A stretch of DNA of 64,000 bases. Origin: a virus. Of this stretch, positions 1-64,000 are shown in pieces. The notes below the pieces were generated by a model. The model did no database searches, was not told where the DNA came from, and was given only the letters and a program-made list of their open reading frames with translations. Within the stretch, counting starts at the first letter, position 1, and every line of letters starts with the position of its first letter. The translations under genes were made by a program, and so were the position numbers. The DNA lies in the IMG/VR virus record IMGVR_UViG_3300031972_002446, positions 101,941 to 165,940 of that record; one strand, given 5' to 3'.

Positions 1-2
1 TA

Positions 3-440
3 TTAAGACGTCAAAATATTAATTTTGGCGCCGCATCCGCTGTTTTACCTACAGAAGTAGATGGTAAAAATATCACAAGTATTAGTATTAGTGCTGATCT
101 TGGTCGTGAAAGTATGTATAAACTTGGTTCTTTGAAACCATTCCATCGTTTCGTTAATTTCCCACTTGAAGTTACTTGTGAGTTCGAAGTTAGCGCTACA
201 GATCTTGATGGTGTTGAAGTCGATGTACCAGATACAGCTTGTAGCGGTTTGGCTAGTAATGACCGTGAAATTGTTGTTGTAGTTTGTGGCACAGATGGTA
301 ACGACGCATACACGTTTGATCTCGGTGATAAATGTAAGTTAACAAGTGTTAATTATAGTGGTGGAGATACTGGTGGTGGTAATGCAACCATTACTTACTC
401 TTTTAGTACTTATAATGAACTTGAAATTACAGACGCTTAA
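3..440 (+). CDS. Tail tube/major tail-like protein, 5'-truncated by the window edge; paralog of 518..1366
   Basis: Frame is open from nt 3 (LRRQNINFGAASAVLPTEVDGKNITSISISADLGRESMYKLG...), so ATG 114 is internal. Aligns with the next gene (ISIS, FEVSAT, GGDTGGGNATIT). Lies upstream of the tape measure gene. Confidence 0.6.
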   Translation, partial: LRRQNINFGAASAVLPTEVDGKNITSISISADLGRESMYKLGSLKPFHRFVNFPLEVTCEFEVSATDLDGVEVDVPDTACSGLASNDREIVVVVCGTDGNDAYTFDLGDKCKLTSVNYSGGDTGGGNATITYSFSTYNELEITDA

Positions 441-470
441 TCATTAAGTAAGCAGTGTAGGGAATACTAT

Positions 471-499
471 GCTGGGGGTAATATTGCCCCCAGCTTTTA
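471..499 (+). terminator. Rho-independent terminator/attenuator between the two tail-tube paralogs
   Basis: GCTGGGGGTA-atat-TGCCCCCAGC stem followed by TTTT. Confidence 0.75.
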
Positions 500-517
500 A
501 TTCAATGGAGAATAAAA

Positions 518-1366
518 ATGGCGAATAGAATTTTTTATGCTTGTCACGCCTTGGCTGTTGATGGAAGTTTTGTCGCCGGTGCTCAAAGCGCTGCTATCAC
601 TACATCTTTTGACCTTGAGCCAGTATTTCAATTAGGTCAATTAGAAGCTGTAGATGTTTTAAATCTATCTCCTAATGTTGAAGTTACAGTAACTAGGGCT
701 CTGACCGATAGTAGCGGTACTATTTTTAGTGGTAGTTTTATTGATAATGTTGGAGATAATAATAAAACAGTTTGCTTAGGTATTGGAGATGATCAGGAGG
801 AGCTATTAACCTCAACATCTTCTATTCATTGTACAGGTATGGGTATTAGTGGTGTTACATATAACTTTCCTGTAGATGGAATATTTACAGAAGAAGTTAG
901 TTTTTCAGGAACTAGCAAGACTGTTGGTGGTTGTAGTGTGAGCGCTTCAGAAGACACAACCTCTAAAGCTTTAGTCAGATATAGTTATCAAAGCGGTGTT
1001 CCTGCTACAGTTACAAACGCTGGTAATTTAACCAATATTAGTATTAGCGCTTCGATTAGTAGAGAAAATTTATTTAGATTAGGTGAATATAAAGCTTATC
1101 ATAATTTTGCAAGTTTGCCTTCTGAAATTACAGTTGATTTTGAAGTTAGTGCTACCAGTGTAGATGGTATCGCAATAGCTGCTGCTGCTGGCTGTAATGG
1201 CCCTACAGACAATAAAGAAGATATTACTATTGCTTTGTGTGGATATAGTTTTGCGATTGAAAATGCTCGTTTAAGTAATGTTGCGTATGGAGGTGGAGAT
1301 ACTGGCGGTGGGAACGCTACTATCACATTCACGTACACATCATATAACAGCTTGACGGTTACGTAA
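518..1366 (+). CDS. Putative tail tube / major tail protein with internal duplication
   Basis: 282 aa, beta-rich and acidic; GGAG RBS; position upstream of chaperones and tape measure gene; two similar halves (EPVFQLG / ENLFRLG). Confidence 0.6.
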   Translation: MANRIFYACHALAVDGSFVAGAQSAAITTSFDLEPVFQLGQLEAVDVLNLSPNVEVTVTRALTDSSGTIFSGSFIDNVGDNNKTVCLGIGDDQEELLTSTSSIHCTGMGISGVTYNFPVDGIFTEEVSFSGTSKTVGGCSVSASEDTTSKALVRYSYQSGVPATVTNAGNLTNISISASISRENLFRLGEYKAYHNFASLPSEITVDFEVSATSVDGIAIAAAAGCNGPTDNKEDITIALCGYSFAIENARLSNVAYGGGDTGGGNATITFTYTSYNSLTVT

Positions 1367-1401
1367 TTTAAATTTTAATAAATTAAATTAAAAGTCAAAA
1401 A

Positions 1402-2451
1402 ATGGACATAGAAGGAAATATATACAGGATTATTACAGGACACTACTATATATCTGTTGATAATACAGATTATAGAGTTGTTTCACCCAATATTCAAATC
1501 AAACAAAAAGCTCATTATATATATAATAATATACTTAATAGTAATAAATTTGATACTAAATACTGGCTTAAGAAAAAACAAGCTGATAGAATATTAGAGA
1601 CTAATGGCATTTGGAATTCAACCAAAGAAGAAAGCCTAAAAGTTTTAAACAACAGGCTAGACGATATGAAAATTGAGTTGTATCTAAAATACGACGATCC
1701 TACTATGAGGAAAAAAATTAAAGCTAGCTTATCTACTGGTAGAATAAAGATTAGTGAGTTAGAAACAAAAAAAACATCGATGGACACCTTAACTTTAGAA
1801 TACTATGCTAATTCAGCAAAAAATGAATATATAGTTTTGAATACGGTGTATAAAGATGAAGAGTTGGTTTTTAAAGGTAAAGATGATACTAGTATTAATA
1901 CAGAGTTTTTGGATAGTATTATCACAGAAGTAAATAGGAACGGTTTAAGTATGGAAGATTTAAGGATTGTAGCTAGAAGTGATCTTTGGAAATCTTACTG
2001 GGATGCTGCCAAAGGTAATATATTTGCACCACCCGCATACGCATGGAATGATGAGCAAAGATTATTGGTGAACCTTAGTAAAATGTATGATTCGGTTCAT
2101 GAACATCCTGAAGCTCCAGATGATAATGTTATTGCTGACGACGATGCTTTAGATGGATGGATGTTGGCCACAAGAAGAAAAGCTGAAAAAGAACGTAAGA
2201 AAACTAAATTAATGGATTCCATAGGTGGTAAATATAAAAATGCAGGAGAAATATTTATTGTTACTCAATCGCAAGAAGAAGCCAAAGGTATTTACGGTCT
2301 GAATGACGCAGAAGGAATGGCTGAAATTAATCATTTGAAAACTATAGCTAAAACCAGTCAAGAACCAGTTCAATGGCAAGATATGCCACATGTTCGTACT
2401 AAGCTAGAAAGTCAATTAAAACAAAGAAACGCTATGAAAAAAGGTGAATAA
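1402..2451 (+). CDS. Hypothetical protein, probable tail assembly chaperone; paralog of 2753..3679
   Basis: 349 aa, helical; lies between tube and tape measure genes; shares SPN, G(I/L)W and DTxTxE motifs with 2753..3679. Confidence 0.45.
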   Translation: MDIEGNIYRIITGHYYISVDNTDYRVVSPNIQIKQKAHYIYNNILNSNKFDTKYWLKKKQADRILETNGIWNSTKEESLKVLNNRLDDMKIELYLKYDDPTMRKKIKASLSTGRIKISELETKKTSMDTLTLEYYANSAKNEYIVLNTVYKDEELVFKGKDDTSINTEFLDSIITEVNRNGLSMEDLRIVARSDLWKSYWDAAKGNIFAPPAYAWNDEQRLLVNLSKMYDSVHEHPEAPDDNVIADDDALDGWMLATRRKAEKERKKTKLMDSIGGKYKNAGEIFIVTQSQEEAKGIYGLNDAEGMAEINHLKTIAKTSQEPVQWQDMPHVRTKLESQLKQRNAMKKGE

Positions 2452-2453
2452 CA

Positions 2454-2753
2454 ATGCAGAGAAAAATACATAGTAGAAGACTAATTATAGAACAATTAGA
2501 AAAAAGATTTAAGACAATCATGATAGGTTCTTTAGCTAGATTTGAAAAAGAATTTGGATATTTATGGAATAATGATGAAGATCCTAATACTGATCAAGAA
2601 GTTTTTTTTAGAGATAAATGGGAGGATTTGAGACACGAATTATTGGATCACGGAAACGACCAAATGAGAAATGGAGTACAGGATTTGAATGATTATTTGA
2701 ATCATGTAGAAAAGTATAATTTACAAATTTATTATAACAGAGGAGAAGAATAA
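2454..2753 (+). CDS. Hypothetical protein (tail operon)
   Basis: 99-aa ORF tightly coupled to both neighbours (2-nt gap upstream; TAATG overlap downstream). Confidence 0.6.
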   Translation: MQRKIHSRRLIIEQLEKRFKTIMIGSLARFEKEFGYLWNNDEDPNTDQEVFFRDKWEDLRHELLDHGNDQMRNGVQDLNDYLNHVEKYNLQIYYNRGEE

Positions 2754-3679
2754 TGGCTGAGACTTTTAAAATGACAGTAAATGGTAAAAATCAGGAATTT
2801 TTGGTACAGTCTCCAAATTTAGCTCAACAAAGAGAAGGTCAGAAAGTTTACAATCAGGCATTTTCTGATGCTGTAAAGTCTGGGTCTATAGTTCGTGCTA
2901 AATTAGATGATTTGCTTAAAGATCAAGGATTATGGGATGATGAAAAGCAAGCTCGTTTTTTAGCTATTCAAGAAGAGTTAAACAATAACGAAAAAAGCCT
3001 AGCTACTGGAGGTATTTCTCTTGAGAACGCTAAAGCCCAGGCTTTAAAAATGAGAGATCTTAGAGAAGAGCTTAAAGAGTTAATTTCTGTTAGAACCAAT
3101 TTAGATACACACACAGCAGAAGGCCAAGCTGATAATGCTAGATTCAACTACTTAGTTTCATCTTGTGTGGTGTATAATAATACCAAGAAAGTTTATTTTC
3201 GTAATTATGAAGATTACCTGAATAAATCTTCTGATCCGGTTGCGGTGATTGGTGCTCAAAAATTAGCAGCTATGCTTTATGGCTTAGACTCTGAATTTGA
3301 GAAAAAATTACCAGAAAATAAGTTTTTGTTAGAATATAAGTTTGTTAATGATGATTTAAGATTCATTAATAAAGATGGTAAGTATGTTGATCAAGACGGT
3401 AGGTTAGTAGATGAAATTGGTAGGTATATCGACGAGGAAGGTAAATATGTAGATAAGGATGGAAATCTGGTTGATGAGTCGGGAGAATATTTAGTAGATT
3501 TTGTTCCTTTTACTGATGATGATGGTAAACCTGTAGTTTTGGAAAAGGGTAAAGATGAAAAACAATCAGAATCACAACAGGATAAACCTAAGGAAGAATC
3601 TACAACTGAACCTGAAGTCACACCTCAGAACACCTCTACCAATCAAGAGGTTCCTACCGAGGAAACTAACACAGAATAA
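2753..3679 (+). CDS. Probable tail assembly chaperone with 7-aa DxxGxxV repeats and an acidic tail
   Basis: 308 aa directly before the tape measure gene; AGGAG RBS; NKDGKYVDQDGRLVDEIGRYIDEEGKYVDKDGNLVDESGEY repeat block. Confidence 0.5.
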   Translation: MAETFKMTVNGKNQEFLVQSPNLAQQREGQKVYNQAFSDAVKSGSIVRAKLDDLLKDQGLWDDEKQARFLAIQEELNNNEKSLATGGISLENAKAQALKMRDLREELKELISVRTNLDTHTAEGQADNARFNYLVSSCVVYNNTKKVYFRNYEDYLNKSSDPVAVIGAQKLAAMLYGLDSEFEKKLPENKFLLEYKFVNDDLRFINKDGKYVDQDGRLVDEIGRYIDEEGKYVDKDGNLVDESGEYLVDFVPFTDDDGKPVVLEKGKDEKQSESQQDKPKEESTTEPEVTPQNTSTNQEVPTEETNTE

Positions 3680-3715
3680 ACTTTTTGATTATTTGTATAT
3701 TATACTCCTTTCTTT

Positions 3716-3750
3716 GCAGCCCTCTGGAAACAGAGGGTATGCTTATATAT
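3716..3750 (+). terminator. GAAA-tetraloop hairpin (weak terminator/attenuator) before the tape measure gene
   Basis: GCCCTCTG-GAAA-CAGAGGGT stem at 3719-3738, followed by only a weak U/A tract. Confidence 0.55.
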
Positions 3751-3777
3751 AAACGACACACAAAGGTATAAATAATT

Positions 3778-6700
3778 ATGGCAGCAGCTTTTAATTTAAC
3801 GGCACAAATTAATTTAAGAGGACCTAGTAATACTAAGGTTATTGCTTCTCAAATTAGAAAGCAATTATCTAATATTAAAGTAAAAGTTAATCTTGATTTA
3901 AAAGGATCAGCAGCTAAAAATGTTACTAAGGTTAACAAGCAGTTACAGTTGTTACAGCAAAATGCTGCTAAAGCTAATGCTAGTGTTGCTAGTTTAAGTG
4001 CTACAGTATCTCAGTTAGGGGCCGGTTTAAATAATTTAGGTGGCTCTGGAGGCGTTCAGTCTCTTAACAAAGTGCAAAAACAAGTGCAAAGTACTGGGAG
4101 TGCTATTAGCTCAGCTACTACCCAAGTTCAAGAATTTGGAAAACAATCAGGCTTAGCTATTCGTAGATTCGCTGCTTTTAGTGCTGTTACTGGTGTTGTT
4201 TATAGTTTAACTAACGCTATTAATAGTGCTTTCAAAGAATTTGTAGCTTTTGATAAACAAATTGTTCGATTAAGTCAGGTAACAGGAACGACTGTTAGTG
4301 GCCTTTCTGGTATTACAAAAGAAATCTCTAATCTATCTAGCAATTTAGGTGTTGCGTCTTCTGATTTAGCTCAAGTATCTGTTACACTTTCTCAAGCTGG
4401 TTTAAGCGCTCAAGAAACTAAAATAGCATTAGAAGCCTTAGCCAAATCTGCATTAGCTCCTTCTTTTGATAATCTTAATAATACTGTTGAAGGTAGTATT
4501 GCTTTAATGCGTCAGTTTAGTATTAGTTCTGGGGAGTTAGAAGCTGCTCTTGGTAGTGTGAATGCTGTAGCTGCTAGTTTTGCTGTTGAAGCTGGCGATA
4601 TCATTGCTGCTATTCAGCGTACTGGTGGTGTGTTTGCTTCTTCTAGTAGGGGTATTAGTGAAGGTACGGCTGCTCTTAATGAATTTGTAGCTTTGTTTAC
4701 TAGTGTTAGAGCGACTACTCGTGAAAGTGCAGAAACTATTGCTACTGGTTTAAGAACTATCTTTACTAGAATACAAAGAGGTTCTACTATAGAGTCTTTG
4801 AAAGAGTTTGGTATTACGCTTACAGACTTACAAGGGAAATTTGTTGGACCCTTTGAAGCTGTTAAACGATTAAGCGAAGGTCTTAAAGGTTTAGATCCAA
4901 GAGATTTGCGTTTTGGTCAAATTGTCGAAGAGCTTGGTGGTTTCCGTCAAATTGGTAAAGTTATTCCTTTAATTCAACAGTTCGCCACTGCTCAAAAAGC
5001 TTTAGGGGTAGCTCAATCTGGGCAAGGCAGTTTATCTAAAGCGGCTATACAAGCTCAAGCATCTTTAGCAGTTCAATTTGAAAAAACCAGACAGTCTTTT
5101 GTTTCTTTAGTTAGAGATATAGGTAATAGCACAACTTTCAGAGGCATTGCTAAAGTTGCTTTAACAACAGCAAATGCATTTATAACATTGGCTTCAGCAT
5201 TAAAACCTTTATTGCCTATGATAACGGCCTTAGCTGCTTTTAAGGGAGTTTCGGCATTAAGTGAATTTGGTGGTGGTTTTCTTGGTGGGTTTGGAGGTAA
5301 AGGCGGAGGCGGAGGAGGCGGAGGTGGTCCATCAGGCCCAATGGGTCCAATAGGTCCTTCTTCTGGCGGTAGTGTTAGTGGTAGAGGTAGTGGTCGTAGG
5401 AATAAAGGCTCGGCTTCTAACAACAAAGCTTTAGCTAAAAATTCAGCAGCTTTAAACGCTAATACAACAGCACTAGGCTCTGTAAATACTAGTATGGCTA
5501 GCTTACTTCAGTCTATTGATGCTTTGTCTGAAGCTATTAATAATAAACAATCTGGAGTTAATACTCAAGGCTTTGCTAGTGGTGGTTTGGTTCCTGGAAG
5601 TGGTAATAGAGACACTGTATCTGCTATGCTAACTCCTGGTGAATATGTTATTCGTAAAAAAGCTGTTGAAAAAATAGGCGCAGATAATCTTAAAAAACTT
5701 AATCGTGGAGGTAGAGTACAAAGATTTACCGGTGGTGGTGGAGCTGAAGCTTTGACTGTAGACGATATTAAAATATTTGAATCTGGTCAAAACGCAGGAG
5801 GAATTCCTAAGGGACAATTAAAAAACATGCCGAGTAGCCTAGCACAATCTGTAATAGATCGTTATAAAGGTAAAGGTAAACTTAATCAAGAAACATTTAA
5901 AGCCTTAAAAGAAAAAGTAGCATTAAAAGCAGCACAAGATAAAGCAGTACCTTATGCACTAGTTGGCCTGAGAGGAACTGCTAAAGAAGTGTTTGCAGAA
6001 GCTGATGACGGAACTATGGTAAAGCTTATTGGCAGAACTTTAGGCGAGACTGATGATAATAAACCTTATGAAGATACTATGTTTAAGGATTTCAAAGACA
6101 CGGTAGCTAAAGTGGCTAATCAGATGGCTACAAAAGTACAAGCTCAGCCAGTATCGCCAGGCGATCTGAATAAAGATGCTATGGAAAAAGCAGGTTTCTT
6201 TAATGCTGTAGGAGCTTATCTCGAAGCGGCTGTAGCAAGTATTGGTGCTCCTTACGATAAAGATCAGTCTAATGATCCACTAGATTTTGCGCAAGGTTTG
6301 GGTTCTGCTTCTGGTTTATTTGGCTTACCATCGGACATGCCTGCTGATACCACAAGAACAGTTTTTAGTAGTGGTAAAAGTCCTGCAGATTTTCTGAAAC
6401 AAGTGAATAATTATAGAGCAAAATTAGCTGGAGGAGGCTCTGTTAGCGACACGGTTCCTGCATTATTAACTCCTGGTGAGTATGTAATCAATGAAAAGTC
6501 TGCAAAAAAATTAGGATCTCAAAAATTAGATCAACTTAATAGAGCAGATAGGATTCAAGGTTATGCTAGTGGCGGCCCTGTTGGTTTTGTTCAACGTTTA
6601 GCTAGTGGTGGTAGTCCTAGAGCAGATAAAATGGAATATCTGGAAAGAGTAGCTAAAAAACTTGGAATGACTGTTTCACAATACGAAAAAAGTATTAGAA

Positions 6701-9700
6701 GTAGAATTCTTCAAGGAGCAGAAACTAGAGCTACCGAGAAAACAGGTATGCAAGGAGATCTAAAGGATGTTATTGTTAAAAATATACAATCTATTGGAGA
6801 TGCAGATGTAGAGGGTATGGTTAGAACAGAAGTATCTGATCTAGTTAAGAAAATTTATACGGGATATGATGAGATTGATCCAGATTTGTTGAATCAGGGT
6901 ATAGATGAACTTGTTCAAGGTATGAAGGCAGGACTATCTCTTGATGAAATTAAAAATATGTCTGATGGGTTTAAAGAAATTTTAGACGCACAAATTACTG
7001 CTGGTGATGAACTATCTGGTGTTACAGAAGAGATGGCTAAGAAATTAGGATTTTTGACATCTAGAATGAAAGTTCGAGATATTGATATGAAAGCTTCAGG
7101 TTCTCAAAAAGCCGGGAAGTTTGGAGCTTTAGATGACGATCTTAGAAAAGCACAAAAGAGTATCGAGTCTGGTGTCGGTTCTATATTAGATGGTTTTTCA
7201 GAAGCTGTTTCTTTACAAAATCTTCCAGGTATGAAGAAATTATCTAGTGCTTATCCAGAATTGACTAAAAAGATTACGACAGCCGGTGATAAATTAGGTG
7301 GTACTTTTGGCTTAATAGGTACTGGGGCAACACTACTAAGCTCTAAAATGCCAGAGCTGGGTCATGCTTTTGATGAATTAGCTGGTACGGTTAGTGACCA
7401 AAGCGCAGCATTCGCAGGCTTCACTGGAGCTTTACAAAAAGGCGGCTCTTTAGGTATGAGCGCAGGAATAGTTGGAGGTCAAGCTTTTGGTAGAAGAGGT
7501 GCTGCTGTAGGAGGTGCTGCTGGCTTAGCTGCTGGAGCTGTCACAGGTTTTATTGACGCTTCTATTGTAAAAGAGACAGAATTAGCCTTTAAAGGTATCG
7601 CAGCAGCTTCGGCAGAGCTGGACAAAACTTTTAATAGGTTGGATACTGCTGTAACTGTTGAAGAAAGAGCAGCATTACAAGAGCAGGCGGCAGAAGATTA
7701 TAATAAACTTAATGCTGCTATACAAAGAGCAACTGATACAATTGATGGTAATAGATTGTGGAAATCTTTTAGTGCTGGTATTAGTGGTATGACAACAGCT
7801 ATGATTAGTTTAATTGGTGTCATTAATGCTGTTAAATTAGCACAAGTAGCCTCTGCTCTTCTACCAGGTAAAGTTTCCGGTGGCATTGTTAAAGGTTATG
7901 CTTCTGGTGGTTTTGCTAAAGGTGGTCAGTCTAGTGGTATGGGGGTTCCTGTTAGGTTAGCTTCTGGAGAAGCTGTATTTACGCCTCCTTTACCTGGCAC
8001 TCTTTCTGAAATGAAACAATTGAATCAGATTGATCGTGGTGGTTCTTCAAGTTTAAGCCGAAAAGGTCAGACAGGTGGTTCTTTTATTGTTCCGGGTAAT
8101 AGTAGTGGTAAGGTAGATAATCAAAGCGCTATTTTACCAGAAAACAGTTTTGTTTTAAGAAGAGATGCTACAGATACTCTTAAAGCTATGAGAGGAGGTC
8201 CGATATCTGCTGCTACAGGTGGATTAATAGGTAGTGGTAGTGTTGGTTTCGGTGGTAGCGGAGGTATTCGTGGTTATTCTGTTGGTGGAAATATACAAGG
8301 TTATTTTGGCGGAGGTAGAGTTGCTTCTGCTCTATTAGCAAAACTAGTGGCTAATCTGGGTCGTTTAGGTCCAGCAATAACTGCTGGATTTGGTAGAATG
8401 TCACCAGCACTCAAAGCAATAACAGGCCAACTCGCTACAATGGTAGGTATTAGTGCTTTGGCAGGACTTTTTTCAGGCTTTTTTAGCTTTTTTATGGGTT
8501 CGGCTGAACGAGACAGGGCTATTCTACAACAACAATTGCAACAATTAGAGAATTTAAATACATTGGTTGGTAATCAGCAGTCTATGGATGTAAGAAATGA
8601 AGCTTTCGCTGATAGACTAATACCTGCTGTAGATGCAATCGAAAATTCTGGTTTGTCTATGGATCAGAAAGAAATGCAATTTGGTAGATTTAGAACTCCT
8701 GGTGGTAGAATGAATGATGCTAATCTTTTAGGAGAGATGACAGCTCGTCAAGCTATCGGAGCAGATGCAGACCTAGAAGCTGTAGGACAGAATCAGTCTG
8801 TACAAGAATATTTAGATAGTCTAGATCCTACACAAAGACAAAAAGCTAACGCAGCTATTGATAAAGCTCAAGGAGAGTTATTAAGAAGTACTTTTATAGA
8901 AAAAAGAAAAAGAGAAGGAATGGATGAAGTTGAGGCTTCGAGAGCTTATGATTCTGATCCTCAGGCTGCCAAAGCAGAGGCTCAAGAAGCTCTTGGAGAA
9001 AAGTCTAGGGCTGAGGGATTAGCTAAACGTATGCAAATTATCAATAGGTCTATTAATAAATTTACTCTTAATTTAGTAGATGTAATGAATCGATTAGGCA
9101 GCGTTATGAATCGAACAATCGGAGATTTAAATGCTAATATAGATAAAATGAGTCAGGTTTCTGATATTTACAGCGGAGGTCAAGCGGGTTCGCTAAATCC
9201 TAACGAAGATAATGTAAGAATTTTATCTAATATTACTGCTGCTAGTAATGCAGAATTAGCGCAAGCTGTTGGTCAAATTAATAAAGATCTTGGAGATACT
9301 AAAGAAACCCAAACGATGGCAGGTCTTATCAAGGGTATTCAAGTCTTGCAAAAAGAGCTGCCTTTAATTCTTAGACAAACAGGAACTGGTGGAGATTTAG
9401 ACGCTGGTTCAGAAACTAGTATTCGTGGTAGATTAGACACTATGTTTCAAGGTTTAGATATTGGTGAAAATTTAAAAAGAGATCTTAAGAGTAATGTTAT
9501 TAATTTTATTAATGATAAAACAGGTTCGAGACAAGGAGACTCTTTTGAAGATTTAGCAAACTATATAGATGGACTGAAGGAATTAGATGAGGCTGCTGAG
9601 CAAGCCAGAGCAACTTTTGAAAAGTATGCTAAAGAACAAGCTGATTTTAATAGAAAACTTGGAGGCTTATCTAATCAACTAAGCGCTCAACTATCTAAAC

Positions 9701-12700
9701 TTGCAGATAACGCTATTAGAGTTAAAGATATTCAATTAAATAGTGCTTTACAATTATCAGAAAAATTTAATAAAACATTATCGTTAAGTAGTCTTAATGC
9801 ACCATTCATGAATTCTGTATCAGGATTAACCGGAGGTACCACAGATCCTGAAAAAATTGGTAGAGAGTTAGCTTCTGCTATCGAAAGACAAAGACAAATT
9901 GAAGCTGATCCTAATTCCCAAACGACTGCTTTAGGCTCTGGTGAAGTTGCTAAATTAACTTCTAAAATTAATAAATATCAAAAAGCTTTAGATATATTAG
10001 CAACTAGTACAGATAGAGCATCTAATGCATTGAAAAAGATTGATGAGCAACAAAGAATTTCTTCTGGACGAAGAAGTGGTGTTATGAGTTTTCTTTCTAA
10101 CATAAATAACCCAGAAGCTTTGTTAGGTATGAGGCAAGAACAACAGTCTTATTCTAATGTTATGGCAGGTACAGGAACTATTACAGATATTGCTAGAGGT
10201 ACTAATAGTCTTAATATGATGGAGTCAACTCAAACTCCTGAGCAGTTCCAGAAAACGCAACAAAAATTCTTTGAAAATGCTATGCGTATTTTAGAGGCTA
10301 ATGGTGCTAATCCCGCTGTCTTTAAACAATTTAGAGAATCATTCGCTGGTGATTTCGCCGCTCCTGATGCAAATCCTGCTGTTAAACCATTTATTGATGC
10401 GTATCAAGAAGCTGCTAGAATACAAACAGAAGCTGTTAAGCAACAATCTAATTTATTAAATAGTGGAGCAGTAATAGCAGCGGATACTTTAAAGAAAAGC
10501 GCAGACGCTTTCGCTACTAAAATGAAAGAAGCCACTGCAGAAATTGTTAAAGAGTTTAACGCAGTTGCTGATAGACTAGGTTTAGGCAAACCTAAGGACT
10601 CTAATAAAATGTCTAGTGGAGGTGTGGTATATGCTTCTGCTGGTCAATTTGTTAATTTTACGCCTAAAGGCACCGATACTGTTCCTGCTATGTTAACGCC
10701 TGGTGAGTTTGTTGTTAATCGATCAGCAACTTCTAAGAATTTACCTTTATTAAAATCTATTAATAGTGGTGGCTATAGTAGTGGTGGTAGTGTTGGTTAT
10801 TATGCTGATGGTGGACAAATCGGACCAGGTTTAAAAACTGTTAATCGTAATTTTAATCTTTTATCTCCTTATCCAGAAAAAAGTTTAGACAATTTCCAAG
10901 AATATAAAGATCATGTACCATATGGGTATATGGATAGGTATTTTGGAAATAAAGATAGTGCTGTTTCTGAACGAGAGCTTAAATCAATGAATCAAGCTAT
11001 TCAGAAACATCAAAAACAATACTTTACCACAACTAAGGTTAATCGCTATAAAAGCTTAAGATCATTAGTGCCTGAATGGGAGAAAAACGAGAAAAACCAA
11101 GACAAACAAGCTAGTTTTTGGGATTGGATTACAGGGTCTAGTCCTGATAGAGGCATGAAATTTAATTCTGGTAATTTTAAAAGTGTTAAAGATGCTAAAA
11201 TTTTTGCTGGAACAATGGAAGCTGCTCATGGTATTCCTTTAGGGCGGGGTGTTGGTACTGGGGATATAGGAAGTTCTACATATAGTGGTAGATTTTATGG
11301 TGGCGATTCTTCATTTCCTATGGATAGTGCTACAAGTCAAGGATTTGGAGAGCTTTTACAACAAAGAATTATACAATCTCGTTCTACAGATTGGGAAGCG
11401 TTTTTCTATGGTTTAGCTTCAAAGGCATTGCCTACTATTGGAGGTATTATTGGCGGTGGTATTGGTGCTGTTTTAGGTGGTACGGCTGCGGTAGCTTCAG
11501 GAGGTCTGGGTGCGTGGGGTGTTCCCATCTTTACTGTAGCAGGTGCTATGGGTGGTAATATGGCTGGTCATGCGGTTAATAGTTTTGCATACAGTATGTT
11601 ACCTGATTCATGGCAAAAGCGTATTGAGCAAAAGGTTAATGACAATCCTGGTTCGTATAATGCCGGACAATGGTTAGGCTTCGGAGCTGATGTGGTAGCA
11701 GGTGGTATGGGCGCCAATGCTGTTGCGAAAGGTATTAGCAGATCTATACCTCCAAGAGCAATAGTTCAACAATTTGTCAGACAGGGTGGTACTACAGGAG
11801 TTAATGCGGCTCGCCCGACTGTAGAAGATGCTATTGATATGGCTACAAAATCTGCTGGAACTAAAGCTGCTAATAATTCTAGAAATATTGGTAATAAAAT
11901 ACCAGTTACAGGTCAGCCAAATGCTACATTAAATATTGGTTCTGTAGATGATATATTGAGTTTACCACCAGGAATAAAACCATCTGGAGGAGCTAGACCT
12001 ACTGGGTTACCTGGAGGAGGAGCTAGACCTACTGGGTTACCTGGACCTACTGGGGCATCTGGTGCTACTGGTGGTGCAGCATCTGCTACTGCTAGAGCTG
12101 GTGCAATTCAAATGAAAAAATTAGCTATGGCTCTAGAAGAAACTTTGTATGCAGGTAAACCGCAACAATTAGTAGATGATATTATGTCTCCTAATGGTAA
12201 AGGTATATATGAGGTATTAGGTAGAGACCCTCAAATTCAAAGTGCTACTTTTAGAAAATTACAAAAACTTCTACATCCAGATATGATGAGACATTCTAAA
12301 ATGTTTGATGGTATGGGTTTAGATGATGCTGCAATAAAACTTTTCCAAAAACGATTGAGCTCAATGAAAACTGTTTTAGATAATAGTCTCATGCGAGCAG
12401 ATTATGATCAGCTTTTAGGGAGAGGTCATTATGCTGACGATCTTTTAGATAATTTATCGCGTAATGGATTTAATGTTAGACAACTGTTGCAGCCAGGGTC
12501 GAGAGCTGCCGCAGCAACACCTAAACCTAAACCAGGTAGCCAAGCGCCGCCAAAACCAAAGGCTGAATCACCAAAACCTAAACCAGATCAACCTAAACCG
12601 GGTCAGCCTAAACCTAAACCAGATCAACCTAAGCCAGGGCAATCTTCTAAACCTAAGCCAGGACAATCGTCTAAACCTAAGCCAGGACAATCGTCTAAAC

Positions 12701-15700
12701 CTAAGCCAGGACAATCGTCTAAACCTAAGCCGGGTGAAACACCTAAGCCGAGTCAACCTAAACCACCTACTGGTAGCGGGTCAAGGACTTGGTCACAATT
12801 TCTGGACGATTGGATGGGTGGTAGCGTTGGTCGGGGTTACTATACCGGTTCAGGTATTGGTGAAATGCTTAGTGGCATGCTCGGTTTTGGTTTAACACCT
12901 GATCCGTCTAAAAGATCATCATCACAAAGCGAATCACCTAAGCCTTTACCTGGTGGTTATCCAGATAAATCTTCTAAAGCTAAAGATCAAGCAGCTAAAG
13001 ACGCTATTGAGCAAATGACAGAAAAAACCAAAAGAACATTTGGAACAACAGATAGGGGTATTATGGACCAAGTTCAATTTGGAACAGACGGTCAATACAA
13101 GTTCGGCCAGGTTCAAAATGCTGCAGCCTCTTTAAAGCTAAAAGATCCACTTAAAAGAGTTAATTTCTTATATAGAAATATTAGTATTCCTGAATTTGAA
13201 CTAGGTATGGGTGGTCAGGGTTCTACAGGCGTAGCTGAGGGTCAGTTATTGACACAAAAACAGCGTAAAGATGCCGAAGAAGAATATTTATTCATTAATA
13301 AAAAAGTCTCAGATATGTATAGTAACCCTTCTGCTCATGGGAATACCTTACAAGCTTACCTCCAAAGAAGAGGTCAGCTTAAGACTATGCTAGATAGTGA
13401 TTTTAGAGCTCAATATAATCTTGGTGTTCCTACAGGAGATAAGCCTACATTTAATCTGAAACCTCCTGTAAAACCCAATACAGAACCGCCTACAGAGAAA
13501 GAAAAAAGAATGCTTAGAGATGGTGTTATAGATGATAATGCCACTCTTCAAGGGCTATTAGCACAGCAAGATACTGGAACAGCAAATAGAAAAAACTCAA
13601 CTGTTATGGCTGGTTTTACACAAAGATTTTCAGATCTTGAAGAGACTAAAAATACAGAAGGCGCTAGCTTTGCTCTCTTAAAGAAATTTAATTCTGTCAA
13701 ATTAGATTATATTAAAGCTTTTGGTCAAGTTAAAGGAGTTAGTGATAAAGCTATAGACCCAGGTTTATTAAGCGTTGCTTCTACTCAAGAACAGGTAGAT
13801 GCTGAAGTAAAAGCTTTAAAAACAGATATATCTTCTAAGACTAATAATAAAGATTGGATGGCTGGAAACTCACAAGCTCAAGCTACAGATAAGCAAAAGA
13901 TTAAAACAAAAGCAGATATAGCAAAAATGGTTGCAAAATATTCTGAACAATCTGGAGTTACAGATCCTAAAAAACTTAAAGATTGGTTACAGAAACAATC
14001 AGGAATTCGTCAAGAGCTTAAAGGTAGACATTCTTTATGGGATAATTATTATACAAAAGAAAAGGAATTTAAAGACAAAGAATTAGAACATTTATTCCAA
14101 ACAGAACGATGGGGATATAGAGATGAGTTAAAGAAAAACCCTGAAGGAAGAATGTATGGTGATGGTAGTATGGGTATGAATAGTTTAGAGTATTTACTAT
14201 TTAATCATCCTGCTAAAGTTGCTCATAATTTTATTAATCCTTTTAATCAAAACAAAAGTACGGATGAATTATTATACGGGGCTCCTCTAGGCACTGTTAA
14301 ACCAGAAACACATGCTACCAGAACTCAAAATGCTATTAGAAAATATCTCAAATCTTTTGGTAAATCTTTAGGCATACAAGCTCCTATCGATGAAAACACC
14401 AATGTCGATGAATGGTTTAAGAATTTAGATCCTAATTTAATGACAGACTTAAATGCTGAAGGAAATCTAAACCAATTAATGAAGGTAGGCAATGAAAGTC
14501 AAGGCGCTACCATGTTAGATATTCTCAAAAATATGTATCAGCCAGGTAGTCAAGAAGTCACAGACAATGTTGCTGCTCGTTTTGGTCTTTGGTCTGTGGT
14601 TGGTGCTGATGATGCTAGAAACAAAGATTTTGGTAAAGAATATCAATCAGAATTCTTAAGAAGACTATACAAATATGTGGAGAGTACATCTACACAGAAA
14701 AGTAAAGAGTCTTTCCAAATGACTGAAAGTGTTGATACATATCTTAAGATGATCGATGCTTTAGCTGCTTATACGGGTCAAATGGATCCTGCTATTTATG
14801 GTAAAGCTTCTGATAATTTCGGACCTTTAGTAATTCCAAAACAATTAAAAGGTAAAACCGAAAAAGAACAAATGAAAAATCTTTCTAGAGTTATTGGGAG
14901 AGATTTTTATAAATATACAAGATCAACATTTGATTATGAATTTGGTGGCATCACGAGTGCTGAAGATTATGGTAAGGTTGGAGATCGCTTAGGTATTCAG
15001 GGTTACAGTCCAGAAGATCTTAGAAGAACAGTTTTTGCTGATAGAAATACTTTAAGACGTATATATGAGCGTAAAGCTTATAGCGTTGGTGGAGGTTTAA
15101 CAACTGCTGATACTTTAGTTAATACTGGTATGGCCACATTATTTAATGCTAATAAAGACAAAACCGTTGATTCTGGGGATTTAGCTAATTTTTATGATTT
15201 AGATGGTAATGTCTTGAGCGAAGGCACTACTATAATGGGTTTGATATCTAAAGCTTTAGATTTTGGAAAAAGAATGCCTGTTGCCAATAGACAGGGTATG
15301 ATTGATTATGCTAAAGACTTCGATTTCAAGGGAAACCTAGCAGACGATAGTTACGCTAAATATGAGGAAAATCTTGATAATAATTTACACGCTTTAAAAT
15401 CCACATATAAACTTTGGGATTCGCTTGTTTATTACAGTAAGCCTAACCCTGGAACAACCAAAGCAGAGACTGTTGATTTAAACGCAGCAGGACCTGTTCT
15501 ACAATCAGCTACGGCGGGAGGTTCTATAAACATTGCTGGTACTCAGATTCCTTCAGTAGATTTCTTAAGTAAGTATCAAAACGCATTGGAAACTACTGGC
15601 GCTAAGGCTTATGGTCAAATTGTAGAAGCTGGTAGTATTTTCAATGATCATGTAGGAGGTAGTAGCAACTTTACATTAGCTGGTGCTCCAAATCCGTTTG

Positions 15701-16395
15701 ATAATCCAGAATTTATTGCTTTAAAGAAATTCAAACAATTACAAGAAGTTGGTACTGTTAATGCTGCTACCGGTGGTCATATTTCTGGAGGTATGGGTGC
15801 AGGCAAAGCGTCTCTAGTAAACTACAAACCTGTAGGAACCGATACTGTACCAGCCATGCTCACCCCAGGTGAATACGTTATCAATAGAAGTGCAACGCAA
15901 CAGCACTTACCTTTATTAAAAGCTATTAATAATGGTGGACTATCTTATGCTAGTAATGGAGGAATGATTCAACCTCAGTATAAAAACATTGGAGGTTTAG
16001 CATCGTCTGCTCTTAGTTATATGGGTGGTGGAGGTTTGGATATGGGGAATGCTTCCAGAGTATTTGACGGCTTCGTGTCAAGTTTTAGTAAAGAAATTGC
16101 ATCTTTTGGTGGTTTAATTAATAATTTAGCCAAAGTATTCCCAGCACTATCCGGTCCTGTTAATAATTTTGGTAATCATGTAGATAAGTTAGCTAAATCC
16201 TTAAATGATCTGCAAAATATTGAGATTAAAGGACCGAACATCCCAGAAACCATTAGGTTGAATAGTGATGCTATTAGGGTTGAGATAGACTATGTTCCTG
16301 GATCTAATAAGCTCTCACCAGATGCTGAGGATAAATTAGCAAGCCAGGTAGCAGCTAAACTTAAGACATTAGTTGATTTGGGTAGAATAAGTTGA
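3778..16395 (+). CDS. Giant multidomain tail tape measure protein (TP901-like N-terminal core) with an embedded J-domain
   Basis: 4205 aa; Ala/Gly-rich helical N-terminus with TP901-type core (ETIATGLRTIFTRI, EELGGFRQ); repeated GFASGG...DTVPAMLTPGEYV motifs typical of tape measure proteins; glycine-rich hydrophobic segments; tail operon context. Confidence 0.9.
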   Translation: MAAAFNLTAQINLRGPSNTKVIASQIRKQLSNIKVKVNLDLKGSAAKNVTKVNKQLQLLQQNAAKANASVASLSATVSQLGAGLNNLGGSGGVQSLNKVQKQVQSTGSAISSATTQVQEFGKQSGLAIRRFAAFSAVTGVVYSLTNAINSAFKEFVAFDKQIVRLSQVTGTTVSGLSGITKEISNLSSNLGVASSDLAQVSVTLSQAGLSAQETKIALEALAKSALAPSFDNLNNTVEGSIALMRQFSISSGELEAALGSVNAVAASFAVEAGDIIAAIQRTGGVFASSSRGISEGTAALNEFVALFTSVRATTRESAETIATGLRTIFTRIQRGSTIESLKEFGITLTDLQGKFVGPFEAVKRLSEGLKGLDPRDLRFGQIVEELGGFRQIGKVIPLIQQFATAQKALGVAQSGQGSLSKAAIQAQASLAVQFEKTRQSFVSLVRDIGNSTTFRGIAKVALTTANAFITLASALKPLLPMITALAAFKGVSALSEFGGGFLGGFGGKGGGGGGGGGPSGPMGPIGPSSGGSVSGRGSGRRNKGSASNNKALAKNSAALNANTTALGSVNTSMASLLQSIDALSEAINNKQSGVNTQGFASGGLVPGSGNRDTVSAMLTPGEYVIRKKAVEKIGADNLKKLNRGGRVQRFTGGGGAEALTVDDIKIFESGQNAGGIPKGQLKNMPSSLAQSVIDRYKGKGKLNQETFKALKEKVALKAAQDKAVPYALVGLRGTAKEVFAEADDGTMVKLIGRTLGETDDNKPYEDTMFKDFKDTVAKVANQMATKVQAQPVSPGDLNKDAMEKAGFFNAVGAYLEAAVASIGAPYDKDQSNDPLDFAQGLGSASGLFGLPSDMPADTTRTVFSSGKSPADFLKQVNNYRAKLAGGGSVSDTVPALLTPGEYVINEKSAKKLGSQKLDQLNRADRIQGYASGGPVGFVQRLASGGSPRADKMEYLERVAKKLGMTVSQYEKSIRSRILQGAETRATEKTGMQGDLKDVIVKNIQSIGDADVEGMVRTEVSDLVKKIYTGYDEIDPDLLNQGIDELVQGMKAGLSLDEIKNMSDGFKEILDAQITAGDELSGVTEEMAKKLGFLTSRMKVRDIDMKASGSQKAGKFGALDDDLRKAQKSIESGVGSILDGFSEAVSLQNLPGMKKLSSAYPELTKKITTAGDKLGGTFGLIGTGATLLSSKMPELGHAFDELAGTVSDQSAAFAGFTGALQKGGSLGMSAGIVGGQAFGRRGAAVGGAAGLAAGAVTGFIDASIVKETELAFKGIAAASAELDKTFNRLDTAVTVEERAALQEQAAEDYNKLNAAIQRATDTIDGNRLWKSFSAGISGMTTAMISLIGVINAVKLAQVASALLPGKVSGGIVKGYASGGFAKGGQSSGMGVPVRLASGEAVFTPPLPGTLSEMKQLNQIDRGGSSSLSRKGQTGGSFIVPGNSSGKVDNQSAILPENSFVLRRDATDTLKAMRGGPISAATGGLIGSGSVGFGGSGGIRGYSVGGNIQGYFGGGRVASALLAKLVANLGRLGPAITAGFGRMSPALKAITGQLATMVGISALAGLFSGFFSFFMGSAERDRAILQQQLQQLENLNTLVGNQQSMDVRNEAFADRLIPAVDAIENSGLSMDQKEMQFGRFRTPGGRMNDANLLGEMTARQAIGADADLEAVGQNQSVQEYLDSLDPTQRQKANAAIDKAQGELLRSTFIEKRKREGMDEVEASRAYDSDPQAAKAEAQEALGEKSRAEGLAKRMQIINRSINKFTLNLVDVMNRLGSVMNRTIGDLNANIDKMSQVSDIYSGGQAGSLNPNEDNVRILSNITAASNAELAQAVGQINKDLGDTKETQTMAGLIKGIQVLQKELPLILRQTGTGGDLDAGSETSIRGRLDTMFQGLDIGENLKRDLKSNVINFINDKTGSRQGDSFEDLANYIDGLKELDEAAEQARATFEKYAKEQADFNRKLGGLSNQLSAQLSKLADNAIRVKDIQLNSALQLSEKFNKTLSLSSLNAPFMNSVSGLTGGTTDPEKIGRELASAIERQRQIEADPNSQTTALGSGEVAKLTSKINKYQKALDILATSTDRASNALKKIDEQQRISSGRRSGVMSFLSNINNPEALLGMRQEQQSYSNVMAGTGTITDIARGTNSLNMMESTQTPEQFQKTQQKFFENAMRILEANGANPAVFKQFRESFAGDFAAPDANPAVKPFIDAYQEAARIQTEAVKQQSNLLNSGAVIAADTLKKSADAFATKMKEATAEIVKEFNAVADRLGLGKPKDSNKMSSGGVVYASAGQFVNFTPKGTDTVPAMLTPGEFVVNRSATSKNLPLLKSINSGGYSSGGSVGYYADGGQIGPGLKTVNRNFNLLSPYPEKSLDNFQEYKDHVPYGYMDRYFGNKDSAVSERELKSMNQAIQKHQKQYFTTTKVNRYKSLRSLVPEWEKNEKNQDKQASFWDWITGSSPDRGMKFNSGNFKSVKDAKIFAGTMEAAHGIPLGRGVGTGDIGSSTYSGRFYGGDSSFPMDSATSQGFGELLQQRIIQSRSTDWEAFFYGLASKALPTIGGIIGGGIGAVLGGTAAVASGGLGAWGVPIFTVAGAMGGNMAGHAVNSFAYSMLPDSWQKRIEQKVNDNPGSYNAGQWLGFGADVVAGGMGANAVAKGISRSIPPRAIVQQFVRQGGTTGVNAARPTVEDAIDMATKSAGTKAANNSRNIGNKIPVTGQPNATLNIGSVDDILSLPPGIKPSGGARPTGLPGGGARPTGLPGPTGASGATGGAASATARAGAIQMKKLAMALEETLYAGKPQQLVDDIMSPNGKGIYEVLGRDPQIQSATFRKLQKLLHPDMMRHSKMFDGMGLDDAAIKLFQKRLSSMKTVLDNSLMRADYDQLLGRGHYADDLLDNLSRNGFNVRQLLQPGSRAAAATPKPKPGSQAPPKPKAESPKPKPDQPKPGQPKPKPDQPKPGQSSKPKPGQSSKPKPGQSSKPKPGQSSKPKPGETPKPSQPKPPTGSGSRTWSQFLDDWMGGSVGRGYYTGSGIGEMLSGMLGFGLTPDPSKRSSSQSESPKPLPGGYPDKSSKAKDQAAKDAIEQMTEKTKRTFGTTDRGIMDQVQFGTDGQYKFGQVQNAAASLKLKDPLKRVNFLYRNISIPEFELGMGGQGSTGVAEGQLLTQKQRKDAEEEYLFINKKVSDMYSNPSAHGNTLQAYLQRRGQLKTMLDSDFRAQYNLGVPTGDKPTFNLKPPVKPNTEPPTEKEKRMLRDGVIDDNATLQGLLAQQDTGTANRKNSTVMAGFTQRFSDLEETKNTEGASFALLKKFNSVKLDYIKAFGQVKGVSDKAIDPGLLSVASTQEQVDAEVKALKTDISSKTNNKDWMAGNSQAQATDKQKIKTKADIAKMVAKYSEQSGVTDPKKLKDWLQKQSGIRQELKGRHSLWDNYYTKEKEFKDKELEHLFQTERWGYRDELKKNPEGRMYGDGSMGMNSLEYLLFNHPAKVAHNFINPFNQNKSTDELLYGAPLGTVKPETHATRTQNAIRKYLKSFGKSLGIQAPIDENTNVDEWFKNLDPNLMTDLNAEGNLNQLMKVGNESQGATMLDILKNMYQPGSQEVTDNVAARFGLWSVVGADDARNKDFGKEYQSEFLRRLYKYVESTSTQKSKESFQMTESVDTYLKMIDALAAYTGQMDPAIYGKASDNFGPLVIPKQLKGKTEKEQMKNLSRVIGRDFYKYTRSTFDYEFGGITSAEDYGKVGDRLGIQGYSPEDLRRTVFADRNTLRRIYERKAYSVGGGLTTADTLVNTGMATLFNANKDKTVDSGDLANFYDLDGNVLSEGTTIMGLISKALDFGKRMPVANRQGMIDYAKDFDFKGNLADDSYAKYEENLDNNLHALKSTYKLWDSLVYYSKPNPGTTKAETVDLNAAGPVLQSATAGGSINIAGTQIPSVDFLSKYQNALETTGAKAYGQIVEAGSIFNDHVGGSSNFTLAGAPNPFDNPEFIALKKFKQLQEVGTVNAATGGHISGGMGAGKASLVNYKPVGTDTVPAMLTPGEYVINRSATQQHLPLLKAINNGGLSYASNGGMIQPQYKNIGGLASSALSYMGGGGLDMGNASRVFDGFVSSFSKEIASFGGLINNLAKVFPALSGPVNNFGNHVDKLAKSLNDLQNIEIKGPNIPETIRLNSDAIRVEIDYVPGSNKLSPDAEDKLASQVAAKLKTLVDLGRIS
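11986..12045 (+). repeat. Perfect 30-bp tandem duplication (GGARPTGLPG x2) within the tape measure gene
   Basis: ggaggagctagacctactgggttacctgga x2. Confidence 0.9.
12520..12765 (+). repeat. Pro/Lys-rich in-frame repeat region including a 24-bp tandem array (KPKPGQSS)
   Basis: aaacctaagccaggacaatcgtct x3 exact (12649-12720), plus degenerate flanking copies. Confidence 0.9.
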
Positions 16396-16420
16396 CAAAG
16401 ATAAAAAATAACCATAATAT
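16392..16420 (+). promoter_or_regulatory. Possible sigma70-like promoter upstream of 16449
   Basis: TTGACA (16392-97), 17-nt spacer, TAATAT (16415-20); the region is very AT-rich, so a chance match is possible. Confidence 0.4.
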
Positions 16421-16448
16421 ATATTATATATAAAGAAAAGGATATTTA

Positions 16449-18044
16449 ATGTATAAAGTTCAAAATGAAACCACCACAGAAAATGTATCTACACAGGCTA
16501 TAACTCCCGGAGGAGCTTCTGTAAGTGTTAACGGATCTAATTTATCACCTTCTCCTTTTGTTTCTATTTCTATAGACCAGTTTAGGTCTGGAGAATTAGT
16601 TTTGGGTGGAGTTATGAATGTGTCTTTGAACGGAACTGTTACAGGTGATAGCTTCTCTGAGGTTGTGAGTGCAGTTAAAAATGTTTTAGCTATAGGTAAG
16701 TCCGGGGATTGTGTAAATGTAAATATTAACTGCGGGGGAACTCAATTAGTAAATGGTTATGGTACAATTAAAACTATTAGCGCTAATGAAGGACCTGATC
16801 CTACTTGGGTTCAAGTTGCAACATATAATATAGAAATAGAATTATATGTTAATGAATCAGATTTAGTTGTTAGACCTAATACTAACGCCAGCTCACATGT
16901 AACTGCTAATGAAATTATTAAAGATTTGAGTGAGTCTGTTTCATTAAACTTAGATAATGATGGTTTTGAAACAGATAATATGAATGGTAGTTATGTAGGT
17001 AAAGCTCATGCCAAATATAATTTTTCTATTAGCGCAACAGGGGCTGCTGTGGGTTGCTCTGCTGCCGGTAAATTAGTTGGTATTGAAGCAGCAGAACAGG
17101 TTTTACAAAGAAGAATTAATTCTATTAGCAATGGCAATATAAGTAGCGGTCTGGGTAATACTCCGAATATCTCAAGTCAATTAAGCACATACCATAGTGG
17201 TCAAAAGTTTGCTCACGTTAGAAGTGTAGACGTAGACCCTGTTACCGGAACTGTTAGTGCCTCTGGAGAGGTTATAATGAGACCTTCCGGCTCTCTTTTC
17301 CCTCAAGTTTTTATAGATGTTAGTGTAGACTCTCGCAGTGATAGCACTCAGGTTGGTAGGGTGGTTGTAATTTCTGGTACTATAGAGGGTTTACATGCTC
17401 ACGATTTTAGCTCTATTATTAGTAACGGAACTTTTCATGGAGCAAGCACTGATAGAGTTGGTGTTGCTATTAACGCTTACAACACTTTGAAATCATCTTT
17501 TCCTTCTATTGCCAACGCTTATCAAGAGGCAGAAATTGAAGATGCTTGTTCATTATCAGATCTTTATAATATATGCTTTTCTCAGGTGGATCAAACAGAA
17601 TGTACTATGAGAGAAGTTAATAGTAATGTTACTAGAAATTTTGGTACTGGTAGTGTTTCTTTTACTACAGAGTTCTCTACTGTTCAAAACTGTACTATAG
17701 TAGGAGCCGCTAAAGTAGAGTTGGAGTGTACTCACACATACCCCACAGATGTATTCGCAGAATTTGTGATACCGTTCAGGTCATCAGGCCCTTTAACTCA
17801 AGATTTAGGCACATCAACCAAGGAAGTAATTAGTTGCACAGGTTCTGCTCAAGTAGAAAACCAAGGCTGTGACTCAAGAGATTTATCTAATATTTCTAGT
17901 TGTCTAGAAGGAGCAGTTGATAGTAAGGCTTACGGAGAGGGTGCTGATGCTAGTTGGTATATTACACAAAGAACCAAAACTTATTCGAATACCGGTGTAT
18001 TAAGAATAACTAAGGAATGGACCAAGAGATACGATTGTTCTTAA
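16449..18044 (+). CDS. Putative distal tail / baseplate structural protein
   Basis: 531 aa, beta-rich, Ser/Thr/Val-rich, immediately after the tape measure gene. Confidence 0.5.
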   Translation: MYKVQNETTTENVSTQAITPGGASVSVNGSNLSPSPFVSISIDQFRSGELVLGGVMNVSLNGTVTGDSFSEVVSAVKNVLAIGKSGDCVNVNINCGGTQLVNGYGTIKTISANEGPDPTWVQVATYNIEIELYVNESDLVVRPNTNASSHVTANEIIKDLSESVSLNLDNDGFETDNMNGSYVGKAHAKYNFSISATGAAVGCSAAGKLVGIEAAEQVLQRRINSISNGNISSGLGNTPNISSQLSTYHSGQKFAHVRSVDVDPVTGTVSASGEVIMRPSGSLFPQVFIDVSVDSRSDSTQVGRVVVISGTIEGLHAHDFSSIISNGTFHGASTDRVGVAINAYNTLKSSFPSIANAYQEAEIEDACSLSDLYNICFSQVDQTECTMREVNSNVTRNFGTGSVSFTTEFSTVQNCTIVGAAKVELECTHTYPTDVFAEFVIPFRSSGPLTQDLGTSTKEVISCTGSAQVENQGCDSRDLSNISSCLEGAVDSKAYGEGADASWYITQRTKTYSNTGVLRITKEWTKRYDCS

Positions 18045-18061
18045 AGGAATTTAAATAGGAT

Positions 18062-20002
18062 ATGAATAAAAAATATGAAATAAACTACACTTTTCCTAAT
18101 TGCTTATCAGAATATAGTGGTACTATATCTATCACAGATTTAACGAATGGTAATTTATCCATGACATGGTTGAATTTACCAGAAACAGCTGTGATAAATA
18201 GTAAAGGTATGTCTGTTAATAATTTACAATGCGGCATATATGAATTGGATATATACGACACTAGCACAGATCAAAACCACAAAGAAATTATAGATATTAC
18301 ATGCTTTAACGACCTAACCCTCGATCTTGTACAAATAGATGACTTAAATTGTATAAATGATATGGGCGTTTTAAATATTAGTTGGTCTGGAGGACAGGCT
18401 CCTTATAAAGTGTCTTTAAATTCTGATAGTGTCTCAACTAACGATACTCATTTATCTTATGATATTATAGCTAATAAAAAATACAAATTAACTATTAAAG
18501 ATAGTAATAACTGCATACTGAGCAAATCAGATATTATAAAAACTATTAAACCCATGAAAGTTGAAATAGGTTGGGAATCTATTAAACATAATGGTGGTGT
18601 TTCTGGAGATGTTTTTTATAAAATTCAAGGAGGTGTTGAGCCATATAAAGTAGCTTGGTTTACCCAAAAAGATACCAATCATCCATTAATTATAAATCAA
18701 AATCATATTCAAAATAAACTACAAAGTAATCATTATAAACTAATGGTAACAGACTCTGTTGGATGTTCTATAGATAAATCTTTCTATATTTCAGAACCAC
18801 CTCCTATTATTGTACAAACTAAAGAATCTGCTGATTATAGTTTTAAAGCAACTTATCCTAATATCAAATCAAAAAGTTTCTATAATTTAATATTATTAAA
18901 TAATTATGATAAACCTATAAAATATTTATTAAATAAAAAAATTACTTTAAAACATAAAAATATTAATAGTAAACAAAAAATTATTATGAATTATGGAAAT
19001 ATAACACTAGATGGTGTTGATTATCAGTACTTTTATATTAATCCAGGAATACCTGCTCTTAAAAGCTCGAACTCTGAATTGATAATAGAAGATGGTGATG
19101 ATTCAGAAGCATTGCTTTTATCTCATGATATAAATTTTAATAATCAAAATAAATTGCTGGTAGGTTCTGTTATATTATCAGATATTTATGATTATATATT
19201 TCATGATAATGATATAGTAGAAATTATAGATAATGATGGAAATACGCTAAAAACTTGTATAGATCAAGCACATAACCAGGCTCAATTGTATGACAATATT
19301 AATGCTTCTACAGTAATTAATTTTATTAATAGGGATAATTCTGAATCAGAAGATATTCTTAAATTATTAAATAATAGAAAATCACTTAATAATAATCAAA
19401 TTAAATGCTTAACAACAAAATATAATAATAAGATGGGTGAACTACATTGTTTAATTCACGGTGGGGACAAACAGACTCTTAAGTTAGATATTCTATATTC
19501 AGATGGTAATGTTGATACTTATGATATAGACAATAATAGTATTATTTTAAAGAATTTAACACATGGTACGTATAGAATTAAAGTTTATGATAAGTATAAT
19601 ATAGCGCATGAATATAATAGAATATATACAGGTGAATATTATGAATTCGACATTATGTCTTCTTTTGATGAAGAACAGGAAAATTGTAAGATAGCAGCTA
19701 TATCTAAGTATAATTTAGATCCTAGTTTTCTGAATAGATATGATCAAACTCCTAGTAAATTATTATTTACATCACCAGAATTCAAAAACGGGGTATTAAT
19801 TAATATATCTCCTTCAGAGTCTTGTTATGATATTATTGATGATGAAGGTAATGTTATAGAGGATTGTGGATATAAGGTTATAAATTTGGAATATGGTAAG
19901 TATAAAATATATGCACAGCACGAAGGACATGAATCTGTTGAAAAAGTGTTTTTCGTAAATTCTCCTAAGGAATTAGTAACTATAGTATTAGAAAAGGAAT
20001 AG
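18062..20002 (+). CDS. SprB-repeat / Ig-like protein with possible C-terminal PEGA-like domain (tail-associated adhesin?)
   Basis: SGGQAPYKV, GGVEPYKVAW...YKLMVTDSVGC...ISEP resemble SprB repeats; C-terminal LEYGKYKIYAQHEGH is PEGA-like; more AT-rich than its flanks. Confidence 0.5.
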   Translation: MNKKYEINYTFPNCLSEYSGTISITDLTNGNLSMTWLNLPETAVINSKGMSVNNLQCGIYELDIYDTSTDQNHKEIIDITCFNDLTLDLVQIDDLNCINDMGVLNISWSGGQAPYKVSLNSDSVSTNDTHLSYDIIANKKYKLTIKDSNNCILSKSDIIKTIKPMKVEIGWESIKHNGGVSGDVFYKIQGGVEPYKVAWFTQKDTNHPLIINQNHIQNKLQSNHYKLMVTDSVGCSIDKSFYISEPPPIIVQTKESADYSFKATYPNIKSKSFYNLILLNNYDKPIKYLLNKKITLKHKNINSKQKIIMNYGNITLDGVDYQYFYINPGIPALKSSNSELIIEDGDDSEALLLSHDINFNNQNKLLVGSVILSDIYDYIFHDNDIVEIIDNDGNTLKTCIDQAHNQAQLYDNINASTVINFINRDNSESEDILKLLNNRKSLNNNQIKCLTTKYNNKMGELHCLIHGGDKQTLKLDILYSDGNVDTYDIDNNSIILKNLTHGTYRIKVYDKYNIAHEYNRIYTGEYYEFDIMSSFDEEQENCKIAAISKYNLDPSFLNRYDQTPSKLLFTSPEFKNGVLINISPSESCYDIIDDEGNVIEDCGYKVINLEYGKYKIYAQHEGHESVEKVFFVNSPKELVTIVLEKE

Positions 20003-20004
20003 TA

Positions 20005-20931
20005 ATGTCTAGCTCTAAAGCTTTTAATTGTGAAATTGTAAATATATCATGTAATTTAGGTTTTGGTGCCAGTGAGTCTAGTGTAAATTTAACATTAGTA
20101 GAGTGTGGTACTCCTTATGATGGCTCTTTAGGTTGTGTATATACTATTAATGTTGGTGGTTTTAATTTTACTGGTGTTTTAGCTGATCATACTTATCAAC
20201 AGTCTTCTTCAGGTTTGGTGTGGACAGTTAGACTTACTGATGGTAGGCAAAGTTTAACAAATGTTTCGGTGATACTAAATGACTATTACTGTAATATTGA
20301 TACTCCTAATTTAATTAATGTTTTAGCTTTGTTGGAGCCTTCTATTTGTGAATTCAGTTGCAGTGACTTTATGGCGTCTTTAAAAGACGATACCGGAATA
20401 TTAATGCTGTATATTCTAAGAGCTCTTAATGGTCAATCATGTTTATTACCCGTTTGTGGTGTTACGCTTAATATAGATTTGTCTCAGGTGATTGATATAT
20501 GTCCGGCATATTTAAAGATTAATGATACGCACTCTAATGTTTTAAACATAATAGATCAAGCTTGCCAGGAAGCTGGTTATGACTTTTTTATTCAAATTGA
20601 AGGCAGTTCTTTTGTAGCTGTTCCTATTAGTAAAAAAGTTGCTCCTCCATCCGGAGCTTTACAAACTTTATTAAATACTATCTCTGCAAGTAACTGTGGT
20701 GGTGAAGCCAATATTGATTTTAGATATGGTGAAGAAGCAGCTTATGAACCAAGCAAAAAATTTGTCATTGGAGAAAATATACACTATTTAATGCAAATAG
20801 ATAAAGCGGGGGATTGTGATAATAAACCCAATGACGGAACAATTGGAGGCGTTCCCGATACTGGTGTCATTGACGATCCGGTTGTTACAGGTTTAGCTCT
20901 AACACCATTACCAGAATATAAAGGAGATTAA
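20005..20931 (+). CDS. Putative baseplate hub/tail tip protein (N-terminal part)
   Basis: 308 aa; GFNFTGVL...WTVRLTDGR and IIDQACQEAGYDFFIQ resemble tail hub domains; tail context. Confidence 0.45.
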   Translation: MSSSKAFNCEIVNISCNLGFGASESSVNLTLVECGTPYDGSLGCVYTINVGGFNFTGVLADHTYQQSSSGLVWTVRLTDGRQSLTNVSVILNDYYCNIDTPNLINVLALLEPSICEFSCSDFMASLKDDTGILMLYILRALNGQSCLLPVCGVTLNIDLSQVIDICPAYLKINDTHSNVLNIIDQACQEAGYDFFIQIEGSSFVAVPISKKVAPPSGALQTLLNTISASNCGGEANIDFRYGEEAAYEPSKKFVIGENIHYLMQIDKAGDCDNKPNDGTIGGVPDTGVIDDPVVTGLALTPLPEYKGD

Positions 20932-20934
20932 AGT

Positions 20935-23900
20935 ATGGCATGTTCAGTCAATATGTTTTTTGGTGAAAGGTTATTAGCCAATGGCACTTTTGAAATATTC
21001 ATGTCTGAGCAAGATCAAGTATATATAGAGAATTATGATTGTACCATGATATCTAAAGCTCTTGGTTTAAATTTTACAGATTTTACATTAACAGAGGAAG
21101 AACTTTTAGCCACTGCTAGTATGTCGTGTTGGACTTCTTACATAGGAACCCCTACCGCCAACCAAACAGAGCTTTTTGGGTATAAGGTTTTTGAATCTCT
21201 TTTTGGTGCTGACGGCTTAGCTAAGCTGCGTGACCTAGTAGCAGATAATTTTGAAGATTTAGCATTAAACCAAAATACTGGAGCTATGAATTCTCATATG
21301 AACTCTATAGCTAAAGAAGATGCGGCTGTTAATATCCCTAAATTAGAACAAGCTCATGCTTGGATTTCTAGTATACATAGTGATTTTTATGGAAAACAAT
21401 ACTTAATACAAATAGGAGACGATACGGCTGGGGTTTGTATTAAAGATAGATTTGGTAATATTCCAGCAGGTAATATTAAAATTGAGTCTGAGGGTGGTTT
21501 ATATTATTCTAGCGACTCTCCTGCTTCTGGTGGGGCGTGGCCAAATGCTGGACAGGTTCAGGTATTAGGTTTAAATGTAGGTTCTGAAACTTTATTATTT
21601 CAAGAATCGGATAATCGTATAGGCGCTTTTGTTAAACTATCAGATTATAAAAATGTTTCTAAGTATAATCATACATGGGAAGTTGATTTATCTTCTTTAA
21701 GTGATGATAATTTTTATAAACAGGGAGAAGACTTATTTATTAAAGCTGGCTTATCAGACGCCTTGTATCAGTATGATAACAAACAATATATTTTACTAGA
21801 AATGTCTGCTGTCCCCAGATTGCAGATTAAAGGGGATGGTGAGCTATGCCCGGCTAATCTTATGAGTCAAGGCGCTATTGCTGTGATGGCTTTATTTGAA
21901 AGTCATTACAGTGATGTTGATACAGCTCTTCAGGATATATTTTGTGATGACCCAAATAACACTAAGAACGGTACTGTTCCTAATAGATCAGCATTTAATG
22001 TTTTAAATAGTAATAAGCCTTCTATAGTTCCAGATAATTTTATCTGTCCTATGAAAAGCAATTTATTTGTATATGGTCCCTGGTTTCATCAAACAAATCC
22101 AGTTGGAGGCACAATAGTAGATCCTAATAAAGAATTATGTCCTTGGAGATTTAGCGATGGTAATGATGATGGTTATACTAGAATGGATGTATATGGAAAC
22201 TTAATAGCAAATGATGGACCTAGAGGTTTACAGAAGCAAGAATCTGGTTCTATTACAGTAGCAGCATTACCTTCTTATAATCTCGGTCATATAGTTGCAC
22301 AAAATGCGGCTACTCTTACTGATATTAGTATTAGCATAGGTGAAAGTGGTTATACAACTACTTATAATTTTCAAACATATACTCCAAAATTCGGTAGTCC
22401 TGGTAGAGCATTAAAGGATTTATGGTCTAAAAGCTATCAATCGATGTCTTATTTAAATAAATATTTTAAAGATCAAAAATTAGAATTAAATAAATTAATT
22501 AATAATAATGATATCAGATTACAAGATGCACAAGCTAGAAGATTTGATGTTGATGGTGCTGTTAGTAGTGGCGTTTCTGAAGATGCTGGTAAAGGAGCTA
22601 CAACATCATCAAGTAGTCCGGGTGTTATTTTATTTTCTGGATTTTTCTACAGAGATAAAGAAGATAATGCGCAAGGAGGTGCGGATTCACATGATGGATC
22701 GTCAGTTGAGATGACTCCTTGTTCTAAATGTAGAGACAGCACTACTGACCAAAACATCCCTGAGAAATCTGTAGACTCTGACGGTAATATTTTACAGAAT
22801 AGACCATTTTCTATGTTGGAGAAAGCATATAGTTGGGAACATATTAAAGAAAATACTTTTAAAAGATTAGCTTTATCAAGTTTAGATTTAATTTTTGGAG
22901 GCATTAGCACGAAAACTCAAGAGGATCAAGAAGCAGAACTACCCAGACTATCATTATATACAAATTATGATGCCGATTATTCAGAATGGTCGGATAAAGA
23001 AGATGATGAGGATCCTGGAAGACCACCTAAGTCTAGACCAAGATTAGAAATACCTCCTTTTGAATTTATGAATGAATTAGAGTACGACCTACCCATACAT
23101 CAGCAATATTTAAATAGTGTTACTTCGGGAACCATGTTAAGTAGCTGGGACGATAGATCTAATTCTAGCACTAAAGGATTTATTGCGTATTTAATTAGTG
23201 CTGGTGAAACATATGAAGATTTTAAATTAACTATTTTAGATGAAAATGAAACCGATAGACAAGAATTTGATAATTTTAGATATAATGCTTTAAGAGGACC
23301 TTTAACTCTACAGTCTTGGGGTTACGACACATCTGGAAAACCTATCCCTAACGCCATAGACTCAGCTAACAACACAGAACGAGGTAAGTTTAGAAGAAAA
23401 GGACTCAAAGACAAGTTTTTAAAAGATTGGCTTGAAAATCCCAAATCATGGCCTGTAGGACCTATAGATTTAAGATGGGACAGAGAAAGAGGGGTTTGGG
23501 TATCTCCTCCAGCCAATAAAATTGTGGTAGCTAGATTGACGCAAAATTTGAATAAATTTGGTGTCGCAGAAGCTGAGCTTATAGATCCAGAAGCTGGTTC
23601 AGCTTCGTTCTACGAGTATTATGATATATGGGATAAAGATGGCAGAAATATTAAAGTTGCATTAACTAAAACTAAAATTAAAGTATATGATTTTCTTGGT
23701 ATCGACTTATGTAAATGCGATCATGTTTATGCTTACTATGACGATAATAGATATATCGTTTTAGAAAGTAGTAGAGCTTATAAAGACCCCAATGAGCTAT
23801 GTTGTACAACAGCAACTCCTGTTCCTTCGCCTCACACAACAATACCAACTTCGTGTTGGTGTAATTTAGAATGTCTACAGACTCTTAAAGGATATCAAGA

Positions 23901-24012
23901 AGGTAAGCATCAAGCTTTGGTTCATAAGTCTGAAACTGGTGGTCCCGATTGTTTAGTTTGGGAAGATATTGTTGAATGCTATACACCCCCTCCTGAGCAT
24001 TTTATAGAATAA
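20935..24012 (+). CDS. Putative tail tip/baseplate protein
   Basis: 1025 aa; ITDISISIGESGYTTTYNF-like hub C-terminal segment (LTDISISIGESGYTTTYNF); last gene of the tail operon; own AGGAG RBS. Confidence 0.5.
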   Translation: MACSVNMFFGERLLANGTFEIFMSEQDQVYIENYDCTMISKALGLNFTDFTLTEEELLATASMSCWTSYIGTPTANQTELFGYKVFESLFGADGLAKLRDLVADNFEDLALNQNTGAMNSHMNSIAKEDAAVNIPKLEQAHAWISSIHSDFYGKQYLIQIGDDTAGVCIKDRFGNIPAGNIKIESEGGLYYSSDSPASGGAWPNAGQVQVLGLNVGSETLLFQESDNRIGAFVKLSDYKNVSKYNHTWEVDLSSLSDDNFYKQGEDLFIKAGLSDALYQYDNKQYILLEMSAVPRLQIKGDGELCPANLMSQGAIAVMALFESHYSDVDTALQDIFCDDPNNTKNGTVPNRSAFNVLNSNKPSIVPDNFICPMKSNLFVYGPWFHQTNPVGGTIVDPNKELCPWRFSDGNDDGYTRMDVYGNLIANDGPRGLQKQESGSITVAALPSYNLGHIVAQNAATLTDISISIGESGYTTTYNFQTYTPKFGSPGRALKDLWSKSYQSMSYLNKYFKDQKLELNKLINNNDIRLQDAQARRFDVDGAVSSGVSEDAGKGATTSSSSPGVILFSGFFYRDKEDNAQGGADSHDGSSVEMTPCSKCRDSTTDQNIPEKSVDSDGNILQNRPFSMLEKAYSWEHIKENTFKRLALSSLDLIFGGISTKTQEDQEAELPRLSLYTNYDADYSEWSDKEDDEDPGRPPKSRPRLEIPPFEFMNELEYDLPIHQQYLNSVTSGTMLSSWDDRSNSSTKGFIAYLISAGETYEDFKLTILDENETDRQEFDNFRYNALRGPLTLQSWGYDTSGKPIPNAIDSANNTERGKFRRKGLKDKFLKDWLENPKSWPVGPIDLRWDRERGVWVSPPANKIVVARLTQNLNKFGVAEAELIDPEAGSASFYEYYDIWDKDGRNIKVALTKTKIKVYDFLGIDLCKCDHVYAYYDDNRYIVLESSRAYKDPNELCCTTATPVPSPHTTIPTSCWCNLECLQTLKGYQEGKHQALVHKSETGGPDCLVWEDIVECYTPPPEHFIE

Positions 24013-24032
24013 ATTTATACATTTCAAAGTAT

Positions 24033-24065
24033 AAAAAAAAGGCAACAGAATTAACTGCTGCCTTT
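24033..24065 (-). terminator. Rho-independent terminator at the convergence of the two gene blocks (possibly bidirectional)
   Basis: - strand: GGCAGCAG-ttaatt-CTGTTGCC followed by 8 U; + strand has only TTT after the stem. Confidence 0.75.
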
Positions 24066-24092
24066 AAAATATACTATAAAGAGATAATAGTA

Positions 24093-24416
24093 TTATTTTT
24101 TATTAGGCTCCCATTTGTACCAGCCGTTATTAGGAAGGTATTTACCATCTGCATCTTTTCTTTTAGGAAAGAGAGTTCCTCCTTTTTTGTGCTGGCCATA
24201 CGATAGAAGAGCGCCACAATCCATGCATCTTAATTCATAATATTCGTTGTCATCTACAACCCTTACTACAAATTTGATATTCTCAGATCCACATACTCCA
24301 CATTTTTTTTCAGAAAAAATTTCTTGAACCATTGCAAGTTCTTTGAAAATCTCTTTCTGACCAGTTCCTTCTAGTTCGAATTCCAATTTATCATTAGGTT
24401 TAAATTTTAATTTCAT
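24093..24416 (-). CDS. Zn-ribbon hypothetical protein
   Basis: 107 aa; CGVC...CMDC; ATGA overlap with the upstream gene. Confidence 0.65.
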   Translation of the reverse strand: MKLKFKPNDKLEFELEGTGQKEIFKELAMVQEIFSEKKCGVCGSENIKFVVRVVDDNEYYELRCMDCGALLSYGQHKKGGTLFPKRKDADGKYLPNNGWYKWEPNKK

Positions 24417-25147
24417 ATTATACTCCAGTTGTTAACGTATCCTCGAAATACAGTAGGTATTTCTTCTGTTTTTTGTTGATATCCAGATAACTCTCTAATA
24501 ACCTTCAGAGCGTCCCCATGCAATATGCTTTTTATATTATCTGTTTTTATATCTAATGATTTAATAATTTCTAATACATTAATATCTAATCTTTTAGCTA
24601 TTACATCAATAAAATTGATCTGATTATTAGTAATTTTGGTAACATTATCTGCACCGATGTCGTCTTCTGTAGTATCTACAACCTCTTCAGCAGCAACAAC
24701 TTTTCTTAATCTTAAACCTCGTCGTAATGCCCTACCTTCTGCTCTAGTTTCAGCTACCGCAACAGGATGATTTCGAAAAACCTTGTCGCAATTACCCCAA
24801 TATACATCTGCTGCGCCATTAATAGTTCTAATTCTCAAAGAATCGTTTAAAGATTTATCGTTTAGGTAATAACTTAAAGAGTGTATGACAGTAGCTCTTT
24901 TTTCATTACTTGGTTGAGGAGACTGCACAACTTCTGATGTAGATTCTATAATAACACAATCTAGTGCTAATTCAAATATTCTCCTCAATCCATCGGTTGT
25001 TGGGTTACCACTGATTTTCTCATCTTCCGATAAAAAACCTAAAACATGGTCTGTCCATCCTATATCTGTGATTTTAGGCTCTTCTAGTTTAGTAGCCTTA
25101 GTCGTTGTTGTGGGTTCTTCTTTTTTAACCGCTTTAGTTCTAGGCAT
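24413..25147 (-). CDS. Possible Rad52/Sak-like ssDNA-annealing protein
   Basis: 244 aa; AVAETRAEGRALRR resembles the AETxAxGRAL helix of Rad52-fold phage recombinases. Confidence 0.4.
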   Translation of the reverse strand: MPRTKAVKKEEPTTTTKATKLEEPKITDIGWTDHVLGFLSEDEKISGNPTTDGLRRIFELALDCVIIESTSEVVQSPQPSNEKRATVIHSLSYYLNDKSLNDSLRIRTINGAADVYWGNCDKVFRNHPVAVAETRAEGRALRRGLRLRKVVAAEEVVDTTEDDIGADNVTKITNNQINFIDVIAKRLDINVLEIIKSLDIKTDNIKSILHGDALKVIRELSGYQQKTEEIPTVFRGYVNNWSII

Positions 25148-25932
25148 TATTTGTCCTCTATTTCTATAGATGTAGTTGAAGATTTGTTTATAGTATTAAT
25201 CGCCTCAATAAGTTTATGGTACAACATTAAAGATCTAGAATTAGAAAAATCATTGGTTTGCTTCACTCTAACTAACTTCCAACCCCTACCTATGATAAGC
25301 CCGCTTTTCTTTTGGTCGTATTTTCGATTTCTATCGAGAACATCTTGACCCCAAACTGGCAGAAAGTGTGAAGGACCATCAACCTCTATTGCTATATTCA
25401 TTGTAGGTAGAAATAGGTCAATTTGCAATTTAGTATTTGCTAATACTTGTTCTTTATGAAATTCTACTTTATATCCGTCTTTGATAAGTTCTTGTAGGAT
25501 AAAGTGTTCAAGCTTCGAGCCTATTTTACTACTATTTCTTACAGCATCATTCGCTTTAGCAAGCATATCAGCTTTTTGCTCTTCGCTTTTTTGTTCCCAT
25601 AATATTTTAGACTTTGCTCTTTTTTCGTCCTTAGTTTTCTGATCGGCCTTCGCCCAATTCTGTAAAATTTTAGTACCTATTTTATCTTTTTCCTCTTGAG
25701 ATCTTTGTTTACCTTTTGTTGGATGTTTATGAACACCCTTTTCTAAGGCATTCTTTTGAGCTTGTGATTTACTTCTAATTGGTATATGAAGTCTCTTTGC
25801 GTCTCGCAAAATCTTATTAGTATAAGTATCAAATTGTTTTGCAATAGCCTGAAAACTTTTAGACTCGTCTAGATATAAGTCTGTAATAATTTTTAATTTT
25901 TCTTTATCGTTTAATGAATCATATTTACTCAT
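25147..25932 (-). CDS. NUMOD3-like DNA-binding plus DUF559/Vsr-like PD-(D/E)XK endonuclease (homing-endonuclease-like)
   Basis: N-terminal HTH-like segment; KGKQRSQEEKDKI (NUMOD3-like); IDLFLPTMNIAIEVDGPSH. Confidence 0.7.
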   Translation of the reverse strand: MSKYDSLNDKEKLKIITDLYLDESKSFQAIAKQFDTYTNKILRDAKRLHIPIRSKSQAQKNALEKGVHKHPTKGKQRSQEEKDKIGTKILQNWAKADQKTKDEKRAKSKILWEQKSEEQKADMLAKANDAVRNSSKIGSKLEHFILQELIKDGYKVEFHKEQVLANTKLQIDLFLPTMNIAIEVDGPSHFLPVWGQDVLDRNRKYDQKKSGLIIGRGWKLVRVKQTNDFSNSRSLMLYHKLIEAINTINKSSTTSIEIEDK

Positions 25933-26296
25933 TAATAATCTCCTGAATACTTTTTATAAAATTTTCATCTTCTTGTTTCACAGATACAGTCCTATAGTCT
26001 TTTAGTTTATCCCCACCTTCATCTTCTGATAATAAAATTATATTATCTTTAGTGAACCCTAAATCTACAAGTACTTGAGCATCCTTTTTGTCTGCAACAA
26101 TGATATAGCTTGATGCTTTGTTTATATACTGTAAATAAAATGTATGAAAAATAACTATATTTTGTTTATAAATTTCATACTTATCACAAACAACTATACT
26201 AGAACCAATGCTTATATTTGATGTTATAAATTCAAATATTTTTAATAAATTATCGTCTGTTTTCTGTATACAGTTTTTATAAAGAATAAGTGTCAT
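25925..26296 (-). CDS. Hypothetical protein
   Basis: 123-aa ORF overlapping both neighbours in the operon. Confidence 0.55.
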   Translation of the reverse strand: MTLILYKNCIQKTDDNLLKIFEFITSNISIGSSIVVCDKYEIYKQNIVIFHTFYLQYINKASSYIIVADKKDAQVLVDLGFTKDNIILLSEDEGGDKLKDYRTVSVKQEDENFIKSIQEIINE

Positions 26297-26975
26297 ATTT
26301 TTTTATCAATCTTTTAATTTTTTTTAGTTGTTTGCTATCATATAAATGTAGTATATCTTCATTAATGTCATAACCCTGTATATCAACCCCGTGTTGTATC
26401 AGAGTATTTATAATCTCAAATAGGTACATTCCCTTCTTACTATATTGTTTAATAATATGTTTAAAAACATGAATATCTTTTTTATGTATATAAAGGAATT
26501 CACATACTTTATTTTCTAAATCATAAAATACAAAGTTTACTTTTTTATCACGGTCTACTGTACAACCTATTTTCGATTCGAATTTCTTATGTTTACTAAT
26601 CATAATTGCCGTACTCATAAGTTTCAAATTAGACATAAGATTGGGATTAAAAAACATACATAGGTTCATTATTGCTATATGACTATTAGGGAATTGCTCT
26701 ATGGCACTATTTAAATAACTACCAACATTACTCATGTCATCATGAGATTGTTCTAAGTAACTAACTCTATTAGTTTTTATCCCCTCCCGCACTTCTGCAA
26801 TAGACTTTGCATCACTAATCACCATTACTTTTGATCTTTGATGAAATTTTAATATATTTTTAATTTGATGGGTTAAGAAAAAATCCTCACCAATTTTATA
26901 GGTGATATCGTTTTTAGTAATGTTTTGACATATATTAGGATTAGCTAATAATATAAAACATGTTTGTTTATTCAT
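26277..26975 (-). CDS. Divergent sugar-nucleotidyltransferase-like protein
   Basis: Likely start ATG 26975; layout (FILLA...LTHQI...YLFEIIN) resembles the NTP-transferase fold, but the GxGxR motif is absent. Confidence 0.35.
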   Translation of the reverse strand: MNKQTCFILLANPNICQNITKNDITYKIGEDFFLTHQIKNILKFHQRSKVMVISDAKSIAEVREGIKTNRVSYLEQSHDDMSNVGSYLNSAIEQFPNSHIAIMNLCMFFNPNLMSNLKLMSTAIMISKHKKFESKIGCTVDRDKKVNFVFYDLENKVCEFLYIHKKDIHVFKHIIKQYSKKGMYLFEIINTLIQHGVDIQGYDINEDILHLYDSKQLKKIKRLIKKYDTYSL

Positions 26976-27393
26976 GTTTATAAGCTTTAATGTAGTATTC
27001 AAATACGTTAATATATTTTTTATTACTGACTCTAAAATCTAAATCTTTTAAATATTTAAGAATATCTGACATATTGCGTATTGATTTTTTATTAGGGTAT
27101 AAAACTTTTTTAATTATATTTTCATCAACCATACTAAAAGTAACAGCAATACATAACTGCTTTAAATCTGAAGCTTGTATATATAAATTACCATTAGAAT
27201 TAAGTTTTTGAAATATTTTACCCAAAAGGTTAGGGACCTCGTCTTCGGTCAAATAATCGCATAAATCTTGAATAATAATTTCATCAATACTATTATCTTT
27301 ATATTCATCTATTTTAGATATGTGGCAATAGTCACTATTAGAAGGAGATAGCTCCTGTTCGGCAACGTGAAATAATATTGATTTTTTATCCAT
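26968..27393 (-). CDS. Short SAM-dependent methyltransferase-like protein
   Basis: Likely start ATG 27393; DNSIDEII...KLNSNGNLYI...DLKQL resembles class I MTase motifs, but the GxG motif is not evident. Confidence 0.4.
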   Translation of the reverse strand: MDKKSILFHVAEQELSPSNSDYCHISKIDEYKDNSIDEIIIQDLCDYLTEDEVPNLLGKIFQKLNSNGNLYIQASDLKQLCIAVTFSMVDENIIKKVLYPNKKSIRNMSDILKYLKDLDFRVSNKKYINVFEYYIKAYKHE

Positions 27394-27862
27394 AATACTT
27401 AAATATTCTCTTTGAAGTTTTGAATATAATATCAGACCACATAGCCTGATCATAATCTTTTGATTCTAATACGTAGTCATACCGAGTTGATTTTTCCCAA
27501 GACTCTGCTATTTCCTTTGACATGGCCACATTTATAGAGCATGGTAGGTCATATCTAATGATAGAGCTTTCCTTATCACTCGTCATTGTAGAAGGTTGTT
27601 TTAAATGATCTATTAATAATACAGGTATATGAAATTGTATTGATATATTTTTACATGTTTGGTGATATAGGATTTTATTATTACACACTATGAGTTGAGG
27701 TATTTCTTTTCCGAAATATAATTGATCCATAGTAATTAATTTATGTTTAAGTTTTTTAATTTTATCTTCAAATAATATATTATCTACATTAGTCCATAAT
27801 ATATTTATACTATCTGATTTTGTTATGTATTCTCTAGAAAGTATTCCTGATACTGAGTTCAT
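27386..27862 (-). CDS. Hypothetical protein, possibly a glycosyltransferase-like fragment
   Basis: 158 aa; IPVLLIDH and NVAMSKEIAESW resemble GT-B N-domain segments; lies in the GT cluster. Confidence 0.35.
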   Translation of the reverse strand: MNSVSGILSREYITKSDSINILWTNVDNILFEDKIKKLKHKLITMDQLYFGKEIPQLIVCNNKILYHQTCKNISIQFHIPVLLIDHLKQPSTMTSDKESSIIRYDLPCSINVAMSKEIAESWEKSTRYDYVLESKDYDQAMWSDIIFKTSKRIFKYYG

Positions 27863-28965
27863 TTAAAAAGCTCTTTTAAAAAGTGTTGTTCTGTAAATAT
27901 TTGTTTATCAAAATTATTAAGTTTATCTTGTTTTTGTTTTTGATCCATTTCGTATGCTTCTCGCATAGAGCTTCTGATTGAATCTAAGAATGGCTCTCTC
28001 CACTTTTCATATATTGTGAATGTATTTTCCATATAAAAGTCTTTACTGTACACATTCGTTAATATGCTTTCTATTTCGATACCGTTTTGGTTATTAATAT
28101 ATGTATTGGCACCGGTTCCAGAATTTACTATTGTAATATTATCAAATAACATAGATTCTATAGAGCTTGCTCCAAAATTTTGAGCTTTACAAACATCTAC
28201 ATAACAGTCGCACTGGTTATGCATTCTCATAATATATTCTTGTTCGTAATGCCCTACTATAATTCTTGGTATTTGGGATGTTTTAGCATCTATTCTTAGC
28301 GACCTTTCTATCTGCTTTATGTCATAGGCTATCATTCTTTCACTTTCCTGATCATCAAAACCCTGCATATCAGTTTTAATTAACAACTTAACATCATCGT
28401 TTTTAGTAAACTCCATTAAAAAAGCCGCTATTAAAGCTTTTATATTATTTTTATCTTTATGTTTCGCAATATAGTAAAAAACAAAATCATTATCTTGATT
28501 ATCAAATAGATCAGGATGATCTTTATTAAAATGCTCCATATTAAATGGCTCAGGTATTATATTGGTTTTAATATTTACACCAGCATCTAGAATAGATTGA
28601 CGAGACCAAACAGAAGGAACAATCACCCTATCCATCATATTGATTCTTTCAGCCCATCCCGTATGTCCAATATTGTATGTATCTACTATAGGTATGCATA
28701 CATTTTCACCAAATTCTTCTCTATATTCAAAACAATTAGCAAAACCATGCTGAATAACCATATCATAATTTTGACTGATATTATCTTCAAATTCCACATA
28801 GTCTTTACCTGCTTCGTTACTATTATCTAAGTAGGGAGTAAAATATATGGGCCTAATAGATAAGTTTATATCAAAATCATAGCCTAAAGCATCTATGTAT
28901 CTTCTAGCAGATCTTCCCAGACCAGTATTTTCTTTATAGGGTCCTATATATAGTATATTCTTCAT
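27859..28965 (-). CDS. GT-B (GT4-like) glycosyltransferase
   Basis: TGLGRSAR, IVPSVWS, KNNIKALIAAF, CDCYV...NFGASSIESM. Confidence 0.75.
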   Translation of the reverse strand: MKNILYIGPYKENTGLGRSARRYIDALGYDFDINLSIRPIYFTPYLDNSNEAGKDYVEFEDNISQNYDMVIQHGFANCFEYREEFGENVCIPIVDTYNIGHTGWAERINMMDRVIVPSVWSRQSILDAGVNIKTNIIPEPFNMEHFNKDHPDLFDNQDNDFVFYYIAKHKDKNNIKALIAAFLMEFTKNDDVKLLIKTDMQGFDDQESERMIAYDIKQIERSLRIDAKTSQIPRIIVGHYEQEYIMRMHNQCDCYVDVCKAQNFGASSIESMLFDNITIVNSGTGANTYINNQNGIEIESILTNVYSKDFYMENTFTIYEKWREPFLDSIRSSMREAYEMDQKQKQDKLNNFDKQIFTEQHFLKELFK

Positions 28966-28973
28966 ATTGTCTT

Positions 28974-30584
28974 TTAATAGTTAAGAAAGTCTTTTTGAGC
29001 AATAATATTTCGATCTTTTAAGAATCCATTAAGCATTTTTTTATTATTAAACCATACTTCCAATACTTTTTTAGCATCTTCTCTACCATAGGGTTGAGAT
29101 TGATTATCTCCGTTTAGAATATAACCTAAATCCAGAGCTTTAACCATTTGCTGTATAAAAAAACTATCTTTAAGAGATTGCTCTTGAATAATATTATCTA
29201 TAATGTAGTATATAAACTCACGATTATTCTCTAGATCTGGTACGGACTTGTTGATTTGATCGAAATAGGAACCAGGTAAAGGTTTCCATCTTTTATATGA
29301 TAGTTTCTCAGTATTATCAAAAATTTCTTCAAATATATTACAAGTCTTATCCCATGAGTGTTTATCTAACACACTTTGCCTTATTTTAGTTTTAATATCT
29401 AACATATCTATATGTGGCATGTTTAGATAATTTTCTATAATCTTTACACAATCTTTGTTGTTGGGTAAAACTCTTATAGCACTACTTTCCTGCTCTGTAA
29501 ATAATGACTGCACGCTCACAGAAGCACAACTTAAATCTTCTGCAAGCTCTTGCATTGCTCCGTGGTCTATATTAATAAAAGGTATCCCGCACGACGCTGC
29601 TTCTAAAGGAGGTATACCAAATCCTTCGCATATGGCGTATTGTAAGTATACATCGAATATATTGTATATCTGACATAAATCTACATCTTCGACCCCATGA
29701 GATACTTGCGATAATATCATGGATTTATTACCGCATTTAGGACAGATAGATTTTTCACCTTTCCAAACCATAGGTTGCCAATTCTTGCATTTTTTGCAAA
29801 AATATGTGAAAAAGACTTTATTGCAAATGTCGTATCTTAATAAAAGCTCTGGTATGTCCCAACCATGAGTCTCTGGGTAGCTGGTATGTAAATATAAGTA
29901 CGCATTGTCATGCTTGGCGCTAATTTGAGAAAACACATCTAATACGTCTGGTATGAGTTTTCTTTTCTGATTTCTCATAACACTCCCTATTACAAATGCA
30001 TCAAGAGGAATATTATGTTTTTGACGTACTGTGATTTTGTTTTGAGGTTTAAAAATATCAGTATCTATAGAATCTTTTACGACACCGTCAACCCTTAGAT
30101 TATATCTATTTTCTATCTCTTTTTTTGCCCACAGGGTATGAGTTAATAGGGTGTCGCAGTTTTTAATACAATCCAACCACTCTGCTCGAACAGGGAAGCT
30201 ATCTATCGTTGGTGCTAATATCCAGTGAAATTTCTCTCTAAAAACAGAAGCTCTTTGAAAAAGAGCCATCATCACATCTCTGAAATCTACAACAATATCT
30301 GGTTGAAAATCCGCCACCACTAGATCAAAACGCCATTGACCAAATTGATTAGAAAAATTAGATGAATAAGAATTAAATCTTTCGTCTTTTTGGTCTACTG
30401 CATTGGGGTAGATCTTCCATTTTTCCGATTCTGCTTTTGAAGTCTCCACTGTTCTATAACAGGAGAGTTCCGCTATATCGTATTTATTGGTTTTATATAA
30501 TCTACTCAGTATAGATTTAGTATAATTACCATAGCCAGAGTTTACTTGACCCGATTCGGTGCAAAAAAGTATTTTCTTTTTCAT
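28974..30584 (-). CDS. GT4 glycosyltransferase with inserted Zn ribbon
   Basis: SGYG, RNQKRK, EGFGIPPLEAASCG; CKKC...CPKC insert. Confidence 0.85.
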   Translation of the reverse strand: MKKKILFCTESGQVNSGYGNYTKSILSRLYKTNKYDIAELSCYRTVETSKAESEKWKIYPNAVDQKDERFNSYSSNFSNQFGQWRFDLVVADFQPDIVVDFRDVMMALFQRASVFREKFHWILAPTIDSFPVRAEWLDCIKNCDTLLTHTLWAKKEIENRYNLRVDGVVKDSIDTDIFKPQNKITVRQKHNIPLDAFVIGSVMRNQKRKLIPDVLDVFSQISAKHDNAYLYLHTSYPETHGWDIPELLLRYDICNKVFFTYFCKKCKNWQPMVWKGEKSICPKCGNKSMILSQVSHGVEDVDLCQIYNIFDVYLQYAICEGFGIPPLEAASCGIPFINIDHGAMQELAEDLSCASVSVQSLFTEQESSAIRVLPNNKDCVKIIENYLNMPHIDMLDIKTKIRQSVLDKHSWDKTCNIFEEIFDNTEKLSYKRWKPLPGSYFDQINKSVPDLENNREFIYYIIDNIIQEQSLKDSFFIQQMVKALDLGYILNGDNQSQPYGREDAKKVLEVWFNNKKMLNGFLKDRNIIAQKDFLNY

Positions 30585-30613
30585 ATTAATAAATATAATA
30601 ATGTTGAGTATAT

Positions 30614-30657
30614 AAAAAATGTATGGGGGCCTATCATATTAATAAACCCCCACACAT
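30614..30657 (-). terminator. Rho-independent terminator downstream of ssb
   Basis: - strand: ATGTGTGGGGGTTTAT...ATAGGCCCCCATACAT followed by TTTTT. Confidence 0.7.
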
Positions 30658-30677
30658 CAACAACAACACACTAAAAC

Positions 30678-31073
30678 CTAAAAAGCAACTGCTTCCTCGG
30701 TAGTCTCTGTCGTACCACTAGTTGTGGGCTTATTGCTAGATTTAGCAACCTTTTGAATTCGAGCAAAATTATTTACTCTGATCTTCATGGTTGATCGTTT
30801 TACACCATCTTTTTCCCAGGAGTCATTTCTAAGAGAGCCTTCAATCATAACTAAGTCTCCCTTCCTGAAAGATGAGGCAATAGCCTCTGCCCCAGTATCC
30901 CATGCTTCACAATTAACAAAAGTTGTAACCTTATCTCTTTCTCCATTATTTTTAGTAAATTCTCTAGAAACAGCTACAGTAAAATTTACTACGGCGGTTT
31001 CTTTACCTGACGGATTTACATATCTAATCTCAGGATCTCTAGCGAGGTTACCTCTCAAAATTACTAAATTCAT
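30678..31073 (-). CDS. ssb: Single-stranded DNA-binding protein
   Basis: MNLVILRGNLARDPEIRY...VNCEAW...KGDLVMIEGSL...SWEKDG; acidic tail ending in F. Confidence 0.95.
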   Translation of the reverse strand: MNLVILRGNLARDPEIRYVNPSGKETAVVNFTVAVSREFTKNNGERDKVTTFVNCEAWDTGAEAIASSFRKGDLVMIEGSLRNDSWEKDGVKRSTMKIRVNNFARIQKVAKSSNKPTTSGTTETTEEAVAF

Positions 31074-31120
31074 AATAAATTCCTTCCAATCTATAAAGTA
31101 AAGGGTTGCTGACTACATTT

Positions 31121-31149
31121 ATTATACGGCGAGATCTAGTCGTAGTCAA
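31121..31149 (-). promoter_or_regulatory. Near-consensus sigma70 promoter for ssb
   Basis: TTGACT (31149-44), 17-nt spacer, TATAAT (31126-21), in the intergenic gap. Confidence 0.8.
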
Positions 31150-31150
31150 G

Positions 31151-32758
31151 CTAGACTTGCCAACATTTCTTAACAATATAAGAATCACGATTTTTAGATT
31201 TATCTAAAGTTATTAATACGGTATTACCTTCTATCAGTAAATCTTTATATTTGATGTATTCTTCTGGAAATATAACAAGATCGGTGATTCCTGTAGAATC
31301 TGCAATTTTAACAAAAGCCATTTCTTGTCCCGGATTTAAACCTCTTTTAGTTTTTATAACATTAATATCACTAACTTCTGCGCCTACGATAGGTGTTTTG
31401 GGACATTTATCATTATTTAGATCTTTACATTCAGAATTAGCCGAGTAAATATCACACCCATCTATTTTATGGCATGTTAAAGAGGTCCCCAAATGAAACT
31501 TTTCGTTATCTGCTATCCATTCAGGAGTATCGTCAAGATTGTAAGGAGGGTTGTTAATGCTTTTAATAATGGAAGATATTATGTTTTTTCTTTTAGCTGT
31601 AATTTTTTTTACGTCATTATTTATTAATTTATCAAGTATTAACGATATCTCTGTGTTTTTATCAATAAATTGTTCAGCTATAGTAAGCTCTCTATCTGTC
31701 AAACTATTTAAACAATCATAGTAAAATAGCATACGATTTCTTGATATAGTTATATTATCTATAGCTCCTACGGATATTAAGGCTTTAGCTGCTGTAGAGT
31801 TGATATGTCTAAGAAATTTATAATATAATTCAATAAATGTTATATTGTCTAATTCTATATTAGATAATAAATCTTTTATTTTTTCAAAAACAGAGTTGCC
31901 AACTCCTTTAACATTTGTTAAACCAAAACATATATTACCTTTAGTAGATATAAAAAAATCTTTTTCGGGTTGTTGGATAGAGGGTCCATATACTTCTATA
32001 TCCATCTGATTAGCATTGCCTATAAGCTCTTGTATTTCTCTCAAAGGATCCATTTTATCTTTAGCAAATTTTAAGTAAGATGCAAAAAAATGTTTAGGGA
32101 AATGAGCTTTAACATAAGCAGACAGGTAGGCGTTGTAAGCATAGCTAACAGCATGGCTTTTATTAAAAGAATATCTTTGAGATTTTTCAATCCAACCAAA
32201 AATCTGCTCAGCCTCATCTTTATTGATAATTTTGGCACTTGATGACTTTTTCATAAAAAGTTTTTTAATTTTCATCATCTCTTCTGGCTTCTTTTTACCA
32301 ATAGCTTTACGTAGCTTATCTGCTTCTGTCAAGTCAAATTCTGCTACATGTTGACATATTTGCATCGCTTGTTCTTGATATACCATTTCTCCATATGTTG
32401 TTTTTAAAATAGGCTCTAAAGAAGGATGAAAGAAATCTATCTCCTCTTGTAAATTTTTCTTATCTATATAATGATTGCTAACAGATTTACCATCTCTGTA
32501 AGCCTCTAAACAACCCGGTCGCATGATACTAATTAGCGCTGATAATTGTTCTATATTTTCTGGCTTAAGTTTTTTAGACATCATTTGACCCAACCTAGAC
32601 TCTAACTGAAAACACCCCTTAGTGTTTCCTTCAGCTATTAGTCTCCATGTTTGTGGACAATCCAAGTCTATTTTCTCTATATCAATATCTATATCGATAC
32701 CACCATCAGCATTTACATCAAAACAGCAGTTGCACTCATTAAAAGATATATGTTTCAT
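31151..32758 (-). CDS. dnaE: DNA polymerase III alpha, C-terminal half (fingers/HhH/OB)
   Basis: GCFQLES, RPG, TYGEMVYQEQAMQI, ADKLRKAIGKK, YSFNKSHAVSY, GLTNVKGVG, MAFVKIAD. Confidence 0.93.
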   Translation of the reverse strand: MKHISFNECNCCFDVNADGGIDIDIDIEKIDLDCPQTWRLIAEGNTKGCFQLESRLGQMMSKKLKPENIEQLSALISIMRPGCLEAYRDGKSVSNHYIDKKNLQEEIDFFHPSLEPILKTTYGEMVYQEQAMQICQHVAEFDLTEADKLRKAIGKKKPEEMMKIKKLFMKKSSSAKIINKDEAEQIFGWIEKSQRYSFNKSHAVSYAYNAYLSAYVKAHFPKHFFASYLKFAKDKMDPLREIQELIGNANQMDIEVYGPSIQQPEKDFFISTKGNICFGLTNVKGVGNSVFEKIKDLLSNIELDNITFIELYYKFLRHINSTAAKALISVGAIDNITISRNRMLFYYDCLNSLTDRELTIAEQFIDKNTEISLILDKLINNDVKKITAKRKNIISSIIKSINNPPYNLDDTPEWIADNEKFHLGTSLTCHKIDGCDIYSANSECKDLNNDKCPKTPIVGAEVSDINVIKTKRGLNPGQEMAFVKIADSTGITDLVIFPEEYIKYKDLLIEGNTVLITLDKSKNRDSYIVKKCWQV

Positions 32759-33453
32759 GTTTTAAACGCATCCTTAAATTTAATTTTTTGACTCAAGCTT
32801 TTATGAAGTTTTAAAAATCTAATCAAGATATTAGCACAATCTTCTACATCTTTAATAGCGTCATGAGCATTATCCTTACTAAGACCTAAATAATCTCTCA
32901 TATTATCCAGAGATAACGATTTGACTTCGGAGATATAGGTTGTCCACATAAACATCACATGTAATAAGTCGATTTTATCCCTGGGGTGAAATAGACAAGT
33001 CTCTCCCTCCCTATTAGTATTATCATATTTTTGACTTAGCCTATTTACAATAGTCATGTCAAACCTGAGTATATTATACCCGCAAGCTATAGGTGCTGTA
33101 AACTGTGATTTTTTACCGCCATAACCTTTATAATGATATTTATCTAAATATGATACAAACTGAGCCCATGATTGTTTCTGTTCCGGATATTTTTTCCAGT
33201 CTTTTAAAATCTGTGCTGCCGATACCGATTTAACCTTGCCGTGCCAATCTAAAATATCAGAATCAGTATAAGGGTTATCTATAGAGCAGTCTTCTAGTTT
33301 TTCGGGCTTGATAAATGTATTAAACTGAGATTTATCAATGATTTCTAATCTAATTGGGTCTACCATCACCGATGATAGTTGAACAGGGCTGCACAGCGAT
33401 GGATCCTTGCCATCTGTTTCAAAATCAAAGACACAAATTTTATTTTTAATCAT
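32755..33453 (-). CDS. DEDDh 3'-5' exonuclease (DnaQ/epsilon-like)
   Basis: VFDFETDG, GYNILRFD, HDAIKD. Confidence 0.88.
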   Translation of the reverse strand: MIKNKICVFDFETDGKDPSLCSPVQLSSVMVDPIRLEIIDKSQFNTFIKPEKLEDCSIDNPYTDSDILDWHGKVKSVSAAQILKDWKKYPEQKQSWAQFVSYLDKYHYKGYGGKKSQFTAPIACGYNILRFDMTIVNRLSQKYDNTNREGETCLFHPRDKIDLLHVMFMWTTYISEVKSLSLDNMRDYLGLSKDNAHDAIKDVEDCANILIRFLKLHKSLSQKIKFKDAFKT

Positions 33454-33626
33454 TTAATCTCTTCTACTTTCTTTTTATATTCGAATAAAACATTTTTGTT
33501 GTTTTCTAAATCGACAGCATTACTTTGTATTTCACAACAACTTTTTTTTATTTCTGGTACCTTCAGATACTCTCTATTTTTATATGTAAATCTTTGTCCA
33601 GTTTTTAGTTTAGAAAAATCTATCAT
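33450..33626 (-). CDS. Small 58-aa hypothetical protein (below the ORF-track cutoff)
   Basis: MIDFSKLKTGQRFTYKNREYLKVPEIKKSCCEIQSNAVDLENNKNVLFEYKKKVEEIK; ATGA overlaps at both ends. Confidence 0.7.
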   Translation of the reverse strand: MIDFSKLKTGQRFTYKNREYLKVPEIKKSCCEIQSNAVDLENNKNVLFEYKKKVEEIK

Positions 33627-35494
33627 ACTATAGCCTTTATTTTTAGTGTTCTTTGAGTGTGCATTATTTTATCAAGTAAAGCGATACCTAAAATATCGAA
33701 CTTAATAACACCTATAGATTCTAGATCTCCCATTTCGAAACCAGCGATACTTTGTTTTGTCTTAGTATCCCATAACATAGGACATATAGAGCTTAATTCG
33801 TTATTAGCGATTGCGATACCAGCAGCATGTTTAGATTGATTATATTTCGACCCTTCAAGCCTGATTGCTTGTTCAAACCTTTTTGAAAGAGGACCTTGCA
33901 ATTCTCCTTTATCATCTATATAACACCAGTCTTTTAATTTTTTAGAATTATTTTCCAAAGACCATTTGATAATGGAAGCATCTTCCATTTCCTGTAATTC
34001 GTCTGCAATTTTAGCTTCATCAGGAATATTTTTAGTTATACGATTCATTTCTTCAAAAGAAATATTACCGTATACTCTTAAAACTTCCTTCAGAGCCCCT
34101 CTACCTTTAAGTGTATTAAAAGTTATCATTTGAGAAACTTTGTCATTGCCGTATTTATCTTTAATATAATTAATGATAGATTCTCTATATTCGATAGGGA
34201 CATCTACATCAATATCGGGCATAGATATATGAGATTTAGTGTTTCTGCCTGTGTTATAGAATCTTTCGAAAATTAAATTATATTTAAGAGGATCAATTGC
34301 TGTGATACCAATCAAATAAGAAACCAAGCATCCCGCAGCACTACCCCTACCGGGACCAGGCAAACAGTTTTGAGATTTAACATATTCTACAATATCTCTG
34401 ACAATTAAAAAGTAACTTGCAAGGTTTGCAGCTTCTAGAACTTCAAATTCTTTCTTAACCCTATCTACATATATTTGATGTTTATCTTTGGGTATTATGT
34501 CTTTTATTTTTTGCTTCCAACCTATTCTACATAATTCTCGAATATATTCTATGGGGGTTTGTTTGTTTGGACATCTAAAATCTGGAAGTTGTGGAGAGAT
34601 TAATATATTGTAGTCCTCGCAAAGACTGTCTATTTTTAGAGTATTTTCTAATTCTTCCTTGTCGTGTATTTCAGACATCTCTTCAGCCGAAAGTATATAA
34701 TATTTATCGGAAGTAAAGAATGATGACAAGGGAACTTTTTCTTCATTTATTATTTTTTTTGATATTTCAGGAAGTGTTGTCTTTAAAGAACTACATAACA
34801 AAACTCTTTGATCTACAGCATCCGCCATTTCACAGTAATGAGCGTCTATAGTAGCGACTCTTTGTAAATTATTATCTATTGCTAATTGTCTTAGATTTTT
34901 ACCAATAGTTTGTTGATGGGTATTATCTGTGTCCATAAGCTGTATTTCTACATAGACATTGTCTTTACCAAATACCTCTTGCAATTGCTCAATATGTTTT
35001 AATCCTTTATCTTGCCAATTGTCTACTAAGGATTCTTTTTCGAAACTATAAATTTCATTACCTAGAGTAGAACCCGGATGTCCAGATATACATATCAAAT
35101 TCTGTTTATTTATTATTTTTTTTAATATTTGAATATCGAGTCTTGGTTTATGATAAAAATATTTTTCGTTATTAGATAAAGATACTATCTTAATCAGATC
35201 TTGCCAGCCATCATAATTTTTACAAAGGACTACGAGATGTGATAATGATTTTTTATTTTTATCTTTTATTGATGCGTCGCTATTGGTAATATACAACTCG
35301 CAACCCATAATTGGTTTGATATCATTTTTCTTCATGGTTTTATAGAAATCTACATTTCCAGATATAGTACCATGATCTGTAATAGCACAGGACTTAAAGC
35401 CTAACTTTTTACATCTTTTGGCTATTTGTTCAGGTTTGGAGAGCCCGTCCAATAAGCTATAATGACTATGCACATGTAAAGGGATGTACATCAA
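33623..35494 (-). CDS. dnaE: DNA polymerase III alpha, N-terminal half (PHP + palm)
   Basis: LHVHSHYSLLDG, AITDHG, GPGRGSAAG, FERF, MPDIDVD, HAAG, KFDILG. Confidence 0.95.
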   Translation of the reverse strand: MMYIPLHVHSHYSLLDGLSKPEQIAKRCKKLGFKSCAITDHGTISGNVDFYKTMKKNDIKPIMGCELYITNSDASIKDKNKKSLSHLVVLCKNYDGWQDLIKIVSLSNNEKYFYHKPRLDIQILKKIINKQNLICISGHPGSTLGNEIYSFEKESLVDNWQDKGLKHIEQLQEVFGKDNVYVEIQLMDTDNTHQQTIGKNLRQLAIDNNLQRVATIDAHYCEMADAVDQRVLLCSSLKTTLPEISKKIINEEKVPLSSFFTSDKYYILSAEEMSEIHDKEELENTLKIDSLCEDYNILISPQLPDFRCPNKQTPIEYIRELCRIGWKQKIKDIIPKDKHQIYVDRVKKEFEVLEAANLASYFLIVRDIVEYVKSQNCLPGPGRGSAAGCLVSYLIGITAIDPLKYNLIFERFYNTGRNTKSHISMPDIDVDVPIEYRESIINYIKDKYGNDKVSQMITFNTLKGRGALKEVLRVYGNISFEEMNRITKNIPDEAKIADELQEMEDASIIKWSLENNSKKLKDWCYIDDKGELQGPLSKRFEQAIRLEGSKYNQSKHAAGIAIANNELSSICPMLWDTKTKQSIAGFEMGDLESIGVIKFDILGIALLDKIMHTQRTLKIKAIV

Positions 35495-36555
35495 ACTTCT
35501 CCTGGGGCTTTATATTTATCAACTGAATGTCCTGGCATGGTATAATTATCAACAACATAATTCATTCCGTTTAACTCTGTATCATGCTTGAGTTGTTCAC
35601 ATTGTGTCATAAGGCCGTCTTTAGGGCTTCTTTGCCCATCTCTGTACTCTATCATAGGCGATACTTCTGGATCATTCAAGAAAGTATTTTTACCAAAGTG
35701 ACATAATTTACTACACTTCCATGTTTTACTTAGCTTGGGTTTTGTGGTCTTCCTAATTCTATCGAATTTTTGTCTAATCATATATTCTGCATGTACGGCG
35801 TTATCTTCATTATCAAAGCATACAGAGAATGGTCCTCCGTCGTTCATAAAATTAATAGTCATAATAATATGTTTAAATTCTGGAAACAATCTATGAATAG
35901 CATAATGATATATTCTTAATTGAGGATCTTGTTCTAATTTTTCCTGTGTTTTTTCTTCACCTGTTGCCCAGTTTAATCTTCTACCTGTTTTCCAATCAAT
36001 GATTTCTAGAGTGTCCTCAGATACTTGCGTAATTAAATCAACTGTTCCTTTGATAGAAAGATTACCTTCTAATTTTTGTTGATTGTTGTCGTAAGTATAT
36101 TTTGCCCACTCTTTTTCAATAGGTATATCAAAATGTTGTTCAGCTCTAAACACATTCCTTAATCTAGGATCAAAAAGCCTATTGTTTCCCCTAAGAGTCT
36201 TGCTGACCCATTCGGTACAATCTTTTCTGTCTTTTTCATACCACTCATGATGTGTAAATTGGGATGTGTAATAGTCGTAGACGGCGTTACATAAATATAA
36301 AACATATTTATTATCAAACATATCGCATTTATCTAGGTCTATATTACCTATGATCTCATCTTCTATTGATGGTTCTTTATCTTGTATGCCTTTTTTCATT
36401 AAAGCTAATATTTCTAATACTTTATGAACTATAGTACCCTTGTCTGCTTTTTTATTTGATAAACCCCTTCTACCAAGAACATATTCGATAAAATATTGCT
36501 GCTCACACATATTATGGGTACCATACGAAGAGCTTCTGAAGTATGTAATTATAAT
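35491..36555 (-). CDS. Cas4/RecB/AddB-like PD-(D/E)XK exonuclease with probable Fe-S cysteines; likely non-AUG start
   Basis: GTIVHKVLE, KGTVDL, IIDWKTG, QLRIY, CSKLC; frame extends upstream of ATG 36510 as IIITYFRSSSYGTHNMC. Confidence 0.8.
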   Translation of the reverse strand: MIITYFRSSSYGTHNMCEQQYFIEYVLGRRGLSNKKADKGTIVHKVLEILALMKKGIQDKEPSIEDEIIGNIDLDKCDMFDNKYVLYLCNAVYDYYTSQFTHHEWYEKDRKDCTEWVSKTLRGNNRLFDPRLRNVFRAEQHFDIPIEKEWAKYTYDNNQQKLEGNLSIKGTVDLITQVSEDTLEIIDWKTGRRLNWATGEEKTQEKLEQDPQLRIYHYAIHRLFPEFKHIIMTINFMNDGGPFSVCFDNEDNAVHAEYMIRQKFDRIRKTTKPKLSKTWKCSKLCHFGKNTFLNDPEVSPMIEYRDGQRSPKDGLMTQCEQLKHDTELNGMNYVVDNYTMPGHSVDKYKAPGEV

Positions 36556-37145
36556 GATATCACCTTTTCTTGTATGAGTAGATTGTGTATCTGTCCTTCT
36601 TTTTCTTCTATAGATAAGTTTGTATTATCTATAACTAAATCAAAGTTAGACTGATCGTAATTATTTTCATCTAAAGCACTTTCACTTGAGTGCTGTGAAT
36701 TAAAGAGATTTCTATTTAATTTAACAACTAAACCTCCTACAGACTTAACTGCTTCAACTTCGTTGGGAAATCTACAATCTGCAATTAATGCGAGATTCGG
36801 ATTTTCTTTTTCAATGAGTCTTATAGTAGAATCCGCCCAAACATTATTTTGCATAGACCTAAACACATCAGTTCCAACATACTGTAAAACTTCTCTGGCG
36901 GTCATTTCTGCATTTGTTCCAGGCCAATAGCAATTCACTAATTCATTTTTATGATCATCTGTGCCGTAGCATTGATGGCGTTTTAAACCAAAAATATCCA
37001 TACACATTTGTTTTAAAGGATCTGCGAAATTATATATTTTAGCTGTGTTGCTAGTCAATGGCGTGTCGTAAATGCTTTGTACAAATTCACACGAACTGGT
37101 TTTCCCAGATTGTTTTCTACCAGCGAAAGCTATAATTTTAAACAT
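36549..37145 (-). CDS. Deoxynucleoside monophosphate kinase
   Basis: AGRKQSGKT, FADPLK, REVLQYVGTD, DCRFPNE, HSSE. Confidence 0.9.
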   Translation of the reverse strand: MFKIIAFAGRKQSGKTSSCEFVQSIYDTPLTSNTAKIYNFADPLKQMCMDIFGLKRHQCYGTDDHKNELVNCYWPGTNAEMTAREVLQYVGTDVFRSMQNNVWADSTIRLIEKENPNLALIADCRFPNEVEAVKSVGGLVVKLNRNLFNSQHSSESALDENNYDQSNFDLVIDNTNLSIEEKEGQIHNLLIQEKVISL

Positions 37146-38304
37146 TGGAAACCTCCGGTGTAATAATATTTTTAATTTCTTCTACAGTCATTTCAGCTAT
37201 ATCGTCTTTAGGTAATTCTATAGTTTTAATATTATAGGTTCTGGAACATTTTTCTTGTATTTTTTTTATACCATCTTGACCTGCTTGATCTGAATCTAAT
37301 AATACTAATAAAGACATAGCTCCAGAACAATCTAATAGCATTTTTTGCCTATCGCTTAATGATGTTCCAAAAATAGCTATTGAGTTGTGTATACCAGCCT
37401 CTTCTAATCTCCATACATTACCTGGGCTTTCAACAATTATAGCTGTGCCAGATTTCATTATATAATCTTTTGCAAACCAGATGTTGTAAAGGTGGTCTTT
37501 GGATTTAAAAGATTTATTATGTTTCCATTTAGAATGTTTCCATGCCCATTTACCATCTACACAATCGGAAGAAGGATTATGGTAATAATCGCATTTATCA
37601 CATTTTTCGTGTATACTCCTACCTGTACAACCAACCATAAATGTGTAATCTTGATTATATACCGGTACAACAATTCTATCATGCATTTCTTTATTGACAT
37701 TATCGCATAAACCGACATCATATTTATCTAGTATTTTTTCTGAGAATCCTCTATCGATATAGTATTTTGCAGGTATCTGTAGGGTCTTTCTTATCAAATT
37801 TTTTGTAACTTTACCAATAGTTTTTATTTCAGGTTGCTCTATCGTTTGAATATGTTTAATAAAATTAATTTTTTCTTTATTGACTTTTTTAACTTTGATA
37901 TCTTTAATATTTTTATTTAATATTTTAAGGGCAAATTCTAGAGTTCTATTAAATGGAAATGTTTCATCTCCTTTTTGTGACCAATTATTTTCTCTAACAG
38001 ATAAAACACCTCGTAAAAAACCTATAATAGAAGGTTGAAAGATTTCTTCACAATGATGGGTTCTACAAACCCAGTTACCACGATAATCTTCTCCTGTATG
38101 ATAAAGATTCAAAGCTGAGGGATTGTCTCCACCGTGTATAGGGCATGACATTGTTAGCATTTTATTACTTTCTTTACAGTCTAACTCAAATATTTCACAA
38201 AGAACATCCAAGTTATCGCAAAGATCATCGCATATAGCTTTAATTTCACTTTGGCTATACGAACGGTATTTCTTCTTTTGGGTCATAGTTTGTATTATCG
38301 TCAT
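37138..38304 (-). CDS. dnaG: DNA primase (Zn-finger + TOPRIM)
   Basis: CPIH...CRTHHC, RIVVPV, LYN, IIVES, LDSDQAG; adjacent to the helicase; start may be ATG 38286. Confidence 0.85.
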   Translation of the reverse strand: MTIIQTMTQKKKYRSYSQSEIKAICDDLCDNLDVLCEIFELDCKESNKMLTMSCPIHGGDNPSALNLYHTGEDYRGNWVCRTHHCEEIFQPSIIGFLRGVLSVRENNWSQKGDETFPFNRTLEFALKILNKNIKDIKVKKVNKEKINFIKHIQTIEQPEIKTIGKVTKNLIRKTLQIPAKYYIDRGFSEKILDKYDVGLCDNVNKEMHDRIVVPVYNQDYTFMVGCTGRSIHEKCDKCDYYHNPSSDCVDGKWAWKHSKWKHNKSFKSKDHLYNIWFAKDYIMKSGTAIIVESPGNVWRLEEAGIHNSIAIFGTSLSDRQKMLLDCSGAMSLLVLLDSDQAGQDGIKKIQEKCSRTYNIKTIELPKDDIAEMTVEEIKNIITPEVSNV

Positions 38305-39754
38305 TATTATCGTTAATCTTAAAAGTATTATTGTTAGAATTTGGGTTGTTTGACAGTTCTAGTTTTGTTTGACCTTCTGTAATTTTAGCACACCACCCTT
38401 TCATATGACAATTGATATAGTCATTGTCATCTAAACCCGCTCCATGTCTACTTGCTAAAGGTAGTAATTTTCTGTTTCCTCCTGTTGGGCCGTCTTCTGC
38501 AATCTCTTCATCTGTTTTTCTTTTAAAGATACTGAAGTTACTACACAACCATATAATTCTATCTGAACCAGAGGCAGTATCTGTGCTTTCCTTCGTAATG
38601 CCGTCACGATTTAATTGCACAAATGCTACTATGGGTAGTTTATATTTTGTGGCAAAATTATGTAATTGTGTCATCATAAAACCAAGAAGTTGGTATTCTT
38701 TAAGGTCTTGAGACATGCCTTGAGTATCCATGAGTTTTACATAATCATAAAAAATTACACAATCTTTGGCACTACCATCATCATTAAGACCAACCTCTTT
38801 TATTAACCATCTACGCATAATAGCTATCTGTTCTTCAAAAGGTTTACCAGCTATAGACTTATAATATAACTTTGTTTCTTTAAGTTCTTTTTTAGCTTCA
38901 TATATTTTAGTTTTAAGATCATTAGAGTCTTTAAATTTACCAGTTTCAATAGTAGACATATCTATTTCTGTTTTCATGGCTAGAACACGGTTTATATGAT
39001 CTTCAGTTGTCATTTCAGTATCCATATTCAATACAGGTATACCATTAGCAGCCAAAAAATGTCCCATGTTATCCGCTAAAAGTGTTTTACCCGTTTTAGG
39101 TCTAGCGGCTATAACATTAACTGTAGATTTACGCAGACCTCCGCCTATAGCTTTATCGTATGTGGGAAAACCAGTAGATAGACCCACTTGTTCTATAGGG
39201 TTATCTTCTAAATTTTGTATATATTCATCAATATGTTCACCAATAGATTCTGGTTCGTTATTATTCTCACCTAATAACTTACCTAAATCAAAAACCTTAT
39301 TCTCTGCTATATTCAGTATGTCTGTAATAGATTCAGAACCACTAATACTATCTACTTCAGTTTGTGCTGAGTGTAGCTGATCTTTAATAAGTCTAGCTAT
39401 TTCTAGTTTTCGTATCTTAATAGCAAATCTTCTTACATTAGAAGACTCTACAGGAAATACTAGAATCGCTTTAATATGCAGAGCCTCCTCCTTAGCTGTT
39501 AAAATATCCGAACAGCCAAGCTCTTGAGAAGCTGATAACAACGAAGCTAAATCTATATTAGACACCTCGGAATGTTCATAGATATGCTTGATGCAACTAA
39601 ATATTAACTGGTTGCTATCTATAGTGAAAGACGATGAAGAAATCAAGTCAGCTATATCCAAATAAGATGTTTCGCCATATCTACAAAGACCGGCCAACAC
39701 AGCTCTTTCTGCGGAGGGATCTGATAAGGTATTTTCTTTCATTTTTACTACCAA
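38255..39754 (-). CDS. dnaB: Replicative DnaB-like helicase
   Basis: AERAVL, GLSTGF...DKAIGGG, AARPKTGKT, DYVKLM, QLNR, SGS; start may be ATG 39742. Confidence 0.93.
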   Translation of the reverse strand: MVVKMKENTLSDPSAERAVLAGLCRYGETSYLDIADLISSSSFTIDSNQLIFSCIKHIYEHSEVSNIDLASLLSASQELGCSDILTAKEEALHIKAILVFPVESSNVRRFAIKIRKLEIARLIKDQLHSAQTEVDSISGSESITDILNIAENKVFDLGKLLGENNNEPESIGEHIDEYIQNLEDNPIEQVGLSTGFPTYDKAIGGGLRKSTVNVIAARPKTGKTLLADNMGHFLAANGIPVLNMDTEMTTEDHINRVLAMKTEIDMSTIETGKFKDSNDLKTKIYEAKKELKETKLYYKSIAGKPFEEQIAIMRRWLIKEVGLNDDGSAKDCVIFYDYVKLMDTQGMSQDLKEYQLLGFMMTQLHNFATKYKLPIVAFVQLNRDGITKESTDTASGSDRIIWLCSNFSIFKRKTDEEIAEDGPTGGNRKLLPLASRHGAGLDDNDYINCHMKGWCAKITEGQTKLELSNNPNSNNNTFKINDNNDDNTNYDPKEEIPFV

Positions 39755-40183
39755 TTAACCTGCGTTAGAACAACATTTGTTACATTTATATCTTCCAGCA
39801 TCACCATGCAATAAACTTGCAGAAATTTCTTCTCTTTTACCACAAATTCTACACGTTGCTGTAATTTTTCTTTTTTGGGGTCTTCTTTTCATAGGCGGTT
39901 GTTGATATAGCTTTTTAGCAATCTTTGGGTCTTCCTTAAACATATTTGCCTCTGGCATGTCTAAAAATTTATTTTCTTTTGCGCTAGCGTTTTGCTTTGT
40001 TGAATGTTTAGCGTTAGCTGTTCTATGAGTTGTTTTTTTTGCAACTTTCTTTGTTGCTTTCTTACGAGTTTTTTTAGGATTATCTTTAGCAGGTTGTTCT
40101 TCTGGAAGCAATCCGCTAAGAAGCGTAATCAATTGTTTAATTTGTTCTGGATTTTTTAATAAATCATCAGGATTGATTGGCAT
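39755..40183 (-). CDS. Hypothetical protein with C-terminal Zn finger
   Basis: Lys-rich; CRIC...CNKC. Confidence 0.65.
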   Translation of the reverse strand: MPINPDDLLKNPEQIKQLITLLSGLLPEEQPAKDNPKKTRKKATKKVAKKTTHRTANAKHSTKQNASAKENKFLDMPEANMFKEDPKIAKKLYQQPPMKRRPQKRKITATCRICGKREEISASLLHGDAGRYKCNKCCSNAG

Positions 40184-40661
40184 TTTTCACCTTATTCCTT
40201 TGTATTGCGAGAATAATATCGGAAAGATTCTTTATACTATTCGATAAATAACTTAACCTATCCATTCTCTGTTTGGCATATTTCTGTATTTTATATAAAC
40301 TAGTGGCTTTATCGTTATTTTTTACTGCTTGGTAAAATTTTTCAATATATCCATAACCTTTATAATTGTTTAGATCTTCTGCTATAACAAGTTTAACAGA
40401 ATCTTCTGCCCAATTATGTCTAGCTATTTCACGATTTAAAGTTCTTTGAACGTGAAACGCAACTTGTCCTAATCTATACGATATTTGAGCGCAATCTTCT
40501 GGATTAAGTTTTTCTATAACATCTCTAGACATATTAAGATATTCATCTAATTCTTTACAGTTGTCAGCATTTTGAGCAACGTTAGGTAAACCCACGGAAT
40601 TTTCATATTCATCTAGGATTTGATCCCAATATTCAAGTTCTTCTTTACTAGTTTTAGGCAT
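40167..40661 (-). CDS. Helical hypothetical protein (possible recombination mediator)
   Basis: 164 aa, coiled-coil-like, two genes downstream of recA; function inferred from context only. Confidence 0.4.
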   Translation of the reverse strand: MPKTSKEELEYWDQILDEYENSVGLPNVAQNADNCKELDEYLNMSRDVIEKLNPEDCAQISYRLGQVAFHVQRTLNREIARHNWAEDSVKLVIAEDLNNYKGYGYIEKFYQAVKNNDKATSLYKIQKYAKQRMDRLSYLSNSIKNLSDIILAIQRNKVKNANQS

Positions 40662-41058
40662 TGTTAATAATCTCTAACCACTCTTCTTGTTTATTGTAAG
40701 GTAATTCTATATATGTGATATTATTAATATAGCACCACTCTTTTTTATCTCTATCTCTTTTTTGTTGTTTTAAGAAATCAATTTTACTTCTATGATAAAA
40801 AGGAATAAATTCATAATGTTGCTCTCCATGAACCTCAATACATTTTTTACTCATAGGTATAAAAAAATCCATATAAAGAGTTTCAGATTTACGTATTTGT
40901 ATCGATACTTCTTCTATAACTTGTAAAGTTGGGTATATATCTTTTAATAAATTTCTAGCAGATAAATGGAAACTGGATTTGTTGTTTAAACTACTCTTGG
41001 CGGTTAAGCCTGTTAGAGTCATATTAAACTCATTACCATCTAAACCAATAGTTTTCAT
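40654..41058 (-). CDS. DUF559/Vsr-like PD-(D/E)XK endonuclease
   Basis: YMDFFIP...CIEVHGEQHY...RDRDKKEWC. Confidence 0.75.
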   Translation of the reverse strand: MKTIGLDGNEFNMTLTGLTAKSSLNNKSSFHLSARNLLKDIYPTLQVIEEVSIQIRKSETLYMDFFIPMSKKCIEVHGEQHYEFIPFYHRSKIDFLKQQKRDRDKKEWCYINNITYIELPYNKQEEWLEIINNA

Positions 41059-42065
41059 TTTAGTCCCATGGCTTCTTTTGTCTGTAACAGTATTATATCA
41101 TATGCTTTTGGATTGTCAACAAAGAAGTTTCTAAGTTTTTCAGTTCCTTGAAATTTTTGTTTTTCTCCATCGATATCAAAACTATACCACGCTCCACCTT
41201 TAGTAATTAAACCGATATCAATAGCTAACATCATAATCTCTGTAATTTTATCTATACCAGCACCATATCTAATATATGAAGTAGTAACACCACCAGGAGG
41301 ACCTAAAGCAGAACATATTACTTGCCAATCTACTGTTTGTCCTATTTGTGTATTATCGGCGCTTAATGTCCAAGGCTTGAAGGTTTTTGCTCTCAGTTTA
41401 ATGTCTGTTTGGTAAGCTATAGCTTGACCGCTTTTCTCTTTAAATTCAGCACCATATCCTGTAGGATTACCCATTAAGTGAGTAATACCAATTACTATAT
41501 TTCTATTAACAGGAATAACATTGGCTACCTTTCTGCAAAATTTAGCCAAAAGCTTAGCACCATCTGCTCTTTGCATTTTAGACATTTCTGAAGTTATTTC
41601 AGCTTCTGTGCATAAAGCAGAATAAGAATCTATAATAACGATAGATCCCGGTTCTTCATTAATAATTCTTTCTCCGATAGATAGGTATTCCTCTCCACTA
41701 AGTATTTTACCTTCTTGAGATCCAATGATATCAAACCTATCTAAGTCTAAACCTTTAATACCTTCTAAATCCCTTTTTTTTAATCTACCCTCAATATTTA
41801 GGTAATACACATGCCTCGGTTTTTTTAAATCTCCTTGATATTCTGATTTTTGTGCGGTGGCTGCTAGATCTAAAGATGTTGTAGTTTTACCGCATTTAGG
41901 CTGCCCTGTCAGTACTATAAAGCTACCTTCTGGTATGCCTCCACCTAAAATAATATCTAAAGAGGGACTCAAAGGAATAGTGATAGATTCCCTATCAACT
42001 AAAGCTGTAGCGCTTCTCATAATCTCTGTGCCGAAATTTTTCTTTACATCTTCTTTAAGAGCCAT
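41055..42065 (-). CDS. recA: RecA/UvsX-like recombinase
   Basis: LDIILGGGIPEG, GQPKCGKTT, IVIIDS, ITKGGAWY, KFQG. Confidence 0.92.
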   Translation of the reverse strand: MALKEDVKKNFGTEIMRSATALVDRESITIPLSPSLDIILGGGIPEGSFIVLTGQPKCGKTTTSLDLAATAQKSEYQGDLKKPRHVYYLNIEGRLKKRDLEGIKGLDLDRFDIIGSQEGKILSGEEYLSIGERIINEEPGSIVIIDSYSALCTEAEITSEMSKMQRADGAKLLAKFCRKVANVIPVNRNIVIGITHLMGNPTGYGAEFKEKSGQAIAYQTDIKLRAKTFKPWTLSADNTQIGQTVDWQVICSALGPPGGVTTSYIRYGAGIDKITEIMMLAIDIGLITKGGAWYSFDIDGEKQKFQGTEKLRNFFVDNPKAYDIILLQTKEAMGLK

Positions 42066-42489
42066 TGTCGTCTAGTTCCTTGAGTTTAGAAATAATATTT
42101 GTTTTAATCTTATCTTTACGGAATTTATTATTTTTTATGTTTCTACTTTCAGTATAATCCGCAGTTAATCCTTTACTTTGATTAAAAATGTCTTGTTCTG
42201 TTTCTATGATAGGTATCAAGTGTGGTGCTCGCAAAGAATAAATTTTACGAGCCTTTGTATTTTTTAGCGCTTTGATAATAGCTGTTGAGTCATATTTTTT
42301 AAGTAATTTATGTGCAGACGCTATTTGGCTTCTATAAAAAGATGCCCACTCTTTATTAGTCCAGAATCTATAATGCAAATCTTTTCTATCTTTAATGGCT
42401 TTATTTTCGCATATAATTTCTGTAATAAACTGAGCAGCAGAAACCAGTTTACCATTTGAATATTTAGATGGGAATGTATTTTTACTCAT
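42055..42489 (-). CDS. Hypothetical protein
   Basis: 144-aa ORF coupled to neighbours. Confidence 0.6.
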   Translation of the reverse strand: MSKNTFPSKYSNGKLVSAAQFITEIICENKAIKDRKDLHYRFWTNKEWASFYRSQIASAHKLLKKYDSTAIIKALKNTKARKIYSLRAPHLIPIIETEQDIFNQSKGLTADYTESRNIKNNKFRKDKIKTNIISKLKELDDNGS

Positions 42490-42827
42490 TAGGAATCATT
42501 AGGTCTAAATATGTGTTCTTCTGTCTTTTTTGCAGAGTTGTTATGTGATTTTTTCTTTAGTTCATCATTTAAAGACGAAGCTTCTCCAGTCATAATCGCA
42601 ACACTTTTAGTGCGTTTGCTGGACGTTTCAGTAATCATTAAATCTTTTGATTTAGAACTTTGTTTTTTAGAACTTTGTTTTTTAGCTTGAGTTGGCTCGG
42701 AATGAGTCCTAATAGCAGCTTCAACTTTATCAATAGATATATTGAGTTCCGAAGCTATATCTCCAGATTTTTTATGTTGTGAATGCAACCATAATATAGC
42801 ATACTCTTGATTTTGATTTTTTTTCAT
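42489..42827 (-). CDS. Hypothetical protein with possible HTH
   Basis: Likely ATG 42827 after AAGGAG; SGDIASELNISIDKV is HTH-like. Confidence 0.5.
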   Translation of the reverse strand: MKKNQNQEYAILWLHSQHKKSGDIASELNISIDKVEAAIRTHSEPTQAKKQSSKKQSSKSKDLMITETSSKRTKSVAIMTGEASSLNDELKKKSHNNSAKKTEEHIFRPNDS

Positions 42828-42847
42828 TATTGCTCCTTGAGTTTGTT

Positions 42848-43201
42848 CTAACGCCACTTAAATTTTTTAGATGGTTTTTTCATACGAGACATTCCTTTAG
42901 GTAGTTCGCTTTTGTATACTGGGTCTTTATATTCATTATGTTTATGATGTATGCTCACTTTCTCATCATCTGATAATCTGTCGCTATTTCTTTTAGCTAA
43001 ATCACCCACTGTTTTCAATTCACTATCTGACTTTTTTACAGACATATTTACATTGAGCGCATCTTCTACATAATTTCTAGACACGTTAACAGATCCACAT
43101 TTATCACAAACTACTTTAGCTTTTTTGTCATACTCACCAAAAGTCATGAAGACTTCAAAAACTTTTTGGCATTCTTGACACTCAAAGGAATATGTAGGCA
43201 A
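42848..43201 (-). CDS. FmdB-family Zn-ribbon regulatory protein
   Basis: MPTYSFECQEC...FE...CDKCGS. Confidence 0.8.
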   Translation of the reverse strand: MPTYSFECQECQKVFEVFMTFGEYDKKAKVVCDKCGSVNVSRNYVEDALNVNMSVKKSDSELKTVGDLAKRNSDRLSDDEKVSIHHKHNEYKDPVYKSELPKGMSRMKKPSKKFKWR

Positions 43202-43202
43202 T

Positions 43203-43619
43203 TTACTTCAATCTCCTATTGATATCTTTTAGCATTCTTGCATTTTTTGTTTTTAAAAATTCTATATATTGATCAAATATACTTTGGTCAACTTCTTGAA
43301 ATTTTACTTCCTCTTTGCATACTTTATCTATAAAAGCATTCGTCTTCTTCGTTTGAACTGTGGAGTGCAAATCTATTGGATTATACGCTTCATTATTTTG
43401 GTCGCACTGAATGTGATACGTATAATAAGCCTTACGGTCTGTTATATGTTTAGACTTTCTACCATATACAGCTTTAGCACAAGCTTTGTTTACGTCTTTA
43501 GTTCTGGGGAAACCCTTATCGTCTAAAAATTCTTGTGTATCTAACAGTACATAATATTTATCATTTTTACTAGTTATTTTGTGATGGGTTATATTAAATG
43601 ATTTACTATTAATTTTCAT
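43203..43619 (-). CDS. Hypothetical protein
   Basis: 138-aa ORF coupled to neighbours. Confidence 0.6.
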   Translation of the reverse strand: MKINSKSFNITHHKITSKNDKYYVLLDTQEFLDDKGFPRTKDVNKACAKAVYGRKSKHITDRKAYYTYHIQCDQNNEAYNPIDLHSTVQTKKTNAFIDKVCKEEVKFQEVDQSIFDQYIEFLKTKNARMLKDINRRLK

Positions 43620-44194
43620 TTATAAAATTCCTGGGGTATGAATGTGGACCACTCATCTCTGTATTCTATTCTAGACCAATCAGCGTACCAAGGCAAGTAT
43701 CTTAAATTAAAATTTGGTTGTTTAGGTATATTTAACAATTCCATACCAGCTTCTTTGAGTGTCTTATCTCCCTTTTTACGATTACAAGAGGCACAAGCAG
43801 TTACTATATTAGTCCAAGAAGTTGCTGATTTACGATTATGCCATTTACATTTTGGTATAACATGATCATAGGTTAATTTATTAAAACTATATTTTTTACC
43901 ACAATATTGACATATATTATTATCTCTTAAAAATAAATTTTTACGAGTAAACTTAACACTTTGTCTTTGTGTTTTAACATATCTATTGATTTTAATAACA
44001 CATGGTAATTGAAAATTTTTATTAGATCCAATAATTGTGTCATTAGAATAAAATTGTATAATTTCAATAGCTGGGGTTTTTTGATCTTTAATCTTAAAAT
44101 ACCAAGACATAGCAGTTTTCCAATTAATTATAGATATTGGAGAATAATCTATATTTAAAACCAAACAAGCCTTATGGTTATTGATCGTTTTCAT
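43616..44194 (-). CDS. HNH endonuclease (McrA-like)
   Basis: LVLN, RDNNICQYCG, LTYDHVIP, WTNIVTACASCNRKK. Confidence 0.9.
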   Translation of the reverse strand: MKTINNHKACLVLNIDYSPISIINWKTAMSWYFKIKDQKTPAIEIIQFYSNDTIIGSNKNFQLPCVIKINRYVKTQRQSVKFTRKNLFLRDNNICQYCGKKYSFNKLTYDHVIPKCKWHNRKSATSWTNIVTACASCNRKKGDKTLKEAGMELLNIPKQPNFNLRYLPWYADWSRIEYRDEWSTFIPQEFYK

Positions 44195-44885
44195 AATTAG
44201 ACAACCTATGGACTATACTTGCTATAATAGGATTACGAACTATATCTGTCGCATATAGTTCAGAAAAACCTATACCTTCAATGTCTTGCAGTCTATCTGT
44301 TAACTTTGTAAAACCTCCTTGTTGTATTTTTTGTAAATCAGATTGTGCTACATCGCCAGTTAAAACCATTTTACTATCCATACCAATTCTTGTTAATAAC
44401 ATTTTTAATTGGTCATACGAAGCATTTTGACACTCATCGGCGACAATAAAAGCATTATGAAAACTTCTACCTCTCATCAAACCCAGAGGAACTACTTGTA
44501 ATTGTTTATTAGACTTTAATTTAGAATAATGTTGTATATGTAAAAAGTGGTTAATTTCATCATATAATGGTAAAAGATAAGGGTGTAGTTTTTCTTCTGC
44601 GGTGCCCGGTAAGAAACCTAAACGCTCTCCAGCTTCTACCACAGGTCTTGTTATAACAATTTTTTCTACTTTATCATCAAGCAAATATTCTAAAGCCATG
44701 CCAACAGCTATATGTGTTTTACCACTGCCAGCCACTCCTTGACAGAAGGTTACAGTGTTTTCAGCTACAGTTCTTATATATTCTTTTTGGTTTATACTCC
44801 TTGGTTTTAAGCGATTTTTGAATCCAACGACAACTTCTTCTGGTTTTGGGATCTTAGGTGTTGAGTTTTTGCTTTTTTTTCTCAA
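44178..44885 (-). CDS. phoH: PhoH-like ATPase
   Basis: GVAGSGKT, TRPVVEAGERLGFLPG, MRGRSF, DECQN, LTRIG, GDVAQSD; TTG start. Confidence 0.95.
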   Translation of the reverse strand: MRKKSKNSTPKIPKPEEVVVGFKNRLKPRSINQKEYIRTVAENTVTFCQGVAGSGKTHIAVGMALEYLLDDKVEKIVITRPVVEAGERLGFLPGTAEEKLHPYLLPLYDEINHFLHIQHYSKLKSNKQLQVVPLGLMRGRSFHNAFIVADECQNASYDQLKMLLTRIGMDSKMVLTGDVAQSDLQKIQQGGFTKLTDRLQDIEGIGFSELYATDIVRNPIIASIVHRLSNYENDQ

Positions 44886-44917
44886 TTGATTAGCCTTTCA
44901 AGGACAAGGAAAAAGGA

Positions 44918-47116
44918 TTAAATTAAACAGGCTCCTCCGGCACAGCTAATTTCCTCTATTCCTACAGTGTTATCCTCTGTTTCTAACAGCTGCGTATAAT
45001 CAACCTTCTGAAAACTTCCATATAGATCTGTATAAATTTTCCAATTATATACATCTTTCATACAGTATGTTAGTCTTCTAATATCTTCATTAAAGTATTT
45101 CTTTGCAAATCTTTTCATTTTGATAGCAAATAATTTCTTATCATCACCATCTTTGTCTGTTTCTTGGTTTAATGTTATGTAATCGCAAGCAGCCCACAAA
45201 TTATTATCAAATGCATTAAGACCTAATTCTATTAAGCCTGAACACCACAAAGAAGCATCCCCATATTCTTTTGCAATCTCTCTACTAGTATAAACTGTAG
45301 TAAAGGGGGCTTGAGGGTAATCTTTATCTCCACTTTGTGGTATTAAGCTAATACCAGCAAAAAACTTTCTATTATTATAAATAAATTTAGTAACATCTCC
45401 CCACTCTTCCGGTTTCACAGTGACTGTGTTACTTACATTATGACTAAGAAAATCTTGTGTACACAGAGATCTGTTTTTACCAGAATGTACCCAATTCTTT
45501 TGAGCATCTTTTACAACACCAAGCATTTCTACGGCAGGTAGTTGATTTTTTAATTTAGAACCATCTGGCACTTCTATCGGGAATTTAACAACCTCATCTG
45601 TATTATTAGCAGACCATGATGATTTCTCGCATGCTTGAGGGTTATAGCTTTTGAAATAAAGATAGGGAGGCTCTAATATATTTGCTTGTACATGACGAAT
45701 ATATCGTTTAGCATGATGTGGATGAATTCCAGAGCTTGTACCTAGCATACTACTACTTGTACCTTCAGGTTTTAAGCAAGTAACTCTTGCTGCTTGATTA
45801 ATATTAATTTGTTGAGCTAATTCTTTATTGGTGTCAACAGCAATTTTTGCGCCTTTCTTAAGTACTTTTTCTGTTAGCACAAGGTCATGTTTTTCCATGA
45901 TACCTGTAAGAGATACTCCTAGAAGAGCCTCTCGTTCAAAGATAGCATTTGTAATATCTCCTAGATATTCTAAATTGGTAAAACCTGCTTGTAAAGTACC
46001 TATAATAGCAGCGGCTTTACATCTTTCATAAAAATCCTCTTCGTCTACGACAGACGAGCAATTGATAGTGGAAAGATTGCAACCTTGCCACCCAGATTTA
46101 CCAGACTTTTCATCCACAGGCCACATACCCACCTCTACGCATGGGTTAAAAGTCATCTCTGTAGAGTCACTCCAGATAAAACCTGGCTCCCCAAACTCCT
46201 TTACGGACTCCATAAGAGCCTTAAACTGCTCAAATGTAGTATCATCTTTAAGCAATAACGCAGAATTGTTGCTCCTGGCTCTTTGAGGATTATCTACATA
46301 CCAATTGCCTGTTTTAGCTTTAGCCATCTCTTCATCATTAGGGCTAAATAACGCTAATGACGCACTTCTACGAACACCACCAGATAATACAGCATCGCTG
46401 CTGTGCATAATAATATCATAAGCATCGATAGGTCGTAATTTTTTTTGTTTGTTTTCAACACATTGCTCCAATAATTCTCGAATTTTTTCTAAACCATTTT
46501 GTAATGGCTCAAAACCTGGCGCTTTACCAACACCAGAAGATAATTGAGAACCTTTTTCTCGAATGTTACTATAGTCAAATACAATGTATTTATCTTTATA
46601 TTCTAAAAATTTTGATTCACTAGGTTTATTAAAATATGAACTTAATAAAACACCTAAAGCATCTGCCCAGCCTTCAATACTATCTTCTATTTTATACTTT
46701 ACACCTTTTCTTTTATCTTTTTTTTCTAATGAAAGATTAGGCAGTTTTGATACATGATGTTTTTGAACGCTAAAACCTGTTCCACTACCACACAACAATA
46801 ACCAAAAACATTCTTGGAAAAATCTTAGCCTATCACAATACGAACTTGTACAATTATAAATTTTTGCATGTCTCTTTAGAATGGGTTCTCCGCCAAATTG
46901 AAGAGCTCTTTGACTACCTAAAACTTTTTTCTTAAACATTAAATCGTAGGACCAGTTAATATCTTCACTAATATTAAAATCAGCATATTGAGTATGCATC
47001 ATATTTTTTACACGATCTACTGCTTCTTTCCATGTCTCTCTTCTGTTTTCACTTTCTATCCAACGAGCGTACTTACTTACAAATGTATAATTCTGTAATT
47101 CATTTAATGCCGACAT
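44918..47116 (-). CDS. nrdJ: Class II (B12-dependent) ribonucleotide reductase, monomeric type
   Basis: YNC, GGVRRSA, NPCVE, GCNL, TCLKPEGT, C-terminal CAGGAC; no small-subunit gene nearby. Confidence 0.85.
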   Translation of the reverse strand: MSALNELQNYTFVSKYARWIESENRRETWKEAVDRVKNMMHTQYADFNISEDINWSYDLMFKKKVLGSQRALQFGGEPILKRHAKIYNCTSSYCDRLRFFQECFWLLLCGSGTGFSVQKHHVSKLPNLSLEKKDKRKGVKYKIEDSIEGWADALGVLLSSYFNKPSESKFLEYKDKYIVFDYSNIREKGSQLSSGVGKAPGFEPLQNGLEKIRELLEQCVENKQKKLRPIDAYDIIMHSSDAVLSGGVRRSASLALFSPNDEEMAKAKTGNWYVDNPQRARSNNSALLLKDDTTFEQFKALMESVKEFGEPGFIWSDSTEMTFNPCVEVGMWPVDEKSGKSGWQGCNLSTINCSSVVDEEDFYERCKAAAIIGTLQAGFTNLEYLGDITNAIFEREALLGVSLTGIMEKHDLVLTEKVLKKGAKIAVDTNKELAQQININQAARVTCLKPEGTSSSMLGTSSGIHPHHAKRYIRHVQANILEPPYLYFKSYNPQACEKSSWSANNTDEVVKFPIEVPDGSKLKNQLPAVEMLGVVKDAQKNWVHSGKNRSLCTQDFLSHNVSNTVTVKPEEWGDVTKFIYNNRKFFAGISLIPQSGDKDYPQAPFTTVYTSREIAKEYGDASLWCSGLIELGLNAFDNNLWAACDYITLNQETDKDGDDKKLFAIKMKRFAKKYFNEDIRRLTYCMKDVYNWKIYTDLYGSFQKVDYTQLLETEDNTVGIEEISCAGGACLI

Positions 47117-47267
47117 ACTTGAGGAACTCCTTGGATTATAGTAAAAATAGAATTTAGCAGATGCCCTTGATGATTAATAGATAACTTCGTTTGATTACTC
47201 ATATGATAACGATCCACAAAGTAAATTACAAGGGTATAATAAATAAAAATAATTTGTTTCCGTTATA

Positions 47268-47735
47268 TTATACACCGTCGATATTATGTATCCAGCTATA
47301 GTCTGGAATAATTTTTTCAACTTGCATTTTAGTTTGTTTGATAAATAAATTAAATTTTTTTTCAGCATGTTCGTCGAATAAAATTGTTCCATGTCCTTCA
47401 GCCATAACCACTTTAGAAACACCCTCTTGCCATAAAGCCATAATACAATCATTACAGCATTGACCGGTTACGTACGCTATTCCATTGTCTGGTCTAATTA
47501 CACAGTTAGATAAAGCATTTCTTTCTGCGTGAATCATCCATTCGTATTTACCTGGTCTGTCTTTAGGTAAGACATTATCATCCATGCCTTTGGGGAAACC
47601 ATTATATCCTACTCCAATAATTCTATGTTGTTGATCAGTAATTACACAACCGTGCTGGGTGTGTATATCATGACTACGTTGAGCAACAACCTTAGCGATT
47701 CCTAAAAAATAATTTTCCCATTTTGGTCTTTCCAT
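47268..47735 (-). CDS. dCMP deaminase
   Basis: RS...HGCVI...GYNG, IHAERNAL, CNDC. Confidence 0.9.
   Translation of the reverse strand: MERPKWENYFLGIAKVVAQRSHDIHTQHGCVITDQQHRIIGVGYNGFPKGMDDNVLPKDRPGKYEWMIHAERNALSNCVIRPDNGIAYVTGQCCNDCIMALWQEGVSKVVMAEGHGTILFDEHAEKKFNLFIKQTKMQVEKIIPDYSWIHNIDGV
47269..47276 (-). promoter_or_regulatory. GGTGTATA motif (candidate phage promoter) upstream of nrdJ
   Basis: Same 8-mer precedes genes at 58864 and 62695. Confidence 0.35.
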
Positions 47736-47741
47736 GTCTAT

Positions 47742-47770
47742 ATTGTAAATCTAGATAAGTGTTATGTCAA
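47742..47770 (-). promoter_or_regulatory. Sigma70 promoter, probably giving a leaderless dCMP deaminase mRNA
   Basis: TTGACA (47770-65), 17-nt spacer, TACAAT (47747-42), then 6 nt and the ATG; no SD. Confidence 0.75.
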
Positions 47771-47793
47771 CACAATTTACATTAGAATTTGCA

Positions 47794-48594
47794 TTATTTT
47801 AAATTGATATCGAACGGAAAATCATAATTAAAAAAGTCTATGTCTTTACCGTATATTTTTTCTACCATATCTTTGCAATATTGATTATAAAATAATTTGT
47901 ATTCAGGTATTCCCACAGATAAGTCTTGCATATTGATTAAGCCGTTATGTTCACTAGTAAATCTAAAAGGAGCTACAGAACACGACGTGTCGCTATCTTT
48001 AGTTGTGTATTTACCACTTTGATATGAGGGTTCTACTTCGTTGTCGTTGTAATCTAAATCAAGTCCGTGTGTTTTTTTTAATAAAGCTAAATCATCGACT
48101 ATGTTCTCTATTTTTATAATAAAATCGCAATCAATCATATATTGAGGTAAAAAATGATGTTCTAAAAAACTCCTACTTTTACGGCCCCAACGAGTGCTGT
48201 TTCCTATTATAATTAATTCTAAAAAAGACTGAAAAGATAGAGTAAGATTATTTTGCGCTTGATGTAAGTATTTAATAAAAGAAGAAACAGCTCTAGAATA
48301 AGGATTTCTAACTAGTTGTATGTTAAAGAAATTTTTATAAAATTGCTTATCTTGATTTGGCATATGAGATAAAAAATCTGCTTTGTCTTTATGTGTCTGT
48401 TTTATATTTTTCGTATACTCATCTCTTTGTTTTATACAACTTCTATTGTGATCGTAGCTGTTAATGTGTATTAAAAACATTCTAGCTATTATAGAGCAAC
48501 CAGCTTTTGGAGACCAGTACATAGCTAGTTTATTTTTCGGGTCTGGTAAAACTCTTGGGCAATACTCAGATTCTTGAATAAAGTTATTTCTCAT
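47794..48594 (-). CDS. Sulfotransferase (Sulfotransfer_2 family)
   Basis: PKAGCS (5'-PSB), VRNPYSRAVSSF (3'-PB), HFLPQ, IYGKDIDFFNY. Confidence 0.85.
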   Translation of the reverse strand: MRNNFIQESEYCPRVLPDPKNKLAMYWSPKAGCSIIARMFLIHINSYDHNRSCIKQRDEYTKNIKQTHKDKADFLSHMPNQDKQFYKNFFNIQLVRNPYSRAVSSFIKYLHQAQNNLTLSFQSFLELIIIGNSTRWGRKSRSFLEHHFLPQYMIDCDFIIKIENIVDDLALLKKTHGLDLDYNDNEVEPSYQSGKYTTKDSDTSCSVAPFRFTSEHNGLINMQDLSVGIPEYKLFYNQYCKDMVEKIYGKDIDFFNYDFPFDINLK

Positions 48595-51056
48595 GATATT
48601 ACTAAAGCTCCTATGTATCGTTCTAAAGCGTGTTCAAATTGCAAATCCGGAATACCTTTTAATTTATATTTGCTATAAAGTTGCATAAAGTTAAAACAAG
48701 TACCGTCTTTAATGAATTTTTGACTAGAAAAATCTATAGGACTGTTTAGGGATTGATTACTATATTCTTGCATATACCTATTAAAGATAGCGTCATCTTT
48801 CATACATTCTATCCAAAAAGTATCATGTTTTTTAATGCTTGTTAATTGTTTTACTATTTTATCATAATCATCTACCAATGGTTTTAAATTAGATAGTTTT
48901 GATATAAAAGTAGTGCCTTGAATATACTTAAATTGTTTTTTGTGTAGGTTGTGAAAAATATCAGGTTCATTCTCCATTATTTTTCTATTTAAATCATCTG
49001 AGAGACAGTCTGTAGTAAATCTAGATGCTGTTAAAGTATCGTATTTATGTACGTCATTTATATAGAATATAGAGTGTAATATATTTTTCCAAGATTGATT
49101 ATTTTTATTATGTATATAGGCTATTTGGGTATTTGTGTTTATAGTTGTGCTTGATGACTCATAGATATACTTTAACCCCTCTAAAAGACCTCCTATATCA
49201 TATCCACAATTCTTTCTAAATATAACATATCCAAATTTCTTTAAATTTAGTATACTTTTCTCTAAATAGTTTTTAATATTAGGCCCAAAAACATTTACGT
49301 CATCACTACTTATGCAAATCACTGGAACAAAATTACATTTTTGTTGTTGACGCACAATAAATTGATTTATTATATTTATGTAATAATCTATTTCAGTTTT
49401 AGATATATTATTAATATACAAAGATAAGATTATAAAATCTTTTTTAGTATTCCTAGAGGGATTGAACATAATCGGTTGGCTATAATTATCATTAATATAT
49501 TTTGTATTTTTTTGCGTTAGATTAGGTAACACATTAATTGATAATTCTTGAAATTCTTTACGTATATCCTCATTGGTTTGTCCTTTTAAAATAAAATATG
49601 ATTCTAGCTTATTGGTGTCGTGCGATGTGTGTATATTATTTTCTATAACTATTATTTTTTTATTTAATAATAAAGCTTCTAATACAACTATAGGGCAAGG
49701 GTCACTAAGACTAGTTAATATAAAGTAATCTAATCTCTTAATATATTTGTAAGGATTGTCTGTATTAGGAACCCATAAGAAATTTGAGGGGATAGATGTA
49801 TCATCATTTGGGTATAAAATTTGTAATTTTTCTTCAATTTTTTTACCGCCAATCCAAACAAAAATGTATTGCGGATTATCCCTAGCTAATTGCAATAATA
49901 GAATAGGATTTTTTCTTAAAGATAAATCTCCACACATGCCTATGACAGGCTTATCTTTATCTTCTATAATCAAATCACAACCCTCATCAGCTTTTCCTTG
50001 TATTATATTTTGCTTTGTAGTTGGTATAAATGGAGGATCAATTCTAATTTCTTTAAGATTAGGTTTATGCTTTAGAAATTCTTGTTTAATTTTTTCAGAG
50101 ACAACTGAGATTGACTGAATGTTATCTATAGATTGTGTGTCTTGATGTCGACTCTGCATAGGTTTAGCGAAATCTTCATATGTTTCGTGTAAATGCACTA
50201 TGGTTTTATTATGCCAATAATTAAATTTATGTAAGTTATATAAATAATAATTTATTGAGTTGGAATATATCAATACAGGCTGAGTAGTTTCAAATATTTT
50301 TTTGAGTGATTCTATTTCGTTGTAGTGGTATAGTTTTGCTGGGTGGTTCGGTAAAATATTATTAGGAAATGGTTCCACTATGTATATATTTTTGTATATA
50401 TCACTATCGTATAAATAATCATAAAGATCATACAGATAAATGGGTGCTCCAGTAAGAGAGATATCATGATTAATTAGCAGTATACTATTCTTATTAATAT
50501 GGCTATGTGAAATATTATCTTTTTGTTGATATATTTCATCATAAGACATGCCCGTATAATATGTTCTATTTTCGTTTTGCCCGTGAGATATAAAATGCAT
50601 ACTAGCTTGAGCATTACTCATAGCGGATAGATCAGGATTGTATAGCTTGTAAAGTCTAGCATCAAAATCAATAGGTAATAAATCTGATAGTTTTGTTGAA
50701 TAAGCTCTGCGTTCTTGTTTACCATATTCAATATAATGAAGCTTAGCTAATAATTCTGTATTTATATTTTCTTTAGATAAGTCTGGATTTAAAGATAAGT
50801 ATTTGTGCCAATTGAAATCTTTAGGAACAAGAGTGTTAACATAATCTAATTTCATCTCAGGTTTTTTATTTATATTTTCAGTATGTATGTTCGAGTATTG
50901 TCTACCTTCATATCTGCCATATTTAAGAAAGTGAGCTATTAGATGGTGTTCTTCTACGAAACCTAATCGCTCTAAATCGGAATTTAATTTTTTATAAACC
51001 CTCCAATCAAAATCAGCTGGAAGATTTGCTCTGTCTTCATCTGTTATCTTAGACAT
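48591..51056 (-). CDS. Multidomain glycosyltransferase: 3 N-terminal repeats + GT4 + RgpF-like rhamnan synthesis domain
   Basis: FDWxxY...NxDL...H(F/Y)...G..ExR x3; TGAPI, LRKNP, SDPCPIVVLEA; NCGYDIGG, HNK, EHALER. Confidence 0.75.
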   Translation of the reverse strand: MSKITDEDRANLPADFDWRVYKKLNSDLERLGFVEEHHLIAHFLKYGRYEGRQYSNIHTENINKKPEMKLDYVNTLVPKDFNWHKYLSLNPDLSKENINTELLAKLHYIEYGKQERRAYSTKLSDLLPIDFDARLYKLYNPDLSAMSNAQASMHFISHGQNENRTYYTGMSYDEIYQQKDNISHSHINKNSILLINHDISLTGAPIYLYDLYDYLYDSDIYKNIYIVEPFPNNILPNHPAKLYHYNEIESLKKIFETTQPVLIYSNSINYYLYNLHKFNYWHNKTIVHLHETYEDFAKPMQSRHQDTQSIDNIQSISVVSEKIKQEFLKHKPNLKEIRIDPPFIPTTKQNIIQGKADEGCDLIIEDKDKPVIGMCGDLSLRKNPILLLQLARDNPQYIFVWIGGKKIEEKLQILYPNDDTSIPSNFLWVPNTDNPYKYIKRLDYFILTSLSDPCPIVVLEALLLNKKIIVIENNIHTSHDTNKLESYFILKGQTNEDIRKEFQELSINVLPNLTQKNTKYINDNYSQPIMFNPSRNTKKDFIILSLYINNISKTEIDYYINIINQFIVRQQQKCNFVPVICISSDDVNVFGPNIKNYLEKSILNLKKFGYVIFRKNCGYDIGGLLEGLKYIYESSSTTINTNTQIAYIHNKNNQSWKNILHSIFYINDVHKYDTLTASRFTTDCLSDDLNRKIMENEPDIFHNLHKKQFKYIQGTTFISKLSNLKPLVDDYDKIVKQLTSIKKHDTFWIECMKDDAIFNRYMQEYSNQSLNSPIDFSSQKFIKDGTCFNFMQLYSKYKLKGIPDLQFEHALERYIGALVIS

Positions 51057-51546
51057 TATTTAAACAACTACCTTTGTCTTTATTAGATATAATTTCTGGA
51101 TTTATTGGCCATTTAATATCAAAATCTTTATAACAAAACGCCTCATCTGTATTAGGATTGTATATATCTCCCTGCTGGTATAATACTACACTATCAACAG
51201 TTGCAAGAAAAGCATGACCACAAAAACTAGGGATATAAATACTATTTAGTTTTTTTGCATCTAATACCATACCAAAATATTGTCTGTATGTAGGACTGTC
51301 GGTTCTGAGATCTACACAAACATCATAGATTTGACCTTGAACACAGGTAACATATTTTGCATAAGGAGCCCTATGTATACCTCTTAAAACGCCTCTTTTT
51401 GAAAAACTATAGTTAACCTGAGCTATTTTAAATGAGTCTTTAATATGGGGATTTTTAAAAATTTCCGAAACAACACCCCTACTATCTAGATGTATATCAG
51501 GTTTTACCCAATAGCAATATGGTATATGTGTTTTATTAATTTTCAT
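51049..51546 (-). CDS. rmlC: dTDP-4-dehydrorhamnose 3,5-epimerase
   Basis: DSRG, QVNYSFSKRGVLRGIH, DVCVDLRTDSPTY, GHAF, ISNKD. Confidence 0.93.
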   Translation of the reverse strand: MKINKTHIPYCYWVKPDIHLDSRGVVSEIFKNPHIKDSFKIAQVNYSFSKRGVLRGIHRAPYAKYVTCVQGQIYDVCVDLRTDSPTYRQYFGMVLDAKKLNSIYIPSFCGHAFLATVDSVVLYQQGDIYNPNTDEAFCYKDFDIKWPINPEIISNKDKGSCLNNV

Positions 51547-52528
51547 TCAGCATCCAATCGATAGTTTTCTGTAATGATTGATTAAAATCTATAGGCTGTT
51601 TCCATCCCATATTTTGTAATTTAGACCCATCTAGACTATATCTCCTATCATGACCCGGTCTGCTTTTATTGAGATCTACATATTCTAATCTAGCAGGCTT
51701 ATTCATTATTCTAGCTATTTCTTTTACCATGTCGTCATTATACATTTCTCTATCACCGACCACATTATAATGCTCCCCAGGTTTACCGTTTTTGAGCAAA
51801 AACAGAGTTGCATTCGCAGCATTTCTAGCATGTAACCAATGTCTTTGTCCAACATACTCTACATTACCATGATTGTCTAGTTGGGCGTGAATCTTAACTG
51901 GTTGATTTTTATGAATTAAATCTATAGCTAAAGCTATAAACTTTTCTTTGTGTTGCCTCTCTCCAAAAAGATTCATAGTATACGTATGTATAATTGGTAA
52001 ATTATATGTATTGTGATAAGCAATACCAGCAGCACCAGCTCCTGCTTTACTTGCGCTATAAGGATTAGAAGGTCTCCATCTATCGTCTTCTTTAAAATCA
52101 TAACCATCTGGAGCAGGACCAAACACTTCGTCTGTTAAATAATTTATAAACAAAGCTTTAGGAGAATATTTTCTATACCATTCTAATAAGTTTAATGTTC
52201 CCATAACATTATCTTCAAAAAATTGTTTCGGATAATCGATACTTCTCGTAACATGACTATTAGCTGCTATATGCGCTACATAATCTACCTCTCCTATACT
52301 TTCTATAATATGAGGAGGAAAATCAAATTTAAGATCGTGATAAATTATTTTTATTCTTTCTGCATATTTTTGTACATGCAGACTATCTACTATTCTTCGC
52401 ATATCCCCAACGTAAGTTAACCTACACAGGGCGATAATCTCCCAATCGGTATTGATCAAAGTTTCTTCTACAAAATGAGAACCTAAAAAACCAGCAGCTC
52501 CAGTTATTAGGATTTTCTTTTTTGTCAT
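51536..52528 (-). CDS. rmlB: dTDP-glucose 4,6-dehydratase
   Basis: ITGAAGFLGS, AANSHV, TDEVFG, PYSASKA, RPGHDRRYSLD. Confidence 0.93.
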   Translation of the reverse strand: MTKKKILITGAAGFLGSHFVEETLINTDWEIIALCRLTYVGDMRRIVDSLHVQKYAERIKIIYHDLKFDFPPHIIESIGEVDYVAHIAANSHVTRSIDYPKQFFEDNVMGTLNLLEWYRKYSPKALFINYLTDEVFGPAPDGYDFKEDDRWRPSNPYSASKAGAGAAGIAYHNTYNLPIIHTYTMNLFGERQHKEKFIALAIDLIHKNQPVKIHAQLDNHGNVEYVGQRHWLHARNAANATLFLLKNGKPGEHYNVVGDREMYNDDMVKEIARIMNKPARLEYVDLNKSRPGHDRRYSLDGSKLQNMGWKQPIDFNQSLQKTIDWMLNEN

Positions 52529-54126
52529 ATGTACAGCACCTTCTGTTTAAGGTTATGAGGTAAAACTCCCGATAAAATTCTTTCCCAGCTATGAGTATAG
52601 GTTGGGTCGTGATTCTTGAAATAACCAGATTCTAAATTTTGATATTCAGATAAAATAGAAATGTTTAGATCCTCTAAAACATTTACAAAAAAATTATATT
52701 TAGCTAAAAACATTGTACCTGCAATAAAATATGTATTATCAGAACTTAATTTATATTTAGAACAGATCTCGGATAGTATCGGTTCATTTATTTGATCCAT
52801 TTGCATCTTGTAATTATTAAGACCTACCATACAAGCTTCATTTTCATTCTCTATCATAGTAATATTGTGTAGTAGATTGTCAACCAAGCCCATGAAAACC
52901 ATTCTACGAAAACCATGATTTGTTTTAGTATGCAGTTTTAATATATAATCATATTCGTCTTTTTTGTGGTGGTTGTGAAGACATTGCATGAATGGGCCTA
53001 TATCCGCTCCTTTGTTAGGTACTATGTACGGTTTAATATTTAATGATTCAATATTATCGTCCGATGTAATAAAGAAGTCTACATCAATAAATGTATAACT
53101 TTGTAATTTGTTTATTACAGCTTTTATATCTTCTATATGTTTATCAGAAGTATTACCAAGATGTATACAACATAGCAATTTTCTAATACTATCAGGAACT
53201 TTATTACTAATTTTATTAAAATCATAAACTTGAGAGTTTAATATAGGTATCTTATGGTGGTCTGTTAGTATCTTATGTTGTAAAATATTATAAGTAAATA
53301 ATTCTTTCCAAAATATTTCTTTTTCGGTAGAAATATAAAAAAAATAACCAATATCAATATTGTTTTCGATACAAAACTTTGTTATATAATATTCAGAATT
53401 ATGTCTATTTAAATTTATAATATTAATTATTTTTGAAAATAATGTCTTTTTAAAAATAAAAAAATTATTGTTTAGACCGTAAAAAGGTTTATTATTCATC
53501 ATGATAGAATATTTATCATGAATGGAGAAAATATTATATTTAGAATTTAGGTATGTTTGTAAGAATTTATCAATATTTTGATATACCACATTGGTGTTAT
53601 CTGCATATAGTATATCCTCAAAAGATTTAGCTTTAATAATATCAATAGTGCTTTTTAAAGAAAATGTATTTTTATAATATTCTCTTATTTTCCTATAATA
53701 TTTTGAATTAATTTCACCATATATAACAATAAATATGTTTTCTATTGGTATGCTTTGAGAAATATTAGATAAAGATAATAATGCTGTATCTGTAGATAAA
53801 TCCGAATCTAAATAACAATAATACACACAAGCCGTATTACTTGTTTTATAAAAATGTTTTATGTCTATGTGAGGACTTTCAAACCACTTTTTATATTGTG
53901 CTCGATTTTCTAGATAATATTGAAGACTATCATCTTTGGTCTTAATGAACGAGGTGTCTGATAAAACCCAATTTAATTTGCTAAAAAATAAACCATAATC
54001 AAAATTATCGTCTAAGATGCAGGGGTGTGTAAATCTACCGTCGTGTATGCAATCTTCTTGAAATTGTTTAAAGTTAGATGCACAACCATAATATTCATTA
54101 TAGAATGCAGTATCAAAAGTTTCCAT
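52525..54126 (-). CDS. RgpF-like rhamnan synthesis / rhamnosyltransferase protein
   Basis: C-terminal NKGADIGPF, LKLHTK, FIAGTMF, HSWER. Confidence 0.65.
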   Translation of the reverse strand: METFDTAFYNEYYGCASNFKQFQEDCIHDGRFTHPCILDDNFDYGLFFSKLNWVLSDTSFIKTKDDSLQYYLENRAQYKKWFESPHIDIKHFYKTSNTACVYYCYLDSDLSTDTALLSLSNISQSIPIENIFIVIYGEINSKYYRKIREYYKNTFSLKSTIDIIKAKSFEDILYADNTNVVYQNIDKFLQTYLNSKYNIFSIHDKYSIMMNNKPFYGLNNNFFIFKKTLFSKIINIINLNRHNSEYYITKFCIENNIDIGYFFYISTEKEIFWKELFTYNILQHKILTDHHKIPILNSQVYDFNKISNKVPDSIRKLLCCIHLGNTSDKHIEDIKAVINKLQSYTFIDVDFFITSDDNIESLNIKPYIVPNKGADIGPFMQCLHNHHKKDEYDYILKLHTKTNHGFRRMVFMGLVDNLLHNITMIENENEACMVGLNNYKMQMDQINEPILSEICSKYKLSSDNTYFIAGTMFLAKYNFFVNVLEDLNISILSEYQNLESGYFKNHDPTYTHSWERILSGVLPHNLKQKVLYI

Positions 54127-54233
54127 TTATGCTCTAATTATAGCTATCGATATTTGGTTATGACTGCTTTAATTATAGTTGTATTTATGTAAAAACCTAT
54201 TGAAAACTATATCTATTTAGCTATGTTTCTTAA

Positions 54234-54482
54234 CTATTTACTCATTAGTTTATTATATAATAATAACGAAACACAAGCGCCGCCAACGCCAGCAAATATT
54301 CCTGCTGGCTCTATGGCGGAATATGAGCCTAGTAAGTATAGTCCAGCCCCACCCATATAAGAACCAGCCACTCCTAATGCTATAGTTTTAACAAAACCGA
54401 AGTTTTCTTCTCCAGGAATTATAGCCTTAGTTATAGAACCTACAAAAATACCATAAACACACCAGGTTAATATACTAATCAT
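54234..54482 (-). CDS. GlsB/YeaQ/YmgE (transglycosylase-associated) small membrane protein
   Basis: W..GIFVGSITKAIIPG...TIALGVAGSYMGG; three hydrophobic segments. Confidence 0.8.
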   Translation of the reverse strand: MISILTWCVYGIFVGSITKAIIPGEENFGFVKTIALGVAGSYMGGAGLYLLGSYSAIEPAGIFAGVGGACVSLLLYNKLMSK

Positions 54483-54858
54483 TTATTGCCTCCAGTAAAA
54501 CGGATACTTCTTCGTCCGTGATAAATTCTCCTTTATTAAATATTGCTTTAGATAAAGAATTACCATATAGTTTATAGTCTTCTTTACATAACTCTCTTCT
54601 AATTATTTTTTTTAATCTGATTCTATTAAACCAGCTTTTCTTTATTGATATCTCTTGAATTTTCTTTTTATAAAAATCTAAATCATGTTTTTCAGACTTA
54701 TTACATTCTTGTATTACTCTGATACCGTTAACAAGTATAGCAATCATCATTATTATCATTATTACACTGCCAAACTTATCTGATGGCAATTCCTGATTAG
54801 ATAATATGCTTGAAGCTAAATTTTTTAATTTCTCATCTTTAATTTCATTTTGATTCAT
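54475..54858 (-). CDS. Single-TM hypothetical protein
   Basis: GSVIMIIMMIAILVNGI hydrophobic segment followed by QEC. Confidence 0.6.
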   Translation of the reverse strand: MNQNEIKDEKLKNLASSILSNQELPSDKFGSVIMIIMMIAILVNGIRVIQECNKSEKHDLDFYKKKIQEISIKKSWFNRIRLKKIIRRELCKEDYKLYGNSLSKAIFNKGEFITDEEVSVLLEAIND

Positions 54859-54860
54859 AA

Positions 54861-55100
54861 TTATGGCTCACAATACTGACATTGAATTTTTGCTATTCCA
54901 TCACCACTTATGTACCATCCTTTACCCTTGCATACGGGACAATCTTTGCGTTTATACTTCGCGTTTTGTTCTGTAGAGTCTACAGCAATTCTGCCTCCAA
55001 CCATAGTAACAACACTAGTTGTGCTATAGTCATACTTTTCAGAAGACCCTCCGTAAAAAATAGCTGCCACTAAAGTACTAGCAAATAAAAGTTTATTCAT
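54861..55100 (-). CDS. Small signal/TM-anchored protein with CxxCxGxG Zn finger
   Basis: Hydrophobic N-terminus; CPVCKGKG...CQYC. Confidence 0.65.
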   Translation of the reverse strand: MNKLLFASTLVAAIFYGGSSEKYDYSTTSVVTMVGGRIAVDSTEQNAKYKRKDCPVCKGKGWYISGDGIAKIQCQYCEP

Positions 55101-55951
55101 AATTTACCTATTTTCTCTTTGGGTAATTTATTAAGTTCTTCTAATGTTGGAGCTTTTACACTTGGGTCTAAAGCCCATTCTATATCTTCTGATTTAGACC
55201 ATTTTTGTATTCTTCTCATAGGAACAATAAGATTAAATGTTTCACCAGCGCCACGAACTAACATCCCAATATATTCACCAGTGGTTAGGAAAACTCCACC
55301 ACCAGATGAACCGGGAAAAGCAGTTACTGTTGTTTGGTCAAATAAAATTTTAGTGCTACTATTCAGAGCAAGCATGCGACCTACCTGACTCATAATACCT
55401 GTAGTCATGCTATTAGCTCCACTTTCACCTAATAAAGAACCCACATGATATAATTGAGTACCTAAAGGAAGTCCAGAATTGCTTGTATCTTTTTCAAATC
55501 TTGCTGATACATCTACAAAATCAAACTTTTTAATCATGAGTAAAGCAAGATCCTCTCCATCTGTTGCATCACTATATTTAACAACCACAGCATCCATAGA
55601 TAATTCCCCAACAGTAATACCGTTTTCTATGAGCTTTTTAACTATCTTAACATCTTTAAATACAGGTTTCTTTAGTGTTTTACCTTCAATATCTAAAATA
55701 CTTCTGACACTTCTGATACCCTCTAAAACATGTGCGGCTGTCCATACAAAATTTACATTTTTTTCACCATCGTCTGATTGTATTTTTCTCGTAAATATAA
55801 CACCACTACCAGAACCTCTATCTGTTTTAATGGTCACGCTAATATCTTGTAAGTATTGACTGACAGGAATCTCTTCTGCTTGTAAAATAGATACTGGTAT
55901 TAACATTAATGTGATTATAAATAGTGGGGCTAGTTTAATCATTTTATCCAT
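55097..55951 (-). CDS. Secreted trypsin-like serine protease
   Basis: Signal peptide (...LQA-EE); GSGV, TAAHV, DLAL, PGSSGGG triad; start may be ATG 55942. Confidence 0.9.
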   Translation of the reverse strand: MDKMIKLAPLFIITLMLIPVSILQAEEIPVSQYLQDISVTIKTDRGSGSGVIFTRKIQSDDGEKNVNFVWTAAHVLEGIRSVRSILDIEGKTLKKPVFKDVKIVKKLIENGITVGELSMDAVVVKYSDATDGEDLALLMIKKFDFVDVSARFEKDTSNSGLPLGTQLYHVGSLLGESGANSMTTGIMSQVGRMLALNSSTKILFDQTTVTAFPGSSGGGVFLTTGEYIGMLVRGAGETFNLIVPMRRIQKWSKSEDIEWALDPSVKAPTLEELNKLPKEKIGKL

Positions 55952-56094
55952 CTCCTTAGGAAATCTAAAACTGGTCTTTTTTTGTCTGGTACAACATCAT
56001 GTTGTGTAGGTTTAAACATTTTTAAAATTGCTAATATAAAATTAGTAATTGTTTTAATCAGGCTATTTAAAGCTATTTTATCTAATAATTTCAT
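55939..56094 (-). CDS. Small 51-aa amphipathic/basic peptide (below the ORF-track cutoff)
   Basis: MKLLDKIALNSLIKTITNFILAILKMFKPTQHDVVPDKKRPVLDFLRRWIK; ATGA overlaps at both ends. Confidence 0.65.
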   Translation of the reverse strand: MKLLDKIALNSLIKTITNFILAILKMFKPTQHDVVPDKKRPVLDFLRRWIK

Positions 56095-57017
56095 AAGTAA
56101 TCTACGAAGCCGTAGTCCGGGAGTTTTTGTGGTGGAAATCCGTTAAAGTCACTAAAGGCATAAGCTCCGTTTTGCCTTAACATACCTTCTGCAACATCTG
56201 CATGTATTAAAAAAGATCCATCTGGGATTGGACCCCATTCTGGGTGTCCTCCGCTATTAAATTTACCCCAGCTGTTTTGTATAAGAAAAGCAGGCTCATC
56301 ACCAGTATCGTCACAAGCCGTCCAGGCCATCGCATGATTCCAGGACCCACTTTTTCGAGCAAATCCCTTGCTATTTCTTTTGTTAGAAAATCCATAATTA
56401 CTACAAACACTTAATCCATACCCATTGGCTAGCGCATCTCTAGCTTCTTCAACAGTTCTAATTAGAGAAACTGTTTTTATTTGATGTTCATCAGCTTTAT
56501 CTATTACTTTATCTGGTAAGCCTCTAGCCCCCCATTTAGCACCCATGCTACCGTTATATTTACTAAAATCTGCTACTCCTGGATAATTTTTACGAACTAA
56601 TACCCCACCTGTTTGGCTAACAAAAGTTGCAGCACGACTACAACTCATTCCTTGACCACCATGACCTCTACACCCATAGATAGCCTCCGTAGCGCCTCTA
56701 GCAATCCAGCTCTCTTTATCTCCTTTAACATCTATTTCAATGGCTCTAGTTACATCGCAAGCATTACGAGTAGCATGAGAAACACAATCTCCTGTGGTTT
56801 GTCTTTCTATATAAGCATTTTTATCAAATTTTAAAACCGACTTAAAAGGAGTTGATAATTTACCTTTACCACTATTTTTAATTTTTTTAGCACCATCTTT
56901 GAAATAGGCATACTTAGATGTGCTTATTAACTCATCAAAGATATGTGGTTCTGAAATTGAACCTATAAAACCTTTTTTATATAGATTATATAATTGATCT
57001 GGAGTCATTCTAGACAT
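56091..57017 (-). CDS. Papain-like (C1) cysteine protease
   Basis: QTTGDCVSH (Q...C), NHAM (H), IQNSWG (N). Confidence 0.85.
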   Translation of the reverse strand: MSRMTPDQLYNLYKKGFIGSISEPHIFDELISTSKYAYFKDGAKKIKNSGKGKLSTPFKSVLKFDKNAYIERQTTGDCVSHATRNACDVTRAIEIDVKGDKESWIARGATEAIYGCRGHGGQGMSCSRAATFVSQTGGVLVRKNYPGVADFSKYNGSMGAKWGARGLPDKVIDKADEHQIKTVSLIRTVEEARDALANGYGLSVCSNYGFSNKRNSKGFARKSGSWNHAMAWTACDDTGDEPAFLIQNSWGKFNSGGHPEWGPIPDGSFLIHADVAEGMLRQNGAYAFSDFNGFPPQKLPDYGFVDYL

Positions 57018-57520
57018 TATTTTGAACCCTCATAAAAAGCCCAGCTTAAAGCTCTAAAGGCGTTAACAGATTTTTGTCTCGTTGTATTATCTAAGATAAC
57101 GTCGTCTGAGCCGATAGCTGTAATAAGTAAATCTTTAGCAGACTCCGCTAAATTTGGATATTTGTCTTTAATATCAAGTCTAAGCATTTTACCAGCTAAA
57201 CTATTAGCTGATTTAATACTAGCGGTATCTTTAATAATCTCATCTTCATTATCTAAAGATATTAAAGTTGCCATATCTGAATATAAAGCAGATAATTTCA
57301 TACAGTCGCTAGGCTTGGTTGAATCATTAGATTCTCCAAGTATATTAATTATTATTCTGGCTTTATTTAGTAATTCAGTATCTGCTGGAGCATCTGTCAC
57401 ATATGTCTCCACAGAGCACTTGGGTTCTAAAGCAGGAATACTGAAAGAACTTAAATCTGGTTTAAATAAACCTATCGCTACTAATCCTGTAGCTATAAAA
57501 AGTAATCCTTTGTTATTCAT
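57017..57520 (-). CDS. N-terminally anchored/secreted hypothetical protein
   Basis: Likely ATG 57520 after GGAG; GLLFIATGLVAIGLF hydrophobic N-terminus. Confidence 0.6.
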   Translation of the reverse strand: MNNKGLLFIATGLVAIGLFKPDLSSFSIPALEPKCSVETYVTDAPADTELLNKARIIINILGESNDSTKPSDCMKLSALYSDMATLISLDNEDEIIKDTASIKSANSLAGKMLRLDIKDKYPNLAESAKDLLITAIGSDDVILDNTTRQKSVNAFRALSWAFYEGSK

Positions 57521-57917
57521 TATTATCTCCAGAAAAGGACTGTTTATCTTCACAAATATTTGGACTTAAATACGGAAACATTTGATCAGCGACTTCTACA
57601 GCTTTATCACAACCACTCTTGACCGCTAAATCTCTTGTTTGCTTCCATGAAACTACAAGATCAAAAAATACATCTCTTTCTTCTGAATTAACCTTTGGAG
57701 AAGAAGGAAACGAGTCTGGAATATCTGGTACTACAACCTTAACACTTTCGGGTATTTGGTTTTTTACGCTGTTAAATAAATTTAAAAGCAATTTTTGAAT
57801 TGGGCTTAATTTATCTTTAAACAAAACCCATATTACTATTCCTACCCCAGCATACAACGCTAAATCTGTTACTCCTAATCCAGCGCTAAATTCTTCAAAA
57901 CTTTGTGTAAAATTCAT
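57513..57917 (-). CDS. Single-TM hypothetical protein
   Basis: LALYAGVGIVIWVLF. Confidence 0.6.
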   Translation of the reverse strand: MNFTQSFEEFSAGLGVTDLALYAGVGIVIWVLFKDKLSPIQKLLLNLFNSVKNQIPESVKVVVPDIPDSFPSSPKVNSEERDVFFDLVVSWKQTRDLAVKSGCDKAVEVADQMFPYLSPNICEDKQSFSGDNNE

Positions 57918-57927
57918 AATTGTCCTT

Positions 57928-58356
57928 TCATGGTATATATAAAACTGTTACAGATTGATTTTGATAATCTTCATCGTCTAATTGTTTTTTAAGAAAAATA
58001 CCTGTTTGTCTAAAAGTAGCAACCAAAGCATCAATACTAGATCCTACTAAAATCATTAAAAATGCTTTGACATATTTGTGAATTATAGGTTCTATGATAT
58101 TAGGTATTACTGGTATATTCACAGCTATAAATACTTTATCATAAAAATCTGATAATAATTTTAATGCTAATTCTTTTTTGTCTGGGCTGCTTATATCAGT
58201 ACCAATTTTTTCAATAATTTGAATAACACTAGCTGTAACTACTTGTAAAATTTTCCATGCTTCAGCTACTGCGAATCTTTTGACATTTTTCAAGCTATCC
58301 TTAACTTGATTGGTTAGATTGTCAACTTCATTAGTAATTAATTCTTTACTATTCAT
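57928..58356 (-). CDS. Amphipathic helical hypothetical protein
   Basis: Likely ATG 58356 after GAGG; DKKELAL...NIPVIPNIIEPII. Confidence 0.55.
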   Translation of the reverse strand: MNSKELITNEVDNLTNQVKDSLKNVKRFAVAEAWKILQVVTASVIQIIEKIGTDISSPDKKELALKLLSDFYDKVFIAVNIPVIPNIIEPIIHKYVKAFLMILVGSSIDALVATFRQTGIFLKKQLDDEDYQNQSVTVLYIP

Positions 58357-58363
58357 TATTACC

Positions 58364-58843
58364 TCATGTGTGTATATATTTACGAATTTCTTGATAAATT
58401 GAATCACCGATACCGTTAATATTAATCAGTTCTTTAATATCTTTAAATTTTTGATTATTTCTATAGTCTATTATTTTTTGTGCTGTAGCAGGTCCTATGT
58501 GTGGCAATTGAATCAACTCTCCTAAACTTGCTTGGTTTATATTAACTGTAGATATCTTTTTGTCTATTCCTATATAATCTTCTAATTCTTTCCGTTGATT
58601 GTCTTGTTCCTTTTGTTTAGTTATTTCCTGTTGTACTTTTTCTTTTTCTCGTTTCTTAAGATATCTAGATAATACCATACATTGGCCACCCAATAAAATG
58701 ATACTCTCCACACCGTGAGTAACTGCGCTGATAAGATCGTCTTTGGTATCTGGTTCAGTAATTACTCCAATGATAAATAAGCCACTAATAATGAAGCTAA
58801 CTAATGTAAACCAGAATTCACTTGTTTGGTAAGATTTTTTCAT
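58364..58843 (-). CDS. Two-TM (holin-like) N-terminus fused to a ComEA-type HhH DNA-binding domain
   Basis: Likely ATG 58843 after GAGGA; YQTSEFW plus two TMs; VNINQASLGELIQLPHIGPATAQKIIDYR...GIG. Confidence 0.8.
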   Translation of the reverse strand: MKKSYQTSEFWFTLVSFIISGLFIIGVITEPDTKDDLISAVTHGVESIILLGGQCMVLSRYLKKREKEKVQQEITKQKEQDNQRKELEDYIGIDKKISTVNINQASLGELIQLPHIGPATAQKIIDYRNNQKFKDIKELININGIGDSIYQEIRKYIHT

Positions 58844-58863
58844 AAGTAGTCCTCTGTTATATC

Positions 58864-58871
58864 TATACACC
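58864..58871 (-). promoter_or_regulatory. GGTGTATA motif (candidate phage promoter) heading the protease/membrane cassette
   Basis: Intergenic, 20 nt upstream of ATG 58843. Confidence 0.4.
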
Positions 58872-58892
58872 AGAGGAGAACTTATGTATTAT

Positions 58893-59084
58893 TTAGGCTG
58901 AGTAATATGTTGGATCATCAAATTTAGTGTCATATTTAGCTTCTATATCAGCTATAACAGGTTTGTTTGATACATATGTATCTATTTTGTCTTTAGCTGT
59001 CGGACCTGTGGGTTTGGTAGATACTACAATAGTACCATTTTTAATAGGATTAGCTGGTATGCTTTTTTGAATATCGTTTGCCAT
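58893..59084 (-). CDS. Small hypothetical protein
   Basis: 63 aa, AGGAG RBS. Confidence 0.65.
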   Translation of the reverse strand: MANDIQKSIPANPIKNGTIVVSTKPTGPTAKDKIDTYVSNKPVIADIEAKYDTKFDDPTYYSA

Positions 59085-59112
59085 AATTTATTCTCCTGTT
59101 GTTATATTTGAT

Positions 59113-60315
59113 TTAGTCAATACTTATAGTGGTATTAGGATCTGGTTGCCTTGAAATTTTTGGGTTTACACCAGGATGGATCTCCGTTTGAATGAAAGGT
59201 CCGTTACCTTTAGCTCCTTTACCCAGTTGGCCGTTACCATTGCCTTCTTGTGGAGCAGCTGCAAATAGAGGAGAACACGTACAGGATCCAGAAAGTATTT
59301 CTATGAAAACTTTTGATGGGCATTTTTTCTGAGAACAAGAATTAATAAAGAGCGCAGCTTTCTCCATAAACCTTGCAATAGATTTTGCACACCCTTCATT
59401 ACCAGCGGCTGCTACAGCTGCTTCGATTGCTGCTGTATAGTCTAGACCTGCAAAAGGATTTGATTGCCTATCATTGTAATAACCTTTACTAAGAGTTACC
59501 TCTTTTGATGCATATGCTTTGACTTCACAAGCATTTGCTGGAGGAGCTATACCTGTAAGATATTGCCAAGATAAATTAGACCCAGGACAAACAGCATAAC
59601 CTGGCAGAGCTCCTTTTGGGTGTAATTGCCATACTGATCTAGTAGGCGCACAACCGCCTTTAATATTTTTCGGCTGTTGGCAACATAAGGTGTAGCCGCC
59701 ACCAATAGCTGATCCAGTATAGCCGTTTGGACATCGCCCTCTAGTTATTTGCATTTCCTGACCAGTGCCGTTGGTTAAGGTATTTTCTCCTTGACAAAAT
59801 GTTTTTACATTAGGAGGCGTTGCTCCTACTGGTGTAATACTGCTAAGACCTGGGTATCCATTAGTATCGGTATCATCATCAGTAGCAGTAAAGCAATGTA
59901 TAGTTATATTAACAACGCAATTGCATTGTATGCTTGCAAATCTAGGAGGATCATCTGCACCCGCCCCTTTTGCACTACAATTTAAACCCATAACATTTGC
60001 AGCATTATACAACTCACTTAAGAATTTTTTCAATAGTTGCGGATTGTCTCTATGTCCTCGAATCACTTTTAGCACTAATGTGCCACTACACAAAGCTCCT
60101 AAACCTCTAGGATTGCATATAGCTCCTGCTGGTTTGGGTTCACATGTTACATTAGGAGGCACAGCATAACTTATAGGTAAGCATTCATCATAACTACAAC
60201 CGACTTCAACTTCTCCTTTAGTTCCGTTTATTTCTTTTAATTTTTCACCATTAAGATCACAATAACTGTGTGTTACTGGCGTATCTTTATTTAGTATTAT
60301 TGTAACACTACCCAT
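59113..60315 (-). CDS. Cys/Gly-rich protein, paralog A
   Basis: 400 aa, many Cys; aligns with 60334..61566. Confidence 0.7.
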   Translation of the reverse strand: MGSVTIILNKDTPVTHSYCDLNGEKLKEINGTKGEVEVGCSYDECLPISYAVPPNVTCEPKPAGAICNPRGLGALCSGTLVLKVIRGHRDNPQLLKKFLSELYNAANVMGLNCSAKGAGADDPPRFASIQCNCVVNITIHCFTATDDDTDTNGYPGLSSITPVGATPPNVKTFCQGENTLTNGTGQEMQITRGRCPNGYTGSAIGGGYTLCCQQPKNIKGGCAPTRSVWQLHPKGALPGYAVCPGSNLSWQYLTGIAPPANACEVKAYASKEVTLSKGYYNDRQSNPFAGLDYTAAIEAAVAAAGNEGCAKSIARFMEKAALFINSCSQKKCPSKVFIEILSGSCTCSPLFAAAPQEGNGNGQLGKGAKGNGPFIQTEIHPGVNPKISRQPDPNTTISID

Positions 60316-60333
60316 ATGATTAAATTTCCTTTT

Positions 60334-61566
60334 TTATATGCCACCTGGATCAGATGGTTCTGGATTAGTCGGTACATCAAATTTAGGGTCAGTAACTGTT
60401 GGACCTCCGGGCCCGTTACCTCCATTGCCGCCGCCATCACCGGGCCAGCCTCCCTCAAGAACCGGATCCGAACATGGAGAACAGCTTACACTGACGCTCT
60501 CAACTGACATCAGTACCGCCGCGCATCCAGGTTTTAACTTCTCGCAAGCGCTGGTAAAACTCTGTAGATCTGGGTCGTTCAGGGCCTCACTTACGGCCTT
60601 GTCAGCAGCACTTTGGGCTGATGGTATACAGCCACTCACTATACCATCTTTAAATGTGTCCGCTGTTATACCAGCAAACGGATTTGCACAAGGTTCTGGA
60701 AAATAACCTGATGAGCCGCAAAGATCTGAGCCTGCTAATGCCTCAAACCCGCAAGTATCATTAGGTCCAGGTACCGGTGCTAAATATTGATATGATTGCC
60801 CATTGTTGCAAGTCCAAGGTCCTCCACCCGTGTCATGTTTCGTTAACATAAAAGGACCAACATGTAGAGAACAAGCCATGTTTCCGGGTAAACTAGCAGG
60901 GTTTTTACAGCACAAAATCGAGCCACCTAGAGCCAGAACTGTGGTACCTGCAGGACACTTTGGTGGAATACCCACTGCAGCTGTAATTGCGTTTACATTA
61001 CCTCCTAAAGTGTTACCACCAGTACAACTTACAGGCATAGCAGGAACAGCACCACCTACAGGAGATCCATCCTCATCGTAGCCTGATGCCCCCACCTCAA
61101 TCTGATCCTGCTCTCCTTCATTAGTATGACAATAAGCTTTTACATACGCTGTTGCATTACAACAGCAATCTTTTAATTTACTAGGATTTCTATTACCGTG
61201 ACCCTTAGCCGTACAATTTGCTCCCTGAGTATTAGCTGCATTATATCCATAATTTAGATGCAGAAGTCTGGTCGCTGGATCCCAGGGGGCATTCAGAATT
61301 TTTCTTAAAACATTTCCACCACAACCACTCCATTTACTTACACTACAACCACCGGATTGTCTACCTCCTTTTGGTGTGCATGTAATACCACCGTCACCAC
61401 CCCATTGAATAGGCCAACAAGCGCCTACCGTTACGCTTGCCATAGCTACTTCCTCATCAATAGTGATTTTATTTCGTTTCATTGCCTCCTTAATACAGGC
61501 AGTTTCGGACGATAATGATAATTTGATTGAGTTTGTGTTCACACCGAATTCTATGGTTTCACTCAT
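60334..61566 (-). CDS. Cys/Gly-rich protein, paralog B
   Basis: 410 aa, many Cys; GAGGAG RBS; Pro/Gly-rich C-terminus. Confidence 0.7.
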   Translation of the reverse strand: MSETIEFGVNTNSIKLSLSSETACIKEAMKRNKITIDEEVAMASVTVGACWPIQWGGDGGITCTPKGGRQSGGCSVSKWSGCGGNVLRKILNAPWDPATRLLHLNYGYNAANTQGANCTAKGHGNRNPSKLKDCCCNATAYVKAYCHTNEGEQDQIEVGASGYDEDGSPVGGAVPAMPVSCTGGNTLGGNVNAITAAVGIPPKCPAGTTVLALGGSILCCKNPASLPGNMACSLHVGPFMLTKHDTGGGPWTCNNGQSYQYLAPVPGPNDTCGFEALAGSDLCGSSGYFPEPCANPFAGITADTFKDGIVSGCIPSAQSAADKAVSEALNDPDLQSFTSACEKLKPGCAAVLMSVESVSVSCSPCSDPVLEGGWPGDGGGNGGNGPGGPTVTDPKFDVPTNPEPSDPGGI

Positions 61567-61569
61567 GTG

Positions 61570-61902
61570 TTACTCCTCTATTCTTTTTTCTAGGTTGTCT
61601 AATGTTTTGCTTAAAGTGGCGATGTTGATTTTTAACTCTGTCATCACCTCTGTATTTTTTTCTAAAGCTCTAAATAAAATATTAGTAGCTTCTTTGCTGT
61701 CGTTTAATCTTTCCATGATAAAATTTCTATCTTTGGCATATTGACTACCTTGAGACTGAGCAGCAATCATTTCTTCTACTTCTTTTTTATTAACTAAATT
61801 TCTAACAAATGTAGTCCAAAAACCTATTAAGGCTATAACTACACTTGCCATGTGTGTGGTAAAGTTATCAAAAAAATGACCCACGGTATTAGGATCTGCC
61901 AT
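61570..61902 (-). CDS. Single-TM + coiled-coil protein (holin-like topology)
   Basis: MASVVIALIGFWTTFV followed by a coiled coil (ALEKNTEVMTEL...LDNLE). Confidence 0.5.
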   Translation of the reverse strand: MADPNTVGHFFDNFTTHMASVVIALIGFWTTFVRNLVNKKEVEEMIAAQSQGSQYAKDRNFIMERLNDSKEATNILFRALEKNTEVMTELKINIATLSKTLDNLEKRIEE

Positions 61903-61903
61903 A

Positions 61904-62128
61904 TCAATTATCGCATTCTGTACAAAGACCTAAAATCTTATTCCAAAAATTACATTTTGGTGGTTTAATAGTAGACCAACAATCACAACATTTTTTTAAA
62001 TCAATATATTTTTTATTATCAGTAGATAGAGATCGCTCAAAAGCTTGAGCGACCTCGTCTTCTGTTAGTAAAAGATCAATGCATCTATCATCTACATAAA
62101 CTTTAGTATGTATAAATTTCATAATCAA
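61904..62128 (-). CDS. Small Cys-containing hypothetical protein
   Basis: 74 aa; CCDC...C...CTEC; fills the gap exactly. Confidence 0.55.
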   Translation of the reverse strand: MIMKFIHTKVYVDDRCIDLLLTEDEVAQAFERSLSTDNKKYIDLKKCCDCWSTIKPPKCNFWNKILGLCTECDN

Positions 62129-62641
62129 TTACTTTGCTGGATAATTTTGGGAAGTAGGTTTACTAGCATTAGCTTTAAATGTAATACTACCAGGAATAGC
62201 AGCGTTAGATCTAGCAGCATTGTCGTTACCATAACTATCTGAACTAGTAGCAGGATAACTTAATGCAAAATCTCCAGTAAAGATGTTAAATTTACCGGCT
62301 CTAATAGCAGTAGCTGTTAGAACAGTGCTGGCACTTTCTATATAATTAATACTTCTTACATATGCTGGGTATATGCTACCATTACGCAAAGGTCTTTTAG
62401 ATCCTACAGGATCTGATGATCTTTGAGCTATTAAAGTATTGGTATCTTTACCAAAAGCATATCCTAGAATAGCTTTTTGCGCATCGTCGCCATTATGAGG
62501 AGTTGAGTCAAATACATGAGTCTGATCATAATAATTAGCTGGTTTGTGGATTTTAACATTAGCAGATCCTGAGGAACCTGCAGCGATAGTTGTTTTATTA
62601 GACCCTTCTGTTGACCCAACAACATAGTGAATACTTGCCAT
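62129..62641 (-). CDS. Hypothetical protein, possibly virion-associated
   Basis: 170 aa, Ala/Ser/Thr-rich, AAGGAG RBS. Confidence 0.6.
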   Translation of the reverse strand: MASIHYVVGSTEGSNKTTIAAGSSGSANVKIHKPANYYDQTHVFDSTPHNGDDAQKAILGYAFGKDTNTLIAQRSSDPVGSKRPLRNGSIYPAYVRSINYIESASTVLTATAIRAGKFNIFTGDFALSYPATSSDSYGNDNAARSNAAIPGSITFKANASKPTSQNYPAK

Positions 62642-62694
62642 GATATCTCCTTAATATTCGTTTAGATTGGATGATGATACTGTTTCATATGGTA

Positions 62695-62702
62695 TATACA
62701 CC
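62695..62702 (-). promoter_or_regulatory. GGTGTATA motif (candidate phage promoter)
   Basis: Intergenic, upstream of 62641. Confidence 0.4.
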
Positions 62703-62705
62703 TTT

Positions 62706-63452
62706 TTATTGAAAAAGTTTATACCAATCAGAATACTCTTCAGGAGAGATTAGTATGTTAGAGCAGCTAGCGTCCAATTGCGTTCTAGATACAAAATCGG
62801 TCCTCACATTCACTATTTTGCGAGTAGAACACAATAAATCAAATTTATCAACATTATCAGAGATACAGCTATCTATTTGTTTATATAAGGGAAATATCGT
62901 GTTCAGTAATTTCTTAGCCCCAGTATTAGATAAAACATATCCGTAAGTTCCAGTAATTAACCCCCTAGGTTTTGAAACAATATTATTTATAACCTTTTTT
63001 TGAAAGCCGGGTATTTCATTACATCCTAAATATAAAATGTCAAAAATATGATTATTGACTTCTATTTCTTCTAATACTCTTGCTAAATCATTATCAAAAT
63101 TTTCATTAATAATAATATCATCTTCTAATACTAAGAAAGGCTTATGGCTATCTTGGCATTCTTGATAAATTAAATGATGAGATAAAGCACAAGCTAATGA
63201 TCCATAAGTTAATGAAATACCATAAACTCTTTGTTTCTTTGCTATAATATCGTTTTTAGCTTTATTGGTAACAATATAATCTGGAACTAATCTGATATCT
63301 AAAAATTTACCAACTACAGCTTCGTATCTTTTACATGTTTTAGATAAAAACTTAGATTTTTTAACTTCTTTTTCAAAGTATACTTTTTTATTTTTATCTT
63401 CATCTAAATTAATATAATAATTTTTATCGAAATATGTATATAAGTCTATCAT
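62706..63452 (-). CDS. GT25 (LPS/LOS-type) glycosyltransferase
   Basis: YINLD, ACALSH, LVLEDD, DILYLG, GTYGYVLS..GAKKLL, QID. Confidence 0.88.
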   Translation of the reverse strand: MIDLYTYFDKNYYINLDEDKNKKVYFEKEVKKSKFLSKTCKRYEAVVGKFLDIRLVPDYIVTNKAKNDIIAKKQRVYGISLTYGSLACALSHHLIYQECQDSHKPFLVLEDDIIINENFDNDLARVLEEIEVNNHIFDILYLGCNEIPGFQKKVINNIVSKPRGLITGTYGYVLSNTGAKKLLNTIFPLYKQIDSCISDNVDKFDLLCSTRKIVNVRTDFVSRTQLDASCSNILISPEEYSDWYKLFQ

Positions 63453-64000
63453 GATTTGGTATATTTAAAAATTTCATTTTTCTTTATAAATTGTTCCACA
63501 GGGTACTTATCCCATTTTATAGTTATCTTTTTAGATGCGTCGTTTATTGATATGTTTCCGTGATCATTATTATTCATATTAGTAATTCTATTGTTTATTT
63601 TATCTATAAAACAGTATGACTCCCAACAAAAATGTTTAAAATAAGCAACTATAAAATCTTGATGCTCTATGTACTCATAATTTTCATCTGTTTGTCGTAT
63701 TAAAAAATGATGAGAAGATATATTATTTCCATGTATATTGTAGATAGCGCAATCAATATTGTCTAATACTTTTGATGTAATATTATTATCTCTCCATTTT
63801 TGACGCCAGCCAGCATCTTCAAAAGGGTGAATTCCCTGTAATTCTTTTGTTGATGTGTTTAACAAAACATTTAAAGCTTTTTTGTTAAATATATAACTAA
63901 AAGGCATACCAAACTTTGTGTTACTGTTTAAATCTTTGTGCCAATAACCACCCACATTATCAAAGTTTCCTGTGTATAATTTATTATTATTTAATTGATA
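63449..64000 (-). CDS. 5'-truncated protein, probably a GT-A glycosyltransferase
   Basis: Frame is open to the window edge; FEDAGW and YNIHGNNIS resemble GT2 C-terminal motifs; adjacent to GT25. Confidence 0.4.
   Translation of the reverse strand, partial: YQLNNNKLYTGNFDNVGGYWHKDLNSNTKFGMPFSYIFNKKALNVLLNTSTKELQGIHPFEDAGWRQKWRDNNITSKVLDNIDCAIYNIHGNNISSHHFLIRQTDENYEYIEHQDFIVAYFKHFCWESYCFIDKINNRITNMNNNDHGNISINDASKKITIKWDKYPVEQFIKKNEIFKYTKS

Follow-up and report, generated by a model that had tools for sequence, protein, structure and literature searches.

A divergent J-domain-like module with an intact HPD motif inside a giant phage tape measure protein

The window is a 64,000-nucleotide stretch (positions 101,941 to 165,940) of IMG/VR record IMGVR_UViG_3300031972_002446, a 165,940-bp virus contig of an uncultured phage (~166 kb). 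It contains an open reading frame of 4,205 aa (Table 1), which is a TP901-type tail tape measure protein (TMP): PF10145 was matched with 78.6 bits (E 7.4e-22) against a cutoff of 33.2, and PHROG TMP families matched the N-terminal part. The adjoining ORFs are co-oriented and had no family matches in the Pfam and PHROG scans. Large TP901-type TMP relatives of the protein numbered 72. No HSP70 match was found in a search of the phage genome.

Table 1. Coordinates of the tape measure protein gene and its features in the window
Feature	Coordinates	Strand	Residues	Basis
Giant tape measure protein ORF	3778..16395	+	4,205 aa	One uninterrupted ORF on translation
TP901/PhageMin_Tail core	4318..4902	+	181-375	PF10145 and PHROG TMP families
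Gly-rich hydrophobic (glycine-zipper-like) segment, 5' of the module	11425..11541	+	2550-2588	Kyte-Doolittle
Pro/Gly/Ala/Thr-rich linker	11962..12102	+	~2729-2775	Composition
All-helical module between the linkers, holding the J-like core	12103..12501	+	2776-2908	AlphaFold helices throughout, low confidence
J-domain-like core (YEVLG, FRKLQKLLHPD, VLDNSLMRADYDQ)	12205..12411	+	2810-2878	Pfam, NCBIfam, hhalign
HPD tripeptide	12274..12282	+	2833-2835	Codons cat cca gat
Lys/Pro-rich linker with KPKPGQSS repeats	12514..12762	+	~2913-2995	Repeat analysis

The most hydrophobic Gly-rich segment in this region of the TMP (19-aa Kyte-Doolittle window at least 1.4, peak 1.67) lies upstream of the J-like core, where the original prediction placed glycine-zipper hydrophobic helices, and flexible linkers stand on both sides of the module, as it stated. 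The Pro/Gly/Ala/Thr linker holds two tandem copies of a 30-nt repeat (11986-12045), and the KPKPGQSS repeat of the Lys/Pro linker is a 24-nt unit present in 4.4 copies (12626-12731). Both regions vary between the window and its relative L085, the KPKPGQSS repeat in copy number.

The core comprises 69 aa, from I2810, which begins at 12205, to the Q of YDQ (residue 2878), which finishes at 12411; the translation agreed exactly with the residues quoted in the original prediction, including the HPD. The flanking signature residues of J-domains are all present (YEVLG, FRKL-x4-HPD and VLDNSLMRADYDQ), the basic residues of helix II are retained (R2826, K2827 and K2830), and the HPD aligns with that of DnaJ, CbpA, HscB and DjlA. 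The J-domain landmarks follow one another in the predicted order, but their spacing is only near-canonical: between helices I and II, and so from helix I to the HPD, there are 4 residues fewer than in E. coli DnaJ, from the HPD to helix III there are about 8-10 more, and from the HPD to the helix IV Tyr 10 more, which departs from the usual J-domain layout of about 70 aa with a short HPD loop. Two usual core positions are substituted in the module (E. coli A29 to Gln and Y54 to Lys).

DnaJ (PF00226) was the sole Pfam family matched at E<=1 by the module and by the core, with 13.7 bits (E 0.068) for residues 2780-2900 and 15.4 bits (E 0.02) for residues 2804-2886 across profile positions 19-63 of 63; the predicted family was found alone, but below its gathering cutoff of 27.8 bits. 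The E-value exceeds 1 once scaled from the 121-aa segment to the full TMP or the full window, and PF00226 was absent when the TMP was scanned with Pfam as 500-1,000-aa pieces. J co-chaperones made up two of the three weak NCBIfam matches, at their J-domain positions (HscB best, E 0.023; DnaJ_bact, E 0.088). Residues 1-80 of E. coli DnaJ gave 26.9 bits against the module by BLASTP, and Smith-Waterman z values were 8.4 against E. coli DnaJ, 8.9 against CbpA and 7.4 against HscB, none of 3,000 shuffles reaching as high. A custom HMM made from 84 J-domains placed the candidate second among 9,662 sequences and above every one of 5,000 shuffles (maximum 8.9 bits); the one sequence ahead of it came from another J-module. 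Through hhalign against the same 84 J-domains, we obtained a probability of 85% (P 5.9e-6; 80% on re-run) over 64 aligned columns, covering J-domain columns 4-71 of 75 and helices I-IV. The score was 30.5-31.6 against a maximum of 21.0 among 556 controls, and the highest control probabilities were 10.7% in 278 shuffles and 16.8% in 278 natural TMP windows. In the ESM atlas, the ten best family-bearing matches all fell into a single family or clan, and among the matches listed the top named cluster was DnaJ (score 0.89, recognition 3084). The J-domain reading was thus favoured by several agreeing tests and is the best available, but every score was sub-threshold; we consider it probable, and the core is probably a true, divergent homologue of J-domains.

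A chance look-alike has to be weighed here: the stretch may be a generic helical TMP spacer or adaptor, for example a TPR/PPR-like helix-turn-helix packed amid neighbouring helices, in which YEVLG, HPD and RADYDQ arose by chance without relation to Hsp70. The sub-threshold Pfam and NCBIfam scores fit with this, and the stretch was chosen by eye in a large scan, which carries a multiple-testing burden. Exhaustive phmmer against 1.84 billion representatives detected no J-domain and returned two false, repeat-driven matches only (P0004 and P0005); phmmer against the PDB detected none either. The segment from LQKLLHPD to KLFQKRL matched the TPR protein MamA with E 0.11 and, at about 5 bits per repeat, all the repeats of a designer PPR protein; however, the E-value of the designer PPR match (5i9d, E 3e-13) is inflated by the adding up of ten weak repeat matches and was rejected as an artefact, and Pfam at E<=1 showed DnaJ but no TPR or PPR family. 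J-like false positives in this class of proteins also speak for the look-alike. A P0017 window, a charged helix that is clearly not a J-domain, reached 28.9 bits against CbpA, so pairwise scores as high as this arise by chance in TMPs; a second HPD-bearing J-like stretch, in P0014 (residues ~4897-4950), is unproven or a chance occurrence (no Pfam match, hhalign 42%, not J-like by ESM). Windows of P0017 and P0023 also gave non-J matches to portions of the J-domain model. Against a chance origin stand the hhalign probabilities of 80-85% across the four J helices, compared with at most 17% in the 556 controls, and the agreement of two libraries and the ESM features, which all indicate J co-chaperones. 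We regard the look-alike as somewhat unlikely.

Two AlphaFold single-sequence models of the module (pLDDT 65 and 56) gave the helix order short-long-long-short at low confidence, with a helix passing straight through the HPD, as would suit a look-alike. A J fold, four helices with an antiparallel helix II/III hairpin whose loop carries the HPD, was not recovered from these low-confidence models: two Foldseek runs against the PDB returned nothing at E<=0.001, with the CbpA J-domain 3ucs_D at E 6.7 and TM 0.25 only, and a wide VIA-align search returned generic helical bundles (Z<=6.6) and no J-fold match. Co-folding with E. coli DnaK 1-605 and ATP scored 0.44, while the highest control scored 0.21; at least 85% of contacts were in common between runs and partner pLDDT was at least 71. 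Of 78 solved complexes 51 attained the pass mark, as did 2 of 108 mismatches, and scores of 0.60 or lower stemmed from just 5 of the 78 solved complexes and from all 4 passing mismatches. A solved structure of the DnaK-J complex exists, so the pass may reflect likeness only; it weakly supports DnaK docking and, being above its controls, weakly opposes the look-alike.

The module was found in one relative only (L085/P0009), where its amino-acid sequence is identical, so comparison of the HPD adds no divergent homologue; the homologue survey did yield a relative with the HPD, but a near-identical copy. Over the module, the window and L085 differ by one synonymous and no non-synonymous change, too few for inference of selection. 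A protein homologue search with residues 2770-2900 returned only the TMP itself, tblastn against 50,697 phage records revealed no relatives of the module, IMG/VR scans with residues 2500-2900 and 3050-4205 gave no match, and neither did a metagenome scan with the module.

A J-module of another family, A2, was found in six further giant TMPs (P0029, P0033 and P0081-P0084), which are TP901-type proteins of 4,500-5,400 aa. DnaJ was its sole Pfam match, hhalign gave 95.6%, and all 12 of 12 PDB profile matches were J-domains. P0084 retains the HPD (Pfam DnaJ 23.1 bits, E 7.8e-5), and HSD stands in its place in the five remaining members. These predicted J-domain modules are better supported than the module of the window. 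Like it, they are small and J-like, precede a Pro-rich linker and sit in giant TP901-type TMPs; unlike it, they are located towards the N-terminal third and are of a short HPDRGG type without the insertion. No similarity between the A2 modules and the window's module was detectable. ADP-ribosyltransferase and SNase modules were identified above the Pfam cutoffs in other relatives (P0057 and P0021), and therefore foreign functional modules are common in giant TMPs. Residues 500-660 of P0029, SNase-like by eye, were without Pfam support.

The loss of the HPD proline in five of the six A2 members indicates that such modules can drift from the canonical motif and still be kept. It also bears on a second alternative, in which the module descends from a J-domain but has lost Hsp70 activation, as in Pam16/Tim16 or the HSD copies, and has become a structural or docking part of the TMP. 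The strong divergence, the indels beside the HPD loop and the changed core positions are in keeping with such a degenerate domain. In the window's module, however, the HPD is intact, the basic residues of helix II (R2826, K2827 and K2830) are kept and the DnaK co-fold passed weakly, and we think degeneration unlikely. Our best explanation is that residues 2810-2878 are a genuine J-domain, divergent but with its HPD loop intact, that would dock host DnaK, and we put the chances of this at about even. Whether the module is a working DnaK recruiter, judged by analogy, we likewise put at evens.

If the module works like every characterised J-domain, its helix II and HPD would dock on host DnaK in the ATP state and set off hydrolysis of the nucleotide, after which DnaK would clamp parts of the TMP close by; the unfolded linkers and the Gly-rich hydrophobic helices some 220 residues upstream are candidates. 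The DnaK partner must be that of the host, because the phage is without its own Hsp70. We slightly favour a timing after ejection, when the hydrophobic helices would be embedded in the inner membrane and the J-domain, tethered to them, would be exposed to the cytoplasm in the manner of DjlA, Sec63 and Pam18; DnaK would then hold the ejected chain with its modules in place, pull it or refold it. Alternatively, DnaK would be recruited in cis in the producing cell and prevent this hydrophobic 4,205-aa protein from coming out of solution before it is loaded into the tail. Both roles were put forward in the original prediction. A further reading, in which the ejected TMP inserts its glycine-rich helices into the inner membrane, presents a working J-domain to the cytoplasm and makes host DnaK a motor pulling or refolding the entering protein, and perhaps cargo or DNA, as a counterpart of Sec63/Pam18-like import, we consider improbable. 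The general idea of DnaK recruitment fits with a phage without Hsp70, with the enzyme modules of related giant TMPs and with the clearer J-domain that one of their lineages carries.

Compared with known systems, the module sits beside class C (type III) J-proteins such as E. coli DjlA and HscB, with which it has in common the motif order Y-x-x-L-G, aromatic-basic-basic-Leu, HPD and V-L ... R-A-x-Y-D, a J-domain placed away from the N-terminus and no Gly/Phe or zinc-finger regions. A glycine-rich hydrophobic segment and then a flexible linker precede it, as they do in DjlA. It differs from class C proteins in falling below every curated cutoff, in its spacing (4 residues fewer and about 10 more) and in its location inside a 4,205-aa virion protein. 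Sec63 and Pam18/Tim14 are membrane-tethered J-proteins of translocons, laid out as hydrophobic segment, linker and J-domain; the TMP layout is similar and could put Hsp70 at a channel exit, but no homology was found outside the J-domain. Each of the best 80 J-domains in IMG/VR lay at the N-terminus of its ORF, and these ORFs were 92-456 aa long. Rki of phage RB43 is described as a phage-encoded J-domain protein acting on host DnaK (Perrody et al. 2012, PMC3486835, as cited in PMC12619734). Rki and the TMP module would both be J-domains of a phage without its own Hsp70, but Rki is small and free-standing, whereas the TMP J-like domain is internal to a virion protein and its action on DnaK is only predicted. 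The TMP of mycobacteriophage TM4 has an embedded peptidoglycan-hydrolase motif (Piuri and Hatfull 2006, PMC1796659). In TM4, P0057 and P0021, as in the window, a foreign functional module lies in the TMP downstream of the TP901 core; those modules are enzymes for cell wall, nucleic acid or protein, whereas the window's would be a putative co-chaperone signal.

Tape measure proteins are usually regarded as rulers and channel formers, and we know of no account of how very large ones stay soluble, are loaded, ejected and refolded. The original prediction was not aware of a described fusion of a TMP and a J-domain, and within the literature searched we found no description of one either. Taken alone, the putative J-domain of the window is the weakest kind of example, divergent and without informative relatives. 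Our analysis suggests that a virion tape measure protein may borrow the host DnaK. If true, a built-in J-domain would be a concrete and testable link between a virion protein and host Hsp70, at tail assembly or at entry. Together with the A2 J-modules and the ADP-ribosyltransferase and nuclease modules, the module of the window would support the view of giant TMPs as modular carriers of host-directed domains.

The virus record (165,940 bp in IMG/VR, 32.9% G+C), whose final 64 kb make up the window, encoded the tape measure protein (TMP) of 4,205 aa as a single ORF. Its N-terminus was that of a TP901-type tape measure (PF10145, E 7.4e-22, 78.6 bits by Pfam) and was matched by many PHROG TMP families. 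The eight co-oriented ORFs flanking it (518-3679 and 16449-24012) showed no significant Pfam or PHROG family, with one exception, a weak Hoc-like Ig match in a 646-aa ORF; the phage has a very divergent tail module.

The original prediction had placed a DnaJ J-domain with an intact HPD inside this TMP, and the stretch it quoted proved exact at I2810, HPD and YDQ. The J-like core (aa 2810-2878) was part of a module predicted to be helical throughout (aa 2776-2908, about 133 aa), with a Pro/Gly/Ala/Thr linker upstream and a Lys/Pro linker downstream, both containing short tandem DNA repeats. Hydrophobicity in this region of the TMP was strongest in a Gly-rich segment (aa 2550-2588) about 220 residues upstream of the core.

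Coordinates of the TMP, its J-like core, linker repeats and shared motif, and of the J-modules of family A2 in other giant TMP relatives (P00xx) and on one contig (L086)
Feature	Position	Strand	Details
TMP ORF	3778-16395	+	4,205 aa
J-like core	12205 (I2810) to 12411 (end of YDQ)	+	HPD, aa 2833-2835, at 12274-12282
In-frame tandem repeat, upstream linker	11986-12045		30 nt x2, encodes GGARPTGLPG
In-frame tandem repeat, downstream linker	12626-12731		24 nt x4.4, encodes KPKPGQSS
TDTVPAMLTPGEYV-type motif, x4	~5611, ~6448, ~10675, ~15841		aa ~612, ~891, ~2300, ~4022
A2, P0029	aa ~661-746
A2, P0033	aa ~1104-1189
A2, P0081-P0084
A2, L086	L086:5941-6300

Judged from its sequence, the core is probably a divergent but real J-domain homologue. 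DnaJ (PF00226) was the only Pfam family at E ≤ 1, but its scores, 13.7 bits for aa 2780-2900 (E 0.068) and 15.4 bits for aa 2804-2886 (E 0.02), were below the cutoff of 27.8 bits; the match spanned profile positions 19-63 of 63. The top weak NCBIfam matches were HscB (E 0.023) and DnaJ_bact (E 0.088), each at its own J-domain positions. BLASTP against E. coli DnaJ 1-80 gave 26.9 bits at 33% identity, in an alignment containing 17 gap columns. Smith-Waterman z-scores were 8.4, 8.9 and 7.4 for E. coli DnaJ, CbpA and HscB, a level that none of 3,000 shuffles attained, and only 3.4 for DjlA. With a custom HMM built from 80 IMG/VR J-domains and four from E. coli, and tested on 6,404 natural windows (other giant TMPs and six-frame ORFs of the phage) plus 5,000 shuffles, the core scored 13.8 bits and ranked 2 of 9,662, and the best shuffle reached 8.9 bits. 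Against the same 84 J-domains hhalign gave 85% probability (P 5.9e-6), aligning 64 columns with J-domain columns 4-71 of 75 and taking in helices I to IV; a repeat run gave 80%, whereas the controls peaked at 10.7% (278 shuffles) and 16.8% (278 random natural TMP windows). In the ESM atlas DnaJ was the best named cluster shown (recognition 3084), with a score of 0.89, below the tool's 0.9 line, and the ten best family-bearing matches all fell in one family/clan.

A chance helical look-alike would be an unlikely, though not negligible, source of these signals. The stretch was picked by eye, no curated threshold was reached in any J-domain search, longer TMP pieces scanned with Pfam gave no DnaJ match, and rescaling the Pfam E-value from the single segment to the entire protein or window took it above 1. 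Exhaustive phmmer against 1.84 billion representatives yielded two false matches driven by repeats and no J-domain. Phmmer against PDB gave no J-domain either, and its apparent match to a designer PPR protein came from adding up ten matches, each of about 5 bits. That match does show that a TPR/PPR-like hairpin is an alternative reading of the residues just C-terminal to HPD. Pairwise scores alone are insufficient, because a charged helix of another giant TMP (P0017), plainly not a J-domain, reached 28.9 bits against CbpA. Another HPD-bearing stretch looked J-like by eye (P0014, a TMP of 6,033 aa; EYEDIFG ... RIINSFHPDMTPG ... AAAWRVLED, aa ~4897-4950); it had no Pfam match, 42% by hhalign and no J signal in ESM features, and is probably due to chance, a useful caution.

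The landmarks stood in the order given by the original prediction, and their spacing was only near-canonical: to align with J-domains, the core must lack 4 residues ahead of helix II and carry about 8-10 extra ones following HPD. At two usual J-domain core positions the residue is also altered. A degenerate J-like domain that has lost Hsp70 activation seems rather improbable. Two AlphaFold single-sequence models were poor (pLDDT 65 and 56); they drew the short-long-long-short helix order, but with low confidence a helix passed through HPD in place of the loop, and Foldseek and VIA-align found no J-fold match on them. Because both models were poor, this does not refute a J fold.

Among relatives, the module was present in only one other contig (L085, ENA, 44,879 bp), identical in amino acids with one synonymous change; both linkers differed by substitutions and repeat number, and the module between them was unchanged. 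For the same TMP, L085:2610-15127 had three ORF calls (423, 1,953 and 1,708 aa). Seventy-two more distant giant TMPs (2,312-7,275 aa) shared the N-terminal core, long helical blocks and the TDTVPAMLTPGEYV-type motif, but aa ~2700-3085 of the window's TMP were not common to them, and the module is lineage-specific. The motif was the element most widely shared, in at least five copies in some, and splits giant TMPs into otherwise unrelated blocks. In contrast to the internal position in the TMP, the 80 IMG/VR J-domains nearest DnaJ all lay at the N-terminus of ORFs 92-456 aa long.

A background scan revealed, in P0029 and P0033, a compact module with no sequence relation to the window's, and its sole Pfam match was likewise DnaJ. 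The six members of its family, A2, all TMPs of 4,500-5,400 aa, had the motif order EEILGF, AFR(K/R)AALIHH(S/P)DRGG, MAQVNxAFQRLKD and Pro-rich linker; P0084 carried HPD (DnaJ E 7.8e-5, 23.1 bits) and the other five HSD. By hhalign against J-domains A2 reached 95.6% (P 1.2e-8), and 12 of 12 PDB profile matches were J-domains (Sis1, DNAJB12, DNAJA1, T antigens, TIM14). Other giant TMPs contained an ADP-ribosyltransferase exoenzyme module (P0057 aa ~1041-1135, PF03496, 28 bits, cutoff 23.4) and, in P0021 at aa 726-822 and ~5278-5332, modules above the Pfam cutoffs, staphylococcal nuclease (PF00565, 34.3 bits, cutoff 21) and SHD1 (PF03983). Foreign functional modules, J-domains included, are therefore recurrent in giant TMPs, and this increases the prior probability of the one in the window.

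Full-text literature search found phage-encoded free-standing J-proteins, such as RB43 Rki and moraphage DnaJs (PMC12619734) and jumbo-phage DnaJ co-chaperones (PMC7824862, which also cites TMP hydrolase motifs), and no J-domain inside a tape measure, which agrees, within the papers searched, with the novelty first claimed. J-domains inside giant TMPs appear to be a theme new to the literature, and the window's module is one more, though weaker, instance of it.

In the phage genome nothing matched HSP70, nor PF00226 at E ≤ 0.001; any partner must therefore be host DnaK. When E. coli DnaK (residues 1-605, with ATP) was co-folded with aa 2775-2915, the score was 0.44 (best control 0.21), in a range (≤ 0.60) holding only 5 of 78 solved complexes and all four passing mismatches; the mark was passed by 51 of the 78 and by 2 of 108 mismatches. 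Runs shared at least 85% of contacts, with partner pLDDT of at least 71. The predicted complex weakly supports DnaK binding, and the pass may reflect likeness only, because a DnaK-J-domain complex is already solved.

The likeliest reading is that a divergent yet genuine J-domain recruits host DnaK to the tape measure; the chance that the module works in this way seems about even. DjlA, Sec63 and Pam18 are membrane-anchored J-proteins, and the TMP layout of hydrophobic Gly-rich helices, flexible linker and J-domain would resemble theirs, purely by analogy. Recruitment could fall at either of two times. After ejection, the J-domain would be tethered at the cytoplasmic face, where DnaK could hold or refold the entering chain; the presence of NAD-using and nuclease modules in relatives suggests delivery of TMP modules into the cell. 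Alternatively, DnaK might act in the producing cell and hold the hydrophobic 4,205-aa chain in solution ahead of its loading into the tail. As a class, giant TMPs seem to be modular vehicles for domains directed at the host.

Follow-up and report, generated by a model that had tools for sequence, protein, structure and literature searches.

Ten genes, all on the minus strand and tightly packed or overlapping, occupy positions 54234-58870 of a 64,000-nucleotide stretch (hereafter the window) of the viral genome IMGVR_UViG_3300031972_002446. The initial annotation, made from the sequence of the window alone, had described ten tightly packed genes rich in membrane or exported proteins; all ten were confirmed as real, and the hydrophobic segments lie as first described. 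Three genes probably start not at the first codon of the longest ORF but at a later ATG that has a better ribosome-binding site and matches the relatives, namely at 58843 in g1 (159 aa), 58356 in g2 (142 aa) and 57520 in g4 (167 aa). A promoter-like motif, GGTGTATA, sits 21-28 nt ahead of the g1 ATG within a hairpin (58838..58892), as indicated by motif enrichment and RNA folding. The window holds 6 copies of the motif against 1.7 expected, and about 10 of the 16 copies found genome-wide are intergenic, correctly oriented and located 1-80 nt upstream of gene starts. The hairpin pairs both the Shine-Dalgarno sequence and the AUG of g1 (-20.6 kcal/mol, z -5.0). Similar hairpins with altered arms were found in the closest relatives only, and the AUG was paired in 13 of 52.

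Gene content and conservation of the cassette

The first gene, g1 (58364..58843), encodes a holin-like protein with two transmembrane helices, an acidic loop and a charged tail, fused to a ComEA-type HhH domain (PF12836 HHH_3, E 2.5e-17, 63.2 bits against a threshold of 27; TIGR00426, 3.7e-11). The full-length ComEA model TIGR01259 scored 60 where 152 is needed, and only the domain is common to both. The ComEA fusion originally proposed for g1 is real as far as the domain is concerned, but it is not a core feature of the family, as the tail is HhH in only 21 of the 53 distinct homologues and basic and of low complexity in 32. Holins are small proteins with at least one transmembrane helix and a charged C-terminal tail, encoded beside the lytic enzyme, and g1 has this profile, with two conserved transmembrane helices, an acidic loop, a basic or HhH tail and the first place in the cassette; no curated holin family of Pfam or NCBIfam was matched by g1, and PHROG matches were scattered (E above 0.01, 3 of 31 members). 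The helical protein g2 (57928..58356) is a weak relative of Holin_LLH (PF09682, 14.5 bits against a gathering threshold of 24.9, E 0.049). Matches to PF09682 below the cut-off were also obtained for 13 of 39 members of the g2 family (best E 0.0012), which makes it the top family by member count, and a g2 homologue was detected at the distant locus L097 (5e-12). Hydropathy predicts one N-terminal transmembrane helix in the acidic g3 (57513..57917, 134 aa) and a single transmembrane segment, together with a basic C-terminal domain, in g9 (54475..54858, 127 aa); no family match was found for g3 in profile searches or for g9.

The two central genes, g4 (57017..57520) and g5 (56091..57017), encode a signal-anchored five-helix protein, whose stop overlaps the g5 start, and a papain-fold cysteine peptidase of 308 aa. 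The g5 stop is overlapped in turn by g6 (55939..56094), which encodes a 51-aa cationic amphipathic peptide of net charge +7; charges in its family range from +3 to +10 (median +7) and the hydrophobic moment reaches 0.57. Disruptin candidates are shorter than 80 aa, helical, of net charge +4 or more and encoded near lysis genes (size and charge limits from bioRxiv 10.1101/515445), and g6 has this profile. The exported trypsin-like serine protease g7 (55097..55951) is of the HtrA type and lacks a PDZ domain. The signal-peptide trypsin-like protease of the initial annotation was verified, with Trypsin_2 (PF13365) matched above threshold (E 3.1e-11, 44.6 bits against 27.6), an N-terminal signal peptide and the His, Asp and Ser triad motifs TAAHV, DLALL and GSSGG; HtrA/DegP models matched weakly. 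In one distant phage, the C1 gene again has a Trypsin_2 gene nearby. Downstream of g7 lies g8 (54861..55100), encoding a 79-aa exported or anchored CxxCxGxG...CxxC peptide that is a candidate thiol-redox partner. The last gene, g10 (54234..54482), encodes a GlsB/YeaQ/YmgE small membrane protein, as had been recognized, with PF04226 above threshold (E 1.7e-6, 28.6 bits against 25.3; 29.3 bits in the six-frame scan) and NF007771 at 2.2e-9. No credible ORF with a lipobox, as expected of a two-component spanin, was found in any frame of the cassette or of the whole genome, and this absence refers to the present genome only.

Conservation was counted in two independently seeded sets, 80 loci retrieved with g5 and 78 retrieved with g2. 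The order g1-g2-g3-g4-g5-g6-g8-g9-g10 was kept in both sets, and this arrangement of the nine genes is shared by about 150 related viral contigs, so that the synteny check supports the block as a conserved unit. The peptidase g5 was found in 76 of the 78 g2-seeded loci, the remaining two loci ending early, and shows 73-92% identity across the 80 loci, against 40-67% for its neighbours. Among the 80 loci, the first ~65 aa of g1 are conserved in 72, and g2 was present in 75, g3 in 77 (and in 78/78 of the other set), g6 in 73, g8 in 75, g9 in 69 and g10 in 70 (59-85% identity; also in 5/5 complete genomes). The trypsin-like g7, found in merely 6/80 and 3/78 loci, is an accessory gene inserted in the block, and the original idea of a lysis module using two protease classes finds no support in these counts.

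The papain-fold peptidase g5 and its partners

By sequence, g5 is only weakly related to known peptidases. Its match to Pfam PF00112 (Peptidase_C1), the single family that it matched, was below the cut-off (14.4 bits against a gathering threshold of 20.7, E 0.041), a sequence search of the PDB gave no match, and its identity to C1A structures is just 11-19%. The AF2 model (pLDDT 95.3) is clear by fold. The nearest solved structure is xylellain of Xylella fastidiosa (3ois; Z 20.9, rmsd 3.0 A, 234 residues; Foldseek, VIA), followed by procathepsins B, K and L and propapain; papain itself aligned with Z 17.1 and rmsd 2.7 A over 197 residues, and about 50 C1A entries aligned with Z 17-19 over residues 5-292 (VIA; Foldseek E 1e-8). 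The catalytic Gln, Cys, His and Asn (Q73, C78, H228 and N248) follow in papain order; C78 and H228 are invariant among 67 diverse homologues, and Q73, N248, S249 and W250 are present in at least 90% of them. The papain-like cysteine protease first suggested is therefore genuine, with fold and catalytic set intact, and on its model g5 is a true C1A papain-fold enzyme with predicted proteolytic activity. Zymogen structures align from residue 5 of the model and mature C1A enzymes from about residue 50, and the N-terminal ~50 residues of the predicted model superpose on the cleft-crossing end of C1A propeptides. Disulfide cysteines are not conserved in the family, C78 being the sole universal Cys.

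The g5 family is very large (1466 clusters at 50% identity) and was not found in cultured phages. Inteins in the homologues sit exactly at the three catalytic motifs, with up to three per protein. Some relatives have a second g5-like domain within a 699-aa protein. The Foldseek neighbours of g5 among viral models include phage proteins with a papain-like domain that are labelled peptidoglycan-binding, N-acetylmuramidase or Lysin A.

The g5 protein of the present phage has no signal peptide. Among the 150 best representatives of its family, 19 carry an export or anchoring signal. In 14 of these the N-terminus is a signal-anchor with a Pro/Asp/Gly linker behind it, and in the other 5 it is a twin-arginine (Tat) signal such as SRRDFL. 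The N-terminal extensions of 12 of the 14 anchored C1 proteins could be aligned and match the g4 profile (hhalign 99.2%, E 1.3e-19), which means that g4 and g5 form one fused polypeptide (TM-g4-C1) in other phages. The AF2 model of g4 (pLDDT 86.7) comprises a transmembrane helix (residues 3-19), a linker and helices spanning residues 48-166; it gave no clear fold match and no cell-wall-binding fold. At the distant loci L091 and L097, the gene immediately upstream of C1 is a g4 homologue. The CxxCxGxG motif and second CxxC of g8 are present in 59/59 homologues, a g8-like peptide follows C1 immediately at L091, and a thioredoxin-fold gene replaces g8 after C1 at L097 and L099; one of these products is a lipoprotein. 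Because homologues carry a signal-anchor with a g4-like fusion or a Tat signal, and are followed by an exported CxxC or thioredoxin-fold gene, the g5 enzyme most likely works in the periplasm. Endolysins gain access to the periplasm by a holin, a signal-anchor or a secretion signal, and here the signal-less g5 comes after a holin-like gene.

Search for muralytic enzymes and proposed reading of the cassette

The genome record (165,940 bp, CheckV 100%) was searched in six frames with 17 Pfam muralytic families, and no real match to any of these peptidoglycan-hydrolase families, CHAP (PF05257) and NlpC/P60 (PF00877) included, was obtained anywhere in it. The earlier statement that the window encodes no amidase, lysozyme, M15 or M23 enzyme can thus be extended to the whole genome, and the recommended check for a canonical endolysin found none among the 17 families. 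GH24, Amidase_2, SLT, M23, M15_4 and GH19 were absent from five complete relatives of 157-231 kb, and the ~29-bit g10 domain was recovered by the profile method in 5/5 of them. Over these searches three weak matches, all sub-threshold, arose: two fell, on inspection, in unrelated proteins (a winged-helix-like ORF and the split DnaE), and the third was an M23 match at 13 bits. When PHROGs were applied to ten structural-region proteins, the terminase alone was clear, plus one weak virion-protein match; as so little of this very divergent phage is recognized, a highly divergent muralytic enzyme could have escaped the Pfam profiles. None of the tested hydrolase families was found in the six complete genomes of this widespread lineage; each of them retains the nine genes centred on the papain-family protease. 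Surface-glycan genes (RgpF, glycosyltransferases, sulfotransferase) and genes for variable Cys-rich or Mtd_N proteins flank the block, which is separate from the structural genes at ~81-126 kb of the genome. The phage also carries PSCyt/DUF1549/DUF1553 and DUF1501 genes, which are no more than a hint of a PVC host.

The best reading, at a probability of about 0.5, is that a large clade of uncultured aquatic phages shares in this block a conserved lysis-type cassette of non-canonical design. Its effector would be the C1A peptidase g5, which would replace a glycosidase or amidase endolysin and act in the periplasm or envelope. That the papain-fold enzyme may be an envelope or peptidoglycan peptidase had been listed initially as an alternative; with its C1A fold and exported homologues, and with no other lysin found, this is the reading now favoured. 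Against lysis, the conservation of g5 above its neighbours and its intein hot spot would be unusual in an endolysin and fit better with the core enzymes of replication or packaging; in addition, g1 falls outside the curated holin families, g2 matches below cut-off and g4 is without a cell-wall-binding fold. We know of no C1A enzyme that cleaves peptidoglycan, and no report of one was found in a literature search.

The evidence for periplasmic action (anchors, Tat signals and redox partners) also applies to a module of envelope remodelling or superinfection exclusion, in which host proteins (surface, receptor or tether) would be trimmed during infection by the peptidase together with its membrane partners, and an unrecognized enzyme would perform the final lysis. 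Proteins are the substrates of C1A enzymes, an exported serine protease occasionally joins the block, and the flanking surface-glycan and variable genes fit such a role. We consider this clearly less probable than lysis, since it requires an additional, undetected endolysin in six complete genomes, leaves unexplained why a signal-less g5 sits behind a holin-like gene, and is at odds with the 73-92% conservation of g5, exclusion genes usually being variable. It is improbable that g5 is a morphogenetic or virion-associated protease, processing virion proteins or penetrating the wall at entry, with unrelated membrane genes adjoining it: core virion or replication genes are typically very well conserved and intein-bearing, as g5 is, and the 699-aa protein with a second g5-like domain could be a particle protein, but the Tat signals, signal-anchors and exported redox partners of the homologues are incompatible with cytoplasmic assembly, the block lies away from the structural genes, and the link of g5 to g2 and g4 is strict. 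Even less credible is a cytoplasmic host-takeover or counter-defence protease that cuts a host regulator or defence protein and is merely co-transcribed with membrane genes, for although g5 has no export signal here and many clan CA peptidases are regulatory or deconjugating (PMC10318531), its homologues are exported or anchored and have redox partners, the g4 domain is fused to it behind a signal-anchor, and structurally it stands closest to C1A enzymes of the digestive type and not to deubiquitinase-like families.

Proposed mechanism and comparison with known systems

Under the lysis reading, g5 would build up folded in the cytoplasm until g1 (two transmembrane helices, predicted N-in/C-in, charged tail) opens the inner membrane, possibly assisted by g2 and g10. 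The peptidase would then meet the periplasmic five-helix domain of g4, and the exported g8 peptide would keep or make its catalytic thiol reduced. Wall peptide bonds (peptidoglycan stems or cross-links), outer-membrane-tethering proteins or both would be cleaved by g5. Since no lipoprotein spanin was found, the cationic g6 is proposed as the component that may disrupt the outer membrane; g7 and the HhH tail of g1 would be optional additions.

Phages of outer-membrane bacteria typically lyse their hosts with a holin, a peptidoglycan hydrolase and a spanin. The present cassette resembles such cassettes (lambda S-R-Rz/Rz1) in being compact and in placing a small two-TM, charged-tail protein first and a signal-less soluble candidate hydrolase after it. 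It differs in its larger core (nine genes against three or four), a C1A peptidase instead of a muramidase, transglycosylase, amidase, M15/M23, CHAP or NlpC/P60 enzyme, no lipoprotein o-spanin, and holin candidates below curated-family cut-offs. As with SAR and secreted endolysins (P1 Lyz), cytoplasmic, signal-anchored and exported versions occur in the g5 family, and the thiol chemistry beside its catalytic Cys recalls the disulfide caging of P1 Lyz. With the papain family C1A, g5 shares the two-lobed fold, the Gln-Cys-His-Asn order, the NSW motif and a short N-terminal segment that in the model superposes on the cleft-crossing end of the propeptides; unlike that family, it is encoded by a phage and has a helical, signal-anchored domain as its pairing or fusion partner, and its relatives have inteins at all three catalytic motifs and no conserved disulfide cysteines. 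In the clan CA phage peptidoglycan peptidases (CHAP, NlpC/P60, Amidase_5), a Cys-His papain-like core acts on cell-wall peptides (PMC10318531); g5 has such a core and is not a member, its fold being a full-size two-lobe C1A and not the minimal CHAP or NlpC core. The g6 peptide can be likened by size, charge and position to the disruptin gp28 of phiKT, a 56-aa cationic peptide encoded between endolysin and holin (bioRxiv 10.1101/515445), as it is small (51 aa), amphipathic and of charge +7, adjoins the candidate lytic enzyme and belongs to a genome without spanins; its N-terminal half is more hydrophobic.

A broader view, held tentatively and at somewhat less than even odds, is that the muralytic endolysin has given way to a C1A papain-type system in an abundant clade of uncultured aquatic phages of 150-230 kb. 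Besides the enzyme, this system would include a helical partner with a signal-anchor, joined to the enzyme by fusion in some lineages, and an exported thiol-redox activator, and it would be a new class of phage lysis enzyme whose activation follows a logic of its own. The g5 family, in which one protein may hold up to three inteins, is a new intein-rich extein, and if the lysis reading is true, inteins can home to a lysis-type gene. The cassette would then provide a new catalytic class among endolysins, a new source of enzybiotic domains and a worked example of a thiol-activated periplasmic lysin, and would account for the 'no endolysin' reported by automated annotation in many metagenomic phages.

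Organisation and conservation of the block

The ten tightly packed minus-strand genes reported at 54234-58871 in the initial annotation (g1 to g10) were all found as claimed and their membrane and export features were matched by hydropathy; g1, g2 and g4 likely start at 58843, 58356 and 57520, respectively. Domain searches identified, on the minus strand, a ComEA-type HhH domain in g1 (Pfam/NCBIfam, E 2.5e-17), Trypsin_2 in g7 (Pfam, E 3.1e-11; HtrA-type matches were weak), PF04226 in g10 (E 1.7e-6) and Peptidase_C1 in g5, where the sequence signal was weak (E 0.041). Eight of the ten proteins had no match in PHROGs, and among 50,697 cultured phage records neither DNA nor protein searches returned a relative of the block or of g5.

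Synteny across related phages, which had been proposed as a check, was then analyzed, and the block was kept in both the g5-seeded (80) and the g2-seeded (78) sets of IMG/VR loci. The order g1-g2-g3-g4-g5-g6-g8-g9-g10 was retained in roughly 70-78 of the 80 loci, with identities of 73-92% for g5, 59-85% for g10 and about 40-67% for the remaining genes. In the independent g2-seeded set, g5 was present in 76 loci and the other two were truncated; non-orthologous displacement, with g2 kept and another enzyme at the g5 position, was found in none of the 78. The serine protease g7 was detected in 6/80 and 3/78 loci at a varying insertion point, insertion hot spots were seen in the g5/g6 and g8/g9 gaps, and the g1 tail carried HhH in 21 of 53 distinct homologues and basic low-complexity sequence in the others. 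Both g7 and the ComEA domain are thus optional, and the latter can no longer be listed as a core component.

Two genes upstream of the cassette are conserved in many relatives and could be part of one functional unit with it: one at 61570-61902 (minus strand) whose 110-aa product combines an N-terminal TM helix with a coiled coil, and one at 62129-62641 (minus strand) encoding a 170-aa protein and preceded by a copy of the motif GGTGTATA. A variable slot lies between the TM/coiled-coil gene and g0/g1 (59113-61566 in the window, 5830-8267 in the related locus L001), and it contains two Cys-rich paralogues with 28% mutual identity here and an Mtd_N (tropism-determinant-like) protein plus a 271-aa protein in L001.

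The motif GGTGTATA, located 21-28 nt upstream of the g1 ATG, was enriched in the window (6 copies against 1.7 expected) and occurred 16 times in the whole genome, mostly immediately 5' of gene starts, including those of the first gene of the plus-strand terminase block and of a gene adjoining the tail region. It is plausibly a phage promoter element, but alone it is no proof of late timing because an auxiliary-metabolism operon also has an upstream copy. A strong hairpin on the minus strand at 58838-58892 (-20.6 kcal/mol, z -5.0) contains GGTGTATA and engages both the ribosome-binding site and the AUG of g1 in base pairs, so that transcripts initiated at the motif would lack the hairpin's 5' arm; similar hairpins, with altered arms, were found only in the closest relatives. 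Consensus scans for promoters and terminators within the block were near chance, and no obvious terminator was seen 3' of g10.

The papain-fold peptidase and its partners

An AF2 model of g5 (56091-57017, minus strand) built from 67 diverse homologues reached a pLDDT of 95.3. Using Foldseek and VIA-align, it was matched to xylellain (Z 20.9, rmsd 3.0 A over 234 residues), to procathepsins and propapain (Z 18-19) and to mature papain (Z 17.1, residues 51-291 aligned), and the modelled fold places g5 firmly among C1A enzymes. Because alignment to the zymogen structures begins at residue 5, the N-terminal ~50 residues look like the end of a C1A propeptide that crosses the cleft, and they may have an autoinhibitory role. 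Among the 67 homologues C78 and H228 are invariant and Q73 and N248-S-W almost invariant, and no conserved cysteine besides C78 was found in the family.

The family is large (1897 word-indexed hits, 1466 clusters at 50% identity) and is an intein hot spot. LAGLIDADG inteins interrupt many homologues immediately N-terminal to C78, immediately C-terminal to H228 or behind NSWG, with up to three per protein (homologues P0123-P0272; loci L150, L153, L154, L158, L161 and L162), which singles out these three catalytic motifs as the regions of this widely shared gene under the strongest constraint. Apart from inteins, the N-terminal extensions of long homologues contained no Pfam domain. A second, diverged g5-like domain, ~36% identical across the regions of the Cys and the His, is part of a ~699-aa protein encoded a few kb downstream in some relatives (L001 13765-15864, also L127, L158 and L167); it may be a particle-borne version, and none was present in this genome.

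Among the 150 best family representatives, 14 start with a signal anchor followed by an acidic Pro-rich linker and 5 with a twin-arginine signal. The segment that follows the anchor is a homologue of g4 (phmmer, E down to 1e-6; hhalign of two alignments, 99.2% probability, E 1.3e-19), and g4 and g5 are therefore a single polypeptide in other phages, of which both domains would lie outside the cytoplasm according to the positive-inside rule. Distant loci likewise have a g4 homologue immediately 5' of the C1 gene. Next to C1 on its 3' side is a gene for either an exported, Cys-rich peptide like g8 or a protein of thioredoxin fold, and in one case the latter is a lipoprotein. All 59 g8 homologues share CxxCxGxG and a second CxxC. 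A distant phage with 35% identity in g5 has an analogous arrangement, in which small TM proteins and a pair of lipoproteins accompany the C1 gene, together with an exported Trypsin_2 protein and a CxxCxGKG peptide. The simplest reading is that g5 acts as a cysteine peptidase in the periplasm and has a thiol-redox helper of its own, the redox role being presumed from these neighbours. The predicted complex of g5 with the g4 domain scored 0.04, a value that counts neither for nor against the pairing.

In locus L097, from a distant phage whose C1 protein carries a Tat signal, the thioredoxin-fold gene is followed by a Pro-rich, lipoprotein-like ORF of 71 aa (8931-9146), possibly of the o-spanin type. 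No counterpart was present in this genome, in which no lipobox ORF was found in any frame.

Membrane neighbours and the search for another lysin

Judged by its features, two conserved TM helices, an acidic loop and a charged tail, g1 is holin-like, and it falls outside every curated holin family searched. Recurrent sub-threshold matches to Holin_LLH were obtained for g2 (13/39 members), and its protein-cluster search returned unnamed viral clusters only. The +7 peptide g6, which overlaps the g5 stop, is within the size and charge criteria for disruptin candidates modelled on phiKT gp28, a function that is predicted only. The soluble domain of g4 was modelled by AF2 as a five-helix bundle, for which fold searches gave noise-level helical-bundle matches (best Z 6.4) and no clear structural relative. 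Both g3 and g9 are single-TM proteins.

Six-frame scans of the entire genome were carried out family by family for 17 muralytic Pfam families (GH24, GH25, GH19, GH108, SLT, glucosaminidase, Phage_lysozyme2, Muramidase, Hydrolase_2, Amidase_2, Amidase_3, CHAP, NlpC/P60, M23, M15_3, M15_4 and VanY). No real match to any of these families was obtained in the complete genome, in agreement with the initial annotation, which had recognised no amidase, lysozyme or M15/M23 motif in the window, the null for Muramidase (PF11860) being uninformative since the control search for that family was likewise empty. Six of the 17 families gave no real match in five additional complete relatives (157-231 kb, one with terminal repeats), and the positive control, a PF04226 domain of 29 bits, was recovered in 5/5 genomes. 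Three sub-threshold matches were rejected: a GH108 match within a 76-aa winged-helix-like ORF, an M23 match of 13 bits, far under the cut-off, in a 639-aa ORF of one relative, and a weak, spurious Peptidase_M15_4 match within a split DnaE in a relative. The M15_4-like spot closes the N-terminal part of the split DnaE (DNA polymerase III alpha; window 33626-34050, 135569-135988 of the complete record G000) and is a trap for automated lysin calling.

Genome setting and proposed function

The record is linear, 165,940 bp long and of 33% GC, with a CheckV completeness of 100%, and the window is its final 64 kb. Genes for replication and glycan synthesis occupy the minus strand at 24-54 kb of the window, and the block is preceded by a Cys-rich gene pair and a 63-aa gene. 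Except for the terminase, PHROGs was nearly blind to ten tested structural-region proteins. MAG bins of g5-bearing contigs disagreed (Flavobacteriales, Alphaproteobacteria, one unclassified) and no host was assigned. At G000:C1:51662-55952 (loci L006 and L007), a phage-borne PSCyt1-DUF1549-DUF1553 protein (Pfam E 2e-81) and a DUF1501 protein (Pfam E 1e-133) are encoded alongside a sulfotransferase and a ferredoxin; the PSCyt1-DUF1549-DUF1553 and DUF1501 families are typical of Planctomycetota/Verrucomicrobiota and may hint at the host.

The block had been interpreted as a possible lysis or egress module employing two protease classes. What stands is a conserved envelope-directed cassette in a lineage without a recognised endolysin among the tested families; the idea of two classes is not supported, and the only protease in the core is the C1A enzyme, whose partners are g4 and g8. 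Remodelling of the envelope without lysis would draw on the same envelope-directed genes and is less likely than lysis, and a role of g5 in virion maturation or in the cytoplasm, set beside the anchors and twin-arginine signals of its family, is less probable again. We put at about 0.5 the probability that the block is a lysis cassette with g5 as its candidate lytic effector, the substrate of which may be either a peptidoglycan peptide or an envelope protein.
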